A stretch of 54,958 nt of DNA. It comes from an uncultured Desulfovibrionaceae bacterium (GTDB lineage: Bacteria; Desulfobacterota; Desulfovibrionia; Desulfovibrionales; Desulfovibrionaceae). The stretch covers positions 1 to 54,958 of the forward strand of contig CAYJHE010000001.1 in NCBI GenBank assembly GCA_964369675.1, in the 5' to 3' direction. Made by a program: the position numbers and the translations under genes. This document shows, one piece after another, positions 1 through 54,958 of this stretch. Below the pieces are notes generated by a model. That model saw nothing but the letters and a program-made list of their open reading frames with translations, did no database searches and was not told where the DNA came from. How positions within the stretch are numbered: position 1 is the first letter of the stretch; each line of letters begins with the position of its first letter.

Positions 1-728
1 TATTCATCAATTCAATATACGACAGAATAAGCATGCAAGACCAGCTTATAAATCAACAACTCCCACTTTTCTCAAAAGAAATTGCCCTTGAAGGCGAAGA
101 TAAGGTAATGGCAGTTATAGAAGCAAATGCGCAAGTAACTGAAAATGCAAACAATATGCGTTCTGCAATGAAGGAATTACATAATCAAACAATAGGCATC
201 AGTAATATTGTTGATACCATTTCAGATATTGCAGATCAAACAAACCTTCTTGCTTTGAATGCCGCTATTGAAGCAGCAAGAGCAGGCGAGAGCAGAAGAG
301 GCTTTGCTGTTGTTGCGGACGAAGTGCGCAAACTTGCAGAAAAAACAATGCTTGCAACAAAAGATGTAGGCGTAGCTATCACGCAAGTGCAAAGTGCTTC
401 GTCAAACAATGAAACAAATATGGAGAAAACCTATTCTTCTGTGAATAAAGCAACAGAACTTGCAAATGAGGCAGGAGAAGCACTTAAGTCTATTGTTTCC
501 TTAACAAAAGAAAATGCAGTGCAAGTTCGCAGTATTGCAGAATCTGTTTCTGGCTTATCAGGAGATAGCACAAACATCTCAGAATCAATCAAATCAGCCG
601 CACAAATCACTGAACAAACTGCTGATGGAATAAAAAGCTCTTCACAAATCTCAGAAAACTTGATTAATCAGGCTAAAAAGCTTGATGATGTAATAATAAG
701 CTTACAAAAAACTTCTGACTTACAATAG
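1..728 (+). CDS. methyl-accepting chemotaxis protein, C-terminal part (5' end lies outside the window)
   Basis: The frame is open from the window edge, with no stop upstream of the Met at 33. It carries the canonical MCP signalling-hairpin motif [33 protein letters not shown]. Confidence 0.9.
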
Positions 729-750
729 GTGAATTATACATATTTTTCTG

Positions 751-792
751 AATCCTTGAACTTGTGAATAACAGGCTCAAGGATTTTTTATA
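751..792 (+). terminator. intrinsic terminator after the MCP gene
   Basis: Stem AATCCTTGA / TCAAGGATT is followed by TTTTTT, about 25 nt after the stop codon. Confidence 0.7.
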
Positions 793-1142
793 ATTAGAGC
801 ACTTTTCACTAAAATCGAGACTAAAAAAGTCCATATTTGCCCCTAAGTTTTATTTGATTTTTTTAGAATAGTTATATAGGCTTGTTATACTCCTACCCTA
901 AAAATAATCCAAAGTCTGGCTTAGTGAAAAATCTGAAATTTTTTATTGTCTCAATTTTATTAAAAAACACTCTAAAATTTATTGAACTTTAAAGCATTAT
1001 GCATTAATCTAGTTTAATCATAGATAAACTTTATTTTATAAATCTAACATTACTTATTTCAGGAGGAAATTGGCAAGAAATTAATTTGTTTTTCTAAAAA
1101 TAAGGCAATGCCACATAAACCAATTAACTAGTTGAGGATTTT

Positions 1143-3755
1143 ATGGAACTTATAAACAGAGTAGAGAAAGTGCGCAAAGCTCAAGAAAAATTTGCAAGCT
1201 TTACACAGGAACAAGTTGATTTTATTTTCAAAGAGGCAGCTTTAGCGGCAAGTAATGCACGAATTAAGCTTGCAAAATTAGCACACGAAGAAACTGGTAT
1301 GGGAATTGTTGAAGATAAGGTGATTAAAAATCACTTTGCTTCTGAATATATTTATAATTCCTATAAAGATGAAAAAACCTGCGGTGTTATTGAAGTTGAT
1401 GAAGTTTTTGGCATACAAAAAATCGCAGAACCTATTGGTGTTATTGCCGCAGTTATTCCCACCACAAATCCAACATCAACAGCCATTTTTAAAGCTCTTA
1501 TAGCATTAAAAACAAGAAATGGCATTATTTTTTCTCCGCACCCAAAAGCAAAAAAATGCACAATTGAGGCTGCAAAAATTATTTTAGAAGCTGCCATAGA
1601 AGCTGGTGCACCAAAAGATATTATTTCATGGATAGATGAACCATCAAGTGCAGCTTCTGCCGAGCTTATGAGTGAAGCAGACCTTATTTTAGCAACAGGC
1701 GGCCCTGGTATGGTGAAAGCAGCTTATTCATCAGGAACACCTGCAATAGGTGTAGGAGCTGGTAATACGCCTGCAATTATTGACGATTCTGCTGATGTAA
1801 AAATGGCAGTAAGCTCTATTTTATTATCAAAGACTTTTGACAATGGAGTTATTTGTGCCTCTGAACAGTCTATAATTGCCCTTCCCTCTGTATATAATGA
1901 AGTATGTGCTGGTTTTATAGCACGAAATGCCTATATTCTAAAGGGCGAAGAACTTGAAAAAGTGCGTCAGATTATATTAAAAAATGCTTCTATTAATCCT
2001 GCAATTGTAGGGCAAAGTGCGTACAATATTGCAAAAATGGCAGGAGTTGATGTTCCTCCTCTTACACCTGTTCTTCTTGGTGAAGTTGAATCTGTAGAAC
2101 CTGAAGAACCTTTTTCTCATGAAAAGCTTTCCCCTCTTTTAGCTTTGTATAAAGCAAAAGACTTTAAAGATGCCCTAAAAAAAGCTGAAAGATTGATTGA
2201 ACATGGCGGTATGGGGCACACTTCTGTTCTTTATGCTGATGAAAATTTAGCAAAAGAGCATATAAATACCTTTGCTTCACGCATGAAAACAGGACGTATA
2301 CTCATTAATATGCCTTCCTCGCAAGGAGCTATAGGTGATATCTTCAATTTCAAACTTCTCCCCTCTCTCACACTTGGTTGCGGCTCGTGGGGCGGAAACG
2401 CGGTTTCTGAAAATGTTGGCGTAAAGCAGTTGATTAATGTAAAAACTGTAGCTCTAAGGAGAGAAAACATGCTTTGGTTCAGAGTTCCTGAAAAAGTATA
2501 CTTTAAGGCAGGTTCCTTGCCAATTGCCCTTGAAGAATTAAGGGAAAACAAGAAAATCTTCCTTGTTACTGATGAAACTTTAGCAAATTTACGCTTTACA
2601 AGTCATGTTACCGATGTTTTGGAAAGAATGCATCTTGACTTTAGAATTTATGCTGATGTTCAAGCTGATCCTACGCTTTCAAGTGTTCGAAAAGGCGCAG
2701 AAGCTATGCGCGAGTATGGGCCTGATATTATTATTGCTCTAGGTGGTGGTTCAGCCATGGATGCAGCAAAAATTATGTGGGTATTATATGAACATCCAAA
2801 TGCAGATTTTAAAGATTTGGCTATAACATTCATGGATATACGCAAAAGAATTGTCTCATTTCCAAAACTTGGAAAAAAAGCAAAGTTTTGGGCTATTGCC
2901 ACAACAGCAGGAACTGGTTCTGAGGTGACCCCTTTTGCTGTCATTACAGATGATGCAACTGGTATTAAATATCCATTGGCAGATTATGAACTTACACCTA
3001 ATGTGGCTATTGTTGATACACAGCTTATGCTTACAATGCCAAGAAGCCTTGCTGTTGCCTCAGGAATTGACGCTATTACCCATTCAGTAGAGGCATTAGC
3101 TTCTATTATGGCATCAGAATTTACCAATGGTATGGCTTTAGAATCATTAAGTCTTTGCTTTAGGTTCTTACCTCAATCCTTAGAAGAAGGCCCTGAAGCC
3201 TTTGAAGCAAAAGAAAAAATGGCACATGCTTCTTGCATGGCAGGCATGGCCTTTGCAAACGCTTTTCTAGGAATATGTCATTCAATGGCGCATAAATTAG
3301 GGGCTTTTTTCCACATTCCTCACGGCATAGCAAATGCCCTATTACTTGATGAAGTTATTCGCTTTAATGCAAGTGACAGACCTGTGAAAATGGCTGGTTT
3401 TTCTCAATATAAATACCCTGATGCAAAGAAAAGATATGCACGTTTAGCAGACCATCTTAATCTTTGTAAAGGTGACGAAACAAATGATGAAAAAGCAAAA
3501 CTATTTCGTAAGGCTTTCCGCGAATTGAGAGCTGAAATAGGAATTAAACCAACAATAGCAGATTATAATGTCAATGAAGCTGAATTTTTAGCAAAGCTTG
3601 ACACAATGGTTGAAGAAGCATTTAATGATCAATGCACTGGTGCTAACCCACGTTACCCATTGTTTGAAGACATTAAAACCATGTATCTTCGTGCCTATTA
3701 TGGGCCTGAAAAATATATTAAGATGCAAGAATTGGAAGCTAAGAAAAAGAAATGA
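1143..3755 (+). CDS. adhE: bifunctional acetaldehyde-CoA / alcohol dehydrogenase
   Basis: 870 aa. The N-terminal half is an aldehyde dehydrogenase domain and the C-terminal half is an iron-type alcohol dehydrogenase (GGGSAMDAAK, HSMAHKLG). The length and two-domain order are typical of AdhE. The gene ends in TGA. Confidence 0.93.
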   Translation: MELINRVEKVRKAQEKFASFTQEQVDFIFKEAALAASNARIKLAKLAHEETGMGIVEDKVIKNHFASEYIYNSYKDEKTCGVIEVDEVFGIQKIAEPIGVIAAVIPTTNPTSTAIFKALIALKTRNGIIFSPHPKAKKCTIEAAKIILEAAIEAGAPKDIISWIDEPSSAASAELMSEADLILATGGPGMVKAAYSSGTPAIGVGAGNTPAIIDDSADVKMAVSSILLSKTFDNGVICASEQSIIALPSVYNEVCAGFIARNAYILKGEELEKVRQIILKNASINPAIVGQSAYNIAKMAGVDVPPLTPVLLGEVESVEPEEPFSHEKLSPLLALYKAKDFKDALKKAERLIEHGGMGHTSVLYADENLAKEHINTFASRMKTGRILINMPSSQGAIGDIFNFKLLPSLTLGCGSWGGNAVSENVGVKQLINVKTVALRRENMLWFRVPEKVYFKAGSLPIALEELRENKKIFLVTDETLANLRFTSHVTDVLERMHLDFRIYADVQADPTLSSVRKGAEAMREYGPDIIIALGGGSAMDAAKIMWVLYEHPNADFKDLAITFMDIRKRIVSFPKLGKKAKFWAIATTAGTGSEVTPFAVITDDATGIKYPLADYELTPNVAIVDTQLMLTMPRSLAVASGIDAITHSVEALASIMASEFTNGMALESLSLCFRFLPQSLEEGPEAFEAKEKMAHASCMAGMAFANAFLGICHSMAHKLGAFFHIPHGIANALLLDEVIRFNASDRPVKMAGFSQYKYPDAKKRYARLADHLNLCKGDETNDEKAKLFRKAFRELRAEIGIKPTIADYNVNEAEFLAKLDTMVEEAFNDQCTGANPRYPLFEDIKTMYLRAYYGPEKYIKMQELEAKKKK

Positions 3756-3865
3756 TAATATACTAGAATGTGTTCCCAAAAGGCGTATTACTTTTTCTAA
3801 AGGATGTGAACCTTTTCAAATTAAAAGTGTAAGCTCTTTAGGAAAAATCAAAAGAAGATGATGAT

Positions 3866-3919
3866 AAGGCTAGCTCTTTTATCAAAACTTTATTTGTTTT
3901 TGATGATTGAGCTAGCCTT
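3866..3919. terminator. inverted repeat between convergent genes (possible bidirectional terminator)
   Basis: Perfect 11-bp arms AAGGCTAGCTC / GAGCTAGCCTT with a 32-nt loop, followed by a T-rich tract. It is nested inside a second 9-bp inverted repeat, GTGTAAGCT / AGCTTACAC. Confidence 0.3.
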
Positions 3920-4117
3920 TATTAAATTTTTCTTTATAGCTTACACAATTGTCATGCGACCTTCTTCTAGTCTCACTCATCGCTTATCTGCATATTTTCG
4001 TTTTTCTATAGATACAAGAATCTCCCGTACTTGGCTTATAGCACAGGAGATTCAAAAATTCAATTTACAGACTTTATGTCACAAACTCAGTCTACTTAAT
4101 AAAAAATATTCCTTGGA

Positions 4118-4978
4118 TTAATCTTTTTTTATGTCTATTTTGAATAAGTATTCTCGCGCTGCGGAACGATATTTGAATAAATCTTGCTGTTCTGGTTCAG
4201 AAAGTTTTTTGTCTAACTGCATAGCAAGCAATTCTTCTCCTTTACATACAGAAATTTTAATCTCTAATTGTTTATCAGAAGCTGCATCTGCTATAAATTT
4301 TGCAGCATCACCCATTTCTTCTTTTGTTATGTAACGATAGCAATCACCCTCATAAAGAGGAATGATTTGAAGCTTTATTTCAGAATGGGAAAACTTTTTT
4401 GCAATTTCAATAGTTTTTGCAACACTTTCTGCTTCTAAAGGATTATTTTCAATTCCCATAGATTTGTTTAAAATATCATAAGTTTCAGGTTTGCCATAGA
4501 AATTTACTTCAAGTTTTTTAACAATTCCTTTATCAATAAGTTTTTGCACAAGTTCTGGCTTTCTGCCATCACTACGCAAACATACAGATAGTCCACCCTT
4601 TGCAAGAGTTTCTGTTAAGATAAGAAAATTATCCTCTTCTTCTTTTGGGCAAAGTGAGGGATAAAGCCCTGAAACCCACCCATGTAAGAGATCTGATTGC
4701 TTTACAGATAACGAAAGTGCGCCCTTAGACAATAAATATGCAATAATTTCCCCTGAACCTTGCTTGATGACTTCACCATCTGTATATATAGGAAATTCGA
4801 CCCCCTCAGGGTTTCTATAGATTGACGGACGATTTGCTCTATAGAAGGCATTAAATTCTTCTTTATCAAGTTGAAAATCTATTTCTTTCACAGCCTGATT
4901 ATTTTCTTTCAAAAAGCCTTTTACAATTTTACAACGCATACAATTTGGTGCAGTGTATAGATAATGTTGTGTTTCCAT
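4118..4978 (-). CDS. glutaredoxin-like (CxxC) N-terminal domain fused to an uncharacterised ~200-aa C-terminal domain
   Basis: The ORF-track start (GTG at 5008) lies inside a hairpin. The ATG at 4978 has the SD GGAGA 6 nt upstream. The N-terminus METQHYLYTAPNCMRCKIVKGFL is a Grx/NrdH-type CxxC fold. I do not recognise the C-terminal part. Confidence 0.55.
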   Translation of the reverse strand: METQHYLYTAPNCMRCKIVKGFLKENNQAVKEIDFQLDKEEFNAFYRANRPSIYRNPEGVEFPIYTDGEVIKQGSGEIIAYLLSKGALSLSVKQSDLLHGWVSGLYPSLCPKEEEDNFLILTETLAKGGLSVCLRSDGRKPELVQKLIDKGIVKKLEVNFYGKPETYDILNKSMGIENNPLEAESVAKTIEIAKKFSHSEIKLQIIPLYEGDCYRYITKEEMGDAAKFIADAASDKQLEIKISVCKGEELLAMQLDKKLSEPEQQDLFKYRSAAREYLFKIDIKKD

Positions 4979-4999
4979 TTTTTCTCCAATGAAGACCAT

Positions 5000-5031
5000 A
5001 TTGTACACTCACATAGATGCGAGTGTACAAT
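5000..5031. promoter_or_regulatory. perfect 11-bp stem-loop between the sulfotransferase-like gene and the Grx-fusion gene
   Basis: ATTGTACACTC-(10 nt)-GAGTGTACAAT. The T-run lies only on the + strand side, so it is not a classical terminator for the minus-strand operon. Confidence 0.5.
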
Positions 5032-5044
5032 TTTTGTTTTTAAA

Positions 5045-6481
5045 TTAGTCTATATCAGAAGCAACACACATAGTAGATAATCCAAAATATCCAGTTGTGC
5101 CTTCAACAGTAGTGACTTGCCTTACACCACAAGGAGCAGCTCCAGGAAGTCTAAAGTTCATCTTGTCAATTGGTTCAATTTTAATTTCTTCTGTATGTTC
5201 TACTTGTGGAACCCATTCATAAGGAACACGATATGCACGATAAACCATATTCATATTCATTCTTTCGTTTACATAAGGGCAAATAAATTCCCACACAAGT
5301 TCATGTTCTGCAGTCACTTCAAAAACTCTTCCATTAGAGCCTTCAATAATCATAGTATTACCGTTTGGTAATCTTTGCATGCCGCTTATGAAGCCACTAT
5401 AGAAGCGCTGTGCATCAAGAGGAATAGTATGACCAGCTTCTTTTGGTGTGTATTGCCATAGAATTTGATAGTTTGTTGGATCTATTTCAAGAACACGAGA
5501 ATAATCTCTCAAAGCTGCGTATCTACCCGTTGGAGAACCTGGATTTGGAACATCATAACCAGCCCAGCCACCATTATCAAATATAAGAATGTTTCCTGCA
5601 CCAGGTAAGCCTTTTGGTATCATATGTACATGATGCTGCCCGATAATCCAGCCTAAGTGCTGAAGTTCCGGAGTATTGTAATCAGGACCAAGTTTCCAGA
5701 CTATCTTTCCAGTTTTTTTACAGATAATGCCTGAAAAATTTATCATGCGGCAGTCGAAAATAATATTATCAGGGTGAAATCTTTCATCGCCTGCATCGTA
5801 CCATTTATTTGGACCAAGAGCAGACATCGAGTTTACATGTGCCCAGTCAAAAGCAGGAAGCATTTCTCCTTCTAAACTTTTGTGATTTACGCTTGCAAAT
5901 ATGGTGTTTTTAGAAGCTTGGCTAAAGCCTATTTCATCAAAGTGTTCATTTAAGCTCCATTCCCAAATTATATCACCTTCCCATGTTACTTCTATAATAA
6001 CGTCATCAAGAAGCTCTTTAGGTGAGATTTCTTCATTATATACATTTTTATGTGCAAGTATAAGAGTGTTTCCCTTATCAACCATAGGCTCCATATTAGG
6101 GACATAATAGCCAACTGGATTTCCTTCACGTTGATAATCATGGTGTTGACGTGCCATCCACTGCGCTTCTTCACCTGGATCTTCTATATACTCAAGTTTG
6201 TTATATTTCCAAACAACATTTCCGTCCCAGTCGAGTTGTACCAAATCTGTCTGATCTTGATGCCCATATTTTGGATTTCTTTCGCCCAAGTTTCCAATGA
6301 TATAACCACCAGGCAGAATTTTGTTTGGAAAGCCATGTAAATCTTTCCAAAGCTTATGTTCTGTACCGTTCATGTCTATGAGCATAGCACCCATCTTTGG
6401 TGCTTGGTATATTGTTAATCCATTCCAGCATTTTTCTGGCTTGTAAATGGTAACACCTGTTGGATAAATAGTTACTGCCAT
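5045..6481 (-). CDS. aryl-sulfate sulfotransferase (ASST)-family protein, no signal peptide
   Basis: 478 aa. The overall pattern and His-containing motifs (HHDYQREGNP, DWAHVNS, GQHHVHMIP) resemble the PAPS-independent arylsulfotransferase beta-propeller family. The N-terminus MAVTIYPTGVTIY has no hydrophobic leader. Confidence 0.55.
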   Translation of the reverse strand: MAVTIYPTGVTIYKPEKCWNGLTIYQAPKMGAMLIDMNGTEHKLWKDLHGFPNKILPGGYIIGNLGERNPKYGHQDQTDLVQLDWDGNVVWKYNKLEYIEDPGEEAQWMARQHHDYQREGNPVGYYVPNMEPMVDKGNTLILAHKNVYNEEISPKELLDDVIIEVTWEGDIIWEWSLNEHFDEIGFSQASKNTIFASVNHKSLEGEMLPAFDWAHVNSMSALGPNKWYDAGDERFHPDNIIFDCRMINFSGIICKKTGKIVWKLGPDYNTPELQHLGWIIGQHHVHMIPKGLPGAGNILIFDNGGWAGYDVPNPGSPTGRYAALRDYSRVLEIDPTNYQILWQYTPKEAGHTIPLDAQRFYSGFISGMQRLPNGNTMIIEGSNGRVFEVTAEHELVWEFICPYVNERMNMNMVYRAYRVPYEWVPQVEHTEEIKIEPIDKMNFRLPGAAPCGVRQVTTVEGTTGYFGLSTMCVASDID

Positions 6482-6623
6482 TTTTTTCTCCTTTAGATTG
6501 TAATAATGTTAAAAATTGCTTTATATTAATTAAAACTATGATTATTATAATTTAAAACATAGTTAATAAGCACTATTGGCATGTTAATGTTCAAGTATTT
6601 GCAGTAATTTTTACTGCAAATAC

Positions 6624-7304
6624 TTATACAAACTGTACAAAGATAGGCACCATGATAAGAGCTGGTAGTAGGTTTGCTAAACGAATTTGAACTATTTCTA
6701 ATAAATTCAATGCTATTCCTATTACTAATGCTCCGCCTACAGCCGTTAATTCATTGAGCATAATATCATTCATATAAGGTTGTAATAGTTCAGCAAAAAC
6801 AACAAAAAAACCTTGATAGAAGAAAACAATAATTCCTGAAAAGACAACGCCAAGACCATAAACTGACGCTATTGCCAATGCAGAAAAGACATCAAGAATT
6901 GATTTAGATAAAGCAATAGAATAATCTCCTCGTAAACCTTCATCAAAAGCAGCAAGAATACCCATTGCACCTATGCAAAAAAGTAAAGAAGCATTAACAA
7001 AGCCTTCTGTAAAATGTGGGTTTTTAGATTTTATTTTATTTTTTATAAAATCGCCAAAAGCATTTATTTTGTCATCAATTTTTAAAATTTCTCCAATTAT
7101 GCCGCCAACAACTAATGAAAAAATAAGTAAAATAGGCTGGTTTGTTTTTAGAGCCATTTGCAAGGCAATAACCAATGTTGAAAGTGCAAGACATTGGAAA
7201 ACCGTTTTTCTTAAATTATCAGATAAGCGTGAACCTATCATCATTCCTGCTGCTGCACCTACAAAAATTGCAATAGCGTTAATACTTGGCCCTATAGGGA
7301 ACAT
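6624..7304 (-). CDS. DUF554 / YqgA-family membrane protein
   Basis: Collinear resemblance to E. coli YqgA (MxIGPxINAxA..., central GxxGIxxAxxEGxxGD, AVGGxLxxxxxLxL). The ATG at 7304 is preceded by GGAGG. The track start at 7316 is a TTG inside the SD. Confidence 0.8.
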   Translation of the reverse strand: MFPIGPSINAIAIFVGAAAGMMIGSRLSDNLRKTVFQCLALSTLVIALQMALKTNQPILLIFSLVVGGIIGEILKIDDKINAFGDFIKNKIKSKNPHFTEGFVNASLLFCIGAMGILAAFDEGLRGDYSIALSKSILDVFSALAIASVYGLGVVFSGIIVFFYQGFFVVFAELLQPYMNDIMLNELTAVGGALVIGIALNLLEIVQIRLANLLPALIMVPIFVQFV

Positions 7305-7365
7305 ATAAGCCTCCAAATTTTCAAAATTTTAACTCTAATTTTACCAGACACTAAGCTTCAATAAG

Positions 7366-8862
7366 CTACAACAAAACTTCTTCTTTTTTCTTTGAAGGTT
7401 TAAGTCTAAAGTATAGTAATAAAATACAAACTATAGCAATGCCAATAGTAATTGGTCTTTCAAGAAAGAAGCCAAGCTCACCATGAGAAACAATTAGCGC
7501 CTCTCTTAATCGTATTTCTACAATAGGTCCAAGCACAATGCCCATAACTAAATTTATTATAGGCCAGCCAGCTTTCAAAGAATAATAGCCTATAACTCCA
7601 AATACTAAGGCAACAATTATTTCAAACATGCTTGAATTCATGCTGTAAATTCCAACAAGAGAAAGAATAGACACAACTATTGCTAAAATCCTATTAGGTA
7701 CCTTTACAATTTGCGCAAAGGGTCTTAGGCAGAAAATAAGTAATATTATACTTATCACATTAATTAAGAATAAAGAAATATATAAAGTATTTATAAGAAC
7801 AGGCTCTTTAATTAGAAGTAAAGGTCCAGGGAATATGCCATTTACAGTAAAAACTGTTAATAAAAGCGCACTTGTGCCGTCTCCTGGAATTCCAAGGGTT
7901 AGCAAAGGTACCATTGTTCCAGCAGGAACTGCATTATTAGCCGCTTCAGAACCGATACAGCCCTCAATTTGACCTGTTCCAAATTTTTCAGGCTCTTTTG
8001 AAATTTTTCTTGCTGTTTCATAGCCTAAAAATGAAGCAAGAATTGCTCCGGTTCCTGGCAATAAACCTATAAATGTGCCTAAGACTCCAGAGCAAAGCAT
8101 TGTTTTCCAATACTTAAACATTTGAATAATCATACTTAAATCAAGTGAACTGCGTGATAGTTTTATATCATCTGTTGTAAGAATTTGTTTATCTACTAAA
8201 AGAAGTGCTTGTCCAATGCCAAATAAACCAAGGCATACTGCGCCAATGGGTAAACCGTTGAACAAGTCGAGGTTACCAAATGTATATCTTAGGGTATATG
8301 TTGCCTGATCAACTCCTATAGTTGATATCCATAAGCCAAAGCCCATAAGTATGATACTGTTGGTGATTTTTCTCTTATCTGAAAGTACAACGAGCAAGAT
8401 TCCAAATATTGTAGCGAAAAAATATTCTGATGGCCCAAATTCTAAAGCAAAGTATGCTAAAGCTGGGGCTAAAAATAGTAATAAAACAACACTGATGATA
8501 CCACCACCAAAAGAACCCATAATAACACCAGATAATGCTTTTTGCGATTCACCTTTTTGTGTGAGTGGAAAACCATCAAATGAAGTTACAAGAGAAGCGG
8601 GAACGCCTGGAGTGCGTATAAGAACAGCAGGAATACCACCACCAAAATAGCCGCCACAAAAAACCCCAAGCAAAAGTATTAATGCTGAAGAAGGTTCAAG
8701 AGCAAAGCTGATTGGAAGCAATATAACCATTCCAACCATAGGCCCTAAACCTGGTAGGATACCTACAATAATACCAACAAGCGTGCCTAGAAATAAAACT
8801 AACAGTGCTTCGGGCTGGAAGACCGCGTGCACGCCTAATAATAAATTGCCAACATCAAACAT
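7366..8862 (-). CDS. tctA: tripartite tricarboxylate transporter (TTT), large permease TctA
   Basis: 498-aa polytopic membrane protein with the TctA-type pattern (GxLPGLGP near the N-terminus, repeated in the second half as GLLPGTG). The SD AAGGTGA lies upstream. Confidence 0.85.
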   Translation of the reverse strand: MFDVGNLLLGVHAVFQPEALLVLFLGTLVGIIVGILPGLGPMVGMVILLPISFALEPSSALILLLGVFCGGYFGGGIPAVLIRTPGVPASLVTSFDGFPLTQKGESQKALSGVIMGSFGGGIISVVLLLFLAPALAYFALEFGPSEYFFATIFGILLVVLSDKRKITNSIILMGFGLWISTIGVDQATYTLRYTFGNLDLFNGLPIGAVCLGLFGIGQALLLVDKQILTTDDIKLSRSSLDLSMIIQMFKYWKTMLCSGVLGTFIGLLPGTGAILASFLGYETARKISKEPEKFGTGQIEGCIGSEAANNAVPAGTMVPLLTLGIPGDGTSALLLTVFTVNGIFPGPLLLIKEPVLINTLYISLFLINVISIILLIFCLRPFAQIVKVPNRILAIVVSILSLVGIYSMNSSMFEIIVALVFGVIGYYSLKAGWPIINLVMGIVLGPIVEIRLREALIVSHGELGFFLERPITIGIAIVCILLLYFRLKPSKKKEEVLL

Positions 8863-9022
8863 TTCATCACCTTATTTTATTCTAATTTATTTAGTAAAAG
8901 GTATACGCGAAACTTCGCATGCAAAGAATTAAACTTCTTGCTCAAATATCAAAAAATATTTCTTATTAACTTCTACTTACAATATAAATACTTATTTCTC
9001 AGACTAAAAAAATAGCTTGAAA

Positions 9023-9520
9023 TTATGTATTTCCCCAAAGAGTAAAAATTATGGCCTCAGGAAAAAATATATCAAGTAGGTATCTGAATATAAACCACAC
9101 TGCAAAAGTTATAATAAGTGAAATGGGGAGGGCATATTTCATGTAACCATAAATAGCAAGCGAAAATGTAAGCAATATAAAAACCGTGAGCTCAAAGCCA
9201 AGAAAGTAAAGACCTGGAATAAAAGCAATAAGTATTAAAAACAGAACAAAGCTTGAGCTTGGTACTGCAATAAAATCTATGACCTTATTTAATGAGAATG
9301 CATTATACCTAATAATACGATACATTGATGGCAGGCACGCTACAAGTGAAATAGATAAAGTTGTGAGGGGAAAAACTAATGGCCCAGAAATAAAATCTGC
9401 ATTTCCCTTTAACTGCACAATCCAAGGTGTGAACAAGATAACCGCGCTAAAAAACAAACCGAAAATGCAGGCGGCTAAGTCGTGTTCTTTTATCATGTCT
9501 TGTTTTTTTGCTTTTCTCAT
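9023..9520 (-). CDS. tctB: TTT small membrane subunit TctB
   Basis: A small, roughly 4-TM hydrophobic protein encoded between tctC and tctA. The call rests mainly on position and topology. Confidence 0.6.
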   Translation of the reverse strand: MRKAKKQDMIKEHDLAACIFGLFFSAVILFTPWIVQLKGNADFISGPLVFPLTTLSISLVACLPSMYRIIRYNAFSLNKVIDFIAVPSSSFVLFLILIAFIPGLYFLGFELTVFILLTFSLAIYGYMKYALPISLIITFAVWFIFRYLLDIFFPEAIIFTLWGNT

Positions 9521-9546
9521 ATCTGATTATATTCCTTATATACTAT

Positions 9547-9590
9547 CTATATCATGCTATGCCTTCTGCTTTAAACATAGCATGATATAG
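9547..9590 (-). promoter_or_regulatory. intercistronic stem-loop after tctC
   Basis: Perfect 15-bp arms CTATATCATGCTATG / CATAGCATGATATAG with a 14-nt loop, between the tctC stop (9601) and the tctB start (9520). Confidence 0.6.
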
Positions 9591-9600
9591 TAATTATTAT

Positions 9601-10578
9601 CTATTTTCCAAGTTCTAATTCTTTCACTATTTCTGTATAGAGAAGAACTTCTTCGTTAAAGCGTTTGCTTGCTTCTTCAGTTGTGCTTCCTACAGGGATA
9701 ACACCCATTTTTGTCATCATTTGAGTCAATTTTTCGCTTTTAAACACTTTCACAAAAGCAGCTCTGAACTTTTCAGCTACTTTAGGTGGTGTTCCTTTTG
9801 GTGCATATAAACCTGCCCATACTGCAAGTGAAGAACCAAAGCCTTGTTCACTTACTGTCGGCACATCAGGAAATGCTGTTGAGCGCTCAGGTAGGAGCAT
9901 TGCAATAATTTTCACTTCCTTGTTTTCTACATAGTCTTTTAATGGTGCAGCTGGCCCAGACATCACATCGGCACTATTTTGCAGCAAGACCAAAGGTGAT
10001 AAATCTTGAAATGTAATCGCTTTCCATTCAAAATTGCCTTCTTTAGCAATGTTTTCTGTCATAATATAACGCACGTCTCCAACACCGCCAATGCCAAGTC
10101 TGATTTGATTTGTTTGAGCATATTCAGCAAGTTCTTTTAAGTTTGAAAAAGGCGCGTCTGCCCTAGCTGTTACGGCTGTAGAATTGAAATAAAGAACACT
10201 TAAGGGCATGAGATCACTGGTTTTGTATGGAGCATTACCAAGTAAAACTTGAAGAATTGATGGGCCAATAGGACCAATACCAAATGTATAGCCATCAGGA
10301 CGGGAACGAGCCATTTCGTTAAAGCCTATAACTCCTGCGCCACCGACTTTGTTGAATATCTTAACAGGCACTCCAAGCTCATCCTCTAATTCAGAAAGCA
10401 TAGCTGTTACAATTGTTGTAGCAGTATCGCCTGATGGAGGCCAAGGAATGATAATTTGAATTGGCTTTCTTGGCCATTCAGCACGCGCAATCGTGCTCAT
10501 TGAGCAGAAGATTACAGCAAAGCTGAGGAAAACAAGAAAAGATTTTTTTAAAACCTGTTTAGAAAATAATGCATGCAT
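9601..10578 (-). CDS. tctC: TTT periplasmic substrate-binding protein TctC (Bug family)
   Basis: 325 aa with an N-terminal signal peptide (…STIARA/EWP) and a Bug/TctC-type start of the mature protein (WPxKPIxxIIPxxPGG-like). The SD is AGGAG. Confidence 0.85.
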   Translation of the reverse strand: MHALFSKQVLKKSFLVFLSFAVIFCSMSTIARAEWPRKPIQIIIPWPPSGDTATTIVTAMLSELEDELGVPVKIFNKVGGAGVIGFNEMARSRPDGYTFGIGPIGPSILQVLLGNAPYKTSDLMPLSVLYFNSTAVTARADAPFSNLKELAEYAQTNQIRLGIGGVGDVRYIMTENIAKEGNFEWKAITFQDLSPLVLLQNSADVMSGPAAPLKDYVENKEVKIIAMLLPERSTAFPDVPTVSEQGFGSSLAVWAGLYAPKGTPPKVAEKFRAAFVKVFKSEKLTQMMTKMGVIPVGSTTEEASKRFNEEVLLYTEIVKELELGK

Positions 10579-10684
10579 AAATAACTCCTAGCATATTATT
10601 TTTGTTAAACTTTTCAAGTATGGTGCGTCAAACGCGCCAAAGCTTCGGGATATTTTCATTTTACGCTTGTGTAATATTTCACTA

Positions 10685-10699
10685 GCAAGAAGCGTACCA
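10685..10699 (-). promoter_or_regulatory. sigma-54 (-24/-12) promoter for the tctC operon
   Basis: The minus strand reads TGGTACGCTTCTTGC, i.e. TGGYAC-N5-TTGC with exact GG-N10-GC spacing. It lies 107 nt upstream of the tctC ATG, and the divergent neighbour is a sigma-54 activator. Confidence 0.7.
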
Positions 10700-10818
10700 A
10701 ATTTCAGATTTTTAAAGCAGAATTTTTCCTTTTGCAATTTAGTATACATTGCTAGATAAAAGATTTTATTTTTGAATTTCTAAAGCTTAATGATTAAAAA
10801 TAATTCTAGACAAAATAA

Positions 10819-10853
10819 ATGAAATATCATAATTTATTTTTATGATATTTCAT
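10819..10853. promoter_or_regulatory. candidate upstream activator site (perfect 14-bp inverted repeat)
   Basis: ATGAAATATCATAA-N7-TTATGATATTTCAT lies about 120-155 bp upstream of the sigma-54 promoter and 20 bp before the activator gene start. Confidence 0.5.
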
Positions 10854-10872
10854 AAAAACGGGATTATTCATA

Positions 10873-12480
10873 ATGCTTAAAACTTATTTTCAAGAAAACA
10901 TATCTGAGCATCTTTCTCTTTACAAAGAAGATTTCCAGCTCCACTGGGAAGCAACCAGAACTTTTTGTGAGGGCTTAGATCCCACAAAGTCAATGGCAAG
11001 AATTTTAGCTTTTTTAAAAAAATATATGGATGCGCAGTATCTTATGATATCTTTTTTACAGGAAGAAAGCTATAATAGTATCTGCTTTGTAGTAGGAGAA
11101 GGCTTTAGCTACAAAGTAATGGAAACAAAAGTTTTTATCCCACATGAGCATAAAAGCAAAGTCTTTTCTATCCCCGGATTTTATGCTCAGCTTTCTGACA
11201 GCAATGAAAATATCCCGATGACCGAACAACTCCTTGAAGTTCTTCCTAAAAATAAATATTCATTTCTTACGTTTAGAATAATGCTAAACTCCTCTACTCT
11301 TGCAACATTCAATATTGCTCACAAAGCCCAACACATATTTTCTGAAAAAAATATAGCATTTCTTTTTGCAATTCGCCACCCCATACAACTTTTCTTTGAA
11401 AACCTTCTTGAGCACTACACTACAATACAAAAAAATAAAATCCTCACTAAAACAAATAAACTCCTTCAAAAAAGAGCAAGAGAAAAGTTTATTTCCCTCT
11501 CTTCGTTGCCTGGATTAAAAAATGTAGCTCAGCAAGTCTACCAAGTAGCACCGCTTGCTTGTCCTGTATTAATTCTAGGGGAAACAGGTGTAGGAAAAGA
11601 GCTTATTGCTGACGAGTTATATGATTTCTCACAAAGATCTATGGCTCCTTATATAAAAATGAATTGCGGCGCTATGCCTGAACAACTTGTAGACACAGAA
11701 CTTTTTGGGCACGAAAAAGGAGCATTTAGTGGTGCGGTTTCAAAAAAAATAGGCAGGTTCGAAAGAGCTGATAAAGGTACTTTATTTCTTGATGAAATAG
11801 GCGAACTCCCCCTTAACATACAAGCAAGGCTTTTACGAGTATTGCAAAGCGGTGAATTTGATCCTGTAGGCGCAACAGCAACGCGATATGTTGATGTGCG
11901 CATTATTGCCGCAACGCATGCCGATCTTTTTTCAAGAGCAAAATCTGGTGCTTTTAGGGAAGATCTTTTTTATCGACTTAATGTTTTCCCTATAACAATC
12001 CCGCCACTGCGAGAAAGAAAAGAAGATATTCCTATACTTGTTGAGTATTTTCTTACAAGGCTTTCAGAAAAAATGTGCATTAAAAAACCAATTCTACCCG
12101 CACAGCAAATGGATAAAATCCTTTCCTACGCATGGCCAGGTAATGTGCGCCAACTACAAAATACTATTGAACAGTCTTTAATTATGCAGATGTCTGATCA
12201 AAAGGACTTCATTTCTATTCGCTTGCCAAATCAAGCTATAAAAAAACAGGAAAATACCCTTTGTCAAAATGTCGATAATTACTTTCTCACTCTTGATGAA
12301 GTAATTATACAGCATATTTCAGCTGCTCTTTTAGCAGCTAAAGGGCGCATTAACGGCAAAAATGGTGCTGCACAGCTTTTAGGAATGAACCCTTGCACTC
12401 TCAGAAGCAAAATGAAGAAACATAAAATACCCTTTGGAGTAAATGCTTCAAAATATGCAAACCCTGATAACGCAAGTTAG
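10873..12480 (+). CDS. sigma-54-dependent transcriptional activator (bEBP) with a GAF-like N-terminal sensor and no receiver domain
   Basis: AAA+ core with Walker A GETGVGKE, a GAFSGA (GAFTGA-type) loop, Walker B LFLDEIGE and R-finger region. The C-terminus has a Fis-type HTH (AAQLLGMNPCTLRSKMKK). Confidence 0.9.
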   Translation: MLKTYFQENISEHLSLYKEDFQLHWEATRTFCEGLDPTKSMARILAFLKKYMDAQYLMISFLQEESYNSICFVVGEGFSYKVMETKVFIPHEHKSKVFSIPGFYAQLSDSNENIPMTEQLLEVLPKNKYSFLTFRIMLNSSTLATFNIAHKAQHIFSEKNIAFLFAIRHPIQLFFENLLEHYTTIQKNKILTKTNKLLQKRAREKFISLSSLPGLKNVAQQVYQVAPLACPVLILGETGVGKELIADELYDFSQRSMAPYIKMNCGAMPEQLVDTELFGHEKGAFSGAVSKKIGRFERADKGTLFLDEIGELPLNIQARLLRVLQSGEFDPVGATATRYVDVRIIAATHADLFSRAKSGAFREDLFYRLNVFPITIPPLRERKEDIPILVEYFLTRLSEKMCIKKPILPAQQMDKILSYAWPGNVRQLQNTIEQSLIMQMSDQKDFISIRLPNQAIKKQENTLCQNVDNYFLTLDEVIIQHISAALLAAKGRINGKNGAAQLLGMNPCTLRSKMKKHKIPFGVNASKYANPDNAS

Positions 12481-12648
12481 ACACAATTCCACTCGCTATG
12501 TTTCCGGCATGTGACTGATTAGCAAATTTCCTTATCATCTAGCTATGGTTTGCTCTAAGTATTTTCTTTATTGGAAACACGAATGTTGAGCGGTTAAGAT
12601 GAAGTGTATGGCTAAAGCAGGAAATTGTTTTTTATTTGCGAATAAAAA

Positions 12649-12668
12649 AGCACTTATTTCTAAGTGCT
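12649..12668. terminator. bidirectional terminator hairpin (copy 1 of a repeated module)
   Basis: AAAAAAGCACTTA-TTTC-TAAGTGCTTATTT lies between the convergent activator and SulP genes. A near-identical ~33-nt sequence recurs at 39620-39652. Confidence 0.65.
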
Positions 12669-12676
12669 TATTTACT

Positions 12677-14428
12677 TTAAGATATATCATCTTCTTTTTT
12701 ATATGAGGTCAAGATTTTATGACTATTGTCTTCACCGCAAGGGGAATATTGTTCTGCTATAGCAAAAGCCTCTTGCATTGTGGTGACAAGCTTTGTTTGT
12801 GTATGGTTCAAGAAATCTGCCTTAGTGATGGTTTCGCACACAGAATGATTTGAAGAGCAAAGAATGATGGAAACTTTTGCCTCTTTCATTCTTGCTAAAA
12901 ATGTTTCAAGTGCGTGCGCACCGCTGGCATCAATCATATTTACCCTATTCATGTGTAAGATAACAGTATCGCCTTCTATGCCATCGATTCCTTTAAGGTG
13001 TTTTTCTAATTCGCTTACTGAACCAAAGAAAATAGGTCCTTCTATGCAGTAGACATGAAAGTTTTCACAGTCAAAAAGAGGGTGATCAGAGCGTACAGGA
13101 ATCATTTCTCTTTCAAGTTCATGAAAAATTGAAATAGATTGCTTTCTCAAGAACAAGCTCAAGGATATAAGCACACCCACAAAGATAGCTTGCTCTAAAT
13201 CTAAAATAAAGACAGAGGCAACAGTGATAAAAAATACAGCGCAATCATTTTTTGAGCTTCGTATAATAAATCTAATATCTTGAATATTTATCATATTCCA
13301 ACAAATAAGCATAAGCAAAGCCGCTAAGGAAGCAATAGGAATATAGCGAACAAAAGGCCCAAGTACAAGAAGGGCAAGGAGTGTGAGAAAGCCTGAAATA
13401 ACAGCTGCAAAACGAGTTTTGGCACCGCTAGTGAAGTTAACAGCCGAACGAGAAAAAGAACCACAACCAGGTATGGCACTACTAAGGCCAGCAACGATAT
13501 TTCCTAATCCTTGACCTATTAATTCTTGGCTTGGATTAAAAAAATCTCCTCTTTTATTCGCCATTGTTTTACCAATTGCAATGGTTTCAACTGAGGCAAG
13601 CATGGCAAGCGCTAATGCTGGCATAAAAAGTGTGGGAATGGATTCTATCATTTGCATATCAGGAATATAGAGCGGTGGAAAGCCCTTAGGTATAGGCGGA
13701 CTCATTGCTACACCATAGTTTTCAAGACTAAGCACTGTGCTTGCTAAACTCGCAATAATCAAAGAAAGAAGAGCGTAAGGTGCTTTAGGAACATACTTCT
13801 TTAAAGCAACAGCAACAGCAATAGTGAAAAGCCCTATTCCTACTGTGTAGATATTAAAAGTATGTATCTGCTTACCTATTTCCATAATAAGAGCAAAGGT
13901 ATTTGAAGGACTTTCAAAATCAAGCCCAAAAAAGTTTTTAACCTGCCCAATGCCAATAAGGATAGAGGCACCTGTTGTGAAGGCCAGTATGACTGAATGT
14001 GAAATAAAGTTTGCTAAAGAGCCTAAGTGAGCAAAACCAATAAAGAGCTGTATTAGCCCCGTTAAAATGGCAAGCATAAATATAAAAGTCAGCCGCTGTT
14101 CTTCAGGCAGTGTGCTCACTGCAATGCCACCTATAAAAATTTGTAACATAGAGGCATAAAGTACCATAGAAAGGGCATTTGTTGGCCCAGCAGTTAAATA
14201 CTTTGAAGAACCCCATAAAGCCGCAATAATTACAGGCAAAATAGAGGCATAGAGACCATAAACGGGGTCAACACCTGCTATCATTGCATAAGCCATAGAC
14301 TGAGGGGAAGCCACAATAGCTACCGTGATACCAGCGATAAGGTCTGCCCTTCCTTTGCTTAAACTATATTCTTTTATTGTTTCAAGAAAAGGAAAGAGTG
14401 TATAAACGCCATTTGCGAGAACTTTCAT
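12677..14428 (-). CDS. SulP-family anion permease with C-terminal STAS domain
   Basis: 583 aa. The polytopic N-terminal part has SulP-type motifs, and a soluble ~130-aa STAS-like tail follows. Confidence 0.85.
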   Translation of the reverse strand: MKVLANGVYTLFPFLETIKEYSLSKGRADLIAGITVAIVASPQSMAYAMIAGVDPVYGLYASILPVIIAALWGSSKYLTAGPTNALSMVLYASMLQIFIGGIAVSTLPEEQRLTFIFMLAILTGLIQLFIGFAHLGSLANFISHSVILAFTTGASILIGIGQVKNFFGLDFESPSNTFALIMEIGKQIHTFNIYTVGIGLFTIAVAVALKKYVPKAPYALLSLIIASLASTVLSLENYGVAMSPPIPKGFPPLYIPDMQMIESIPTLFMPALALAMLASVETIAIGKTMANKRGDFFNPSQELIGQGLGNIVAGLSSAIPGCGSFSRSAVNFTSGAKTRFAAVISGFLTLLALLVLGPFVRYIPIASLAALLMLICWNMINIQDIRFIIRSSKNDCAVFFITVASVFILDLEQAIFVGVLISLSLFLRKQSISIFHELEREMIPVRSDHPLFDCENFHVYCIEGPIFFGSVSELEKHLKGIDGIEGDTVILHMNRVNMIDASGAHALETFLARMKEAKVSIILCSSNHSVCETITKADFLNHTQTKLVTTMQEAFAIAEQYSPCGEDNSHKILTSYKKEDDIS

Positions 14429-14451
14429 AGCTTACCCTCTATGTTTCTGTT

Positions 14452-14835
14452 TTATTTAATTACAGCAATAGCCTCAATTTCTACTAAAACATTTTTTGGT
14501 AGGGTTTTCACTGCAACACATGAACGTGCAGGAAAATCCTTTGTAAAATATTTGCTATATACAGCATTGATATCTGCAAAATCTTTCATATCCGCAATAA
14601 AAACAGTAGTTTTTAAAACATCATCAAAGCTTGTATTTGCTTCTTCCAAAACAGCGCCTAAGTTTTTAAGGACTTGCTCAGCTTGTTCTGCTGCTGTGCT
14701 ACCTACAACTTCACCTGTTGCTGGATCAAGAGGAATAGAGCCTGAAGTAAAAAGAATGTTTCCAAGTAAAACTGCTTGAGAATAAGGCCCTATAGCAGCA
14801 GGTGCTTTAGGAGAAGCGATAATTTGTTTTTCCAT
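14452..14835 (-). CDS. ridA: RidA/YjgF-family enamine/imine deaminase
   Basis: 127 aa from the ATG at 14835 (SD AAGGAAG). It has the typical sequence PKAPAAIGPYSQA…IPLDP.TGE…VK.TVF…F..N.VY..YF……ARSCV.V..LPK...VEIE.IA. Confidence 0.85.
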   Translation of the reverse strand: MEKQIIASPKAPAAIGPYSQAVLLGNILFTSGSIPLDPATGEVVGSTAAEQAEQVLKNLGAVLEEANTSFDDVLKTTVFIADMKDFADINAVYSKYFTKDFPARSCVAVKTLPKNVLVEIEAIAVIK

Positions 14836-14845
14836 AGTTCTTCCT

Positions 14846-15631
14846 TTATATTTTTTTAAGTTTTTCTGGGTAAGTAGCACTTATTAAACCTCTTGCCTGC
14901 ACAATAACAGGATCTATGCATGCTTTATCAAAGTAAGAAGGCTTTGTAAGTGCAAATGATAATTCTGAACAACCAAGTACAAATAGGTCTACTTCTTGTT
15001 CGTGTAAATCTTGCATAACAAGAGATAATTGTTCAAGAACTTTTGGAGTCACTGGATCAGAAAAGGCTTTAATACCATACTCCTTATTGAAGACAGAGTC
15101 CATAAAAAGTTCTTGCGCCTCTTGTTTTGGATAAATACATTCAAAAGGTTCATTTTGCATGTAATTATCAAATAAACGAGTATTAATAGAACCAGTAGTT
15201 GCCATAATTCCAATTCTTAATGAATCTTTATCTTTAAGGAAATTTTTTAATTCTTTTTTTAATTCATCAACTATGTGGATAAATTTAATCTTTGCCTCTG
15301 CTTTTTTGAGCTCTTCTTGCATTAAATTCCAAATAGGTTCAGCATGGGCTGTATTACAAGGAACAGCTGCATGAGTGACTCCGGCTTTTTCAAGCCATAA
15401 TGCGAGTTCAGCCATGCTTTTGCCAGGATTTATGGGCTGACTTTTTACCAAAAATTCTGGCCTACCAGGGATTTCGTGAGGTAAGGAAGCAAGTAAAACA
15501 GGCAGATGTTCTTGATCTCTACCTGCCTCTGTGTTTTGGAAAATTTTTTTAAGAAAATCTAAGCCAGCATAGGGCCCCATTCCGCCAAGTACTCCAAGTA
15601 AAGGATAATCAGCTTTAAACATAATACTCAT
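14846..15631 (-). CDS. Asp/Glu/hydantoin-racemase superfamily protein (aspartate-racemase-like; candidate cysteate racemase)
   Basis: LGVLGGMGPYAGLDF at the N-terminus, and both catalytic Cys motifs are present (VPCNTAHA and VLGCSELS). Confidence 0.8.
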   Translation of the reverse strand: MSIMFKADYPLLGVLGGMGPYAGLDFLKKIFQNTEAGRDQEHLPVLLASLPHEIPGRPEFLVKSQPINPGKSMAELALWLEKAGVTHAAVPCNTAHAEPIWNLMQEELKKAEAKIKFIHIVDELKKELKNFLKDKDSLRIGIMATTGSINTRLFDNYMQNEPFECIYPKQEAQELFMDSVFNKEYGIKAFSDPVTPKVLEQLSLVMQDLHEQEVDLFVLGCSELSFALTKPSYFDKACIDPVIVQARGLISATYPEKLKKI

Positions 15632-15645
15632 CCTTCAAAAATAAA

Positions 15646-15686
15646 GCTAATGAAATAGGATTTTTTATTTTTCTTATTTCATTAGC
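15646..15686 (-). promoter_or_regulatory. intercistronic stem-loop
   Basis: Perfect 12-bp arms GCTAATGAAATA / TATTTCATTAGC lie between the lyase-like and racemase-like genes. Confidence 0.5.
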
Positions 15687-15705
15687 CTATTTATTGATTA
15701 TTTAG

Positions 15706-16716
15706 CTAGATTTTGCCATCTGCATAGAATTTTTCTTTATATGCATAAAGAGCTGGTGAACCACCAGTATGGAGGAAGACAACATTTGCGCCTTCTTTGA
15801 AATAACCTTGGCGAATAAGACCAATCAATCCAGCAAAAGCTTTACCTGAATAGACAGGGTCAAGGAGAATGCTTTCTGTTTGAGCAAGCAATTTTACAGC
15901 TTCAAACATTGTATCGTTTGGTATAGAGTAAGCAGGTAGGTAGTAATCGGCATTACACTTTACTGCTTCGCGTGGAATTTCGCCTGCACCAATGTATTCT
16001 GCTGTTGCACATGCTAATTTATAGATATGTTCTTCTTGCACATCAGCAGGACGACTTACAGTAACACCAAGAACAGGTATATTTGAATTTGTTGCATATG
16101 CACCAATAAGCATACCAGCGTGTGTGCCGCCTGAACCAGATGGAACAACAATATTATCTATATTTAAATGCATATTGAAAGCTTGTTGGAAAAGCTCTTG
16201 TGCACAAGCAACATAGCCGCATGAACCTATATGGTCTGAAGCTCCGCCAGGGATGATATAAGGTTTTTTGCCTTGAGCTTTCAATTCTTCCGCTGTTTTT
16301 TGCATTTCAGCTAACATATCAGAACCGCCAGCAACAGCACGAATGCTCTTAACTCCTAAAAGGCGGAATAAGAAATGGTTACCAGAAGCATCATAGTCGT
16401 AAGAATCCTTTACTCTTTGCTCCATAATAAGATGACAATCCATACCCTCTTTAACAGCCCAAGCAAGAGTAAGACGACAGTGATTTGATTGCACAGCACC
16501 GCAAGTGATAAGTGTGTCTGCGCCTTGTGCAAGCGCATCAGCTATAGCAAAGTCCAATTTACGAGTTTTATTTCCACCTGATGTGCCTGGTAAGAGGTCA
16601 TCTCTTTTCATATATACATTTACTTTATTTCCTAGAGCTTTAGAAAAGTTTTCTAGTTTTTCTAATGGTGTTGGACATGCCACATAACCGCGGCGAGGAA
16701 ATTGTGCTAAATTCAT
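15706..16716 (-). CDS. PLP-dependent enzyme of the ACC-deaminase / D-cysteine desulfhydrase family (candidate cysteate sulfo-lyase, CuyA-like)
   Basis: 336 aa. KRDDLLPGTSGGNKTRKLDF contains the PLP-lysine motif of this fold-type II family, and the GSGGT glycine loop is present. Confidence 0.8.
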   Translation of the reverse strand: MNLAQFPRRGYVACPTPLEKLENFSKALGNKVNVYMKRDDLLPGTSGGNKTRKLDFAIADALAQGADTLITCGAVQSNHCRLTLAWAVKEGMDCHLIMEQRVKDSYDYDASGNHFLFRLLGVKSIRAVAGGSDMLAEMQKTAEELKAQGKKPYIIPGGASDHIGSCGYVACAQELFQQAFNMHLNIDNIVVPSGSGGTHAGMLIGAYATNSNIPVLGVTVSRPADVQEEHIYKLACATAEYIGAGEIPREAVKCNADYYLPAYSIPNDTMFEAVKLLAQTESILLDPVYSGKAFAGLIGLIRQGYFKEGANVVFLHTGGSPALYAYKEKFYADGKI

Positions 16717-16745
16717 CTAAGTTCTCCTTTGATGTGTTAGAGGGT

Positions 16746-17945
16746 TTATATAAGAGTTTCTTGCGCGACTTCATTGATTATTTGCACTATAATATCAATA
16801 TCTTCTGTATTGAAAGTAAGCGGTAATCTAATATCACACATAGTTGCTAAAACTTTTTTTGTATTAGGTAAATCAAGTTCTTCTAATTCATTATAATATC
16901 TCCAGCTTGTATAAGCCGAAGTAAAACCACGAGGAACAGCATCGCCAAACCATTTTATGGAAACTCCTCGAGCAGCAGTTTTTGCCAAGAAGTTCTTGAA
17001 TTGATCATAGCTTGCATCTGGAATATTGAATTGAATGGAACTGCCAACATAATATTCCTCTTCAGGGCGATGAGGGCACTGAAAACCTTTAATTGCATTT
17101 ATGCCTTTTTCTGCATGCCTGTATAATACATTCCACCTCTCGCATTGTGTATCAAGATCAGCAAGTTGAGGTAATAAGATAGCTGCACGCAGATTATCCA
17201 TACGGCAAGAATAATTTGGTGTGAGATACTTTATTTCTTCAAAGGCAGGCATATCAGGTCTGAGTGTATGCCCTTCATAAAGCATGTAAGAGCCTGAATA
17301 GATTATAGCCTTTGCAATGAAATCAGGGTCATCTGTGACAAGAAGCCCACCTTCGCCAGAATTCATATGCTTATATGTTTGTGTGCTAAAACAAGCGAGA
17401 TGCCCATAATTGCCACTTTTTATGCCTTTCCAGCTTGCTCCCATTGTGTGGGCGCAATCTTCAATCATTATAATGTTATACTTCTTGCAAATGGCACTTA
17501 CTTTTTCCATGTCTACAAGATGCCCGCGCATGTGCGAAATCAAAAGAACTTTTGCTTTGCTTTCTTTTGCTTTTTTTTCTAAGTCTTCTAAATCTATTGT
17601 GTAATCATCTGTTATTTCCACAAGCACAATTTGCGCACCTGCATTTTGTATAGCACCTGGCACAGGGGCAAGGGTGAAGGCATTGCAAAGCACACTGTCA
17701 CCCGCCTCTACTCCAACAGCTTTTAAAGCTAAGTACATAGCACTTCCACAAGAAGCAACAGAAAGACAATATTTTCTGTCCATATATTTTGCAAAAGCTT
17801 CTTCAAGTTGATTTGCGTAGGATTTTTCCCCAGCAATAGTATTATATCTATGAATTCTGCCTGTTTGCATAACATTGAGCGCAAGTTCCACTCCTTCTTG
17901 CGGAATTGGTTCTTGCAGGGTAAAATCTTTTTCAAAAGTCAACAT
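16746..17945 (-). CDS. DegT/DnrJ/EryC1/StrS-family PLP aminotransferase
   Basis: 399 aa with family-typical segments (…SCGSAMYLALKA…, IEDCAHTMGA, FSTQTYKHMNSGEGG carrying the PLP Lys). Confidence 0.8.
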   Translation of the reverse strand: MLTFEKDFTLQEPIPQEGVELALNVMQTGRIHRYNTIAGEKSYANQLEEAFAKYMDRKYCLSVASCGSAMYLALKAVGVEAGDSVLCNAFTLAPVPGAIQNAGAQIVLVEITDDYTIDLEDLEKKAKESKAKVLLISHMRGHLVDMEKVSAICKKYNIIMIEDCAHTMGASWKGIKSGNYGHLACFSTQTYKHMNSGEGGLLVTDDPDFIAKAIIYSGSYMLYEGHTLRPDMPAFEEIKYLTPNYSCRMDNLRAAILLPQLADLDTQCERWNVLYRHAEKGINAIKGFQCPHRPEEEYYVGSSIQFNIPDASYDQFKNFLAKTAARGVSIKWFGDAVPRGFTSAYTSWRYYNELEELDLPNTKKVLATMCDIRLPLTFNTEDIDIIVQIINEVAQETLI

Positions 17946-17990
17946 AATATCCTCGTGAGCGCTGAATTATAATTTCAGAAACTTTATATC

Positions 17991-19301
17991 TTAATATTTT
18001 GGGTGTTTATACACATGGAAGTCAAATTCTACATCAGAGTGGAATTTTGTAAGTCTCCAATCACATGCTCTTGCGTGCCCTTCCATACCTTCAACCCTAG
18101 ATAGGCGTGAAGCTGCACCACCAACAGTCACATTTGCTTCTTCATTTAACTGTTGATATGTATAAATTTTGAGGAATTTTTGTGCATTTAATCCGCCGCT
18201 ATTGTAGCCAGCTTTCTTTGTAGGTAAAATATGGTTTGGACCTGCACACTTATCTCCATGAGGCACTGTTGAGCCTTCACCAATAAACATAGAACCATAA
18301 GAAGAACAATTTTCTTTCCACCATTCATTGTTTTTGGTCATGATTTGTATATGTTCTGATGCGTATTCATCAGAAACTCTGAGCATTTCTTCATCATTTT
18401 CAAATAAAAGAATTTCGCCATAATCCTTCCATGCTGTTGCAGGAACTTCTGGATTTGGCATATCAGCACAGAGTTTTGGCACAAGGGTAGCCACTTCCTC
18501 AGCAAGCTTTTTGCTTGTTGTAAAAAGCCAAACAGGTGAATTATAGCCATGTTCAGCTTGAGAAACTAAATCGATAGCAATAGTCATTGGATCAGCACTT
18601 TCATCTGCAATAATTCCAGATTCTGTTGGGCCTGCAAAAACGTCTATAGCGCATTTCCCGCTACCAGAAAGCACAGCCTTTGCTTCTGCAACAAAAGCAT
18701 TACCAGGACCAACAATAATATTTGCTGGTTTATTTGTGAACAAACCATAAGCCATAGTTGCAATTGCTTGCACTCCGCCCATTTCAAGAATAATGTCTGC
18801 GCCAGCTAAATCCATTGCATAACATGTTGGAGCGTCTATGCTCTCGCCACGCGGTGGAGTTGCAGCAACAATAAATGGAACACCAGCTGCTTTTGCTGTT
18901 GCAACACTCATTAATGCAGAGCAAACATGCGCAAAACGTCCGCCAGGCACATAACAGCCAGCAACATCCATAGGTACGATTTTTTGCCCTAAAACAGCGC
19001 CTTCATCATCTACAACTTCAAAGTCAGTAATACTATCTCTTTGAAGTTTTGCAAATGATGCAATTCTTTTGTGTGCGTATTGTATGTCTTTTTTAATGTG
19101 TTCTGGAACAGAATCTATGAGCTGCTTTTTCTTCTCAGGAGTAAGAATGAATTCTTTATCCCAATTATCAAATTCTTTTGCGAGCTTCACAATTTCAGCT
19201 TCACCATTTTTTTCCACATTTTGAAGAATTTCTAAAACCTTCTCACGCGCTGCACTGCTATTTTCTTCAGCAGATTTTTCAGCTTTTTTAATGAACTGCA
19301 T
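17991..19301 (-). CDS. histidinol-dehydrogenase-family oxidoreductase (HisD/HpsN-like), not in a his context
   Basis: 436 aa from the ATG at 19301 (SD AAGGAG); the track start at 19358 is an upstream TTG. HisD signature segments SQAEHG and GPNHILPT are present. No other his genes are nearby. Confidence 0.8.
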   Translation of the reverse strand: MQFIKKAEKSAEENSSAAREKVLEILQNVEKNGEAEIVKLAKEFDNWDKEFILTPEKKKQLIDSVPEHIKKDIQYAHKRIASFAKLQRDSITDFEVVDDEGAVLGQKIVPMDVAGCYVPGGRFAHVCSALMSVATAKAAGVPFIVAATPPRGESIDAPTCYAMDLAGADIILEMGGVQAIATMAYGLFTNKPANIIVGPGNAFVAEAKAVLSGSGKCAIDVFAGPTESGIIADESADPMTIAIDLVSQAEHGYNSPVWLFTTSKKLAEEVATLVPKLCADMPNPEVPATAWKDYGEILLFENDEEMLRVSDEYASEHIQIMTKNNEWWKENCSSYGSMFIGEGSTVPHGDKCAGPNHILPTKKAGYNSGGLNAQKFLKIYTYQQLNEEANVTVGGAASRLSRVEGMEGHARACDWRLTKFHSDVEFDFHVYKHPKY

Positions 19302-19470
19302 AAATACTCCTTTTAAGGTTTTGCTTTTATTGATAAAAAGAACAACATAAACAAACAAGCAAACTATAACTTTCTAACTGTCGACTGTATTGCTGTCATC
19401 TACATACTAGCCTATTAAATTAATAGATGTCAACTACTATACTTCAATATTTTATTTTTTGTTTATAGTC

Positions 19471-19550
19471 GAAATTTTCTTCTTTTTAAACTTTATTGTT
19501 GAAAATTTGTTCTTTTTAAACTTTACAGTAGAAATTTTTTTCTATATAAT
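19471..19550. repeat. 30-bp tandem direct repeat (about 2.6 copies) in the divergent hisD-like / gntR promoter region
   Basis: GAAATTTTCTTCTTTTTAAACTTTATTGTT / GAAAATTTGTTCTTTTTAAACTTTACAGTA / GAAATTTTTTTCTATATAAT…. Confidence 0.8.
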
Positions 19551-19678
19551 ATAGCAATCCTTTCTAACGCATTCCCACTTAAAAGCTTGTCGCATTACGA
19601 ATAAAACTTGTTGCAAATTATTTTAAACTAAATATAATTTGCACAATTTAACTATATTGATACTTATAGAGGCCAAAA

Positions 19679-20326
19679 ATGATTATTGAAAGAAAACTGT
19701 ACAGTACACAAATTTTAGAAGTTATTAAAAATGACTTACTGACAGGAAACATTATTCCTGGTGAAAAAATAAATGAAGTTCAATTATCTCAAAGGCTTGG
19801 TGTAAGCAGAGCCCCAATACGCGAAGCTCTTTCCTTTCTTGAACGTGATGGGCTTGTTGTTTCACACCCTAAGGGAAAGTCCATAAAAAAACTTAGTCCA
19901 AAAGAAACCTACGATACTTATCTAACAGGTGCTATACTTGAAGCAAAGTCTGTTGCTGAGAGTTGTCATCAACTTACTGAAGAAGATTTTAAAGAACTTC
20001 ATTCTATTATCTCCTCTATAGATGAAAGTATGATTCAAAATAAAGAGCACCATGAACTTGATGAAAAATTTCATCTACTTCTTATGAAGTATGTAGATAA
20101 TCAAGTTCTTGTTGAAACATCAAGGCGTATGGCAAGCCGTGTTTCAAAATTTTTGCTTATAAAATATTGGCAAAAAGTATCCTCTGCTGAAAGTTTTTAT
20201 GACAGACATTTAGAATTGATTTCTGTCTTACAAAGCAAAGATAAAGTAAAAGTAGAAGAAGCAATAATTAATCACTATAAAGTACTTGCTGAAAAAATTG
20301 TTAAGCTTATGCAAGAAGATAATTAG
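19679..20326 (+). CDS. GntR-family transcriptional regulator (FadR/FCD-type C-terminal domain)
   Basis: N-terminal winged HTH …IIPGEKINEVQLSQRLGVSRAPIREALSFLERDGLV… followed by an all-helical C-terminal domain. Confidence 0.85.
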   Translation: MIIERKLYSTQILEVIKNDLLTGNIIPGEKINEVQLSQRLGVSRAPIREALSFLERDGLVVSHPKGKSIKKLSPKETYDTYLTGAILEAKSVAESCHQLTEEDFKELHSIISSIDESMIQNKEHHELDEKFHLLLMKYVDNQVLVETSRRMASRVSKFLLIKYWQKVSSAESFYDRHLELISVLQSKDKVKVEEAIINHYKVLAEKIVKLMQEDN

Positions 20327-20341
20327 AAGTAAAGGAATGTT

Positions 20342-21475
20342 ATGAACATTGCATCGCAAGCCTTGCCTTCGTCTTATCCATTACTTATAAAGCCCGCTTC
20401 AAGTGCCTGTAATCTCAGATGTCAACACTGTTTTTATACTGAAAAGAAACTTTATGACATTCCAATGGGGCGTATGAGTGCTGAAACTTTAGAAAAATTG
20501 ATTACCGAATACGCCAAACTCCCATTACATAGTTATAATTTTATATGGCAGGGCGGTGAGCCAACACTTATGGGGCTTGATTTTTATAAACTTGCTATTA
20601 AGCTACAAAAAACACATTTACCTTCGCACGCTCCTGTTGAAAACTATCTACAAACAAATGCAAGCTTGATTGACGATGAATTTGCTGCATTTCTTAGCCA
20701 AGAAGATTTTTTAGTGGGTATAAGTATTGATGGGCAAGAAGATTTTCATAATCATTACAGAGTTTTTGCTGATGGAACTGGCTCATTCACAAGAGTAATG
20801 CAAAGCTATGAGCTTTTGAAAAAACATAAGGTAAAAACAAATGTTCTTACTCTTATAAGTTCCTATAATGTTGAACATATTGCAGAAATCTATTCATGGC
20901 TGAAGAGCGAAGATGTGATGTTTCAACAATATATTCCATGCGTTGAATTTAATGATGAAAATAAGCCTGAAAAATACAGTGTAACTCCAAAAGCATTTGG
21001 AAATGCGCTTTGTAGGCTTTTTGATGCATGGATAAAAGACAGATGTGTGGTGAATATCCGTTATTTTGAAGCCTTACTTCAAAGAATTATCCTAAACACG
21101 CCAGGCATGTGTCAATTTGGAAAGTCTTGCAAGCAATACGCTGTTGTTGAGCATAATGGCGACATTTATCCTTGCGACTTCTTTGTGGAAGAAAGATTAA
21201 TACTTGGAAATATTAAAGAACACACATTTGAAGAAATGATAAAAAGTAAAAAGTATGAAAAATTTAATAACGAGAAGACAAATTATTCTTTGAAATGTAA
21301 GCAATGCCAGTATCTTACTTTCTGTTTTGGAGATTGTCAAAAACATAGAATAAAGACAAAAAAGTCAAAATTACCGCATAGTTGGCTTTGTGAAGCATAT
21401 CAAATATTTTTTGCTTATGCATTACCAGAACTACAAAAAATTAGTGCGCCCTTACTTAGACATAAATTAAAATAA
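20342..21475 (+). CDS. anaerobic sulfatase-maturating enzyme (radical SAM / SPASM, anSME)
   Basis: CNLRCQHC (Cx3Cx2C) near the N-terminus and C-terminal SPASM Cys clusters (…CPCDFF…, CKQCQYLTFCFGDC). It lies adjacent to a Cys-type sulfatase gene. Confidence 0.85.
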   Translation: MNIASQALPSSYPLLIKPASSACNLRCQHCFYTEKKLYDIPMGRMSAETLEKLITEYAKLPLHSYNFIWQGGEPTLMGLDFYKLAIKLQKTHLPSHAPVENYLQTNASLIDDEFAAFLSQEDFLVGISIDGQEDFHNHYRVFADGTGSFTRVMQSYELLKKHKVKTNVLTLISSYNVEHIAEIYSWLKSEDVMFQQYIPCVEFNDENKPEKYSVTPKAFGNALCRLFDAWIKDRCVVNIRYFEALLQRIILNTPGMCQFGKSCKQYAVVEHNGDIYPCDFFVEERLILGNIKEHTFEEMIKSKKYEKFNNEKTNYSLKCKQCQYLTFCFGDCQKHRIKTKKSKLPHSWLCEAYQIFFAYALPELQKISAPLLRHKLK

Positions 21476-21581
21476 AAAGGCATTGCTTGTAATTTATCTT
21501 GCTTTTCGCAATGAGTTGAATATGCATTATCATACTACTCATTACGAAAAGCAAGGGGGAGAGGTGGCAAGCAATGCCTTT
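21476..21581. repeat. ~105-nt nested palindromic element / compound terminator between convergent genes
   Basis: Outer arms AAAGGCATTGCTTG (21476-21489) / CAAGCAATGCCTTT (21568-21581). Inner 19-bp arms at 21498-21516 / 21537-21555 have 1 mismatch. Confidence 0.75.
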
Positions 21582-21676
21582 TTATGCTTAGATGCACAGG
21601 CTGAACTTATGCATCTTTACAACTATCATTATTCACTTATTTCTAATTTGAAGAGATTGAGTGTGAATAAAAGAAT

Positions 21677-23167
21677 TTAGCCGAGTTTTTCAAGTTGTTT
21701 TAGGTTTCTTATAGCAAAGTAGATACTTAGAACAGTTAATATCCAGAATATAACTGTAATAGGACTTGAAACAAATATTTGGAATGAACCATTTGAGGTC
21801 AGAAGAGATTGTCTAAAGCTGTCTTCAACCATAGGTCCAAGAATAAATGCTATAACAAATGGAGCAGGTGGGACTTTAAGAATTTGCATAACAAATCCAA
21901 TAGCACCCATAATAAGCATCACATAAATATCGAAGTTTGCGTTATTAAGTGCAAAGCAACCAAAAACGCAGAAGGCAAGCACGATAGCAAATAATAAGTT
22001 TCTTGGGATAGAGTTAATCTTACTAAAAGCGCGTATAGCAACCTTACCAACAACAAACATACAAGGTGAGCTAAGCAAAATACCTATAAAAAGACTGTAT
22101 ACAATAACAGGATTTTCGGTAAAAAGAAGAGGTCCAGGTTTTATATCATGCACCATAAAAGCACCAAGCATGATAGCTGTAACAACGTCACCAGGCACAC
22201 CAAGAGAAAGAAGAGGCACTAATGTTGAACCAGCAACGCCATTGTTTCCTGCTTCCGCAGCAGCAACACCTTCAAGCGAGCCCTTACCATAGAGTTCTGG
22301 GTGTTTTGATGTTCTTCTTGCTTCTGTGTAGGAAAGAAAAGCAGAAGGAGTTGAACCAAGTCCTGGTATAGCACCTAGGATAACACCAATAAAACTGCCT
22401 CGAATGATAACACTTTTTGCTGCCCAAAATTCTTTGAAAGTAAGCGGAGCGCCTTGGCTCTCTGTTTGACTTGCCCTTTCTAGTTGTGGATCAGCTGGAC
22501 GTATGCTATTATTGAGGATTTCAGGCAAAGCAAATATTCCGATTAAAAGAGGAATAAATTCAATACCACTAAATAAGTTTGTCATTCCCATTGTCATACG
22601 CGGAAAACCATAGAGTAAGTCAAGACCTATAGTAGCACCAAATAAGCCAAGAGAAGCAGATATAACGCCATTTATTACATTTGTCCCAGACACACTTGCA
22701 ATAATTGTGAGTGAGAAAACTGCAAGAGTGAAGTATTCAGGTGGGCCAAAATCAAGCGCAAAAGAGGCTAGCCAACCAGCAAATAAAATCAAGGCTAAGT
22801 TTGAAATAACATCAGCTGTGATAGATGAGTACAAAGACATATCCAGAGCTTTACGAGAATTTCCTTGCTGGCTAAGTGGAAAACCATCTAAAATAGTACA
22901 TGCAGCTGCTGCAGTACCAGGTGTTTTAATTGTGATAGCTGTGATTGAGCCACCATAAGTGCCGCCTTTATAGATACCAAGTAATAAGAGAAGGCCAGTT
23001 ACTGGTTCTATATTAAAGGTGAAAGGCAAGGCAAGGGCAACAGCCATAACAACAGTCATGCCAGGAATTGCACCTATAGCAACACCAATAACAACACCTA
23101 AGAAAATAGCGAGAAAGTTAATTATGGTAAATGTAGCCGCAATACTTTGCAATAATATATCAAACAT
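21677..23167 (-). CDS. tctA: TTT large permease TctA (second copy)
   Basis: 496-aa polytopic protein, collinear with the first TctA (GAIPGMT… and GAIPGLGS motifs). Confidence 0.85.
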   Translation of the reverse strand: MFDILLQSIAATFTIINFLAIFLGVVIGVAIGAIPGMTVVMAVALALPFTFNIEPVTGLLLLLGIYKGGTYGGSITAITIKTPGTAAAACTILDGFPLSQQGNSRKALDMSLYSSITADVISNLALILFAGWLASFALDFGPPEYFTLAVFSLTIIASVSGTNVINGVISASLGLFGATIGLDLLYGFPRMTMGMTNLFSGIEFIPLLIGIFALPEILNNSIRPADPQLERASQTESQGAPLTFKEFWAAKSVIIRGSFIGVILGAIPGLGSTPSAFLSYTEARRTSKHPELYGKGSLEGVAAAEAGNNGVAGSTLVPLLSLGVPGDVVTAIMLGAFMVHDIKPGPLLFTENPVIVYSLFIGILLSSPCMFVVGKVAIRAFSKINSIPRNLLFAIVLAFCVFGCFALNNANFDIYVMLIMGAIGFVMQILKVPPAPFVIAFILGPMVEDSFRQSLLTSNGSFQIFVSSPITVIFWILTVLSIYFAIRNLKQLEKLG

Positions 23168-23170
23168 AGG

Positions 23171-23674
23171 TTACCTCCAATCCACAAAACCCAGTGGGAA
23201 ATAAACATCAGCAACATAAGTAAAGAAAAAGTAGAGTACCCACGGAGTCACGAGCATAACAAGGCTTGCGACAAGGTGAAACTTTTTTTCTGCTAAAAAA
23301 TAAAGGGCAAACATAACAATAGTTGCTACAATTGGAAGTCCTATAAGCTCAATATCAAAGAAGGAAACAAAGATAATCACAGCGCAAGCAAGAGATTTTT
23401 TAAAAATGTCTCTTACTTCTTCTGTGAGAAGTTCGCTTAATTTAAATTCTTGTTTCTTGAGAAGAATAATATGTTTTATTATTATAATAGTGGCTAATAT
23501 GCCAAGTAAGTATAATAATACCGATGGCCAAAATGCTGGAGATAAAAATACACTTTTCAGGTTTTTGGGAATAGAGATTTGATAGGGCACAAGGTAGGTA
23601 AGTCCAAAAATTGAAAAAAGTAAAATAGTTATTCCAAGTATAAGTTGTTTGATTGCTTCAAATATTGTATTCAC
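23171..23674 (-). CDS. tctB: TTT small membrane subunit TctB (second copy)
   Basis: 167-aa protein with about 4 TM segments, ending 4 nt before the tctA start. Called by position and topology. Confidence 0.55.
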   Translation of the reverse strand: MNTIFEAIKQLILGITILLFSIFGLTYLVPYQISIPKNLKSVFLSPAFWPSVLLYLLGILATIIIIKHIILLKKQEFKLSELLTEEVRDIFKKSLACAVIIFVSFFDIELIGLPIVATIVMFALYFLAEKKFHLVASLVMLVTPWVLYFFFTYVADVYFPLGFVDWR

Positions 23675-23750
23675 TTCATCTCTCCTAATTAGTCAAAAGC
23701 ATGTGAAGAAAAGGGGCAAGTGTTAATAAGCAAACACCTGCCCTTAATTA

Positions 23751-25334
23751 CTAGCTGTGACGAGGAACATCAACAGGCGTAGACGGAACAAAAGGCAAAC
23801 GCGTAAGCGCTTTTGTGAGGGCTGTGCTCGCCTGTGATCTAGAGCGTACATATTGTTTTGTAGCGTCCTTTACTACTTGATAATCCCACTCTGGATAGTT
23901 TGCACCAGGTTTTTGGAAGACTTTATTTTGCATAAATATACGTCTTTTTTGGCTAAGTTCGATGGTTTTTTGCAATGTTTCTAAATCCCATATTTCATGT
24001 AAAGCTTTTTGCATTTTTTCTAATTCATCTTTTTTAGATGGATCATTTACAAGATTATTTTGTTCTAGTGGGTCTGCATTCATATCAAAAAGCATTTCAG
24101 GATCGTCACCACAGTGGATAAATTTATATTGGTTACCGCGTATAATACATGCAGGTGCGTACACGCCTTCACCAGTAAACTCAATCGGAACAAGTCTTTG
24201 CTCTAATTCTTCTTTGCCATTGATAACATTTCTTAATGAAGTGCCTCTTAATTCTTCAACATAATCTAATTCTTTGGCTTCATCTACATAGTCAAGCAAG
24301 GTAGGAACAATATCTAGGTTTGAGACTGGATTTTTGATGTTTTGTCCACCTTTTGCGTCAGGAGTTTTTATAATATAAGGAACACGCACAGACCACTCAA
24401 ATGGATTAAACTTATACCACATTCCTCTTTCACCAAGCATATCACCGTGGTCTGCTGTGAAGATTATGATTGTATTTTCGTATTGATCTGTTTCTTTTAA
24501 AGCAGTTATCACACGACCAGCTAAATCATCTATATAGCTTGTCATTGCATAGTATGCGTGACGAGCTTTGCGTACATGGTCTTCTGTTATATAGTGTTCA
24601 TCTTGTCTGATAAGTTGATAATATCTTTTACTCCATGCATCACGCAATTCTGGCTCAATGTATTCAGCGTCTGGCATATTGATTTCTTCTTCTGTATACA
24701 TATCAAGATATTTTTGCTCAACAACATAAGGATTGTGTGGATTTGTAAAACTTGCTGTTAGGAAAAAAGGTTTTTTATCTTGTCTACGCGCAAGATCGTA
24801 AATCTTTTGTACTGCAGTATAGGCAACTTCTTCATCATGGTCTGTTTGCATACAGCGCTTGCAAGCACCAGCTTCAATAACACCACGCACTGTCATAACT
24901 GAAGGAGCAAATGGTTCATCTTGTTGTGCCCAGTCAGCAGTCCAACCATAGTCAGAAGGATAGATATCTGTATTGAGGCGGTCTTCATAACCGTGATTTT
25001 GATCAGCTCCAACAAAGTGCATCTTGCCTGTGAGTGTAGTTGTGTAGCCTAATGAAATAAGATAATGCCCTATTGTTGGTATTTCGCTGGCAAAAGGTGC
25101 GCCATTATCATAGGCACCCACTTCTGAAGAAAGAAGCCCAGTGAGCAAAGAAGCACGCGAAGGAGCACAAACAGGATTATTACAATAAGCATTTTCAAAG
25201 TTTACACCTTCTTTTGCTAATTGTTGTAAATTTGGAGCTTTTACAACAGGGTTGCCATTCATAGGCATTGCCATACCTGTTAGTTGGTCGGCCATAATTA
25301 ATACAATGTTTGGCTGATTTTGTTTTGTAGACAT
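23751..25334 (-). CDS. Cys-type (formylglycine) sulfatase, choline-sulfatase (BetC)-like, cytoplasmic
   Basis: NIVLIMADQL…CAPSRASLLTG is the FGly motif C-x-P-x-R. Also present are GKMH.VG.DQ.HG.E.RL.TDIYP.D.GWT and DHGDMLGERGMWYK. There is no signal peptide or Tat motif. Confidence 0.88.
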   Translation of the reverse strand: MSTKQNQPNIVLIMADQLTGMAMPMNGNPVVKAPNLQQLAKEGVNFENAYCNNPVCAPSRASLLTGLLSSEVGAYDNGAPFASEIPTIGHYLISLGYTTTLTGKMHFVGADQNHGYEDRLNTDIYPSDYGWTADWAQQDEPFAPSVMTVRGVIEAGACKRCMQTDHDEEVAYTAVQKIYDLARRQDKKPFFLTASFTNPHNPYVVEQKYLDMYTEEEINMPDAEYIEPELRDAWSKRYYQLIRQDEHYITEDHVRKARHAYYAMTSYIDDLAGRVITALKETDQYENTIIIFTADHGDMLGERGMWYKFNPFEWSVRVPYIIKTPDAKGGQNIKNPVSNLDIVPTLLDYVDEAKELDYVEELRGTSLRNVINGKEELEQRLVPIEFTGEGVYAPACIIRGNQYKFIHCGDDPEMLFDMNADPLEQNNLVNDPSKKDELEKMQKALHEIWDLETLQKTIELSQKRRIFMQNKVFQKPGANYPEWDYQVVKDATKQYVRSRSQASTALTKALTRLPFVPSTPVDVPRHS

Positions 25335-25417
25335 AAAAATTCCTTTTAATTTTGAAATAGATGAGAAAATTGCGTAAACAAAAAGACTAAAACAAATACG
25401 AATATTTTTTTAAGGTC

Positions 25418-25463
25418 TATTTCTTTCTCTTTGTTTTCTGAATAAAAGCAAAAGAGAAAGAAA
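25418..25463 (-). promoter_or_regulatory. intercistronic stem-loop after the second tctC
   Basis: ATTTCTTTCTCTTTG-(15 nt)-CAAAAGAGAAAGAAAT (one bulged A), between the tctC stop and the sulfatase start. Confidence 0.5.
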
Positions 25464-25491
25464 TTATTTTAATATGTATGTTAACTAATGC

Positions 25492-26457
25492 TTATTGATT
25501 GCCAAGCATACCTTTGAAAAGCTCGTATTGCTCTTCAACAAAAGCTGTAGCTTCTTCTTTAGAATTGATAGCAGGCACAGCTTCAACACTTGCTAAGTCA
25601 GCAAGCCATTCAGGGTCGCTAGCAACTTTTGCAAGAACTTCTGCCCATTTATCTAACACTTCTTTCGGAAGACCTTTAGGACCAGAAAGTGAACCCCAAG
25701 AAGTCATTTGTTCGAGCTGTGGATAACCAAGTTCTTTTACAGTTGGACATTGTGGGATATTTTTAAGTCTTTCAGTTGCTGTTACAGCAAGACAATTTAC
25801 TTGGCCAGCTTGAATTGGGCTCACAACAGGACTTGTGCCTTGCCATAAGAAACCAATGTGATTACCAATAACAGAAGTTGTTGCAACACCAGCGGCTTCA
25901 AAAGGAACAAGTCTGATTCTTTCGCTTGGCGCGTCAAATAAATCTAACATAAGATTAGCAGCTATATCATTAATTGTTGATGGTGCAGCTGTACCAAAAA
26001 CGATTTCTTTTTTACCAGTTTTAATTTCTTTTTCAAGTTCCTTGAAAGAATTTATACCACTTTTTGTTCCACCAATAAGTGCAAATGAGTGTTTTTGAAT
26101 GATTGTGATATGGTCAAAGCTATCCCAATTGTAAGGCACTTCTTCATAAAATGCAGGTGAAATAGCAACAGATGGAACCCAACCTAAAAGAAGTGTATAA
26201 CCATCAGGTTTTGCATTTGCAACAAATGCAGCACCTGTTACACCACCAGCACTTCCCATATTTGTGATTGTTATTTTAGGAAAATAAGGAGCCAAGGCTT
26301 TAGCAAGAAAACGCGCAGTTAAGTCTGCTTGTCCACCAGGGGCATAAGGCACGATAAGCTTGATTGGTTTTCTAGGATAATCTGCAAAAGCAGGGCTGGC
26401 AGCAAAAACAAAAGTAAAAAGCGACAGGATGCAAATGAATGATTTTATAAAACGCAT
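25492..26457 (-). CDS. tctC: TTT periplasmic substrate-binding protein TctC (second copy)
   Basis: 321 aa with a signal peptide (…SPAFA/DYP), then YPRKPIKLIVPYAPGGQAD, which is typical of Bug/TctC proteins. Confidence 0.85.
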   Translation of the reverse strand: MRFIKSFICILSLFTFVFAASPAFADYPRKPIKLIVPYAPGGQADLTARFLAKALAPYFPKITITNMGSAGGVTGAAFVANAKPDGYTLLLGWVPSVAISPAFYEEVPYNWDSFDHITIIQKHSFALIGGTKSGINSFKELEKEIKTGKKEIVFGTAAPSTINDIAANLMLDLFDAPSERIRLVPFEAAGVATTSVIGNHIGFLWQGTSPVVSPIQAGQVNCLAVTATERLKNIPQCPTVKELGYPQLEQMTSWGSLSGPKGLPKEVLDKWAEVLAKVASDPEWLADLASVEAVPAINSKEEATAFVEEQYELFKGMLGNQ

Positions 26458-27036
26458 AAAAGACTCCTTGTAAAATAAAGTTGAAAAAAGTTTTTTTGAA
26501 ACTAATTAAAAATTATCATGTAGACAGACGAATGTCAACAGTTAAAATTTTTACTTCGACTACTTTATAGCAATCCTTGTTGTAGCATAATTAGCTCTAT
26601 AACAAGATTTGCAAGCGATTTACTTTTTTTTACAACAATTTCAAAATCTTATTTATCTCATAAAATTTAATTGTAATGACAATAAATTTAGTGATGAAAT
26701 ATTTAAAGTTAGGTAAATTACGGCAAACCCTTAATTAAAGTAGAAAGCTATGCCTATTAGGAAAAGCCTTCTTGCGCTTAGGCAAGTTTCGCTTGACATT
26801 TTCTTAGCTCTACTTGTTAAAGAGGATTTTCACTTATCAACAACTCATCTACAAATAATTCACCAAAATATCTTCCTGTCACAAGTTTTGTTTTTATTGC
26901 CTTAAACAGCGCTTCTGCCATAACATTTTAAATCACACTTTTTCCTTTTATTATTTGACTTTTTAAGTTAAATTATATATGAATTATACTACTTTTTTTA
27001 CTTTTTAATGATTTAATAAAATATTGGGAAAGCTCT

Positions 27037-28938
27037 ATGAAATGGTTATGCTTTAAACTAAAAAAGATAAAGCATTTGCTTATTTTAATGCTCTTATTTA
27101 TTTGGCTTGTTTTTTCAGGTGTAATTTTTCTTGTGCAAATGACTGCAAATGAACTTGATGAATTTGACCAAATGATGCAAACCGTTGCACAAAATGATGT
27201 CAATGCCGTAGAGCTAACTTTTTCAAAGTATATCAGTATATTATCTTTAGCAGCTAATTCTTATAAGTCAAGCTCTTCCGTGAACAACTATTTTAGGCAA
27301 ACAGCTGTTGAGCTTGTCAGAATGGAAGATTTTTCTTACATTAATTTAGTTTTGCCAAAGCCACTTACATCTGCCCGCGTTTTGCATGAGGGCGTGATGT
27401 CAATTGAGCGCGATTTCAGCGAAAAAATGTTTTCAAAACAGCTCTTTATCAGTGATGTCTACGATGATGAAATTATCAATGAACCAGCTATAGAAATCAA
27501 TGTTCCTATTATGCGTAGCGATGGCAAATTAGAAGCTTATTTAGTTGGGGTTTTGAGTACTAGAGCTCTTTCTAAAAATTTTTCTAAGATGTTTTATGAC
27601 CTTGGCGGTTATTTTAATATTGTGGATTCACAGGGGCGATATATTGCTGCAAGTGACTCTGAAGATATGCTTCTTATGGATATTTCCTTTTTAGATGCTA
27701 TCGAGCTTGTTACTCCACTAGAAGGTTATGACCCTAATGATGTGCGCAGAGCTTTTAGTGAAAGAACAGAAGGGATGGTGCGTTATTATGTAGGCGATGA
27801 AAGCCGCGCAGCTTATTATTCACCTATTAATATTAATAATTGGATAATCTTTCTTGTTGTTTCTGAAGAGCTTATTGAGAGTGGAGTATGGTCTGACTTT
27901 AGACCGATTTCCATTTTAATTTTTAACATTTCATGTATTTTCGCTATATTACTTCTTTGGGTCTATCGTTCACAAAGAGATTTGAAGCAATTTGCTGAGG
28001 CAAATGAGAAGAATTTTCACTTTATGGCTGAGCAAACAAATAAATGCATTGTTGAGTGGAGATTTAATGAAGGAAAAGTTAAAATTACAGGTAGATTGAA
28101 TGAACTTTTCAATATAGACGCAAATGTTGCCACAGTAAGTTGTGATGAATTTTTCAAAATGCTTTTTTTAGATGATGTTAAAAAAACAAAAAATCTTATA
28201 CAAAATCTTGAAAAAGGTTTAAACATAAATGATGTAAAATTCAGATTAACTTCCAATTCTCAAAACTTTATTTGGTGTAGTTTTTCTGCTGTGCCAATTT
28301 CAGTAAAAGATAATGAAACGTGTGAAATTGCTATTGGATTTTTAGAAAATATTCACGAACAAGAAGAAGAAGCGGCATTATTGCGCCGAATGTCAGAGCT
28401 TGATTCACTCACTCAAGTTTATAATAGAGGCACAACCGAAGCTTTAATTGAAAAAACAATCAAAAACTCACAAACTAAAGACAGTCAACATACTTTACTT
28501 ATTATTGATTTAGATAATTTTAAGAAGTTGAATGATACTTTTGGGCATCAATACGGCGATAAAGTAATTAAGGAAATGGCTTCATCTCTTTCTTCTTTGT
28601 TTAGAAAAAGTGATATTGTTGGGCGTGTTGGCGGTGATGAATTTTTTGTTTTTATGCTCGATACTCATTCTGAAAAATTTATTATTGATAAATGCAATGA
28701 AGTTCTTGCTACTCTAAAAAATGTGCATAGTAATGAAGAAGGACATGTTGAAGTTTCAGCAAGTATTGGTGTGGCGATGTTTCCTCAAGATGGCGAAACA
28801 TTTGCAATTCTTTACCATAATGCCGATCATGCCTTATATTTAGCAAAAAAGAGAGGAAAGAATATATATAGATTTTTCGATGCTAAAACAGTGACTGAGC
28901 ATTTTTCTGAGAATACAAATAAAGAAATCATTGAATGA
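27037..28938 (+). CDS. membrane sensor diguanylate cyclase (Cache-like periplasmic domain - TM - PAS-like - GGDEF)
   Basis: Two TM segments flank a ~250-aa extracytoplasmic domain. The C-terminal GGDEF domain has RVGGDEFFVF and the upstream LDNFKKLNDTFGHQYGD. The gene ends in TGA. Confidence 0.9.
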   Translation: MKWLCFKLKKIKHLLILMLLFIWLVFSGVIFLVQMTANELDEFDQMMQTVAQNDVNAVELTFSKYISILSLAANSYKSSSSVNNYFRQTAVELVRMEDFSYINLVLPKPLTSARVLHEGVMSIERDFSEKMFSKQLFISDVYDDEIINEPAIEINVPIMRSDGKLEAYLVGVLSTRALSKNFSKMFYDLGGYFNIVDSQGRYIAASDSEDMLLMDISFLDAIELVTPLEGYDPNDVRRAFSERTEGMVRYYVGDESRAAYYSPININNWIIFLVVSEELIESGVWSDFRPISILIFNISCIFAILLLWVYRSQRDLKQFAEANEKNFHFMAEQTNKCIVEWRFNEGKVKITGRLNELFNIDANVATVSCDEFFKMLFLDDVKKTKNLIQNLEKGLNINDVKFRLTSNSQNFIWCSFSAVPISVKDNETCEIAIGFLENIHEQEEEAALLRRMSELDSLTQVYNRGTTEALIEKTIKNSQTKDSQHTLLIIDLDNFKKLNDTFGHQYGDKVIKEMASSLSSLFRKSDIVGRVGGDEFFVFMLDTHSEKFIIDKCNEVLATLKNVHSNEEGHVEVSASIGVAMFPQDGETFAILYHNADHALYLAKKRGKNIYRFFDAKTVTEHFSENTNKEIIE

Positions 28939-29264
28939 ATCAAGTACATTTCAGAATAACCTCAAAAGACACTGTAATAATTCACTTAACAACCAAATTA
29001 TCATCTTCAAAATGACAGTTTTTTATTATAATTTTAGCATTGCTTGAAAGCGAAATACTTATACTCGGAGTATTTTTTTATTAAAATAATTAAATTTCTA
29101 CAGACTGTAGTTTGTCGCAAGATATATTGGTGGCAGCACGGCTTGAGAGAAAATTTTGTTTATTTTTTCACAATATCACAGGAAAATTTAAATATGATTG
29201 ACAAAAGCCTATGCAATACACTATACTATTAGGAAGTTAGTTTTTTAACATATATGGTTTTTGT

Positions 29265-30068
29265 ATGAAAGAAAGTAAAAATTACGCTATCCCCTCCTTA
29301 CTTAAGGCTTTTTCTATTCTTGAATATTTAGCAGACAAAGATTTTGTTGGCTTTAACCAGATTTCAAGAGACTTAAAGCTTTCAAAGTCCACCACCTACA
29401 CGCTTATCAATACTTTATTACAAGAAGGCTATGTGCAAGGTGATGCGAGAAGTGGTTATGGTTTAGGAATAAAGCTTTTTGCTTTAGGCAATAAAAGTGT
29501 TGCAAAACTAGATATTTATGACAAATCACAGAGAATAATGCAAAGGCTTTCTTCCATTTTAGGCTACACCTCTCACCTTGGAGTGCTAGACAGAAATAAA
29601 GCCCTTTATATTGCCGATGTGAAATCAAATAATTATGAAGAAGCTCCCTCATGGGTGGGTTCTCAATGTTCTTTGCAGACTTCTGCTATGGGTAAAGCTA
29701 TCTTGGCTTGGCGTAATTCTGAACAAGTAGAAGAATTATTATACGAAAATCCGCCTGTATACTACACAGAAAGGGCTATTTTGAATATAAATGGTTTTAT
29801 GTTACATTTAGACAATGTGCGAAAACATGGAGTTTCTGTCAACAATAGAGAAACAGACGAAAACTTTGTTTGTGTTGCTGCGCCTGTTTTTTGTGCAAAT
29901 CAAACTTCTATAGGCGCTATTAGCGTTTCAGTGCCCTCAGGTGAAATAAATAAAGACTTGTTTAAACTCCTCACGAAAAGCGTTCACGATGCTTGCGGCA
30001 AACTTTCAAAAGAACTTGGCGCACAGCACTACCCTACTTATCGTACAGTTGCTTTTCCTGCCAACTAA
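29265..30068 (+). CDS. IclR-family transcriptional regulator
   Basis: N-terminal wHTH (LLKAFSILEYLADKD…ISRDLKLSKSTTYTLINTL) and a C-terminal IclR effector domain of typical length (267 aa). Confidence 0.85.
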   Translation: MKESKNYAIPSLLKAFSILEYLADKDFVGFNQISRDLKLSKSTTYTLINTLLQEGYVQGDARSGYGLGIKLFALGNKSVAKLDIYDKSQRIMQRLSSILGYTSHLGVLDRNKALYIADVKSNNYEEAPSWVGSQCSLQTSAMGKAILAWRNSEQVEELLYENPPVYYTERAILNINGFMLHLDNVRKHGVSVNNRETDENFVCVAAPVFCANQTSIGAISVSVPSGEINKDLFKLLTKSVHDACGKLSKELGAQHYPTYRTVAFPAN

Positions 30069-30131
30069 GATAATTTAAATTTTTGCTCTAAGCTAGTGCA
30101 AGTTCAATTATTTATGAAGTGTTCTAAAATG

Positions 30132-30171
30132 AAAAACATGTTAAACTACTTATAGTTTAACATGTTTTTTT
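30132..30171. terminator. bidirectional intrinsic terminator
   Basis: AAAAACATGTTAAACT-(6 nt)-AGTTTAACATGTTTTTTT: perfect 13-bp stem with an A-run before and a T-run after, between convergent genes. Confidence 0.8.
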
Positions 30172-30217
30172 ATGGGAAAAGCTCTATTTGAGAGATGCTT
30201 GAGCTTTTTTTGGGGGA

Positions 30218-32335
30218 CTATTCAGTTGAAGTGATGAGAGCGTCAGCAACACCAACGCCTTTTTCGTAAACAAAAAGAGGATTTATATCCATTTCTCTAA
30301 GTGTGTCAACTCTTTGTACAGCATAATCAGATACCTGAACAATCATATCAGCAAGAGCTTCTATATCTAAAGGAGCAGAACCTCTGTAGCCTGTAAAGAG
30401 CTTTGAAGAAGTGAGTGAGTGAATCATTTCCATTGCTTCAAATGTATTACAAGGTGCTGGATACATAGCAACATCTTTGAATAATTCAACAAATACGCCA
30501 CCAAGTCCAAACATAATCATAGGGCCAAATTGTGGGTCTGTATTGATACCAATAATGGCTTCTGTGCCTTTATCGAGCATTTTTTGAACCAAGCAACCGT
30601 TAATACGCGCAGAACTCTTATATTCTTTTGCATTTTTCATAATTGTAGAAAATGCTAAGCGCACATCGTCTTCATTTTTCAAATTAAGCTTCACGCCGCC
30701 AGCTTCTGTTTTATGCAAGATATCAGGTGAATCTATTTTTAATACAATAGGATAACCAAGCTCATTAGCATACTTCACAGCCTCGTCTTCATTTGTTGCA
30801 AGGCTAATTGCAGGAACTGGAAGCCCAGCTTTTGCAAGTAATTGCTTACTTTCATATTCTGAATATGAAGTGACTTTTGCATTCATATCAAAATTCTTAG
30901 GCAAAGCAAGTGAAAGACTACGTTTATCAACACTTTGCAAGAAAACAGAATAATTAATAATTTTTTCAATTACACCATAAGCGTATTTTGAAGGTGGCAA
31001 TATTGGAACACCTGCTTCCATAATGACATTGCAAAGTGATTCTTGTCTGCCTGATTCAATTAAAGGAATAACAAAAACAGGTATTTGCCCCTTACTTTCT
31101 CTTGCCATTCTTGCTATTCCATTAGCCATAATGATAGTAGCAGGAGCTTTGTCGTTGTCAGGTGCAAGTGTGAGCCCAACAATAACAGCATCTACCTTAC
31201 TGTCTTTTGCTATAGTATGAATAACTTCTGTATAGATATCTTCATCATAGCAAATTGAGGAAGTGCCGTCTAAAGGATTTGCCACAGTAGCAAAGCCTGG
31301 CAAGAATTTTTGTAATTTTTCAACTATAGGGGCATCGAAGTCTTGGAAGTCTATACCAAAACTTTCAGCGCAGTCAGCTGTGATAGCTGTTTCGCCACCA
31401 GAGCCGTTTAATGCGCCAAATCTATTGCTTTTTGGAAGTGTAGGCAATAAAGACAAAGTAGAAGTCACACTTACTAATTCTTCTATATCGTCAACACGAA
31501 TAATACCGAATTTTTTACATAAAGCGTCAAAAGACTTATCAGAACCAGACAAAGAGCCTGTGTGTGAAGCAGCTATAAGAGAGCCTTTTTCACTTCTGCC
31601 AGTTTTGAGAATAACTAAAGGTTTTTTCTTTTCAACTGATTTTTTAAGACAATTTACAAATTTTTCTGGCTGGGTGATGCCTTCGATATAGGCTGCAACA
31701 ACCTTTGTGTCTTCATCGTCAACCAAGAATTCTAAATAGTCTTCTATTTGAACAATCTTGCTATTGCCTGATGAAATCATGTAAGAAAAAGCAGTTTTAT
31801 AACTGTCATTCATAGAAATACATACTTGCCCACTTTGTGCAACAAGACCTATTTTTCCAGCTGTATCACGCTCTTTGATAACAAAAGCCATAGATGGAAT
31901 TTTGTCAACAAAGTTATAAAAACCACCGCAATTTGGCCCCATAAGAGCAATGCTATTCTTTACACAAAAGTCTTTAAGTTCTGCTTCGTCTTTAACGTCT
32001 TGCGGGTCGCCTGTTTCAGCATAACCACTAGCGTACACAACAGCTGCGCCGCAATTCTTTGTCACACCTTCAGTCAAGATTCCAAGCACAGAAGCTTTTG
32101 GTGTGCAAATAATAAGTAAGTCAACGCTATCCACAGGAAGAGCTGAAATATTTGGATAACATTTATGCCCAAATACGCTGTCTCTTTTTAGATTCACAAA
32201 GAAAACCTTATTATTTTCTATTTTATCCTTACAAGAATGCACAAAATGCCTACTTGTAAAGCCACCGTAACTATCGCCTTCGCTTGCGCCAATAATAGCC
32301 ACTGTTTGCGGTTTTAATAGTCTTGAAATATTCAT
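30218..32335 (-). CDS. ADP-forming acyl-CoA synthetase (fused alpha+beta; NDP-forming acetate/acyl-CoA ligase family)
   Basis: 705 aa. N-terminal CoA-binding domain (LLKPQTVAIIGASE), a succinyl-CoA-synthetase-like ligase-CoA domain and a C-terminal ATP-grasp domain. Confidence 0.85.
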   Translation of the reverse strand: MNISRLLKPQTVAIIGASEGDSYGGFTSRHFVHSCKDKIENNKVFFVNLKRDSVFGHKCYPNISALPVDSVDLLIICTPKASVLGILTEGVTKNCGAAVVYASGYAETGDPQDVKDEAELKDFCVKNSIALMGPNCGGFYNFVDKIPSMAFVIKERDTAGKIGLVAQSGQVCISMNDSYKTAFSYMISSGNSKIVQIEDYLEFLVDDEDTKVVAAYIEGITQPEKFVNCLKKSVEKKKPLVILKTGRSEKGSLIAASHTGSLSGSDKSFDALCKKFGIIRVDDIEELVSVTSTLSLLPTLPKSNRFGALNGSGGETAITADCAESFGIDFQDFDAPIVEKLQKFLPGFATVANPLDGTSSICYDEDIYTEVIHTIAKDSKVDAVIVGLTLAPDNDKAPATIIMANGIARMARESKGQIPVFVIPLIESGRQESLCNVIMEAGVPILPPSKYAYGVIEKIINYSVFLQSVDKRSLSLALPKNFDMNAKVTSYSEYESKQLLAKAGLPVPAISLATNEDEAVKYANELGYPIVLKIDSPDILHKTEAGGVKLNLKNEDDVRLAFSTIMKNAKEYKSSARINGCLVQKMLDKGTEAIIGINTDPQFGPMIMFGLGGVFVELFKDVAMYPAPCNTFEAMEMIHSLTSSKLFTGYRGSAPLDIEALADMIVQVSDYAVQRVDTLREMDINPLFVYEKGVGVADALITSTE

Positions 32336-32347
32336 AAATTACCTCTA

Positions 32348-32899
32348 TTATGCGAATTTTGCTGCATAAGCATAGCCAAGATCAAAGGCTTTTACATTCA
32401 TTGCATTAAACTTGTCCTTGCCTTTTTTTGCAAAATAGTCACACATAGCTTCTTTATATACATCGCCTGCAACAATGCCAGTTGCTTTTGACATAGCACC
32501 AAGCATGATGATATTTGCGCCATTTTTATTGCCTAATTCTTCGCCTAATTCAACTATAGGGAGTGAAATAACTTTGATATCATCTCTGTATGTTCTGCCT
32601 TCAGAAGCAAGTGATGAATTAACAAACATAAAGCCGTCTTTTTTTACTTGTGCTTCAAATTTATCAACAGCCGGTTCATTTAAAGTGAAAAGTATATCGA
32701 TTTCTTTAATATAAGGACTTGCTATGAATTGATCAGAAATTTTAACACTGCAATTTGCTGTGCCGCCACGCATTTCAGAACCATAAGAAGGAAACCATGT
32801 CACTTTCTTGCCGTCGTAATGCGCAACTGAAGCCGTAAGCATACCCGCAGTCAAAACACCTTGTCCGCCAAATCCTGCAAAAATAATACTTTGTAACAT
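32348..32899 (-). CDS. 2-oxoacid:ferredoxin oxidoreductase, gamma subunit
   Basis: 183 aa. IIFAGFGGQGVLTAG is the hallmark GxGGQG of OFOR gamma. Confidence 0.85.
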   Translation of the reverse strand: MLQSIIFAGFGGQGVLTAGMLTASVAHYDGKKVTWFPSYGSEMRGGTANCSVKISDQFIASPYIKEIDILFTLNEPAVDKFEAQVKKDGFMFVNSSLASEGRTYRDDIKVISLPIVELGEELGNKNGANIIMLGAMSKATGIVAGDVYKEAMCDYFAKKGKDKFNAMNVKAFDLGYAYAAKFA

Positions 32900-32902
32900 A
32901 TT

Positions 32903-33628
32903 TTATCCTCTTTTAATGTATTCACCTAATGGAAATACAGGCAATACGTCATTTTTAATGCGTTCAAGCGACTTGAGCGGTGTCATGTACCAGTTTGTAG
33001 GACAAGGAGAAAGAATTTCAACAAAGCTAAAGCCTTCATTATTCATTTGAGCTTCAAAAGCATTTCTGATATACTTCTTTGTTTGCCTAATAGACTTTGC
33101 ATCAACTAAAGTTCCACGAGCAAGATAGCCCATTTCAAAACCTTTCAACACTTCCATAATATTGAGTGGCATGCCGTGTTGTTCTTTAACACGTCCCTTA
33201 GGTGAGGAAGCGGTTTTTTGCCCAATAAGAGTTGTTGGCGCCATTTGGCCGCCTGTCATACCATAAATATTATTGTTTACAACAATCATAGTGACATTTT
33301 CATTTCTAATTGCAGCAGACATAGTTTCAGCAAGCCCAATAGCATAAGCTGCGCCATCACCACATCTACCATAGATAAGATGTTCAGGACGAACGCGCTT
33401 TAAACCTGATGCAACAGCTGCCATTTTCCCATGTGGGCCAACTACATTGTCTATTTTCAATGACCTTGTAGCCATATAAGAACAAGCAATATCAATAGAG
33501 CAAATAGTGGATTTTTCCATACCCATTTCTTCAACAACTTCTGCAAGAAGTCTGTCTACTATAGAATGCCCACAACCAGGACAATAAGTATTTTCTTGAG
33601 TGATTAATTTTGGTGCGATAAAAGCCAT
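32903..33628 (-). CDS. 2-oxoacid:ferredoxin oxidoreductase, beta (TPP-binding) subunit
   Basis: YCPGCGHSI at the N-terminus and a GDG…NN TPP-binding motif (GDGAAYAIG…VVNNNIYGMTGGQ). Confidence 0.88.
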   Translation of the reverse strand: MAFIAPKLITQENTYCPGCGHSIVDRLLAEVVEEMGMEKSTICSIDIACSYMATRSLKIDNVVGPHGKMAAVASGLKRVRPEHLIYGRCGDGAAYAIGLAETMSAAIRNENVTMIVVNNNIYGMTGGQMAPTTLIGQKTASSPKGRVKEQHGMPLNIMEVLKGFEMGYLARGTLVDAKSIRQTKKYIRNAFEAQMNNEGFSFVEILSPCPTNWYMTPLKSLERIKNDVLPVFPLGEYIKRG

Positions 33629-33630
33629 GA

Positions 33631-34713
33631 TTAAAACACCTCCTCTTCCTTCACTTTTCCTGCCAAGATATCCTTGGCAAATTGTACAGCGTATTCTGCA
33701 TCAGGAACAATTCTTGCTGAAGCATAGCTGTAACAAGGTGTTTTAAACTTACATGCCTGCATCACATCTTCAAGCATCTGCGACATTGAATTCATTTCAA
33801 TAGTAACAAAAGCTTTACAATTTGAACCCACCTTTGCAAAGGCTTTACGAGGGAATGGCCAAAGTCTTTTTGGACGAATAAGCCCAAGATTTAGGCCTTG
33901 TTCCTTGCTAAGGTTTATAGCTTCGTGAGCTATACGCGAAGAAATACCAAATGCAACAAAAATAAGGTCAGCATTTTCTATATTCACTTCTTCCCAATCT
34001 TGCTCTACGTCCATAATATGACGCATTCTTTGAACAAAACCCTTATGGTAATCTACATCATTGAAAAATAAATCTGTGATGGATTTTGCTTTGCTGTCAG
34101 GTAAATTATCATTACCATCGCCTTTTACAGACCAGTCATAAGCATCTATGCTATGTTCAACAAAATCAGGCAAAACAACAGGTTCTACCATTTGGCCAAT
34201 TGTTCCGTCTGATAATATAACAACAGGTTGTCTGTATTTTTCAGCTAAAGCAAAAGCTTCAAATGCCATATCAGCACTTTCTTGCACTGAATTTGGCGCA
34301 AGTACTATATGTCTGTAGTCACCATGACCACCGCCTTTGACAACTTGCCAATACGCGTCTTGACCTTGATGAATACTACCGCCACCTATACCGTAACGCA
34401 TTACATTTACAAATACAGCAGGAAGGCAAGCACCTGTAATATAGGAAATACCTTCTTGTTTAAGTGAATAGCCACAACCTGAAGAAGAAGTCATTGCTCT
34501 AGCACCAGCTGCTGCTGCACCAAAAACCATGTTTATGCTAGCGACTTCAGATTCGCCTTGTATAAATTCACCGCCAACTTCTTTCTGGCGCCATGCCATA
34601 TATTCTAATACTTCACTTTGTGGAGTGATTGGATAGCCAGCATAAAATCTGCAACCACCTCTGATTGCACCTTCTGCTAAGGCTTCGTTTCCTTTCATTA
34701 ATTTACCTTGCAT
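33631..34713 (-). CDS. 2-oxoacid:ferredoxin oxidoreductase, alpha subunit
   Basis: MKGNEALAEGAIRGGCRFYAGYPITPQSE is the typical OFOR-alpha N-terminus. The ATG at 34713 is preceded by GGAGGAG; the track start at 34728 overlaps the delta stop. Confidence 0.88.
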   Translation of the reverse strand: MQGKLMKGNEALAEGAIRGGCRFYAGYPITPQSEVLEYMAWRQKEVGGEFIQGESEVASINMVFGAAAAGARAMTSSSGCGYSLKQEGISYITGACLPAVFVNVMRYGIGGGSIHQGQDAYWQVVKGGGHGDYRHIVLAPNSVQESADMAFEAFALAEKYRQPVVILSDGTIGQMVEPVVLPDFVEHSIDAYDWSVKGDGNDNLPDSKAKSITDLFFNDVDYHKGFVQRMRHIMDVEQDWEEVNIENADLIFVAFGISSRIAHEAINLSKEQGLNLGLIRPKRLWPFPRKAFAKVGSNCKAFVTIEMNSMSQMLEDVMQACKFKTPCYSYASARIVPDAEYAVQFAKDILAGKVKEEEVF

Positions 34714-34727
34714 ATATATCTCCTCCA

Positions 34728-34928
34728 TTAATCATTTATGGTAAAAACGAGGTCAGGGCATACGGTAAAACATATTCCGCAACCAATGCAAAGACTTGTA
34801 TCAACAACTATAGTTTGATAGCCTTTACTATTTGTTTCATTTCCAATGGAGATACATTGTTTTGGGCATTGCTCCACACAATAATAGCAACCCTTGCATT
34901 TATTTGTATCTGTAAGCGCTACGCTCAT
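34728..34928 (-). CDS. 2-oxoacid:ferredoxin oxidoreductase, delta subunit (2x[4Fe-4S] ferredoxin)
   Basis: 66 aa with two CxxCxxCxxxCP motifs (CKGCYYCVEQCP, CIGCGICFTVCP). Confidence 0.85.
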   Translation of the reverse strand: MSVALTDTNKCKGCYYCVEQCPKQCISIGNETNSKGYQTIVVDTSLCIGCGICFTVCPDLVFTIND

Positions 34929-35007
34929 ATTTATTTTCCCTTATAATTATTGATTATAGCTTGGCTATGCTTTCAAAACAAGATATTTCAAAAGCATAGC
35001 CCTTATT

Positions 35008-36360
35008 TTATAAATCGTTTTCTGCTTGAAGTTTTGCAATATTTGCCTTTGCGTTCTTCATAACAATCCATGCAAGTACGCAACCAACAATTGCAACAAC
35101 AACAACAGAAGCAAATATCATTTGATAGCCTGCAATACCAGGATTTGCATCTAACCAGTCACCCCAAATTTTGAAGATGAAGGCATCTGAAGAGTAAGCA
35201 ATAACAGACGCTGCACCGCATACCATACCTGTTTTTGAAATACCAACACCACATTCACCCAAGATAGCCCAATACACGCCTCTAAAAGAAGTGATAAGGA
35301 AGGTGATAATACATGCTAAGCCAACAGCTAACCAAGTGAGGTTCATTCCACCTGTAATAAAGAACATAGGAATAAATGAAACAATACAAGCAATAAAGAG
35401 GTAAAGAATAATCTTAGAGCGTGTTGAATTTTTAGCAACAGATCTATCTGCAAGCCAACCACCTACAAATACGGAAATAACACCTAGTACATAAGTACGA
35501 ATAATTGCAACAACAGAAGAAGCTTCAGGTGTCATACCCATGATGTCAACAAAGTAAGGTGTGAGGTAAACGTATGAGTTATACACTAAGTAGGCACAGA
35601 AAATAATACCTGAAATTAACCAAGCACCAGGAATTTTAGCTGCTTCTATTATATCACCCCATGTAAAAGGCTTATCTTCAGTCACACGAGAGCCCATAGC
35701 TTCTTTTGGAATAATGATATAGCAAAGAACGCCAACTGTGATATATATAATACCTGAGAATATAAGTAAGTTAACAAAACCGTCTTTTACATCTGCTGCG
35801 CTTGATAAAATAGCAAGACCAACTGAAGAAATAACAAAACGCCAGAACCAACGTAATGTTTCGTTACCACCAAAAGATTTGCCTTGGTCTTCTTCATCTG
35901 CAATTAAGCGTAATGCTTTCAAAAATGCTGCCCAGAAAGTAACGAGTGAGGTTACAGCCATACCGCCATAAATAATCATCAATGTACCAAAGTCAGGCAT
36001 AGTTGAGTGCCATAAAATCAAACAACCAGTTCCTACCATTGAAAAGCTTACTAAGGAACGAGCGCTAAATTTATCAGCTAAGATACCACTAGGGATATAA
36101 CCAAACATACCAATAAGACCATAAAGTGATGCTAATTCACCTATTTGACCATTTGTCAGACCTGTTGCTTGCTGGAATTGAGTGTAATAATTTGCACGCA
36201 TATATGGCACAAAGTATAAAATACCAACTGCAACACCTAGCAGTAAGTAACCTAGCATTTGTCTTTTCTTAGACACAGCAGGTGTTGATTGTTCTTGAAC
36301 TGTACTCATACAAACCCCCATAAAGGACTTAAAACTTTTTAGAATCTTCTTCTGCCTCAT
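35008..36360 (-). CDS. MFS-type transporter
   Basis: About 12 predicted TM segments in a 6+6 layout with a central loop. The true start may be the Met at 36309 (MSTVQEQ…). Confidence 0.65.
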   Translation of the reverse strand: MRQKKILKSFKSFMGVCMSTVQEQSTPAVSKKRQMLGYLLLGVAVGILYFVPYMRANYYTQFQQATGLTNGQIGELASLYGLIGMFGYIPSGILADKFSARSLVSFSMVGTGCLILWHSTMPDFGTLMIIYGGMAVTSLVTFWAAFLKALRLIADEEDQGKSFGGNETLRWFWRFVISSVGLAILSSAADVKDGFVNLLIFSGIIYITVGVLCYIIIPKEAMGSRVTEDKPFTWGDIIEAAKIPGAWLISGIIFCAYLVYNSYVYLTPYFVDIMGMTPEASSVVAIIRTYVLGVISVFVGGWLADRSVAKNSTRSKIILYLFIACIVSFIPMFFITGGMNLTWLAVGLACIITFLITSFRGVYWAILGECGVGISKTGMVCGAASVIAYSSDAFIFKIWGDWLDANPGIAGYQMIFASVVVVAIVGCVLAWIVMKNAKANIAKLQAENDL

Positions 36361-36429
36361 TATAAGCCCAAATAAAACAGAAGAAGAATATAATTTTGGC
36401 TATACAAAGATGTATAGCCAAACTTTCAA

Positions 36430-37581
36430 TTAGATTTCAAACATGTCATGTGTTTTTGGAGCAAAGATTTCCATTGCCACATCTCTGTGGTAACGGCCTT
36501 GTTCTTTTGCAACTGTGAACAATTCTTTAATGTTCGCACGACATACTTTTTCAATATCATCACAAACATCTTGATTTGTTGGGTTTTTAAGAATGCCGAA
36601 GATAACAGCATCATAACCACGGATAGCACCTAAGTTAGCTAAGAAGTCAACACCGATGTTCACGCCTTTTTTCTTCAAGATTTCGTCAGCTTCAGGAGTT
36701 GTGCAGATGTTTGCAGCTTCAACAATGAGGCTTGCTGTTACTTTGTCAGCTGTGTCTTTATTGATAACATCTTCTAAAGCAGCAGGAACTAAGATATCGC
36801 AATCAACATCTAACCATTCTGTGTTCTTTCTTACAATATAATTATCTTTGAAAGAATCTTTATTGAGTTCGCCGTATTTTACGTTACGAGTTTTTACTAA
36901 TTCATCAATATCAAGGCCGTCTTGGCATTCAACACAAAGGTTAGCATCAGAAATGCCAACAACTGTGTAGCCATATTCAACCATCTTCTTAGCGCATGAA
37001 GTTCCAACAGCGCCAAAGCCTTGAATCATAACTCTACCTTTTTTCTCAGGATTGTTAAATTTCCAAGCTTCATCAGCTGTGTAAGCAACGCCATAACCAG
37101 TGATAACATTGCCTAATGTAAACTCATCCATAGCTGAATCTAACATAAGGTTATATTTTCTCATATTTTCAATGATTTCTGGTTTTGTTTTCATTGTCTT
37201 AGTAAGTGGAATTTCTCTGCCGTATTTAGCAAAGATCTTACGAGTTGTCGCGTAAGAAACACCTAAATCACCGCCAAGAGAAACACCCTTATCGATAACT
37301 GGCATCATAGCAACTAAGAAACGCTCTAAAACAGCTTCTGCATCAGCAGCTTTATAGTCATAGCGGATACCGCCCTTACAGCCGCCTGTCATTTGAGTTT
37401 TACCTGCTTCATACTTCCAGCCCATAACAGTTGCAAGACGAATAACTTCTTCTTTTGTTACAGTTGGGTGCATACGAATACCACCGCCTGTGTGGCCTTT
37501 TACAGTATTGTAAATACATACCCAGCCAGTTGCTTCTGATTCTGTGTCTGCCCATTCTAAGACAAGATAAGGTTTTCTCAT
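36430..37581 (-). CDS. Glu/Leu/Phe/Val-type amino-acid dehydrogenase (short form, 383 aa)
   Basis: Catalytic-Lys glycine-rich motif MTGGCKGGI and an NAD(P) Rossmann motif IQGFGAVG. The size is closer to Leu/Phe/Val dehydrogenases than to 450-aa GDH. Confidence 0.8.
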   Translation of the reverse strand: MRKPYLVLEWADTESEATGWVCIYNTVKGHTGGGIRMHPTVTKEEVIRLATVMGWKYEAGKTQMTGGCKGGIRYDYKAADAEAVLERFLVAMMPVIDKGVSLGGDLGVSYATTRKIFAKYGREIPLTKTMKTKPEIIENMRKYNLMLDSAMDEFTLGNVITGYGVAYTADEAWKFNNPEKKGRVMIQGFGAVGTSCAKKMVEYGYTVVGISDANLCVECQDGLDIDELVKTRNVKYGELNKDSFKDNYIVRKNTEWLDVDCDILVPAALEDVINKDTADKVTASLIVEAANICTTPEADEILKKKGVNIGVDFLANLGAIRGYDAVIFGILKNPTNQDVCDDIEKVCRANIKELFTVAKEQGRYHRDVAMEIFAPKTHDMFEI

Positions 37582-38106
37582 TATTGTTTCTCCTTCAAAA
37601 AAAAATGTATATGTTTTTATTATGCACGGGCAAAAGCCTTTGACAACAAATAAAATAAAATTTTATTTACATTTTTTTTGCTTTTTACTATAAGTCACTT
37701 ATATTTCTCAATTTTTATTTTTACCTTTTCTTCACAGGTTCAGAATGTTGGAACGAGTTTTTACTCATCTTGTTTGAGTGCTCAATGATTTTTTTTCAAT
37801 CATTTCAAAGAGATTTGACTTCATTTTTTATCTCAAGTCACTATATATAATAAAAAAACAATTATGTGCATAATTACACAAGCATTCCTTTCTCATCTTT
37901 ATTGACATTTTCTTTTTTTCTATGCTAGTATAAGAAAAAAATGTATATGTATTAATTCAAATTTTTAAGTTAAATATAAAAACAACTATATATTTATCTC
38001 ACCGAATTAATAAGCTTTTATAGCCATCCTAACCAGTTTTTCCTTTTTGAAATTCTTGCACTTTTTTGCGTGCTTTTCATTATAAGGAAAACACTATGAG
38101 GTAATC

Positions 38107-39501
38107 ATGGACTTTAATGCATATACAGTTTTAGCTGACTTTGGCTTAGTGAGTCTGCTTTTATTTATTGCCACTTTTTTAAGATCTAAGATCACAATTT
38201 TTCAAAGAATATTCATGCCTGCATCTTTAATTGCAGGCTTGCTTGGACTTTTACTCAGCCAACAAATACTTGGTATTATCACTTTTTCGCCTAAGGCTAG
38301 CTCTTATAGCTATCTGCTTATAATACTTATGTTTGCCAGCCTTAGAATAGGACATTCTGAAAAGCGCACACAAGTAAAAACAGCTTTGAAACAATGTTTA
38401 GACACAACTGCACTCAGTGCGGCTATGTCTTTTTTTCAATTTGGCTTTGCTATTGTTATTGGCGGAACCTTGCTTTCTCCCTTCATAAAGGATATCTCCT
38501 ATATGTTTGCAACACTTATGCCTGCTGGTTTTATGGGCGGACATGGTTATGCTGTTACTGTAGGTGAGATATATGTTGTGAACAACGGCTTTGAAGACGC
38601 ACTTGATGTAGGAATAACCTTTGCTACTTTTGGTCTCTTACTTGGTGTTTTTATTGGTGTTTTTCTTATCAATATTGGTGTAAGAAAGGGCTGGACACGC
38701 TTTGTACCTTCACTCAATTTCAATAATCTTTCTCTTTCACTGCGCACAGGGCTTTTATCTGAAAAAGAACAAGTAGCCCTTGGCAAGGAAAAAACAAATT
38801 CCATGGTGATCGATTCACTTGCATGGACTTTATCCTCTATTGTTATGGTAGGTGCAGCTGCACATTATTCCGCTGAATGGGTGACAGCAAAATTTGCAAT
38901 AAATCTGCCTACTATTGTTATTGCTATGCTTTATGGCCTTATTTTACAATGGTTTTTAGACAAATTTCCTTTAGGAAAACAAATAGATAAGAAAACTGTA
39001 CAGCACATCGGTGGCTCACTTGTGGACTATCTTGTTGCCTTTTCTATAGCCACACTAAACCTCTCAGTTATCATCACTTACGCAATTCCTTTGCTCATTC
39101 TCACAAGTTTTGGCATAGTCTTTATCCTTTTCTTTTTCTACTTCATTGCACGCCCGCTTTTTAATTCCTACTGGTTTGAGCGTTCAATATTTATACTTGG
39201 CTGGTCTTTTGGCATTCTTGCCATTGCAGTTACCCTGCTTCGTATTGTTGACCCAGACTTTAAAAGCGACACGCTTTCAGACTATGCCACAGCTTATACG
39301 CTCGTGAGTTTTACAGATCTTATCAATATCACACTTGTACCTCTCTTAATAGCACAAGGTTTTGGCATATCTGTTGGCTTTGCACTCATTGCCGCAGGAC
39401 TTCTATGTTGTTATGCAGTATATAGGGTTTTTGGTATTCAGAAAATCCCAAATAATATGCCAAGGGCTGGCGAAGCTTTGATTGCAAGAAAATATAATTA
39501 A
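38107..39501 (+). CDS. gltS: sodium/glutamate symporter-like permease (GltS family)
   Basis: 464-aa polytopic protein. The N-terminal pattern (…LVSLLLFIATFLRSKITIFQRIFMPASLIAGLLGL…) resembles GltS. Assigned from memory of the family. Confidence 0.55.
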   Translation: MDFNAYTVLADFGLVSLLLFIATFLRSKITIFQRIFMPASLIAGLLGLLLSQQILGIITFSPKASSYSYLLIILMFASLRIGHSEKRTQVKTALKQCLDTTALSAAMSFFQFGFAIVIGGTLLSPFIKDISYMFATLMPAGFMGGHGYAVTVGEIYVVNNGFEDALDVGITFATFGLLLGVFIGVFLINIGVRKGWTRFVPSLNFNNLSLSLRTGLLSEKEQVALGKEKTNSMVIDSLAWTLSSIVMVGAAAHYSAEWVTAKFAINLPTIVIAMLYGLILQWFLDKFPLGKQIDKKTVQHIGGSLVDYLVAFSIATLNLSVIITYAIPLLILTSFGIVFILFFFYFIARPLFNSYWFERSIFILGWSFGILAIAVTLLRIVDPDFKSDTLSDYATAYTLVSFTDLINITLVPLLIAQGFGISVGFALIAAGLLCCYAVYRVFGIQKIPNNMPRAGEALIARKYN

Positions 39502-39627
39502 GCTGTATTTAGAGCATTTTTAAAAAAAGATGATAAATATACTTGGGGAAAGTTTAGCCTTTCCCCAAAGCCTTACATACCGCATTCGCTTTGCCAGAAT
39601 GCGAATTTTTCATTTAATAATAAAAAA

Positions 39628-39647
39628 AGCACTTATTTCTAAGTGCT
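39628..39647. terminator. bidirectional terminator hairpin (copy 2 of the repeated module)
   Basis: Same AGCACTTA-TTTC-TAAGTGCT hairpin with the same A/T flanks as at 12649-12668. It is preceded by two further hairpins (39543-39568 and 39581-39603). Confidence 0.65.
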
Positions 39648-39660
39648 TATTTCATTTAAG

Positions 39661-39736
39661 TGGCTCCCCGAGACGGTCTTGAACCGCCAACCTAGTGATT
39701 AACAGTCACCCGCTCTGCCGATTGAGCTATCGGGGA
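39661..39736 (-). tRNA. tRNA-Asn: tRNA-Asn (anticodon GTT), CCA encoded
   Basis: The minus strand reads TCCCCGATAGCTCAATCGGCAGAGCGGGTGACTGTTAATCACTAGGTTGGCGGTTCAAGACCGTCTCGGGGAGCCA. It folds into a cloverleaf with a 7-bp acceptor stem, a GTTCAAG T-loop and the anticodon loop CTGTTAA. Confidence 0.95.
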
Positions 39737-39773
39737 ACAGAGACAAAAAGCTAGTTTTTGTGTCGTGAAAAGA

Positions 39774-39802
39774 AATGTATAAAAATTCTCCAAGCTTGTC
39801 AA
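39774..39802 (-). promoter_or_regulatory. sigma-70-type promoter for tRNA-Asn
   Basis: The minus strand reads TTGACA-N17-TACATT, about 35 nt upstream of the mature tRNA 5' end. Confidence 0.5.
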
Positions 39803-39976
39803 GTAAATCTTAAGCACAAATTAAAAAAACATAAATTCCTCTTACAAACTCTCCTACAGCCCTTGTGAGAGAAGAAGTCTTTACTCTCAGGCGTGCTTTT
39901 TACTTGCTAAATGAAAATAAGTGGCTTATTCTTTTTATAGCATATTGATTTGTTACACACATTTTAGGAAATAAGC

Positions 39977-41947
39977 ATGGAAAACAATCAGAATAACACA
40001 AAAGAAAGAAAATTTTTTGATCCAAAATGGTATTTACAGCAAAACCCTGAATTAAATGAAAGGGATATAGCTTTAGTTGAACATTTTCTTGCCATAGGTT
40101 GGAAGGAAGGCAGATGCCCAAGCCCCTATTTTGATATGAAAGCCTATTTACAAAAGCATCCTGAAATACTGCCTATTAGTATGAATCCCCTCATACACAT
40201 GGCTTATTTAGCAAGCAATGTGACAAAATCTGAATTAGTTTTTCACAAAGACGCGCTTGAGATAGAAAAAGAATATATCCCTTTAGAAAAAAAGCCCATG
40301 CAAAGAGTGGTTGTTTTTGCTTCGCTACAGTACGGTTCAAAGATTCCCGATTATGAGATATATTATTTACAAAAATTAAAAGAAATCTCAGATGCCATTA
40401 TCTATATTTCAGATAGCCCTATCCTTCCAAAAGAATTTGAGAAATTAGCTGCCTTAGTCAACTATGCTTCTTGTAAAAGGCACAACAAATACGACTTTGG
40501 TTCTTACCAGCAAGGCATTGAATATATTAAAGAAAAAATAGGTTTAGACCAAGTTGAGCAATTGATTCTGTGCAACAATTCTTGTGTTGCTCCATTTTTT
40601 GAATTTAATGAATTTTTTGATACTATGCAGGCAAAAAAGGTGGACTTTTGGTCTGCAAGTTCAAACCAAACACCAGTAGCGCACTTGCAGTCTTATTTCT
40701 TGGTTTTTAACCATAATGTCATAAACAGCTCTGCTTTTATTGATTTTTTTGCAAACATACAAGAAGAAAAAACAAGACTTGAAGTTATTTTAAAATACGA
40801 AGTAAGGCTTACTGAAAAGCTAGAAAAAGCAGGCTTTGTGTGTGATGCCTTTGTCAATGGCTTGAAAGCAGAACAAAGCAAGGCTCTTGGCTTTAAACAC
40901 GAAGATGTAACAACCTACCCTTGCCACTTATTGCAAAAAAAGCTTCCCTTTGTGAAGATGACTTTCTTGCTTAATCCTTCCAATAATTTTGATGGCTTAG
41001 AGAATACTTTAGATTTGATGACCTCTTGTAATGCCGAACTTGCTACATTGGCAAAAAAGCACATAGGAAAACATACTATCAATAAAAACAATTGGTTCAG
41101 ACAAATTCCTAGTGCAGATATTTTGCAAGAAGAAAGAAGAAAGCGTTTTATGCAATTCAAGGTCGAAGTCATTCAAGCAATGGAAGAAGAAGAGCTTGAA
41201 ATAAGACAAAAAGAAGCCATGATTGCAGCGCAAAACCGCATTGCCAGGGAATCACAAACAGTACATAAGTATCTTGATGGTCTCAATGGCATAGAAATAG
41301 GCGCTTCAAGTCAAAATCCTTTTGGGCTTGAGAAAACAGGCGCGTATCTAAACGTGGATTTTAAGGCTAGTCATGGCACACATTGGCAAACAAATAAAAC
41401 TCTTGAGCCTGCAAAGGTGCATGTTGTAGCTTCTGGAGACAATCTTCCTTTTAAAGACGAAAGCTTTGATTATGTTGTCAATTCACATGTAGTAGAACAC
41501 TTTTTTGACCCAATCAAGACAATAAAAGAATGGTTTAGAGTAATAAAAAAAGGCTCATACCTTATTATGATTGTTCCACACAAAGAAAGAACCTACGACA
41601 GATTGCGCCCTATAACTTCTGTGCAAGAACTGCTTGACAGACACAGCGGCAAATTGACATACGAAAGTTATGCTGCTATCGGCTATGAAAAGTATAATAA
41701 AGACCCAAGCATGCAATTAGAATTGCACGACTTACCGCCTGATTTACTTATACAAATAGAAGATGGAATAATTCCTGATGGCTATCTTTCTGTGCACGAA
41801 AGAGAAGAAATACTCTATTCGCATTGGTCTGTTTGGGATACTGAGGCCTTTGTTGAGATGTGCAAGGCAATGCAGTGGAATATTATAGAAGTTCAAGACT
41901 TTGATGACAAGGTAGGCAATGGCTTTTTAATTGTTTTACAAAAATAA
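39977..41947 (+). CDS. two-domain envelope-polysaccharide protein: N-terminal glycosyltransferase-like (RgpF / LPS-biosynthesis-type) region + C-terminal class I SAM methyltransferase
   Basis: The C-terminal segment …VASGDNLPFKDESFDYVVNSHVVEHFFDP…IKKGSYLIMIVP is Methyltransf_11-like. The N-terminal assignment is by general resemblance only. Confidence 0.45.
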   Translation: MENNQNNTKERKFFDPKWYLQQNPELNERDIALVEHFLAIGWKEGRCPSPYFDMKAYLQKHPEILPISMNPLIHMAYLASNVTKSELVFHKDALEIEKEYIPLEKKPMQRVVVFASLQYGSKIPDYEIYYLQKLKEISDAIIYISDSPILPKEFEKLAALVNYASCKRHNKYDFGSYQQGIEYIKEKIGLDQVEQLILCNNSCVAPFFEFNEFFDTMQAKKVDFWSASSNQTPVAHLQSYFLVFNHNVINSSAFIDFFANIQEEKTRLEVILKYEVRLTEKLEKAGFVCDAFVNGLKAEQSKALGFKHEDVTTYPCHLLQKKLPFVKMTFLLNPSNNFDGLENTLDLMTSCNAELATLAKKHIGKHTINKNNWFRQIPSADILQEERRKRFMQFKVEVIQAMEEEELEIRQKEAMIAAQNRIARESQTVHKYLDGLNGIEIGASSQNPFGLEKTGAYLNVDFKASHGTHWQTNKTLEPAKVHVVASGDNLPFKDESFDYVVNSHVVEHFFDPIKTIKEWFRVIKKGSYLIMIVPHKERTYDRLRPITSVQELLDRHSGKLTYESYAAIGYEKYNKDPSMQLELHDLPPDLLIQIEDGIIPDGYLSVHEREEILYSHWSVWDTEAFVEMCKAMQWNIIEVQDFDDKVGNGFLIVLQK

Positions 41948-42054
41948 AGATAAAAGCCACAAAAAAGCAACAAAAATGAAACAAGAGAGTAACATATAAA
42001 GCATTATCTATAGGAAAAGAAAACTTTTATAAATACAAATTTCAAACAAAGGAA

Positions 42055-42606
42055 GTGCGTATGAATATTTTGTATAGTTCTTTTTCTTCGATGCAGAAAG
42101 CGGAATTTTCTTTTTTGTGGTACATACAAAATAGAATGAGAACGCGAAGTCTCGACCTAATCATGTCCTTTTTTACCTTTTTAGGTGACCTCGGTTTTAT
42201 TTGGTTTATGCTTGCAATATATTTATTTTTAGAGCCTGAAACACTGATTATAGCCAAAAGTATTGCCCTTTCACTTGTTGTGCATGTACTCATTTGCAAT
42301 TGCATACTAAAAAAAATCTTTGCAAGACAAAGACCAAACTTAAAGCGAAGGGGGCGAAACTTTGCTATAGAATATAAAGATTCTTCCTTCCCCTCTGGCC
42401 ACACCTGTTCCTCATTTATAGTGGTGACAATACTTTATCTTTTTTCAAGTCCCCTACTTTTTCTTGGATTGCCTATTGCTTATGCGATAGGCTTTTCTCG
42501 TTTGTATCTCGGAGCACACTACCCAAGCGATGTTATTGCAGGCGCGCTTATCGGTTCTGGCATAGGTTATTATGTATACAAATTTTCCTTGGTGCTTTTT
42601 ATATGA
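42055..42606 (+). CDS. PAP2-family lipid phosphatase
   Basis: The three PAP2 motifs are present: KKIFARQRP, PSGH and SRLYLGAHYPSDV. Confidence 0.8.
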   Translation: MRMNILYSSFSSMQKAEFSFLWYIQNRMRTRSLDLIMSFFTFLGDLGFIWFMLAIYLFLEPETLIIAKSIALSLVVHVLICNCILKKIFARQRPNLKRRGRNFAIEYKDSSFPSGHTCSSFIVVTILYLFSSPLLFLGLPIAYAIGFSRLYLGAHYPSDVIAGALIGSGIGYYVYKFSLVLFI

Positions 42607-43745
42607 AAATACTCCTACTCTCAGAACTCTACTTACCTATTATAAACGGCGTTGTCACCTCAACTTCAACACTTTGCAAGGCATTAGAAGACGAAGGGCA
42701 TGAAGTGAAAGTGCTTTCACTTGCTAATAAACAGTTAATTAAAGAAAATACTTTTTATAATGAAGCCTTTAGCCTTGAAGCTATTTATCCAAACGCCTTT
42801 GCCACACTCAAACTTGATAAGCAAATTTATAAAGAAATCATCACATGGAATCCCGATATTTTGCATACACAAAGTGAATTTTCTACTATGCTTTTTGCAA
42901 AGAAAATTGCCAAAAAGCTCAATATTCCTATTGTTCACACCTACCACACTTCTTATGAAGATTATGTACACTATCTTTTTTTGCCAAAAATACTTGGCAA
43001 GAAATTAGTAGCCTCACTGTTAAAAAAATTACTAAAAAATGTGACGCATATCATTACCCCAACAAAGAAGATAAGGAAGATGCTCAAACTTTACGGAATT
43101 AAAAATACTATTTCTGTTATCCCAACAGGAATAGAGCTTGATTTTCCAATCTTAGCACAAAATAAAAAAAACAAATTAAAGCAAGAACTTGGCATTTCAG
43201 AAGAAAAGAAAATTCTCCTCTTTCTTGGCAGAATAGCAAAGGAAAAAAACATAGAAAGTTTGATAGAATACATAGCTCAAATAAAAAATGAAAACTATTT
43301 CTTACTCATAGCAGGTGATGGTCCGCACAGACAGGAACTTGAAAAAAAAGCAAAGGAGTTAAAAATCCAAGAAAGAGTTCTTTTTGCTGGCATGATTCCA
43401 CGCGAAAAAGTTTATACCTACTATCAACTTGCTGATGTCTTTGTAAGTGCTTCAACAAGCGAAACTCAGGGACTTACCTACATAGAAGCCCTTGCCAATG
43501 CAAGACCTCTTCTGTGCCAATACGATACCTGCCTTGATAATGTACTTATTCCTCATAAAAACGGCTATTTCTTCAAAAACTTTGAAGAATTTGAAAATAG
43601 GGCAAATGAATTATTTGAAGAAAGTAGATATGTAAAGATGCAGACTTTTGCAAAAGAATCTGTGCAGCATTTAAGCAAGAAAAACTTTGCTAAATCTGTT
43701 TTAGATGTGTATGAAAGAGCGATAAAGAAAAAAAAATCTGCATAA
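42603..43745 (+). CDS. GT4-family glycosyltransferase
   Basis: MKILLLSELYLPIINGV N-terminus and the EX7E motif (ETQGLTYIEA). Its start overlaps the PAP2 stop by 4 nt. Confidence 0.85.
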   Translation: MKILLLSELYLPIINGVVTSTSTLCKALEDEGHEVKVLSLANKQLIKENTFYNEAFSLEAIYPNAFATLKLDKQIYKEIITWNPDILHTQSEFSTMLFAKKIAKKLNIPIVHTYHTSYEDYVHYLFLPKILGKKLVASLLKKLLKNVTHIITPTKKIRKMLKLYGIKNTISVIPTGIELDFPILAQNKKNKLKQELGISEEKKILLFLGRIAKEKNIESLIEYIAQIKNENYFLLIAGDGPHRQELEKKAKELKIQERVLFAGMIPREKVYTYYQLADVFVSASTSETQGLTYIEALANARPLLCQYDTCLDNVLIPHKNGYFFKNFEEFENRANELFEESRYVKMQTFAKESVQHLSKKNFAKSVLDVYERAIKKKKSA

Positions 43746-43763
43746 CGATGTATGCAGATTTTT
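43735..43763 (+). terminator. intrinsic terminator after the GT4 gene
   Basis: AATCTGCATA-(6 nt)-TATGCAGATT followed by TTT. The left arm overlaps the stop codon. Confidence 0.6.
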
Positions 43764-43829
43764 AGAGAGGGGTGAATGTAGAAATTTGTTTTATGACATC
43801 TTAAATTTTTTTAAATGCTCCAAAAAATC

Positions 43830-44051
43830 TTATAATACAAGCACTATTCTTTGCACATTATTCTCAATATCTTCAACTTCTACCTTCCATTCGTGTTTTC
43901 TTGCTGCTCGTGTGATATTTTCAAAACTGGCTTCATTGTCAACAATAATGTGAAGTGGGCTTGTATCTTTTGCTGTGATATATGAGTTAACCATTAATAA
44001 AGGTTGTGGGCAAGAAAGGCCTCTTGTGTCTATAGTTGTAATTGCTGTCAT
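43830..44051 (-). CDS. TusA/SirA/YedF-family sulfurtransferase-like protein
   Basis: 73 aa with the family's conserved CPxP motif near the N-terminus (DTRGLSCPQPLL). Confidence 0.8.
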   Translation of the reverse strand: MTAITTIDTRGLSCPQPLLMVNSYITAKDTSPLHIIVDNEASFENITRAARKHEWKVEVEDIENNVQRIVLVL

Positions 44052-44055
44052 AAGT

Positions 44056-45144
44056 CTATCCTTTTCTTAAATAGGTAAAAGCGATTATCAAACAAAGTGC
44101 AAGTGAAATAAGCACAGCTGGAATGGAATAATTGCCTATACCAGTGCCACTTGCAGCCACTTGAAAGTTGTGCGCCATAGCTGTGCCAAGAAATGCGCCA
44201 AAAACAAAGACAGTGGCGTCATTATTTCCTTCGGCAGAAGCAACCAATTGCCTTGCAGGACAACCACCTGCAAGCACCAAGGCAAGCCCTACAACAAGCA
44301 TGGACAAGAAGTTCCACACTCCGTCACTATGCGCTACAGGCTGATTTTCAAAACCAAGATGAAAAGCTCCTACTATTAAATTGCCCACGAATATAGCAAG
44401 AAAGAAAAAAGCTAAGCCTATGAAAAGATGAAAGTATTTGAATAAGAAAATATCTCTAAGACCGCCTACAGTACAGAATCTGCTTCTTTGTGCAACAAAG
44501 CCAATAAATATGGCTATAGCCAAAGAAATAAACATGGGCGCATGCATAGAGCCAGGCCCTGAAATGGAATAAAAGATTATGTTATTTGCCGCCTTTCCCT
44601 CTTCTTGAGGGAAAGCAAAGTATAAGAGCAAGAGGCCAAGCATAAGTAAAGGCATAAGGTAGGCTGAAAAAGCCCTTTGATCGGTATTTCTGCCAAGGTC
44701 AAAACCTTTTTTAAAGAACAAACCGCCAATATACACACCGACAGTAAGCCCCGCAAAGCCAACAAGCGCGTTCAAATCACCACCTGCAAGGCGAATTACA
44801 GCCCTCCAAGGGCAGCCTAAGAAAACCAAAGCACAAATAGCTGCCATAAAACCTAAGGCAAAACGAATAGCAGGCGAAGAACCGCCTTTGGATTTGAAAT
44901 CTTTAAAAAGAACAGAAGCTAAAAAGGCGCCAAAAACTAGTCCCATAATTTCAGGACGAAGATATTGTACAATTGAAGCTCTGTGTAAACCCACTGCGCC
45001 GGCTATGTCGCGCTCAAAACAATAGGCGCAAAAGCCCATATTTGGGGGATTTCCTAAGTATTGTAAAACAACAACACACATACCAATAAGCGCGCCAGTG
45101 ATTGCAATGCCAGCAGTGCTTGAAAAGAAATTATTTTTAAACAT
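44056..45144 (-). CDS. yeeE: YeeE/YedE-family membrane protein (thiosulfate / sulfur- or selenium-compound transporter)
   Basis: 362 aa with about 9-10 TM segments and conserved Cys-containing segments (…FCAYCF…, …LGCPWR…, …RFCTVGG…, …GGCPARQ…) typical of the two 'sulphur transport' repeats. It lies directly upstream of the TusA-like gene. Confidence 0.85.
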   Translation of the reverse strand: MFKNNFFSSTAGIAITGALIGMCVVVLQYLGNPPNMGFCAYCFERDIAGAVGLHRASIVQYLRPEIMGLVFGAFLASVLFKDFKSKGGSSPAIRFALGFMAAICALVFLGCPWRAVIRLAGGDLNALVGFAGLTVGVYIGGLFFKKGFDLGRNTDQRAFSAYLMPLLMLGLLLLYFAFPQEEGKAANNIIFYSISGPGSMHAPMFISLAIAIFIGFVAQRSRFCTVGGLRDIFLFKYFHLFIGLAFFFLAIFVGNLIVGAFHLGFENQPVAHSDGVWNFLSMLVVGLALVLAGGCPARQLVASAEGNNDATVFVFGAFLGTAMAHNFQVAASGTGIGNYSIPAVLISLALCLIIAFTYLRKG

Positions 45145-45543
45145 ATATATCCTTGTTTTTAAAATTAAATAAAAAAACCTGTCTTAAACAGGCTTAGCAA
45201 GGATATTTGTAGACAGAAGTTATATAATTCTATCAACAAAAGAGCATTTCAAATTTTCATTTAAATACCCTAATTTATAAGAAAAAGCTTATGATGAAAA
45301 TTTTACTCAGCGCACACATTCAAGATTATATCTTGAAAAATGCCAAACCTGCGAGACAACACCACCTGTGTGCCATGCAAAGCTTGTCAAGTAAAATGAT
45401 TAATCATAATGCCTCCTTATAAAGAGAGTATAATTTAAAGAAAAAGCTTTGTCAATTTTCACATCTCATAATTTTTCTTGTGTCTTTTTGCCATTCAGTA
45501 TATGAATCTTTTGTCAGTTTAACAAAGATTTTAAGGAATATAT

Positions 45544-45780
45544 ATGTCATTTTCAATAAATAAAGCCTTTGTGCTTGCGCGTATGGAAGCAAAAAGAGGC
45601 ATCGAAACCACAATTAAATGCGAAAAATGTAATGAAAACATGCTTATAGGCAGAACATGAACAGATGTTTCTTTATGGTGCAAGGCTTGCACTCACCCAA
45701 TGACAGTTGAAGAAGCTGTGCCTCTTATGGACGATGTTATGGAAAACTTCCTAGAGCGCGTTTACTGCGATAGAATTTAG
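45544..45780 (+). CDS. candidate small selenoprotein (zinc-ribbon-like, in-frame TGA at 45658-45660)
   Basis: An SD (AAGGAA) lies 6 nt before the ATG. The frame stays open on both sides of a single TGA. The product has CEKC-x16-CKAC with the TGA codon between the knuckles. A stem-loop lies 16 nt downstream of the TGA, and a perfect terminator follows only after the second stop (TAG 45778-45780). Confidence 0.4.
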
Positions 45781-45806
45781 AACACTTTCAATTATTAAAA
45801 ACGCTC

Positions 45807-45840
45807 AAAAAAAAAGCTCGAATAATTCGAGCTTTTTTTA
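45807..45840. terminator. bidirectional intrinsic terminator
   Basis: AAAAAAAAGCTCGAAT-A-ATTCGAGCTTTTTTT: perfect 9-bp stem with an A-run and a T-run. It serves the small + strand ORF and the convergent skp. Confidence 0.85.
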
Positions 45841-45931
45841 ATTATATCTTAGATAATAAATTCAATATCTTTGTGGATTTTTCATCAAAAATTAATTTTT
45901 AGCAGAAAAAGCGCAAGAGTTTTAAATTTAT

Positions 45932-46471
45932 TTAGTCAGCGAACTTTGCGCCTTTTTCTTTCCAAAGCTTATTCACTTCAGTTAAAATGCCTTGTGAAAC
46001 GTCAACTGTTTCAGATGCATACGCAACAGAAGCACTGCCGTCAATCAAAATATCAAGCTTATTTGCTTTAGAATAGTTCACGCAAGCAGCACGAACAATG
46101 TCAAGGATTTCTGTTTGTTTTGCTTGTTGCACAGGACCGATTTTTTGAGCAAATGCAGCACGCTTTTCTTCAAAAGCACGCACTTCTTTTTCTAAAGCAG
46201 TAGCTTTAGACTTTCTTGCGCTTTCAGACAAAGCAGCTGCTTGTTTTTGAAATTCTTCAGTCTTCTTTTGAATTGTTTCAGCGTCTTTCATCAATTTTGT
46301 TCTTTCTGTACCAAACTTTGAATCAAGAAAGCCTTCTAAAGCCTTAGCAGGTTCTGAATTTTGTGTCACGCCTGTGAGATTAAAAACTGCTATATTAGCT
46401 GCAAGAGCTGCATTAGAAAGAAGTAAAACTGCCACAAATGATATACATATTTTTATAAAAGTGCTACGCAT
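45932..46471 (-). CDS. skp: OmpH/Skp-family periplasmic chaperone
   Basis: 179 aa with a signal peptide (…SNAALA/AN) and a long coiled-coil-like K/E/A-rich body typical of Skp. Confidence 0.85.
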   Translation of the reverse strand: MRSTFIKICISFVAVLLLSNAALAANIAVFNLTGVTQNSEPAKALEGFLDSKFGTERTKLMKDAETIQKKTEEFQKQAAALSESARKSKATALEKEVRAFEEKRAAFAQKIGPVQQAKQTEILDIVRAACVNYSKANKLDILIDGSASVAYASETVDVSQGILTEVNKLWKEKGAKFAD

Positions 46472-46724
46472 TGACGTAAGTCCCGATATTTCTGTTTAAT
46501 ATTATGCCTCAAAATCAAGGAAAGGTTTTCAGCCAAGCAATAAAGTAGTATAGTCACACAGCATTGTCAAGTTTTTTCACTTTATTCAATAAAGCAAATC
46601 ACTTTATTCCAATTAATTTAAAAATGTAAACAAGCATTTCAATTTATTGTTCGTAGATTGATTTTCTATGAGAACAGTCTAGCACTTTTAAGGCGAAACA
46701 ATAGTTAAGCGAAACTTAAAACTA

Positions 46725-48038
46725 TTACTGTACTTTCTTTCTCACGCCAAGCACATTTGGAACAGCCATAGCAATATTTGAAAAAGGAGTATTGCGCACA
46801 ATTCCTGCTATAAAATACTGATTTTCTGAAGTTTTTAAATATAAACCTGCTTCACTGCCGCCTTCTGCGTAGAGCAAACTATTTAGGCTCAAGCCTTCGC
46901 TTGACAAGGAAAGTATGTAGCTTCCAAATTCAAACACAGATAAAGGCGCTCTTGAAAAAATAAAGTAAATATTTCCTTCAATATCTTCACCATAAGAAGC
47001 TATAGAAAATTTATTTTCATCTTGTTCCCAAAGAAGTTCACATTCTTGTGTATCTTCGCTATAATTTCCAAGTATTCTGAAATTTTGTATGACGACTTCA
47101 TAAGAATCTAAATACTCGTCTAATTTATTTCTGCTTTCTTCATCACTTTGATTGAGATTTTCTTCAATACTGCTTTGCACAATGCCTTCTTTCTTTGATT
47201 TAGAAAAGAAGAAGCCATTCATTTTTTCTGCCATTTTTCCATTGTTAATATCAGCACCAGAACGCATATAGCCATTAGAAGTTTTATTGTCAGGTAAGTA
47301 CATTGAGGCATTTATCGCAACTTGCAAGCCTTTGTCTAAAGCCCAAGAGCGAACGGATTTGCTCTCACTTTGATCTATAAAAGAGCCATACAAATCTATT
47401 TCATGATAGGCTGTATTTATGCGAATTATGTGCACATCTACATCAAGAGCAAGCTTATCTAAAAAAAACTTCTCTTTTTTATTGACATAATCAAGCCCTT
47501 TATCAATTTCTCGCCATGCTAATTTATTTTCATCGAGTGCATTTTGTGGAGACTCTATAATTTCTTGAATATGTTCTATATCTAAAATTTCTTCTTTTTC
47601 TTCTGCAGTTACAAGTTCAGAATCTTGCTGTTTTTTGATTTCTGAAACAGGAATCTTCACAAGAATTTCCTCTTCGGAGTTCTGCAAATTATTTGAAAAA
47701 GTAATACTGCCTTCTATACTGGAATCATTTACAATAAGAGCTTTTTTTTCTTTCTTTGTTTCTTGTATTTGAGAATCTACTTGCACTTGTGCTTGCACGT
47801 CTTTTGTTTTATTTTCTTGCGTGTGAACATGCTCTTGCTTTTCTTGTTTTTCATTAGACGTCAATAAAGACAAGTCTAAACTCATGTCGCTATCTTGCAT
47901 AAATGTAGTTTGAATCAACATATACACGCATATAAGCAAAAATATAACTATGCCAAACAAAACTTTCTTCAAAAGACTTAACCCTATACAATTCACATAT
48001 ATAACATATGTTTTTCTAAATGTAGTTCTATGAACCAT
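46725..48038 (-). CDS. membrane-anchored protein with a Q/E/K-rich linker and a C-terminal DUF2233 / phosphodiester-glycosidase-like domain
   Basis: One N-terminal TM segment. The C-terminal ~230 aa shows a DUF2233-like pattern (…INASMYLPDN…, …AEGGSEAGLYL…). Assigned from memory only. Confidence 0.4.
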   Translation of the reverse strand: MVHRTTFRKTYVIYVNCIGLSLLKKVLFGIVIFLLICVYMLIQTTFMQDSDMSLDLSLLTSNEKQEKQEHVHTQENKTKDVQAQVQVDSQIQETKKEKKALIVNDSSIEGSITFSNNLQNSEEEILVKIPVSEIKKQQDSELVTAEEKEEILDIEHIQEIIESPQNALDENKLAWREIDKGLDYVNKKEKFFLDKLALDVDVHIIRINTAYHEIDLYGSFIDQSESKSVRSWALDKGLQVAINASMYLPDNKTSNGYMRSGADINNGKMAEKMNGFFFSKSKKEGIVQSSIEENLNQSDEESRNKLDEYLDSYEVVIQNFRILGNYSEDTQECELLWEQDENKFSIASYGEDIEGNIYFIFSRAPLSVFEFGSYILSLSSEGLSLNSLLYAEGGSEAGLYLKTSENQYFIAGIVRNTPFSNIAMAVPNVLGVRKKVQ

Positions 48039-48175
48039 CTAAAACTCATTATAGCAAAGACTTAGGAATAAGCAATATATTTTATCAAAGCATTAAATTT
48101 TTCTTTTTTTTTCTTGTAATTCAAATTGGATTTATCTATACTTTCAAAAAATTCAACCCTATATAGGAATAGTAC

Positions 48176-49153
48176 ATGTTAAAATTTTTCTCACAAAGAT
48201 GTTTTGTTTCACTAATTTTCTGTTTTTCTTTAATCCTTGTTTCAACACAAGCTCATGCAGAAAAAAGATTTTCTATTGGAACAGCGGGCATTTCAGGAGT
48301 GCTCTACCCTTTTGGCGTATCTCTTGCACAAACAATAACCAAGCACACTGACATGCAAGCAACAGGCGAATCAAGTGCAGGCTCAATTGAAAACATAAGA
48401 AACCTCACTACAGGCAAAACAGCAATCGCTTTTTCACAAAACCAAAATGCAACACAGGCCTATGAAGGCACACATGTGTATAAAAACAGATCTGCCCCAG
48501 ATTTACGCTCTATTATGGCTACCTTAGTTTCCTATATGCATATATTTGTACCAAAAGATTCTGAAGTTTCATCTATCAAAGAGCTAAAGGGCAAAAGAGT
48601 TTCTGTTGGTGCAGCAGGAAGCGGTGGCGAAGTTGATACAAGAATGTTGCTTGAATTTTATGACCTAGATTATAGTAAAATCAAGCCACAATTTATTCCA
48701 GAATCTGAAGCTATTTCAGCCCTCAAAGACGGCAGAATTGACGCTATTATAGCAACCCACCCGTTAAATAGTACTGCTATGACTGAACTTACACAATCAA
48801 TGGATCTAAAACTCCTTCCTATAGCAGACGATTCTTTTTATACAAAGTACCCCTACTTCACAAAGGGCACAATTGAAAGCGGCACTTATCCGCATATAGA
48901 CACAGACACTTACGCACCGCGTATTGTTTCTGCTCTCTTCACAAGCACAAATTCAAATCTCACAGATGACGAAGTCTATCAAATCACAAAAGCTATTTGG
49001 GAAAATGAAAGTGAGTGGATTAATGTGCACGCAAGTGTCACTAAGAATGTAAGCTTAAAAAACGCTCTTTCAGGTTTAATCATTCCTCTTTCAAAGGGCG
49101 CGCTTAAGTATTACGAAGAAATAGGCGTAGACGTACCTAAACATTTGAAATAG
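48176..49153 (+). CDS. TAXI-family TRAP-type solute-binding protein (orphan; no TRAP permease nearby)
   Basis: Signal peptide (…TQAHA/EK), then FSIGTAGISGVLYPFG, which matches the TAXI GTGGxxGxYYPxG start. The size (325 aa) is typical. Confidence 0.75.
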   Translation: MLKFFSQRCFVSLIFCFSLILVSTQAHAEKRFSIGTAGISGVLYPFGVSLAQTITKHTDMQATGESSAGSIENIRNLTTGKTAIAFSQNQNATQAYEGTHVYKNRSAPDLRSIMATLVSYMHIFVPKDSEVSSIKELKGKRVSVGAAGSGGEVDTRMLLEFYDLDYSKIKPQFIPESEAISALKDGRIDAIIATHPLNSTAMTELTQSMDLKLLPIADDSFYTKYPYFTKGTIESGTYPHIDTDTYAPRIVSALFTSTNSNLTDDEVYQITKAIWENESEWINVHASVTKNVSLKNALSGLIIPLSKGALKYYEEIGVDVPKHLK

Positions 49154-49246
49154 CTAATTCTCATAAAGTTCTTACTTCTAGCAAGGTATTTTTATAGACT
49201 TATTCTAAAACTTGACTAGAAAAAGCATTTTGTATATGCTATTGCA

Positions 49247-51883
49247 ATGAAAAAGACTATAACAGACAAGAAAAAAGCCCAAGAAGAGAGCAAAGAGGCA
49301 GTAAAAAAGGAAGCCAAACCTTTTATTTCGGCAGCAAATATACATTTAATAAGACTCATTATTTTCTTAATATGTATTTTGATCTTTGTCTCTCTTTACG
49401 GCTATTCTTCGCAAGACCCTTTACTTAAATCGCCTTTTTCAAGTCAAGTTGAATTAGATAATTATATCGGTGCTATAGGCGCGTTTATTTCAGGCTGGCT
49501 TGTCTATTTCTTTGGCATTTATTCTTATCTTGCGCCTGTTTTTATTTTAGCTCTTACTTTTAATCTTCTTTTTAAATATATAGTCACTTCGTTCAGAAAG
49601 TTTGTTGGCTTTTTTCTACTTGCCTTTATCCTCTTTCCTTTAGCCACTTATTATGAATGGCATGTTTTAGAAATTATAGGTGGCGGTTATCTTGGCGCTT
49701 TTATCTACCAAAGCGCGCTCACCTATCTCAACACACTTGGCTCTTTGATACTTTTTTATTCCTTTATTCCCCTTGCCATTGAATGCTTTTTCCCGCGTAT
49801 CATAGCAAAAACATTAAACATTTTCTACCTTGCCTACGCAAAAAGTATAGGCAGGCTTTTTGAAAAGAAAAAAGACAAGCAAAAAACGCTTGCTATCAGC
49901 GAAAACAAAGACAATTCAAAGGATTTTGAAGACGACTTTAATGCAGACTTTGATGACGACTTTAATAATGACTTTGATAATAATGAAGACGAATATCTTT
50001 ATGACGACTTTTATAAAGAAGATGAAGACGACAAAAAAGACAATTATTATTACGATGATGATGACGACTTAGACAGTGAAAGTGAAAAGAAGCAAGAAAA
50101 GAAAGAGTCTTCTTTCAGCTTTTTTGGCTTTATGAAGAAAAAAGAAAAATCTGATGAAGATAAGCCTTTTGCGCTTCCAAAAAAAGAATCTTCTTTTAGT
50201 TTTAAGAAAAAAAACCACACAATAGACCCTTTTGACAGACCTTATGACACTGATGAATACGTTGAATACGATGAATACGATGAATACGTTGAATACGATG
50301 AATACGACAATTTTGACTCTTCATATAATGATGACATCACAGATTTAGACGAAAGCTATATCGCGCAGGAAAGCGATTCAAAACCAAGCAGGGCTGCGCG
50401 CACCAAACTTTATGCAAGTCCAAAGGCACGCAAAAAAAGACCTACATTAAGAAATCTACATCTTCCTACAACAAGACTTCTGCTCTCATCAAGCGATACA
50501 GAAATCAAGGTAGACCAAAAAGAACTTGATGCTAAAGGCGCCTTACTTATTCGCGTATTAAAAAATTACGGCATAATAGCTTCGCTTGTGCGCATCACAA
50601 CAGGACCTGTTATCACCATGTTTGAAGTTCGCCCCTCAGCAGGCACAAAGATAAGCAAAATAACAGCCTTAGGAAAAGAACTTGCTCTCAACCTCAAAGC
50701 GACATCCATTCGCTTTCAAGCCCCTGTGCTAGGCAGTGACACGGTAGGAATTGAACTTCCAAGCGCACATAGAGCTACAGTTTCTTTCAAAGAAGTACTA
50801 GACAGCAAGGAATTTAAGGATTCGACCTCCCTACTTTCACTCGCACTTGGAAAGAATATCAGCGGTCAGCCTGTTTCACTTTCGCTTGCAAAGATGCCCC
50901 ACTTACTCGTTGCAGGCGCAACGGGCATGGGTAAGAGCGTATGCTTAAATTCAATAATTCTTTCTCTCTTGTACAAAGCAAAGCCGCATGAAGTGAAATT
51001 GCTTCTTATCGACCCAAAAGTAGTCGAATTTGGTATCTATGAAGGCTTGCCGCATTTAGTTCACCCTGTTGTAATGAATATGGAAGAAGCTAAACACGCT
51101 TTAGCCTGGGCTGTAAACGAAATGGAGCGCAGATATAAGCTTATTTCAGACTTAGGCGCAAGAGGCTTAGACTCCTACAATAAAATTATTAGCGACTCAA
51201 AAGAAGAGCTGCCAATAAAGAAACAGCAACTTTTCTCTCAAGAAGAATTAGACGAAAATCTTTACCATGAAAAATTACCGTATATCGTTATTATGATAGA
51301 CGAACTTTCAGATTTACTTATGGAATTTGGCAAAGAAGTACAAACTCCTATTGCAAGACTTGGACAAAAAGCAAGAGCAGCAGGCATACACATGATTTTG
51401 GCAACGCAAAGGCCAAGCGTAGACGTTGTAACAAGCCTTATCAAGGCAAATCTGCCTACTCGTTTTGCCCTTGGTGTTGTGAGCCCCTTTGACTCAAAAA
51501 CAATCTTAGGTGAATATGGTGCAGAATCTTTGCTAGGTAAGGGCGACATGCTTGTGAGGTCTGAGGGAGGAAGAATCCAAAGACTACACGGAGCCTTTGT
51601 TCCTGATGCAGATGTTGCTAAAATCATTGATTTTTGGAAGAAGCAACAAGAACCTGATTATAAATTTGACCTTTCAGAAATGGCAGAAGATGTTAATCAC
51701 TCTTTTGGGCACGAAAGCAATAATTCAGATAGAGATGTACTCTTTGATAAAGCCGCCGCCTTTGCCCCAACTATGAAGAAATTCTCTGTCTGCGGCTTGC
51801 AAAGACATCTAAATATCGGCTTCAATAGAGCTTCTAACCTGCGCGATCAATTAATACGCGAGGGCGTTATTCATCTGGATTAA
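49247..51883 (+). CDS. ftsK: DNA translocase FtsK
   Basis: N-terminal 4-5 TM segments, a long acidic linker, then a motor domain with Walker A GATGMGKS and Walker B IVIMIDELSD. The C-terminal gamma wHTH is LQRHLNIGFNRASNLRDQLIREGVI. Confidence 0.95.
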   Translation: MKKTITDKKKAQEESKEAVKKEAKPFISAANIHLIRLIIFLICILIFVSLYGYSSQDPLLKSPFSSQVELDNYIGAIGAFISGWLVYFFGIYSYLAPVFILALTFNLLFKYIVTSFRKFVGFFLLAFILFPLATYYEWHVLEIIGGGYLGAFIYQSALTYLNTLGSLILFYSFIPLAIECFFPRIIAKTLNIFYLAYAKSIGRLFEKKKDKQKTLAISENKDNSKDFEDDFNADFDDDFNNDFDNNEDEYLYDDFYKEDEDDKKDNYYYDDDDDLDSESEKKQEKKESSFSFFGFMKKKEKSDEDKPFALPKKESSFSFKKKNHTIDPFDRPYDTDEYVEYDEYDEYVEYDEYDNFDSSYNDDITDLDESYIAQESDSKPSRAARTKLYASPKARKKRPTLRNLHLPTTRLLLSSSDTEIKVDQKELDAKGALLIRVLKNYGIIASLVRITTGPVITMFEVRPSAGTKISKITALGKELALNLKATSIRFQAPVLGSDTVGIELPSAHRATVSFKEVLDSKEFKDSTSLLSLALGKNISGQPVSLSLAKMPHLLVAGATGMGKSVCLNSIILSLLYKAKPHEVKLLLIDPKVVEFGIYEGLPHLVHPVVMNMEEAKHALAWAVNEMERRYKLISDLGARGLDSYNKIISDSKEELPIKKQQLFSQEELDENLYHEKLPYIVIMIDELSDLLMEFGKEVQTPIARLGQKARAAGIHMILATQRPSVDVVTSLIKANLPTRFALGVVSPFDSKTILGEYGAESLLGKGDMLVRSEGGRIQRLHGAFVPDADVAKIIDFWKKQQEPDYKFDLSEMAEDVNHSFGHESNNSDRDVLFDKAAAFAPTMKKFSVCGLQRHLNIGFNRASNLRDQLIREGVIHLD

Positions 51884-51957
51884 AAATTTCTTTGTATTTT
51901 ATTATATGAAACAGTAGAAAGTTATCATCAGATAAAATAAAAAAAAGTTGGAAATAT

Positions 51958-52482
51958 ATGCACATTCCCTCCTCAATCATATCCATTGACTTTGAAACAG
52001 CTGACTATAAGCCTGATTCTGCCTGTGCTATTGGCATGGTGCGTTATGAAAACGGCATAATTGTTGACAAATTCACTTCATTAATAAGACCACCACGTCA
52101 AAGATTTATTTTTACCTATATACATGGAATAACATGGGAAGACGTGATGTATGAAGACGATTTTGCCGGCGTATGGGAAAGAGCAAAGTACTTTGTGCAA
52201 GATGCGCAAGTCTTTATTGCACACAATGCCCCCTTTGACAGAAAGGTGCTACATACTTGTTGCATTGCCCATAAACAACAAATTCCGCAACAAGCATTTT
52301 ATTGCACTCTCAAAGCTAGCAGAAAATTCCTCAAGCTTCCTTCACACAAATTAAACGCTATTGCAGAACATTTTAATATTCCCCTACAACACCACAATGC
52401 TGAATCAGATGCCTATGTTGCAGGGGAAATATTTCAGAGATTATACAGCCTAGGACATGACGTCTGGCAGTGTAAATGTTAA
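51958..52482 (+). CDS. DEDDh 3'-5' exonuclease (DnaQ/epsilon-like)
   Basis: Exo I SIDFET, Exo II HNAPFDRKVL and Exo III HNAESDAYVAGEIF. Confidence 0.85.
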   Translation: MHIPSSIISIDFETADYKPDSACAIGMVRYENGIIVDKFTSLIRPPRQRFIFTYIHGITWEDVMYEDDFAGVWERAKYFVQDAQVFIAHNAPFDRKVLHTCCIAHKQQIPQQAFYCTLKASRKFLKLPSHKLNAIAEHFNIPLQHHNAESDAYVAGEIFQRLYSLGHDVWQCKC

Positions 52483-52513
52483 GTATTATGCCTTCTTATT
52501 GCTCTTATTACTC

Positions 52514-54211
52514 TTACTTCTTTGCAAGTGTCAAATCTTGCGCGTAAGAATGGATACCTCTTGCTACTCCTTTAGCAACTGAACGCAAATAGGTCTTATT
52601 TTTAAGATTCTTTAAATCTAACTTATTAGAAAGATAGCCTATTTCTAAGAGAACAGCAGGCATAGAGGTTTTGTCAAGCACAGCATAAGCCGCCCCTTTT
52701 GTTCCGCCATTTTTCACAGTGTAGCCTTTAGAGCTCACATGCCCATAAGCATCTCTATGCACAAAGGAAGCTAATCTTTCAGATTCATACTTTCTGCGCT
52801 TTGTGTCTGGGCTATTAGCAACTGCCTTAAGAGCTTTAACATATTCTTCTGTCGCGCTACTATGTCTAAGGTTATTATAGTCTAAATAATAGGTTTCGAT
52901 ACCTGCTAAATCTTTATTGTCCGCACCATTTGCGTGCACAGAGATAAAGAGGTCGCCATTTTTTTGCTTTGCTATCTTTGCTCTGCGTGAAAGAGTGTAG
53001 AATTTATCGTCTGTTCGTGTGTAAACAACTTTGTAGCCTAATTTTGTAAGTTCACTGCCAAGCATTTTTGAAACATCAAGCACAAGGTCTTTTTCGATAA
53101 TTCCATTATGCGCTGCACCTTGATCTTTTCCGCCATGTCCTGGGTCAATAATAATAGTGCGCACATTTGAAGGAATTTTCTTTGTCAAATCTCTAGGCAT
53201 CACAACCTTAGGCAAGTCGTAAGAAGAACTCAAATTCTTTGTTTTTGTGCCTTTTGCTAAATTCTTTGCCTTATCTGTCACTTGAATGCGTATACAGTCG
53301 TTTTCCTTATCATAGAAAGCATAATAAGCATCTAACTTTGTGAAATCTATAATAATAACAGTTGCATTTCTCTTTGAAAAATCCACAACAAATTTTGAAA
53401 CAAAACCTAGTGAAGAATACTTATACCCAGATCTGATGTCTGGTGCAGAACGTGTTTGCTTCATCGTGAGCACTAAACGTGCAGGCGATTTTGTTTTCTT
53501 TTGCGCTGAAATATAGTCAATAGACCAAGCTAACTTTCTGTTTTTTCTATCTTTACTATTAAGTTCAACCTTAAGCTCTATATAGCCTTTTCTTTGGTAG
53601 GCATACATGCCTTCATAAATTGTATCGTTTGTTTGTATTTTTGGAATAGTATCAACACCAATATCTATTGAAGCAGTAATACTTGCTTCCATTTTCTTTG
53701 CATAATCTTGTGCTAGTGCAAAATGATCTGCTTTTTTATAATTCTTTGTTATACGCGATAAAAATGTGCTTGCTTTTGCGCTATCGCGTAATTGCTCATT
53801 ATAGAGCACAGCAAGATTATACAAAGCATCGTCAGCCAAAACCGAAGAAGCAAAGTCTTTATATACTTCTGTGTAAAGTTCTATTGCCTTAGCTCTGTCT
53901 TTTTTGGCAAAGGATTTTTTTGCTAAACCATCGTAGGATTCAGCAGCCCTAAAGAGTGCGGCAGGTCTGTTAGGCCATTTTGGATTATTCTTATACAAAG
54001 CATAAAACTTATCAGCTAACCTTAGCCAATTATGTCTAAATTGAGACTTTTTCTTATCCTCTTGCAAGCTCGTCAATTCTAATTTGTACTTGTTATAAGA
54101 AGACTGCACATTATTTGTTGCATGCGCTTCAAAATTGATAACGAAAAAAAAGCTCATCAATACAAGAATTAATAAGAAAATATTTCTTTTTTTTAATATA
54201 TACTTTTTCAT
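52514..54211 (-). CDS. N-acetylmuramoyl-L-alanine amidase (Amidase_3) with a long N-terminal TPR/YbgF-like and AMIN-like region
   Basis: Signal/anchor at the N-terminus. The C-terminal catalytic domain has IIIDPGHGGKDQGA…SVHAN…E.GY. Confidence 0.9.
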   Translation of the reverse strand: MKKYILKKRNIFLLILVLMSFFFVINFEAHATNNVQSSYNKYKLELTSLQEDKKKSQFRHNWLRLADKFYALYKNNPKWPNRPAALFRAAESYDGLAKKSFAKKDRAKAIELYTEVYKDFASSVLADDALYNLAVLYNEQLRDSAKASTFLSRITKNYKKADHFALAQDYAKKMEASITASIDIGVDTIPKIQTNDTIYEGMYAYQRKGYIELKVELNSKDRKNRKLAWSIDYISAQKKTKSPARLVLTMKQTRSAPDIRSGYKYSSLGFVSKFVVDFSKRNATVIIIDFTKLDAYYAFYDKENDCIRIQVTDKAKNLAKGTKTKNLSSSYDLPKVVMPRDLTKKIPSNVRTIIIDPGHGGKDQGAAHNGIIEKDLVLDVSKMLGSELTKLGYKVVYTRTDDKFYTLSRRAKIAKQKNGDLFISVHANGADNKDLAGIETYYLDYNNLRHSSATEEYVKALKAVANSPDTKRRKYESERLASFVHRDAYGHVSSKGYTVKNGGTKGAAYAVLDKTSMPAVLLEIGYLSNKLDLKNLKNKTYLRSVAKGVARGIHSYAQDLTLAKK

Positions 54212-54371
54212 AGGCTACTCGCTTTGAAACAGTTTTTTGACATTTTTTCCTTATGGAAAGCCGTATTCTGTTTTATGCAAAAAGCATACCAGTATTTTTT
54301 TGACTCTAGTCTTCGTACTTTATTATCTTACTTACAAGCTAATTCATTCTTCGTTCTTTATTGGTTGCGCT

Positions 54372-54420
54372 CCCCGCGCGGGGGCAAAGGAGGGTGCTAG
54401 GGTTGCACCCTCGTACCCTC
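54372..54420. repeat. GC-rich palindromic (REP-like) elements
   Basis: Perfect 12-bp palindrome CCCCGCGCGGGG (54372-54383), then the hairpin GAGGGTGC-TAGGGTT-GCACCCTC (54390-54412). The following octamer GTACCCTC (54413-54420) closely resembles the right arm GCACCCTC. Confidence 0.7.
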
Positions 54421-54524
54421 TTTAATAGATAGATTTTGACTTCGCTTCGCTCTGTACAAAATCCTCGCTCACAATTTGCGTGGAAATTGCTTCGCTCGCT
54501 AAAGAGCAAACTCCCGCCACCCGC

Positions 54525-54674
54525 TTAATACATTGTCGTAATGCCTGTTTGAAGACAAAGCGATGCCTTGAAAGATTTTCCTTTCACTTCGTTCAAGAAA
54601 AATCTTTCGGCAAGTCGCTCTTCCTAAAGAACTAATAACATCTGCACAGGCAAAAGGCAACGACAATGTATTAA
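54525..54674. repeat. 150-nt rod-like inverted-repeat element (unknown: structured RNA or non-autonomous element)
   Basis: 15-bp terminal inverted repeat TTAATACATTGTCGT / ACGACAATGTATTAA. Inside it are the stem TGCCTGT / ACAGGCA and an inner ~20-bp imperfect hairpin (54560-54618). Confidence 0.6.
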
Positions 54675-54780
54675 ATAGGGAGGCGACTGTTCCAGTCTTT
54701 TAACAGAATAGATGTGGCTTCGTCTTCGTATTTTTTTTATTATAAAATTGTATAAAAACTATAAATTAAATGATTATTTT

Positions 54781-54874
54781 CGTAGGGGCGAGCATTGCTC
54801 GCCAGTTAATTTTAATATTATCCAACACAACATTAAATATAAAGCCAAGCGGGAAAGCAATGCTTTCCCCTACG
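54781..54874. repeat. REPIN-like doublet: two inverted GTAG-headed palindromes
   Basis: Left GTAGGGGCGAGCATTGCTCGCC (54782-54803). The right arm read on the minus strand is GTAGGGGAAAGCATTGCTTTCCC (54873-54851). Each arm is itself a hairpin, and a 47-nt AT-rich spacer separates them. Confidence 0.7.
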
Positions 54875-54958
54875 AGTAAAGTTGCCATTGGTCCTCGCTT
54901 GTGAAAACGTGGTTTTCCCCTCTCAAGTTAAATCCTTACTTCTTCTTATCACTCTTTT

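What the first reader, a model, noticed from the sequence alone, without database searches (positions are those of the whole stretch)
19679..26457. Cytoplasmic BetC-like sulfatase with an anaerobic maturase and a dedicated TTT importer under a GntR regulator
The sulfatase (CAPSRAS FGly motif) has no export signal. It sits in the operon tctC-sulfatase-tctB-tctA, convergent with gntR-anSME.

The implied logic is that an intact sulfate ester is imported by a tripartite tricarboxylate-type transporter, then hydrolysed in the cytoplasm by a sulfatase matured by a radical-SAM anSME.

TTT binding proteins usually recognise carboxylates. BetC-type enzymes act on choline-O-sulfate, which is normally taken up by ABC or BCCT systems. 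The pairing therefore suggests either a new TTT substrate class or a sulfated organic acid as substrate.

In a sulfidogenic anaerobe this module would liberate sulfate intracellularly as an electron acceptor. Placing the sulfatase gene between tctC and tctBA is itself unusual.
Basis: partly seen in the sequence, partly recalled or inferred. Interest (0 to 1): 0.62.

Follow-up and report, generated by a model that had tools for sequence, protein, structure and literature searches.

The report
Transporter-linked cytoplasmic sulfatase, not for choline sulfate
An anaerobic gut or marine bacterium carries a conserved gene set that imports a small sulfate ester and removes its sulfate inside the cell; the enzyme lacks the residues that hold choline, and its gene neighbours point to a sulfated form of the algal compound cysteinolate, a substrate I did not find described in the literature.

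Summary
The sulfatase has the CAPSRAS formylglycine motif and no room for a signal peptide. The order tctC-sulfatase-tctB-tctA recurs in four other contigs, three of them with an anSME gene.

The enzyme belongs to the BetC family but is not a canonical choline sulfatase. The choline clamp (WWYHN hairpin, NLD tail) reads PSVMT and QAS.

Across 80 further loci, clamp-bearing enzymes sit next to OpuAC-type binding proteins and never next to TTT, TAXI or TRAP transporters. "PSxMS" enzymes show the reverse pattern (12 of 15 against 0 of 44).

The GntR protein is the orthologue of the regulator of the published D-cysteinolate operon, which lies next door. Related sulfatase modules use a ROK regulator instead.

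An Ideonella genome has hpsN-tctC-cuyC-sulfatase as one operon. CuyC co-occurs with PSxMS sulfatases in 16 of 30 genomes, against 1 of 25 with canonical BetC.

The most likely substrate is an O-sulfate ester of cysteinolate or DHPS. No such compound turned up in the literature search.

aprA is absent from this genome and from most of its genus, so the released sulfate is probably not respired.

The parts
19679..20326 (+). gntR: GntR/FCD regulator, orthologue of the D-cysteinolate cluster regulator
   Evidence: Pfam GntR plus FCD. The closest homologues (53-60% identity, 215 aa) lie at the 3' end of hpsN-cuyC-cuyA-cuyB-ridA clusters in same-genus MAGs.
20342..21475 (+). anSME: radical-SAM/SPASM anaerobic sulfatase-maturing enzyme, 15 nt downstream of gntR
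   Evidence: TIGR03942 scores 390.6 against a cut-off of 349.45. CX3CX2C motif at residues 23-30 plus SPASM cysteines. It is the only anSME in the assembly. Identity to the anSME of L047 and L049 is 45-59%.
21476..21676 (.). Convergent spacer with a nested palindrome (21476-21581), likely a bidirectional terminator
   Evidence: RNA fold of -67.3 kcal/mol for 201 nt; sequence.
21677..23167 (-). tctA: large membrane subunit of the TTT transporter
   Evidence: PF01970, 473.6 bits. Identity to the TctA of L046, L047 and L049 is 66-77%.
23171..23674 (-). tctB: small membrane subunit
   Evidence: PF07331, 32.2 bits against a cut-off of 29.1.
23714..23743 (-). GC-rich hairpin plus T-run just after the sulfatase stop codon; possible partial terminator or attenuator ahead of tctBA
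   Evidence: Terminator-like hit with an 11-bp stem. Comparable hairpins lie at the same place in L046 and L047, but not in L049.
23751..25334 (-). Cytoplasmic Cys-type sulfatase of the BetC family (SulfAtlas S1_12-like), 'PSxMS' subtype without the choline clamp
   Evidence: PF00884, and TIGR03417 at 569 against 433. The profile alignment to S. meliloti BetC (6FNY) scores 398 bits, E 4.5e-118. Catalytic residues are kept, but WWYHN reads PSVMT and NLD reads QAS. No signal peptide.
25419..25465 (-). AT-rich 15-bp inverted repeat in the 157-nt gap between tctC and the sulfatase gene
   Evidence: Sequence and fold. Absent from relatives, whose gaps are 25-38 nt.
25492..26457 (-). tctC: periplasmic solute-binding protein with a signal peptide
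   Evidence: PF03401. Signal peptide. Only 8 protein clusters reach 51% identity or more, and the next best is at 39%. Every context inspected has the sulfatase as the next gene. The nearest solved structures are BugE (glutamate) and BugD (aspartate).
26532..26578 (.). Upstream region of tctC: a -35-like TTGACA on the minus strand (26538-26533) and the 13-mer TATAGCAATCCTT (26566-26578)
   Evidence: The 13-mer occurs only twice in the 2.34-Mb assembly. The other copy is at 19550-19562, next to the -10 of the putative gntR promoter. Weak statistics: 25 of 300 shuffles reach a shared 13-mer.
12677..19358 (-). Neighbouring D-cysteinolate operon hpsN-cuyC-cuyA-cuyB-ridA(-sulP), divergent from gntR; proposed sink for the sulfatase product
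   Evidence: NF052482 CuyA scores 508 against 450; CuyB-like racemase; DegT-type CuyC; HisD-family HpsN. The pathway is published (PMC12814064). The importers found in relatives (DctPQM in L056, an APC permease in L052) are missing here.

Best explanation
This is an uptake-and-desulfation module for a small sulfate ester that is not choline-O-sulfate.

Proposed mechanism:
1. The periplasmic TctC binds the ester, and TctBA carries it across the membrane.
2. The cytoplasmic Cys-type sulfatase hydrolyses the ester to an alcohol plus sulfate. Its catalytic formylglycine is made without oxygen by the co-located anSME.
3. The alcohol is then catabolised.

The most likely substrate is the O-sulfate ester of a C3 hydroxy-sulfonate, with cysteinolate-O-sulfate first and DHPS-3-sulfate second. 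The product, D-cysteinolate, would enter the adjacent CuyC/HpsN/CuyB/CuyA operon and yield pyruvate, ammonia and sulfite for respiration. The sulfate would be a by-product.

In this genome the module has lost the ROK regulator seen in its closest relatives. Its maturase gene now sits behind the cysteinolate regulator gene.

What is shown: gene identities, gene order and its conservation, absence of the choline clamp, the pairing of transporter type with enzyme subtype, and regulator orthology.

What is inferred: the transport direction and ligand, co-regulation, and the identity of the substrate.
For: 1. The operon tctC-sulfatase-tctB-tctA is conserved in L046, L047/L048 and L049. ROK plus anSME lie downstream in L047, L048 and L049. 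The Desulfobacterium MAG L001 has LacI-tctCBA-sulfatase-anSME.

2. Against S. meliloti BetC, residues C54, N75, K102, H104, H201, K309, Y123, W129 and E386 are kept. The residues reported to hold the trimethylammonium group (the GW-X13-WYHN hairpin with H145 and N146, and the L499/D500 gate; PMC9063841) read PSVMT and QAS here. All 30 close relatives show the same change.

3. In 80 further loci, 44 YHN-clamp enzymes had an OpuAC-type SBP within 5 kb in 12 cases and a TTT, TAXI or TRAP component in none. Fifteen PSxMS enzymes had 12 and 0 respectively (Fisher 4e-10). Relatives in the same order carry canonical BetC in IclR-sulfatase-anSME-OpuAC clusters.

4. Link to cysteinolate:
- The window's module abuts the cysteinolate operon and shares its regulator locus.
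- Ideonella L074 has hpsN-tctC-cuyC-sulfatase co-directional within 5.2 kb.
- Polynucleobacter has hpsN-SDR-ADH-sulfatase-tctC, and Rubrivivax has hpsN...tctC-sulfatase.
- CuyC orthologues occur in 16 of 30 genomes that carry a PSxMS sulfatase, against 1 of 25 that carry a YHN enzyme. In the window's own phylum CuyC occurs in 2 of 401 sampled genomes.

5. E386 is proposed to interact with the cationic nitrogen of the leaving group (PMC5870055). It is retained, which fits a beta-amino alkyl sulfate.

6. The window's cysteinolate operon lacks the importers seen in relatives. L056, whose HpsN and CuyC are 88-89% identical to the window's, has DctPQM; L052 has an APC permease. Neither has an orthologue in this genome.

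7. The genome has no CutC (best hit 553 bits against a cut-off of 1050), so no recognised route for choline.

8. The anSME and the Cys-type sulfatase are each the only one of their kind in the assembly.
Against: - No cysteinolate or DHPS sulfate ester turned up in the literature search, so the proposed substrate is hypothetical.
- The closest modules (L046, L047, L049) and the alphaproteobacterial TAXI-linked clade show no hpsN or cuyC within the flanks held. The Desulfobacterium MAG keeps the two systems 1.28 Mb apart under different regulators.
- ROK regulators usually sense sugars.
- The TctC proteins paired with the sulfatase in different lineages are only 24-35% identical to one another.
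- NCBIfam's choline-sulfatase equivalog model still scores above its cut-off.
- The CuyC co-occurrence is confounded by ecology, because marine roseobacters and SAR116 dominate the PSxMS set.
- The shared 13-mer is statistically weak.
- Hairpins after tctC and after the sulfatase gene leave co-transcription unproven.
- No transcript data were available.
Confidence: 0.55

Rival explanations
1. It is a self-contained module for some other small anionic or polyol-type sulfate ester, such as a sulfated sugar, sugar acid, glycerate or glycerol, or ethanolamine- or serine-O-sulfate. Its position next to the cysteinolate operon would reflect only an 'organosulfur island'.
For: - The closest modules (L046, L047, L049) have no cysteinolate genes in the flanks held, and they use a ROK regulator, a family that typically senses sugars.
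- The alphaproteobacterial clade pairs the enzyme with ROK plus TAXI-TRAP, or with DctPQM next to hydroxylase and alcohol-dehydrogenase genes.
- The window also holds an ASST-like gene, a second TTT system and SulP.
Against: - Three different arrangements in two phyla place the enzyme beside hpsN and/or cuyC, including a four-gene operon in Ideonella.
- CuyC co-occurs with the PSxMS subtype at genome level.
- The maturase gene sits in the cysteinolate regulator's transcription unit.
Confidence: 0.25
2. It is a true choline-O-sulfate system, a BetC orthologue that merely uses an unusual importer.
For: - TIGR03417 scores 569 against a cut-off of 433.
- The profile alignment to BetC is strong (398 bits), and W129, Y123 and E386 are kept.
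- The Choline_sulf_C domain gives a weak hit.
Against: - H145, N146, W142, W143, Y144, L499 and D500 are all replaced.
- Canonical clamp-bearing enzymes exist in the same order, and they pair with OpuAC, never with TTT or TRAP.
- The genome has no CutC, and no bet genes lie nearby.
Confidence: 0.1
3. The TTT system imports free cysteinolate or DHPS, replacing the lost DctPQM or APC importer, and the sulfatase is an accessory or unrelated passenger.
For: - The window's cysteinolate operon lacks the importers seen in relatives.
- A TTT system for sulfolactate, SlcHFG, is a precedent (PMC5812351).
Against: - The sulfatase is embedded between tctC and tctBA in five contigs, four of them without cysteinolate genes in the flanks held.
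- The TctC orthologue group is found only with the sulfatase.
Confidence: 0.07

Closest known systems
Choline-O-sulfatase BetC of Sinorhizobium (Ensifer) meliloti (EC 3.1.6.6; SulfAtlas S1_12; PDB 6FNY, 6G5Z, 6G60, 7PTH)
   Same: Same fold family: the profile alignment scores 398 bits over residues 6-504. It shares the Cys-type C-x-P-x-R formylglycine motif, all catalytic residues checked, W129, Y123, E386, the C-terminal extension and a cytoplasmic location.
   Different: The WWYHN hairpin (the H145 clamp and the N146 gate partner) and the N498-L499-D500 tail are replaced. There are no bet genes and no OpuAC/ChoX-type binding protein. The enzyme is paired with TTT and matured by anSME.
D-cysteinolate degradation cluster hpsN-cuyC-cuyA-cuyB (Bilophila sp. 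4_1_30, Desulfovibrio litoralis; Liu et al., J Biol Chem 2025, PMC12814064)
   Same: The adjacent operon (12677-19358) matches it gene for gene, and the window's GntR is the orthologue of the regulator of such clusters in the same genus.
   Different: The paper does not mention a sulfatase, a TTT transporter or a sulfate-ester precursor: the words sulfatase, transporter, TctC and GntR occur 0 times. Here the usual importer is missing, and the sulfatase module sits in its neighbourhood.
SlcHFG, the TTT importer for 3-sulfolactate (Roseovarius nubinhibens, Chromohalobacter salexigens)
   Same: A TTT system serving organosulfur catabolism (PMC5812351).
   Different: Its ligand is a sulfonate-carboxylate, not a sulfate ester. 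No enzyme gene lies inside that transporter operon. The review of known TTT substrates never mentions a sulfate ester or a sulfatase.
Anaerobic sulfatase-maturing enzymes (AtsB, ChuR, anSMEcpe; TIGR03942)
   Same: Radical-SAM plus SPASM architecture, a score above the equivalog cut-off, and adjacency to a Cys-type sulfatase.
   Different: By my own knowledge, the characterised examples mostly serve exported sulfatases. Here the client is cytoplasmic, and the gene is fused to a regulator's transcription unit.
IclR-BetC-anSME-OpuAC clusters in genomes of the same order (seen here; I found no paper that characterises them)
   Same: Anaerobic lineage, cytoplasmic BetC-family enzyme and adjacent anSME.
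   Different: Those enzymes keep the choline clamp and pair with a quaternary-amine-type binding protein. They are the likely true anaerobic choline-O-sulfate systems, and they serve as the internal contrast.

Membership tests
Choline-O-sulfatase (BetC, EC 3.1.6.6) | Cys-type formylglycine motif C-x-P-x-R and the class I sulfatase catalytic residues | tested here: met
   CAPSRASLLTG is present. C54, N75, K102, H104, H201 and K309 are conserved in the alignment to 6FNY.
Choline-O-sulfatase (BetC, EC 3.1.6.6) | Curated NCBIfam equivalog model TIGR03417 above its cut-off | tested here: met
   569.3 bits against a cut-off of 433.45. The model evidently also covers subtypes without the clamp.
Choline-O-sulfatase (BetC, EC 3.1.6.6) | Choline-binding hairpin GW-X13-WYHN (W129/H145 clamp, N146 gate partner) | tested here: not met
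   The hairpin reads GW-X13-PSVMT: W129 is kept, H145 is M and N146 is T.
Choline-O-sulfatase (BetC, EC 3.1.6.6) | C-terminal gate N498-L499-D500 from the neighbouring subunit | tested here: not met
   It reads Q-A-S, and it is variable across the PSxMS clade.
Choline-O-sulfatase (BetC, EC 3.1.6.6) | Glu386, which interacts with the cationic leaving group | tested here: met
   E is conserved in the window and in all PSxMS relatives.
Choline-O-sulfatase (BetC, EC 3.1.6.6) | Genomic link to choline or betaine genes, or to a quaternary-amine binding protein | tested here: not met
   No OpuAC or bet genes lie nearby. OpuAC lies within 5 kb for 0 of 15 PSxMS loci, against 12 of 44 clamp-bearing loci. 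The genome has no CutC.
Choline-O-sulfatase (BetC, EC 3.1.6.6) | Hydrolysis of choline-O-sulfate | not testable with these tools
   Needs an enzyme assay.
Anaerobic sulfatase-maturing enzyme (anSME) | Radical-SAM CX3CX2C cluster plus a SPASM domain with auxiliary clusters, and the TIGR03942 equivalog score | tested here: met
   C23-X3-C27-X2-C30, the SPASM domain PF13186, and 390.6 bits against 349.45.
Tripartite tricarboxylate transporter (TctCBA) | All three components present, with an exported TctC | tested here: met
   PF03401, PF07331 and PF01970 all score above their cut-offs, and TctC has a signal peptide.
Tripartite tricarboxylate transporter (TctCBA) | Carboxylate ligand | not testable with these tools
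   The nearest solved structures are BugE (Glu) and BugD (Asp), with profile-search E-values of 3e-35 and 3e-34. The ligand cannot be read from sequence.
D-cysteinolate cluster regulator (GntR/FCD) | Orthology to regulators encoded within hpsN-cuyC-cuyA-cuyB-ridA clusters | tested here: met
   All three contexts inspected for homologues at 53-60% identity are such clusters. More distant cluster regulators (L052, L053) are 28-30% identical.

The most novel reading that the evidence does not exclude
Cysteinolate-O-sulfate (or DHPS-3-sulfate) is a natural aquatic metabolite that has not yet been described. The 'PSxMS' branch of BetC-like sulfatases would be its dedicated cytoplasmic sulfatase, always paired with a TTT, TAXI or TRAP importer. 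This branch is found in SAR116, roseobacters, Burkholiales such as Polynucleobacter and Ideonella, and in Desulfovibrionaceae. In anaerobes the pathway would run from ester to cysteinolate to cysteate to sulfite, and so feed sulfite respiration.
Probability: 0.35. Interest if true: 0.8.

Novelty: new variant of a known kind. Interest (0 to 1): 0.65.

Why it matters
Annotation pipelines currently label these enzymes "choline-sulfatase". The evidence here shows a widespread subtype that lacks the choline clamp. This subtype travels with anion-type, binding-protein-dependent secondary transporters in marine, freshwater and gut bacteria.

This matters for three reasons:
- It points to an abundant sulfate ester that nobody has named. 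The gene neighbours suggest a sulfated form of the algal osmolyte cysteinolate or of DHPS.
- It would add sulfate esters to the ligand range of TTT and TAXI transporters.
- It cautions against reading every betC hit in metagenomes as choline-O-sulfate turnover or as a supply of sulfate for respiration, an idea proposed for peat (PMC12296737).

The hypothesis can be tested directly with one synthetic compound, one enzyme pair and one binding protein.

Tried and rejected
- **Transcript evidence.** A search for sequencing runs that hold the locus, to test co-transcription, found none.
- **GntR relatives by pattern scan.** The scan found none. The word-index search then succeeded.
- **ATGTCAAC as a shared operator.** Rejected: on the minus strand it is simply the -35 hexamer TTGACA of both promoters, and the 8-mer occurs 102 times in the genome.
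- **SulP as a sulfate exporter gained together with the sulfatase.** Not supported: SulP orthologues at 56-74% identity stand alone in housekeeping contexts in relatives.
- **Remnant of a ROK or GntR gene in the 579-bp gap upstream of tctC.** tblastn gave only noise.
- **Sulfate as electron acceptor.** Rejected on the absence of aprA.
- **Choline catabolism.** There is no CutC.
- **Literature.** No paper holds both "choline sulfatase" and "tripartite tricarboxylate", and none names a cysteinolate or DHPS sulfate ester.
- **Other sulfatases as clients of the anSME.** The two other PF00884 proteins have Thr in place of Cys or Ser (TIPVRR and TIPCRR), so they are not formylglycine enzymes.
- **Structure prediction.** Not run, because the tool returns no coordinates with which to inspect the pocket.


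Full report
**1. Observation**

The region holds six ORFs exactly as described.
- gntR (19679-20326, +) has GntR and FCD domains.
- An anaerobic sulfatase-maturing enzyme follows it (20342-21475, +). TIGR03942 scores 390.6 against a cut-off of 349.45, and the protein has the CX3CX2C motif and SPASM cysteines.
- Converging on these are tctA (21677-23167), tctB (23171-23674), a sulfatase (23751-25334) and tctC (25492-26457), all on the minus strand.

The sulfatase has the motif CAPSRASLLTG. Its sequence starts MSTKQNQPNIVLIMADQ, so the first strand of the fold begins at residue 8 and there is no upstream start codon. An export signal is therefore excluded, as it is in all relatives. TctC has a Sec signal peptide.

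**2. The operon is conserved, not accidental**

TctC has only eight protein clusters at 51% identity or more, and the next best is at 39%. Every context I could read for these orthologues shows the order tctC-sulfatase-tctB-tctA:
- L046, a Desulfovibrionaceae MAG;
- L047 and L048;
- L049, with 35.7% GC like the window, and with the sulfatase 73% and TctA 77% identical to the window's.

In L047, L048 and L049 a ROK-family regulator and an anSME follow tctA. A Desulfobacterium MAG (L001) has LacI-tctC-tctB-tctA-sulfatase-anSME.

None of ten same-genus genomes has the sulfatase. No other genome among 400 sampled from the phylum has a BetC-family match at E of 1e-100 or better. The module is therefore sporadic and probably acquired.

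In the window's assembly the anSME is the only one, and this sulfatase is the only Cys-type one. Two other sulfatase-family proteins carry Thr at the formylglycine position.

**3. The enzyme is in the BetC family but lacks the choline determinants**

The best solved relative is S. meliloti choline sulfatase (398 bits), and NCBIfam's choline-sulfatase model scores above its cut-off.

The structural papers define choline recognition by three elements (PMC9063841; PMC5870055):
- the C-terminal Asn498-Leu499-Asp500 gate;
- Glu386.

In a gap-free stretch of the alignment, the window's enzyme keeps the catalytic set and Trp129, Tyr123 and Glu386. But it reads PSVMT for WWYHN and QAS for NLD. All 30 relatives at 47-53% identity share this "PSxMS" form; they come from Desulfobacterium, SAR116, roseobacters, Polynucleobacter and other Burkholderiales.

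In a maximum-likelihood tree the window groups with L049 (support 100/99) and then with L046 and L047 (99/100). The clamp-bearing enzymes form their own group, and the base of the family is unresolved.

Among the 107 full-length sequences in the 150 best representatives of 1.8 billion proteins, 15 have a YHN-like clamp, one has a PSxMS-like motif and 91 have something else. The hairpin is therefore a hypervariable, probably specificity-determining, loop.

**4. Transporter type tracks the hairpin type**

Genomes of the same order carry canonical, clamp-bearing enzymes in IclR-sulfatase-anSME-OpuAC clusters.

In the alphaproteobacteria the PSxMS enzyme sits with one of two transporter sets:
- ROK plus a TAXI-TRAP system, plus the aerobic maturase FGE in roseobacters;
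- DctPQM.

A second scan with a family alignment returned 80 loci, which I classified by hairpin:

| Hairpin type | Loci | OpuAC-type SBP within 5 kb | TTT, TAXI or TRAP within 5 kb |
|---|---|---|---|
| YHN clamp | 44 | 12 | 0 |
| PSxMS | 15 | 0 | 12 |
| Other non-clamp | 21 | 1 | 14 (TTT in 12) |

The contrast between PSxMS and YHN gives a Fisher p of 4e-10. The single OpuAC hit among the "other" loci is L114, whose hairpin (WYHT) is nearly canonical.

This is the strongest evidence that the subtype acts on something other than choline-O-sulfate, and that its ligand suits transporters known for anionic solutes. The TTT review lists no sulfate ester among known ligands. Sulfolactate (SlcHFG) is the nearest precedent.

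**5. What the neighbourhood says about the substrate**

Immediately left of gntR lies hpsN-cuyC-cuyA-cuyB-ridA(-sulP). That paper never mentions a sulfatase or a transporter.

The window's GntR is the orthologue of the regulator of such clusters. Its three closest contexts (53-60% identity, same-genus MAGs) are all ...hpsN-cuyC-cuyA-cuyB-ridA...gntR, and one of them has DctPQM in front. None of them has an anSME downstream.

The relative L056 has HpsN and CuyC 88-89% identical to the window's, but its DctP has no orthologue in this genome. The same holds for the APC permease of L052.

Compared with its kin, this genome has therefore done three things:
- lost the cysteinolate importer;
- lost the ROK regulator of the sulfatase module;
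- placed the maturase gene 15 nt behind the cysteinolate regulator gene.

A 13-mer, TATAGCAATCCTT, occurs only twice in the 2.34-Mb assembly: beside the putative gntR promoter and upstream of tctC. Shuffles reach a shared 13-mer in 25 of 300 trials, so this is only a hint.

**6. Independent links between the PSxMS enzyme and C3-sulfonate genes**

- An Ideonella MAG (L074) has hpsN, tctC, a CuyC-type aminotransferase-fold gene (48% identical to the window's CuyC) and the sulfatase, all co-directional within 5.2 kb. They lie divergent from a MocR-type regulator.
- Polynucleobacter and allied contigs have hpsN-SDR-Zn-ADH-sulfatase-tctC, with a class III aminotransferase nearby.
- Two Rubrivivax contigs have hpsN...tctC-sulfatase.
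- At genome level, CuyC orthologues (E of 1e-90 or better) occur in 16 of 30 genomes with the PSxMS enzyme, against 1 of 25 with the clamp-bearing enzyme (Fisher 8e-5). They occur in 2 of 401 genomes sampled from the window's phylum.

The Desulfobacterium MAG has both systems, but 1.28 Mb apart. The co-occurrence is confounded by ecology and taxonomy, so I treat it as supportive and not decisive.

**7. Mechanism proposed**

HpsN oxidises the primary alcohol of L-cysteinolate or R-DHPS. A sulfate ester on that hydroxyl would block it.

A BetC-type enzyme hydrolyses a primary alkyl sulfate two carbons from a cationic nitrogen. Cysteinolate-O-sulfate has the same N-C-C-O-S spacing, but with a small primary ammonium and an extra sulfonate. 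This fits three features of the enzyme:
- Glu386 and Trp129 are retained.
- The bulky aromatic and leucine cage is lost.
- An Arg appears in most PSxMS hairpins (MS[ML]R), though not in the roseobacter branch.

The proposed sequence is:
1. TctC binds the ester.
2. TctBA imports it.
3. The anSME-matured sulfatase releases cysteinolate and sulfate.
4. CuyC, HpsN, CuyB and CuyA give pyruvate, ammonia and sulfite.

The ligand, the co-regulation and the very existence of the ester are inferences. I found no paper that names such a compound.

**8. The electron-acceptor idea**

Neither aprA nor dsrA is found in this 90.5%-complete MAG. In the genus, dsrA is present in all four genomes that are at least 93% complete. 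aprA is missing from three of those four, and only two hits in the genus appear at all, both below the cut-off.

The lineage thus resembles Bilophila-type sulfite and organosulfonate respirers. The genome also encodes seven glycyl-radical enzymes, none of them reaching the CutC cut-off. Free sulfate from the sulfatase would then be waste, and the useful product would be the desulfated skeleton. The sulfate-supply idea itself has already been proposed for peat betC genes (PMC12296737).

**9. Caveats on operon structure**

A GC-rich hairpin with a T-run follows the sulfatase stop codon (23743-23714), and similar hairpins occur in L046 and L047. An AT-rich inverted repeat lies in the 157-nt gap after tctC. 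These may tune the ratio of binding protein and enzyme to membrane subunits. They may instead separate transcripts, and no expression data could be found to decide.

**10. Verdict**

This is a new variant of known parts: a BetC-family sulfatase subtype with a different and still unknown substrate, wired to a TTT importer and an anSME. In this genome it is grafted onto the cysteinolate regulon.

My odds are:
- cysteinolate- or DHPS-type sulfate ester, about 0.35-0.45;
- another small sulfate ester, about 0.25;
- choline-O-sulfate after all, about 0.1;
- TTT importing free cysteinolate, about 0.07.

Noticed in passing
own genome: C10:7835-10219, C38:137-2452 and 5733-8108, C91:4660-7053, C20:5291-7693 and 8870-11221, C49:7623-9878: A 2.3-Mb genome carries seven glycyl-radical enzyme genes. 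None reaches the CutC cut-off (best 553 bits against 1050). This fits a specialist in organosulfonate or similar radical chemistry.
   Followed up: no
own genome and genus (G001-G010): dsrA is present in all same-genus genomes that are at least 93% complete. aprA is absent from three of those four, and the only hits in the genus (G009, G002) fall below the cut-off. The genus looks like a sulfite reducer, not a sulfate reducer. Both genes are missing from this MAG, and for dsrA this is probably an assembly gap.
   Followed up: partly
window 4118-10578 and own genome C48:4719-9106: The genome has two paralogous sets that combine a leaderless ASST-like (aryl-sulfotransferase family) protein with a TTT system. 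The ASST proteins are 60% identical. Together with this finding, three TTT systems in the genome sit next to enzymes that act on sulfate esters. The assembly has six TTT systems in all.
   Followed up: no
L040, L041, L042, L043, L044 (genomes G026, G030, G022, G036, G038 of the same order or family): Clusters of the form IclR-sulfatase-anSME-OpuAC are conserved, and their sulfatases carry the canonical choline clamp (WWYHN, NL[ND]). These are likely anaerobic choline-O-sulfate systems. I found no paper that characterises them.
   Followed up: partly
window 17991-20326 against L056: HpsN and CuyC are 88-89% identical between the window and the same-genus MAG L056, but the cluster's GntR is only 60% identical. 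In the window gntR is also inverted, lying divergent from hpsN and not at the 3' end. This points to regulator turnover or rearrangement at the locus.
   Followed up: partly
own genome C2:1858-2928 and C3:528-1598: Two sulfatase-family (PF00884) proteins have Thr where the formylglycine Cys or Ser should be (GLPTIPVRR and GLPTIPCRR). They are presumably alkaline-phosphatase-superfamily hydrolases that do not use formylglycine.
   Followed up: no
L024:1-12407 and L006:7986-12072: In some marine alphaproteobacteria the PSxMS sulfatase lies beside DctPQM. It is followed by a membrane di-iron (FA_desaturase family) protein, a Rieske ferredoxin, a ferredoxin reductase, Fe- and Zn-dependent alcohol dehydrogenases and an esterase. 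This downstream chemistry differs from the HpsN route.
   Followed up: no
L018:522-9566 (SAR116): Three sulfatase-family genes cluster around one ROK/TAXI-TRAP set: the PSxMS type, a 41%-identical paralogue with yet another hairpin, and a more distant one.
   Followed up: no
best 150 representatives of the BetC family: The hairpin that clamps choline in BetC is hypervariable across the family: 91 of 107 full-length representatives have neither motif. Many proteins annotated as choline sulfatase probably have other substrates. Several non-clamp types (RPTGVSMRPV, PTGISPRTV, SPGHNLSTV) also sit next to TctC genes.
   Followed up: partly
window 21476-21676: A nested palindrome lies between the convergent anSME and tctA genes. 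It folds at -67 kcal/mol over 201 nt, far more than a simple terminator needs.
   Followed up: partly

What the first reader, a model, noticed from the sequence alone, without database searches (positions are those of the whole stretch)
45544..45780. Unannotated small ORF with an in-frame TGA and a SECIS-like hairpin: candidate new selenoprotein next to yeeE/tusA
The ATG at 45544 has a good SD. The frame runs 38 codons to TGA (45658-45660) and continues for 39 more codons to TAG (45778-45780). A perfect intrinsic terminator follows about 35 nt after the TAG.

The conceptual product is MSFSINKAFVLARMEAKRGIETTIKCEKCNENMLIGRT-[TGA]-TDVSLWCKACTHPMTVEEAVPLMDDVMENFLERVYCDRI. The TGA sits between the two knuckles of a zinc-ribbon-like C-x2-C-x16-C-x2-C, so a true stop would discard the second knuckle. 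There is no start codon or SD for an independent second ORF until well past it.

Sixteen nt 3' of the TGA is a stem-loop, GGUGCA-AGGCU-UGCACU (45677-45693). Its GG-containing apical loop lies about 23-27 nt from the UGA. As I recall, that is within the range described for bacterial SECIS elements.

TGA is a normal stop elsewhere in the window (adhE, the diguanylate cyclase), so this is not a TGA-reassigned genome.

The ORF is divergent from YeeE/YedE-TusA/YedF. Comparative genomics has linked that gene pair to selenium utilisation, and biochemistry has linked it to thiosulfate uptake. The ORF track missed the gene because each half is under 60 aa.
Basis: partly seen in the sequence, partly recalled or inferred. 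Interest (0 to 1): 0.8.

Follow-up and report, generated by a model that had tools for sequence, protein, structure and literature searches.

The report
Small dual-CXXC selenoprotein gene
This is a real 78-codon gene whose in-frame UGA almost certainly encodes selenocysteine, but it belongs to an already catalogued family of small zinc-ribbon-like (seleno)proteins of unknown function, so the call is correct rather than new.

Summary
The ORF at 45544-45780 (+), its in-frame TGA (45658-45660) and the hairpin at 45677-45693 are all as described.

With Cys in place of the TGA, the product scores 58.6 bits (cut-off 40) on NCBIfam NF041197, "dual CXXC motif small (seleno)protein". This is the OS_HP3 family predicted by Zhang and Gladyshev in 2007.

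- **Cys/Sec pairing:** 21 full-length homologues have an invariant Cys where this gene has TGA.
- **Conserved TGA:** a 79%-identical orthologue (L057) keeps the TGA. dN/dS downstream of it is 0.09.
- **More TGA-bearing members:** a metagenome pattern scan found 24 more.
- **SECIS:** all 26 TGA-bearing genes share the hairpin at the same distance from UGA. Pairing is 94%, the first loop base is an invariant G, and pairs 21-35 and 26-30 covary. The hairpin is built from the codons of the second CxxC motif.

The selenoprotein reading is therefore well supported. "New" is not, and the link to yedE/tusA is not conserved in relatives. Protein function is unknown. The Sec machinery could not be checked within the window.

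In passing, the yedE leader on the opposite strand carries a conserved 6-codon mini-ORF ending in UGA, a SECIS-like hairpin and a covarying antiterminator/terminator. I found no published description of it. It may be a Sec-decoding-dependent attenuator.

The parts
45533..45537 (+). Shine-Dalgarno AAGGA, 6 nt before the ATG
   Evidence: Read directly from the sequence.
45544..45780 (+). CDS of the 78-residue dual-CXXC small selenoprotein: MSFSINKAFVLARMEAKRGIETTIKCEKCNENMLIGRT-U-TDVSLWCKACTHPMTVEEAVPLMDDVMENFLERVYCDRI, ending in stop TAG
   Evidence: NF041197 scores 58.6 bits against a cut-off of 40. Homologues span the TGA. Codon usage is gene-like. dN/dS against L057 is 0.17 upstream and 0.09 downstream of the TGA.
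45658..45660 (+). UGA read as selenocysteine (residue 39, motif R-T-U)
   Evidence: It aligns with an invariant Cys in 21 Cys-form homologues. The same TGA is present in orthologue L057 and in 24 metagenomic members.
45677..45693 (+). SECIS upper stem-loop. It has 7 bp in this genome, with apical loop GGC at 45684-45686 closed by an A-U pair (AGGCU). It is made of the codons W-C-K-A-C-T of the second CxxC motif.
   Evidence: In alignment A2 of 26 Sec-form genes, 94% of cells pair, against 30-49% for slid controls. No shuffle of 500 reaches this. Pairs 21-35 (GC/CG) and 26-30 (AU/GC) covary. RNAalifold predicts the same hairpin. As an internal control, the first CxxC pairs at only 62.5%.
45619..45630 (+). 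First CxxC knuckle (C26, C29)
   Evidence: Alignments A1 and A3.
45679..45690 (+). Second CxxC knuckle (C46, C49). Both Cys codons are TGC.
   Evidence: In Sec forms, 52 of 52 codons at this motif are TGC.
45809..45839 (.). Bidirectional intrinsic terminator (A-run, 14-bp stem, T-run) shared by this gene and the convergent skp gene

Best explanation
45544-45780 is one gene, for a 78-residue Sec-containing member of the "dual CXXC motif small (seleno)protein" family (NCBIfam NF041197, formerly OS_HP3).

**Recoding (inferred from comparative data).** Translation starts at ATG 45544. UGA at codon 39 is decoded as selenocysteine by SelB-GTP-Sec-tRNA(Sec). SelB is recruited by the SECIS stem-loop at 45677-45693. 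Its apical loop, (A)GGC(U), starts 22-23 nt after the UGA. The SECIS is written into the codons of the second CxxC motif: UGC-ARG-NNY-UGC is nearly self-complementary. This forces TGC codons and a Lys/Arg/Gly residue (codons AAG, AGG or GGG) after the first of those two Cys.

**Protein (predicted).** The fold is a four-stranded zinc ribbon followed by two helices. The two CxxC knuckles presumably hold a metal. The Sec lies in the R-x-U turn between strands 2 and 3. I infer an exposed selenol acting as a redox or ligand-binding centre, possibly together with the semi-conserved C-terminal Cys of the YCDR motif. The biochemical function is unknown.
For: **Family membership and the Sec/Cys pair**
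- NF041197 scores 58.6 bits against a cut-off of 40 over the whole 53-position model.
- An exhaustive HMMER search found 28 hits at E <= 0.001. Of these, 23 are full-length proteins of 66-102 aa, and the 21 aligned all have Cys opposite the TGA.
- NCBI names one member of the P0004 cluster "dual CXXC motif small (seleno)protein [Bilophila sp.]".

**The TGA is conserved and the downstream half is translated**
- Orthologue L057 is 79% identical and has TGA at the same codon. Its downstream peptide is conserved: TDVTLWCKACTNKMTLEEAVPFMDDIMESFLERVYCDRM.
- Downstream of the TGA, dS is 1.3 and dN/dS is 0.09.
- A DNA pattern scan specified only RxU, the second CxxC and D, E, F, R. It returned 24 genuine members with TGA. 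All of them also have the unspecified first CxxC and a stop codon directly after DR[VLM].

**The hairpin is a conserved SECIS**
- It is present in all 26 Sec-form genes at a fixed distance from the UGA.
- 94% of cells pair. Loop position G27 is invariant and position 28 is G or U. No shuffle of 500 reaches the observed pairing or covariation, and slid controls pair at 30-49%.
- Three Cys-form genes pair in only 13 of 24 cells, use TGT codons and do not fold into the hairpin.
- The first CxxC of the same genes pairs at 62.5%.
- The residue after the first Cys of motif 2 is K, R or G in 26 of 26 Sec forms, against 1 of 21 Cys forms.
- The hairpin meets the published bSECIS constraints quoted.

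**Context**
- This is the only TGA-bridged coding-like ORF pair in the window.
- The adjacent gene scores 443 bits on TIGR04112, "YedE family putative selenium transporter", which indicates a selenium-using organism.
- AlphaFold, run on Cys-form homologue P0004 with the family alignment, gives pLDDT 79 and a zinc ribbon plus two helices.
Against: - No selA, selB, selC or selD lies in the 55-kb window. Sec-decoding capacity is therefore inferred, not shown.
- There is no protein-level evidence.
- The window's own fold energy around the hairpin is no better than shuffles.
- Part of the hairpin's conservation is confounded with the conserved CxxC motif, and the 26 sequences fall into only a few clades.
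- The functional role of the Sec and the metal-binding role of the knuckles are inferred from the motif and the model only. PDB searches gave only generic zinc-ribbon matches at E > 0.1 or E about 1e-3.
Confidence: 0.9

Rival explanations
1. A decaying pseudogene. A Cys-form gene (TGC or TGT) suffered a nonsense mutation to TGA, so only a 38-residue fragment, or nothing, is made.
For: TGC to TGA is a single change. Public gene calls list only the truncated 38-aa (P0002) and 42-aa (P0008) ORFs.
Against: - The same TGA is kept in L057 across dS of about 1, with dN/dS of 0.09 downstream.
- It is also kept in 24 other diverged members, none of which has a further lesion.
- A SECIS with covariation follows it.
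Confidence: 0.03
2. A sequencing or assembly error at 45658-45660. The true codon is TGC, TGT or TGG.
For: The source appears to be a metagenome-assembled genome. Its relatives are MAGs.
Against: - Independent assemblies carry TGA at the identical codon.
- Sec-form-specific features co-occur with it here: both Cys codons of the second motif are TGC, the following residue is Lys (AAG), and the loop contains GG.
Confidence: 0.01
3. The UGA is decoded, but not as Sec. It could be read through by near-cognate Trp or Cys tRNA. Alternatively it is a true stop, and the downstream half is expressed separately from ATG 45700.
For: The Sec machinery was not observed in the window. An ATG exists at 45700.
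Against: - The aligned residue in homologues is invariantly Cys, never Trp.
- TGA terminates 3 ordinary genes here.
- There is no SD before 45700, and L057 also shows no independent-start signature.
- The conserved region is continuous across the TGA, and residues 40-52, which lie before M53, are under purifying selection.
- The hairpin meets the SECIS constraints.
Confidence: 0.04
4. Not a gene at all. The open frames and the hairpin are chance features of a long intergenic region.
For: Each half is short. Local folding is not exceptional.
Against: There is a family HMM hit, dozens of homologues, gene-like codon usage and evidence of purifying selection.
Confidence: 0.01

Closest known systems
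NCBIfam NF041197 'dual CXXC motif small (seleno)protein', formerly OS_HP3 (Zhang & Gladyshev, NAR 2007, PMC1976440). Listed with motif RxU in PMC13188914.
   Same: - Same size class and the same C-x2-C ... R-x-U/C ... C-x2-C architecture.
- Same C-terminal [FY][LM]E..Y.DR[ILVM] end.
- The HMM score is above the curated cut-off.
- Sec sits at the family's Sec/Cys position, and a SECIS sits in the family's conserved place.
   Different: - The N-terminal extension is longer (25 residues before the first Cys, against about 12-17) and is shared only with L057.
- The host is AT-rich (36% GC).
- It has Trp before the second CxxC, Thr after it, and Thr-Asp after the Sec.
- Nothing here departs from the family definition.
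Bacterial SECIS elements (E. coli fdhF/fdnG type; bSECISearch consensus as quoted in PMC13188914)
   Same: - A stem-loop inside the coding region immediately 3' of UGA.
- A 3-5 nt apical loop whose first unpaired base is G, followed by G or U.
- 22-23 nt between the UGA and the loop.
- It fits the N1-G-[G/U]-N-N2 loop pattern.
   Different: - The upper stem is short in this genome (7 bp), with no bulged U.
- The stem is encoded by a CxxC motif, so RNA and protein constraints coincide.
- SelB binding has not been tested.
Other small Cys-rich zinc-ribbon (seleno)proteins, such as the FmdB-family putative regulatory protein (UxxU, listed in PMC13188914), and mammalian MsrB1/SelR (two CxxC zinc ligand pairs plus a catalytic Sec). 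The MsrB1 comparison is from my own knowledge and is a lead only.
   Same: Two CxxC knuckles that probably bind zinc, plus one extra Sec/Cys that could be the reactive centre.
   Different: - No sequence or significant fold similarity was found.
- The Sec here is not inside a CxxC/UxxC redox motif. It stands alone in an R-x-U turn.

Membership tests
NF041197 dual CXXC motif small (seleno)protein (OS_HP3) | Score at or above the curated HMM cut-off (40 bits) over the full model | tested here: met
   58.6 bits, E = 4.9e-16, model positions 1-53 of 53, with U replaced by C.
NF041197 dual CXXC motif small (seleno)protein (OS_HP3) | Two CxxC motifs flanking a central R-x-(U/C) | tested here: met
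   C26-x2-C29, R37-T-U39 and C46-x2-C49. These columns are invariant or nearly invariant in alignments A1 and A3.
NF041197 dual CXXC motif small (seleno)protein (OS_HP3) | Small protein (about 60-80 aa) ending in the conserved acidic helix plus [YF]xDR[ILVM]-COOH | tested here: met
   78 aa. D63, E67, F69 and R77 are conserved, and the stop follows R-I directly.
NF041197 dual CXXC motif small (seleno)protein (OS_HP3) | Sec actually incorporated at the UGA | not testable with these tools
   Needs 75Se labelling or mass spectrometry.
Bacterial SECIS (bSECISearch model quoted in PMC13188914) | Apical loop of 3-9 nt on an upper stem of 4-16 bp | tested here: met
   The loop is GGC (or AGGCU if the A-U pair is open). 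The stem is 7 bp in the window and 7-8 bp in relatives.
Bacterial SECIS (bSECISearch model quoted in PMC13188914) | G in the first two loop positions | tested here: met
   Column 27 is G in 26 of 26 sequences, and column 28 is G or T.
Bacterial SECIS (bSECISearch model quoted in PMC13188914) | 16-37 nt between the UGA and the apical loop | tested here: met
   23 nt (columns 4-26), identical in all 26 sequences.
Bacterial SECIS (bSECISearch model quoted in PMC13188914) | MFE of -7.5 kcal/mol or lower | tested here: inconclusive
   The first 60 nt from the UGA fold at -13.2 kcal/mol and a 61-nt stretch at -10.5. The bare hairpin is only -5.8, and the fold is no better than shuffles (z = 0.22).
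Bacterial SECIS (bSECISearch model quoted in PMC13188914) | Structure conserved with compensatory changes among Sec-form orthologues and relaxed in Cys forms | tested here: met
   - 94% paired.
- Pair 21-35 is GC in 11 and CG in 10 sequences. Pair 26-30 is AU in 11 and GC in 9.
- No shuffle of 500 reaches the observed values.
- Cys forms pair in 13 of 24 cells.
- The first CxxC control pairs at 62.5%.
Sec-decoding trait of the host genome | selA, selB, selC (tRNA-Sec) and selD present | not testable with these tools
   None lies in the 55-kb window. The only tRNA is Asn, and the Pfam/NCBIfam scans of the large ORFs found no sel genes. The rest of the genome is not available. Indirect support comes from the TIGR04112 YedE gene and a second UGA+SECIS-like context in its leader.

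The most novel reading that the evidence does not exclude
The gene could be one arm of a selenium-responsive divergent unit. It would share its roughly 90-bp promoter region with yedE-tusA. The yedE leader itself uses a UGA codon, a SECIS-like hairpin and an antiterminator/terminator to sense Sec-decoding capacity. On this reading the small selenoprotein would work with YedE/TusA in selenium import, trafficking or sensing, for example as a selenol carrier or as a reporter of selenium status. It would not be an unrelated neighbour.
Probability: 0.1. Interest if true: 0.7.

Novelty: new member of a known kind. Interest (0 to 1): 0.3.

Why it matters
- **Annotation.** The gene is a true selenoprotein gene that ordinary gene callers truncate. 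Public collections hold only the 38-aa and 42-aa stubs. It should be annotated with a Sec transl_except.
- **The family.** The comparative set assembled here (26 Sec forms against 21 Cys forms) gives unusually clean evidence that the family's SECIS is built from the codons of the second CxxC motif. It also shows that the RNA dictates a protein residue (K, R or G). This is a neat case of overlapping RNA and protein constraint. It does not reveal a new kind of system, and the protein's function stays unknown.
- **The lead nearby.** The more valuable observation is the Sec-codon leader in front of yedE. If it is real, it would be a direct sensor of selenium status controlling a putative selenium importer.

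Tried and rejected
- **Word-index protein search with the 78-aa product:** no hit. The exhaustive HMMER search was needed.
- **Exact look-ups of the window's YedE and of P0002:** not on record.
- **Synteny test:** tblastn and blastn of the small ORF against the three closest yedE loci (L001-L003) found nothing. DNA similarity stops at window position 45420. The yedE adjacency is therefore not conserved.
- **Neighbour clustering around the 24 metagenomic members:** no neighbour is shared across clades. Naive ORF calling in the GC-rich contigs is noisy.
- **Contexts of Cys forms:** short contigs, uninformative.
- **Rfam:** only tRNA-Asn at gathering thresholds. At E <= 10 in 45100-45900 there were only terminator-driven sub-threshold hits.
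- **Pfam on the product:** only sub-threshold zinc-ribbon hits.
- **Structure prediction:** I ran the Cys-form homologue P0004 instead.
- **PDB searches:** Foldseek and the sequence-profile search gave only generic zinc ribbons, so no functional inference was possible.
- **The two-gene reading (second ORF from ATG 45700):** rejected. There is no SD, and conservation runs continuously across the TGA.
- **Covariance model of the yedE leader:** searched against Veillonella, Helicobacter, Bacillota and Planctomycetota yedE loci, with no significant hit. A candidate in L054 (E = 7.8) was inspected and dismissed.
- **Covariation in the leader's upper hairpin:** not significant with five sequences.

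Full report
**1. Observation**

- ATG at 45544 follows an AAGGA box with a 6-nt spacer.
- There are 38 sense codons, then TGA at 45658-45660, then 39 more in-frame codons to TAG at 45778-45780.
- The hairpin G-GUGCA-AGGCU-UGCAC-U lies at 45677-45693 and is the centroid structure of the region.
- A strong terminator lies at 45809-45839. It has an A-run on one side and a T-run on the other, so it also terminates the convergent skp gene (45932-46471, - strand; Pfam OmpH).
- TGA is a normal stop for 3 of 40 large ORFs, including adhE and the GGDEF gene.

The site is not a chance feature.
- I scanned all six frames of the window for a TGA flanked on both sides by at least 25 open codons with gene-like codon usage. 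Only this site came back.
- I compared both halves with stop-free stretches from non-coding frames of the window's own genes. Only 3.9% of controls score as high as the N-half, and only 0.8% as high as the C-half.
- On this one sequence the hairpin's energy is unremarkable (z = 0.22 against shuffles).

**2. What it is**

The fast word-index search found nothing. An exhaustive HMMER search of 1.8 billion representative proteins found 28 hits.
- Two are the truncated stubs: P0002, which is this window's 38-aa ORF, and P0008, a 42-aa ORF from a relative.
- Twenty-three are full-length proteins of 66-102 residues whose matches cover query residues 15-20 to the C-terminus, that is, across the TGA.
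- The remaining three are long proteins (1133-1904 aa) with several short matches each, which I did not examine.
- In the 21 Cys-form homologues I aligned, the TGA falls on an invariant Cys. The pattern is C-x2-C-x7-R-x-C-x6-C-x2-C, followed by a conserved acidic helix and a [YF]xDR[ILVM] C-terminus.

With Cys in place of the stop, the product scores 58.6 bits (cut-off 40) over the whole NCBIfam model NF041197, "dual CXXC motif small (seleno)protein". NCBI gives that name to a member of the P0004 cluster from Bilophila.

The literature search shows the family is already known. It is "OS_HP3", predicted as a selenoprotein in the Olavius symbiont metagenome in 2007 (PMC1976440). A 2026 review lists it with the Sec motif RxU (PMC13188914). 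The window has R-T-U.

**3. Is the TGA really decoded?**

Three independent lines say yes.

(a) The orthologue keeps it. P0008 lies on L057, a Desulfovibrionaceae MAG contig (CAYJAZ010000015.1). Its DNA has TGA at the same codon, followed in frame by TDVTLWCKACTNKMTLEEAVPFMDDIMESFLERVYCDRM and a stop. Between the two genes dS is about 1. dN/dS is 0.17 before the TGA and 0.09 after it. The downstream half is therefore translated.

(b) Many other members keep it. I scanned metagenome contigs with a DNA pattern specifying only R-x-TGA, the second CxxC and D, E, F, R at family spacing. It returned 49 loci. Twenty-four are unmistakable family members. All of them also carry the first CxxC and a stop codon immediately after DR[VLM], neither of which was in the pattern. 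The rest are chance matches.

(c) The SECIS is conserved.
- Columns 19/20-26 pair with columns 30-36/37, and 94% of cells pair.
- Slid controls pair at 30-49%, and none of 500 column shuffles reaches the observed pairing or covariation.
- Two pairs swap cleanly: pair 21-35 (GC in 11, CG in 10) and pair 26-30 (AU in 11, GC in 9).
- RNAalifold predicts the same helix without guidance.
- The first loop base is G in all 26, and the next is G or U.
- The loop starts 23 nt after the UGA.
- These features match the published bacterial SECIS constraints.

**4. Controls for the obvious confound**

The hairpin is made of the W/R-C-x-x-C-x codons, so protein conservation could mimic RNA conservation. Four controls argue against that.
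- The first CxxC of the same 26 genes, scored in the same register, pairs at only 62.5%. It uses TGT in 9 of 52 Cys codons. The second motif uses TGC in 52 of 52.
- Three Cys-form genes pair in 13 of 24 cells, use TGT and do not fold into the hairpin.
- The residue after the first Cys of motif 2 is K, R or G (codons AAG, AGG, GGG, which supply the loop Gs) in 26 of 26 Sec forms. Only 1 of 21 Cys forms has one of these residues. Here the RNA requirement dictates an amino acid.
- Between the window and L057, the six codons forming the hairpin have no synonymous change, while about 60% of synonymous sites elsewhere downstream differ.

Caveat: the 26 sequences fall into a handful of clades, so the shuffle statistics overstate independence.

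**5. How it most likely works**

*Shown by comparison:* this is one ORF, with a conserved UGA at a Cys position and a conserved SECIS at canonical distance.

*Inferred from established knowledge of bacterial Sec insertion:* SelB-GTP-Sec-tRNA(Sec) binds the apical part of the hairpin and delivers Sec when the UGA reaches the A site.

*Predicted for the protein:* AlphaFold on a Cys-form homologue with the family alignment gives a confident small fold (pLDDT 79). It has four short strands and two C-terminal helices. The CxxC knuckles sit between strands 1/2 and 3/4, as in zinc ribbons. The Sec/Cys sits in the turn after strand 2.
- PDB fold and sequence searches return only generic zinc ribbons: T4 primase, RPC10, the ATCase regulatory chain and YfgJ. 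None is significant enough to transfer a function.
- My working model is a metal-stabilised ribbon presenting an exposed selenol for redox or ligand chemistry, perhaps with the semi-conserved Cys of YCDR. This is inference only.

**6. What I could not confirm**

- **Sec machinery.** The window holds no selA, selB, selC or selD. Its only tRNA is Asn. Pfam and NCBIfam scans of essentially all large ORFs show transporters, adhE, a 2-oxoacid:ferredoxin oxidoreductase, sulfatase and arylsulfotransferase genes, FtsK and others. The genome's Sec-decoding trait is inferred from three things: the neighbouring TIGR04112 "YedE family putative selenium transporter" (443 bits), the family data, and general knowledge that Desulfovibrionaceae commonly use Sec.
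- **The link to yedE/tusA.** The three closest yedE loci (87-88% YedE identity) share DNA with the window only up to 45420 and have other genes beyond that point. In L057 the orthologue sits directly after a cystine/glutamine-type ABC permease and ATPase, while the skp-NAGPA-TAXI genes on its other side are syntenic with the window. The metagenomic members have clade-specific neighbours, including a membrane protein, argJ and proB. The adjacency here looks like a local rearrangement.

**7. Comparison and novelty**

The gene passes every testable defining feature of NF041197/OS_HP3 and of the bacterial SECIS model. It is a new member of a known, purely computationally defined family, and gene callers have missed it. 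What this analysis adds is the SECIS-in-CxxC architecture with its protein footprint. Interest for the finding itself is modest.

**8. A by-product worth a separate look: the yedE leader**

Aligning the yedE leader (- strand) with L001-L003 showed an almost invariant block amid diverged sequence. In order along the - strand it contains:
- a promoter-like TTGACA-17-TATACT at 45455-45427;
- a perfect SD, AAGGAGG, at 45418-45412;
- ATG at 45407 and six codons (MINHFT);
- UGA at 45389-45387;
- 12 nt later, a hairpin GGCACAC-AGGUG-GUGU(U)GUC at 45374-45355, with a GGU-containing loop that starts 19 nt after the UGA;
- a segment X at 45350-45344, which can pair either with the 7 nt just after the UGA (a lower SECIS stem) or with the 5' arm of a terminator at 45195-45175, about 30 nt before the yedE start.

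The frame stays open after the UGA for 15-58 codons, but neither its length nor its sequence is conserved. That argues for a regulatory leader rather than a protein.

The same element occurs upstream of yedE in other loci.
- It is in L112, where YedE is 59% identical.
- A covariance model built from five sequences then found it in two newly fetched loci, again directly upstream of yedE: L118 (47 bits, E = 1e-8) and L119 (22 bits, E = 1.4e-3).
- In L119 both arms of the hairpin differ (AUUGCAC-UGGUG-GUGUGAU).
- GC-rich Desulfovibrio and Bilophila loci have analogous short ORFs ending in UGA with GGU/GGC-loop hairpins 21-22 nt downstream. I picked these by eye, and they are weaker evidence.

X and the terminator 5' arm covary.
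- In every one of the seven loci they form 10-12 bp.
- Matched pairs average -15.0 kcal/mol, against -10.4 for mismatched loci. The true matching is the best of all 5040 permutations.

Negative or weak results:
- Covariation inside the upper hairpin is not significant with five sequences.
- The model does not hit Veillonella, Helicobacter or other yedE loci.
- Four literature searches on the selenoprotein family, YedE and Sec-linked leader or attenuator regulation found no description of such an element.

My reading is a ribosome-mediated attenuator in which the regulatory codon is UGA(Sec). I put it at roughly even odds.
- A ribosome waiting at the UGA melts the lower stem and frees X. X then pairs with the terminator arm and lets transcription run into yedE.
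- Prompt Sec insertion moves the ribosome on, so the terminator forms.
- The UGA-C context, which is a weak terminator context, fits this.
- The sign of the regulation is inferred.

The closest known analogues, from my own knowledge, are amino-acid leader-peptide attenuators such as trpL and the SelB-binding SECIS-like element in the E. coli selAB 5' region (Thanbichler and Böck 2002).

Noticed in passing
window 45455-45145, - strand. Promoter-like 45455-45427; SD 45418-45412; mini-ORF ATG 45407; UGA 45389-45387; hairpin 45374-45355; segment X 45350-45344; leader ORF stop 45305-45303; terminator 45195-45175. The same element is at L001 3680-3759, L002 3661-3740, L003 3417-3495, L112 2274-2350, L118 429-502 and L119 164-228.: The leader of yedE (a putative selenium transporter) carries a strongly conserved mini-ORF (MINHFT) ending in an in-frame UGA. 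A SECIS-like hairpin follows, with an AGGUG loop 19 nt after the UGA.

Next comes a segment X that is complementary both to the bases just after the UGA and to the 5' arm of a downstream intrinsic terminator.
- X and the terminator arm covary across 7 loci. The true matching is the best of 5040 permutations.
- A covariance model built from 5 sequences found 2 new loci, again just upstream of yedE.
- The peptide after the UGA is not conserved.
- The four paper searches I ran found no description.

It may be a Sec-decoding-dependent transcription attenuator, that is, a selenium-status sensor. Covariation inside the upper hairpin is not significant with 5 sequences. There was no hit in Veillonella or other phyla.
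   Followed up: partly
L113 2273-2340, L115 2287-2350, L117 about 2294-2360: GC-rich Desulfovibrio and Bilophila yedE operons (yedE-tusA-DUF3343/Se_S_carrier-Carb_kinase) have 0.3-1.4 kb gene-free leaders. These contain short ORFs that end in UGA (MRYIFG-U, MVFLYL-U, MLYARY-U). Hairpins with GGU or GGC loops follow 21-22 nt downstream. They are possible analogues of the AT-rich-clade leader, but I picked them by eye and the covariance model did not detect them.
   Followed up: partly
window 45679-45690 and the equivalent codons in L057-L106: The SECIS leaves a footprint on the protein. In Sec-form family members the residue after the first Cys of the second CxxC is always K, R or G (codons AAG, AGG, GGG, which supply the loop Gs), and both Cys codons are always TGC. 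Cys-form members have almost any residue there (1 of 21 is K) and use TGT freely.
   Followed up: yes
window 43830-45144 compared with L112-L119: The yedE operon here is cut down to yedE plus a 73-aa TusA-like gene. That gene scores only 47.5 bits on the YedF model TIGR03527, whose cut-off is 110. Other Desulfovibrionaceae continue with a DUF3343/Se_S_carrier gene and a Carb_kinase gene. In the window a glycosyltransferase gene on the other strand follows instead.
   Followed up: no
L057 3544-5249 compared with window 45544-49153: In the orthologous locus the small selenoprotein gene starts 8 nt after a cystine/glutamine-type ABC permease and ATPase pair and looks co-transcribed with them. The skp, NAGPA-domain and TAXI-TRAP genes on the other side are syntenic with the window. 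The yedE-tusA cassette in the window therefore appears to have been brought next to the gene by rearrangement.
   Followed up: partly
window 45809-45839: The "perfect terminator" after the ORF is symmetric (A7-stem-T7+). It is equally well placed to terminate the convergent skp gene, so it is not specific evidence for the small ORF.
   Followed up: yes
window 5045-6481, 7366-10578 and 20342-26457: The window carries two TctA/TctC tripartite tricarboxylate transporter sets, a sulfatase, a radical-SAM/SPASM protein (likely a sulfatase maturase), an arylsulfotransferase-family protein and a SulP sulfate permease. This suggests use of sulfated organic substrates by this AT-rich (about 36% GC) Desulfovibrionaceae-like organism.
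   Followed up: no
L001 2950-3310: Upstream of yedE in the closest relative there are short ORF fragments resembling an IS3-type transposase OrfA, for example MEQLTRQEVSIISQCYRMKELKKENARLKKMYAETQLKYEIIQKALEKKW. That locus's leader terminator also looks degenerate. Both fit recent rearrangement around yedE in this clade.
   Followed up: no
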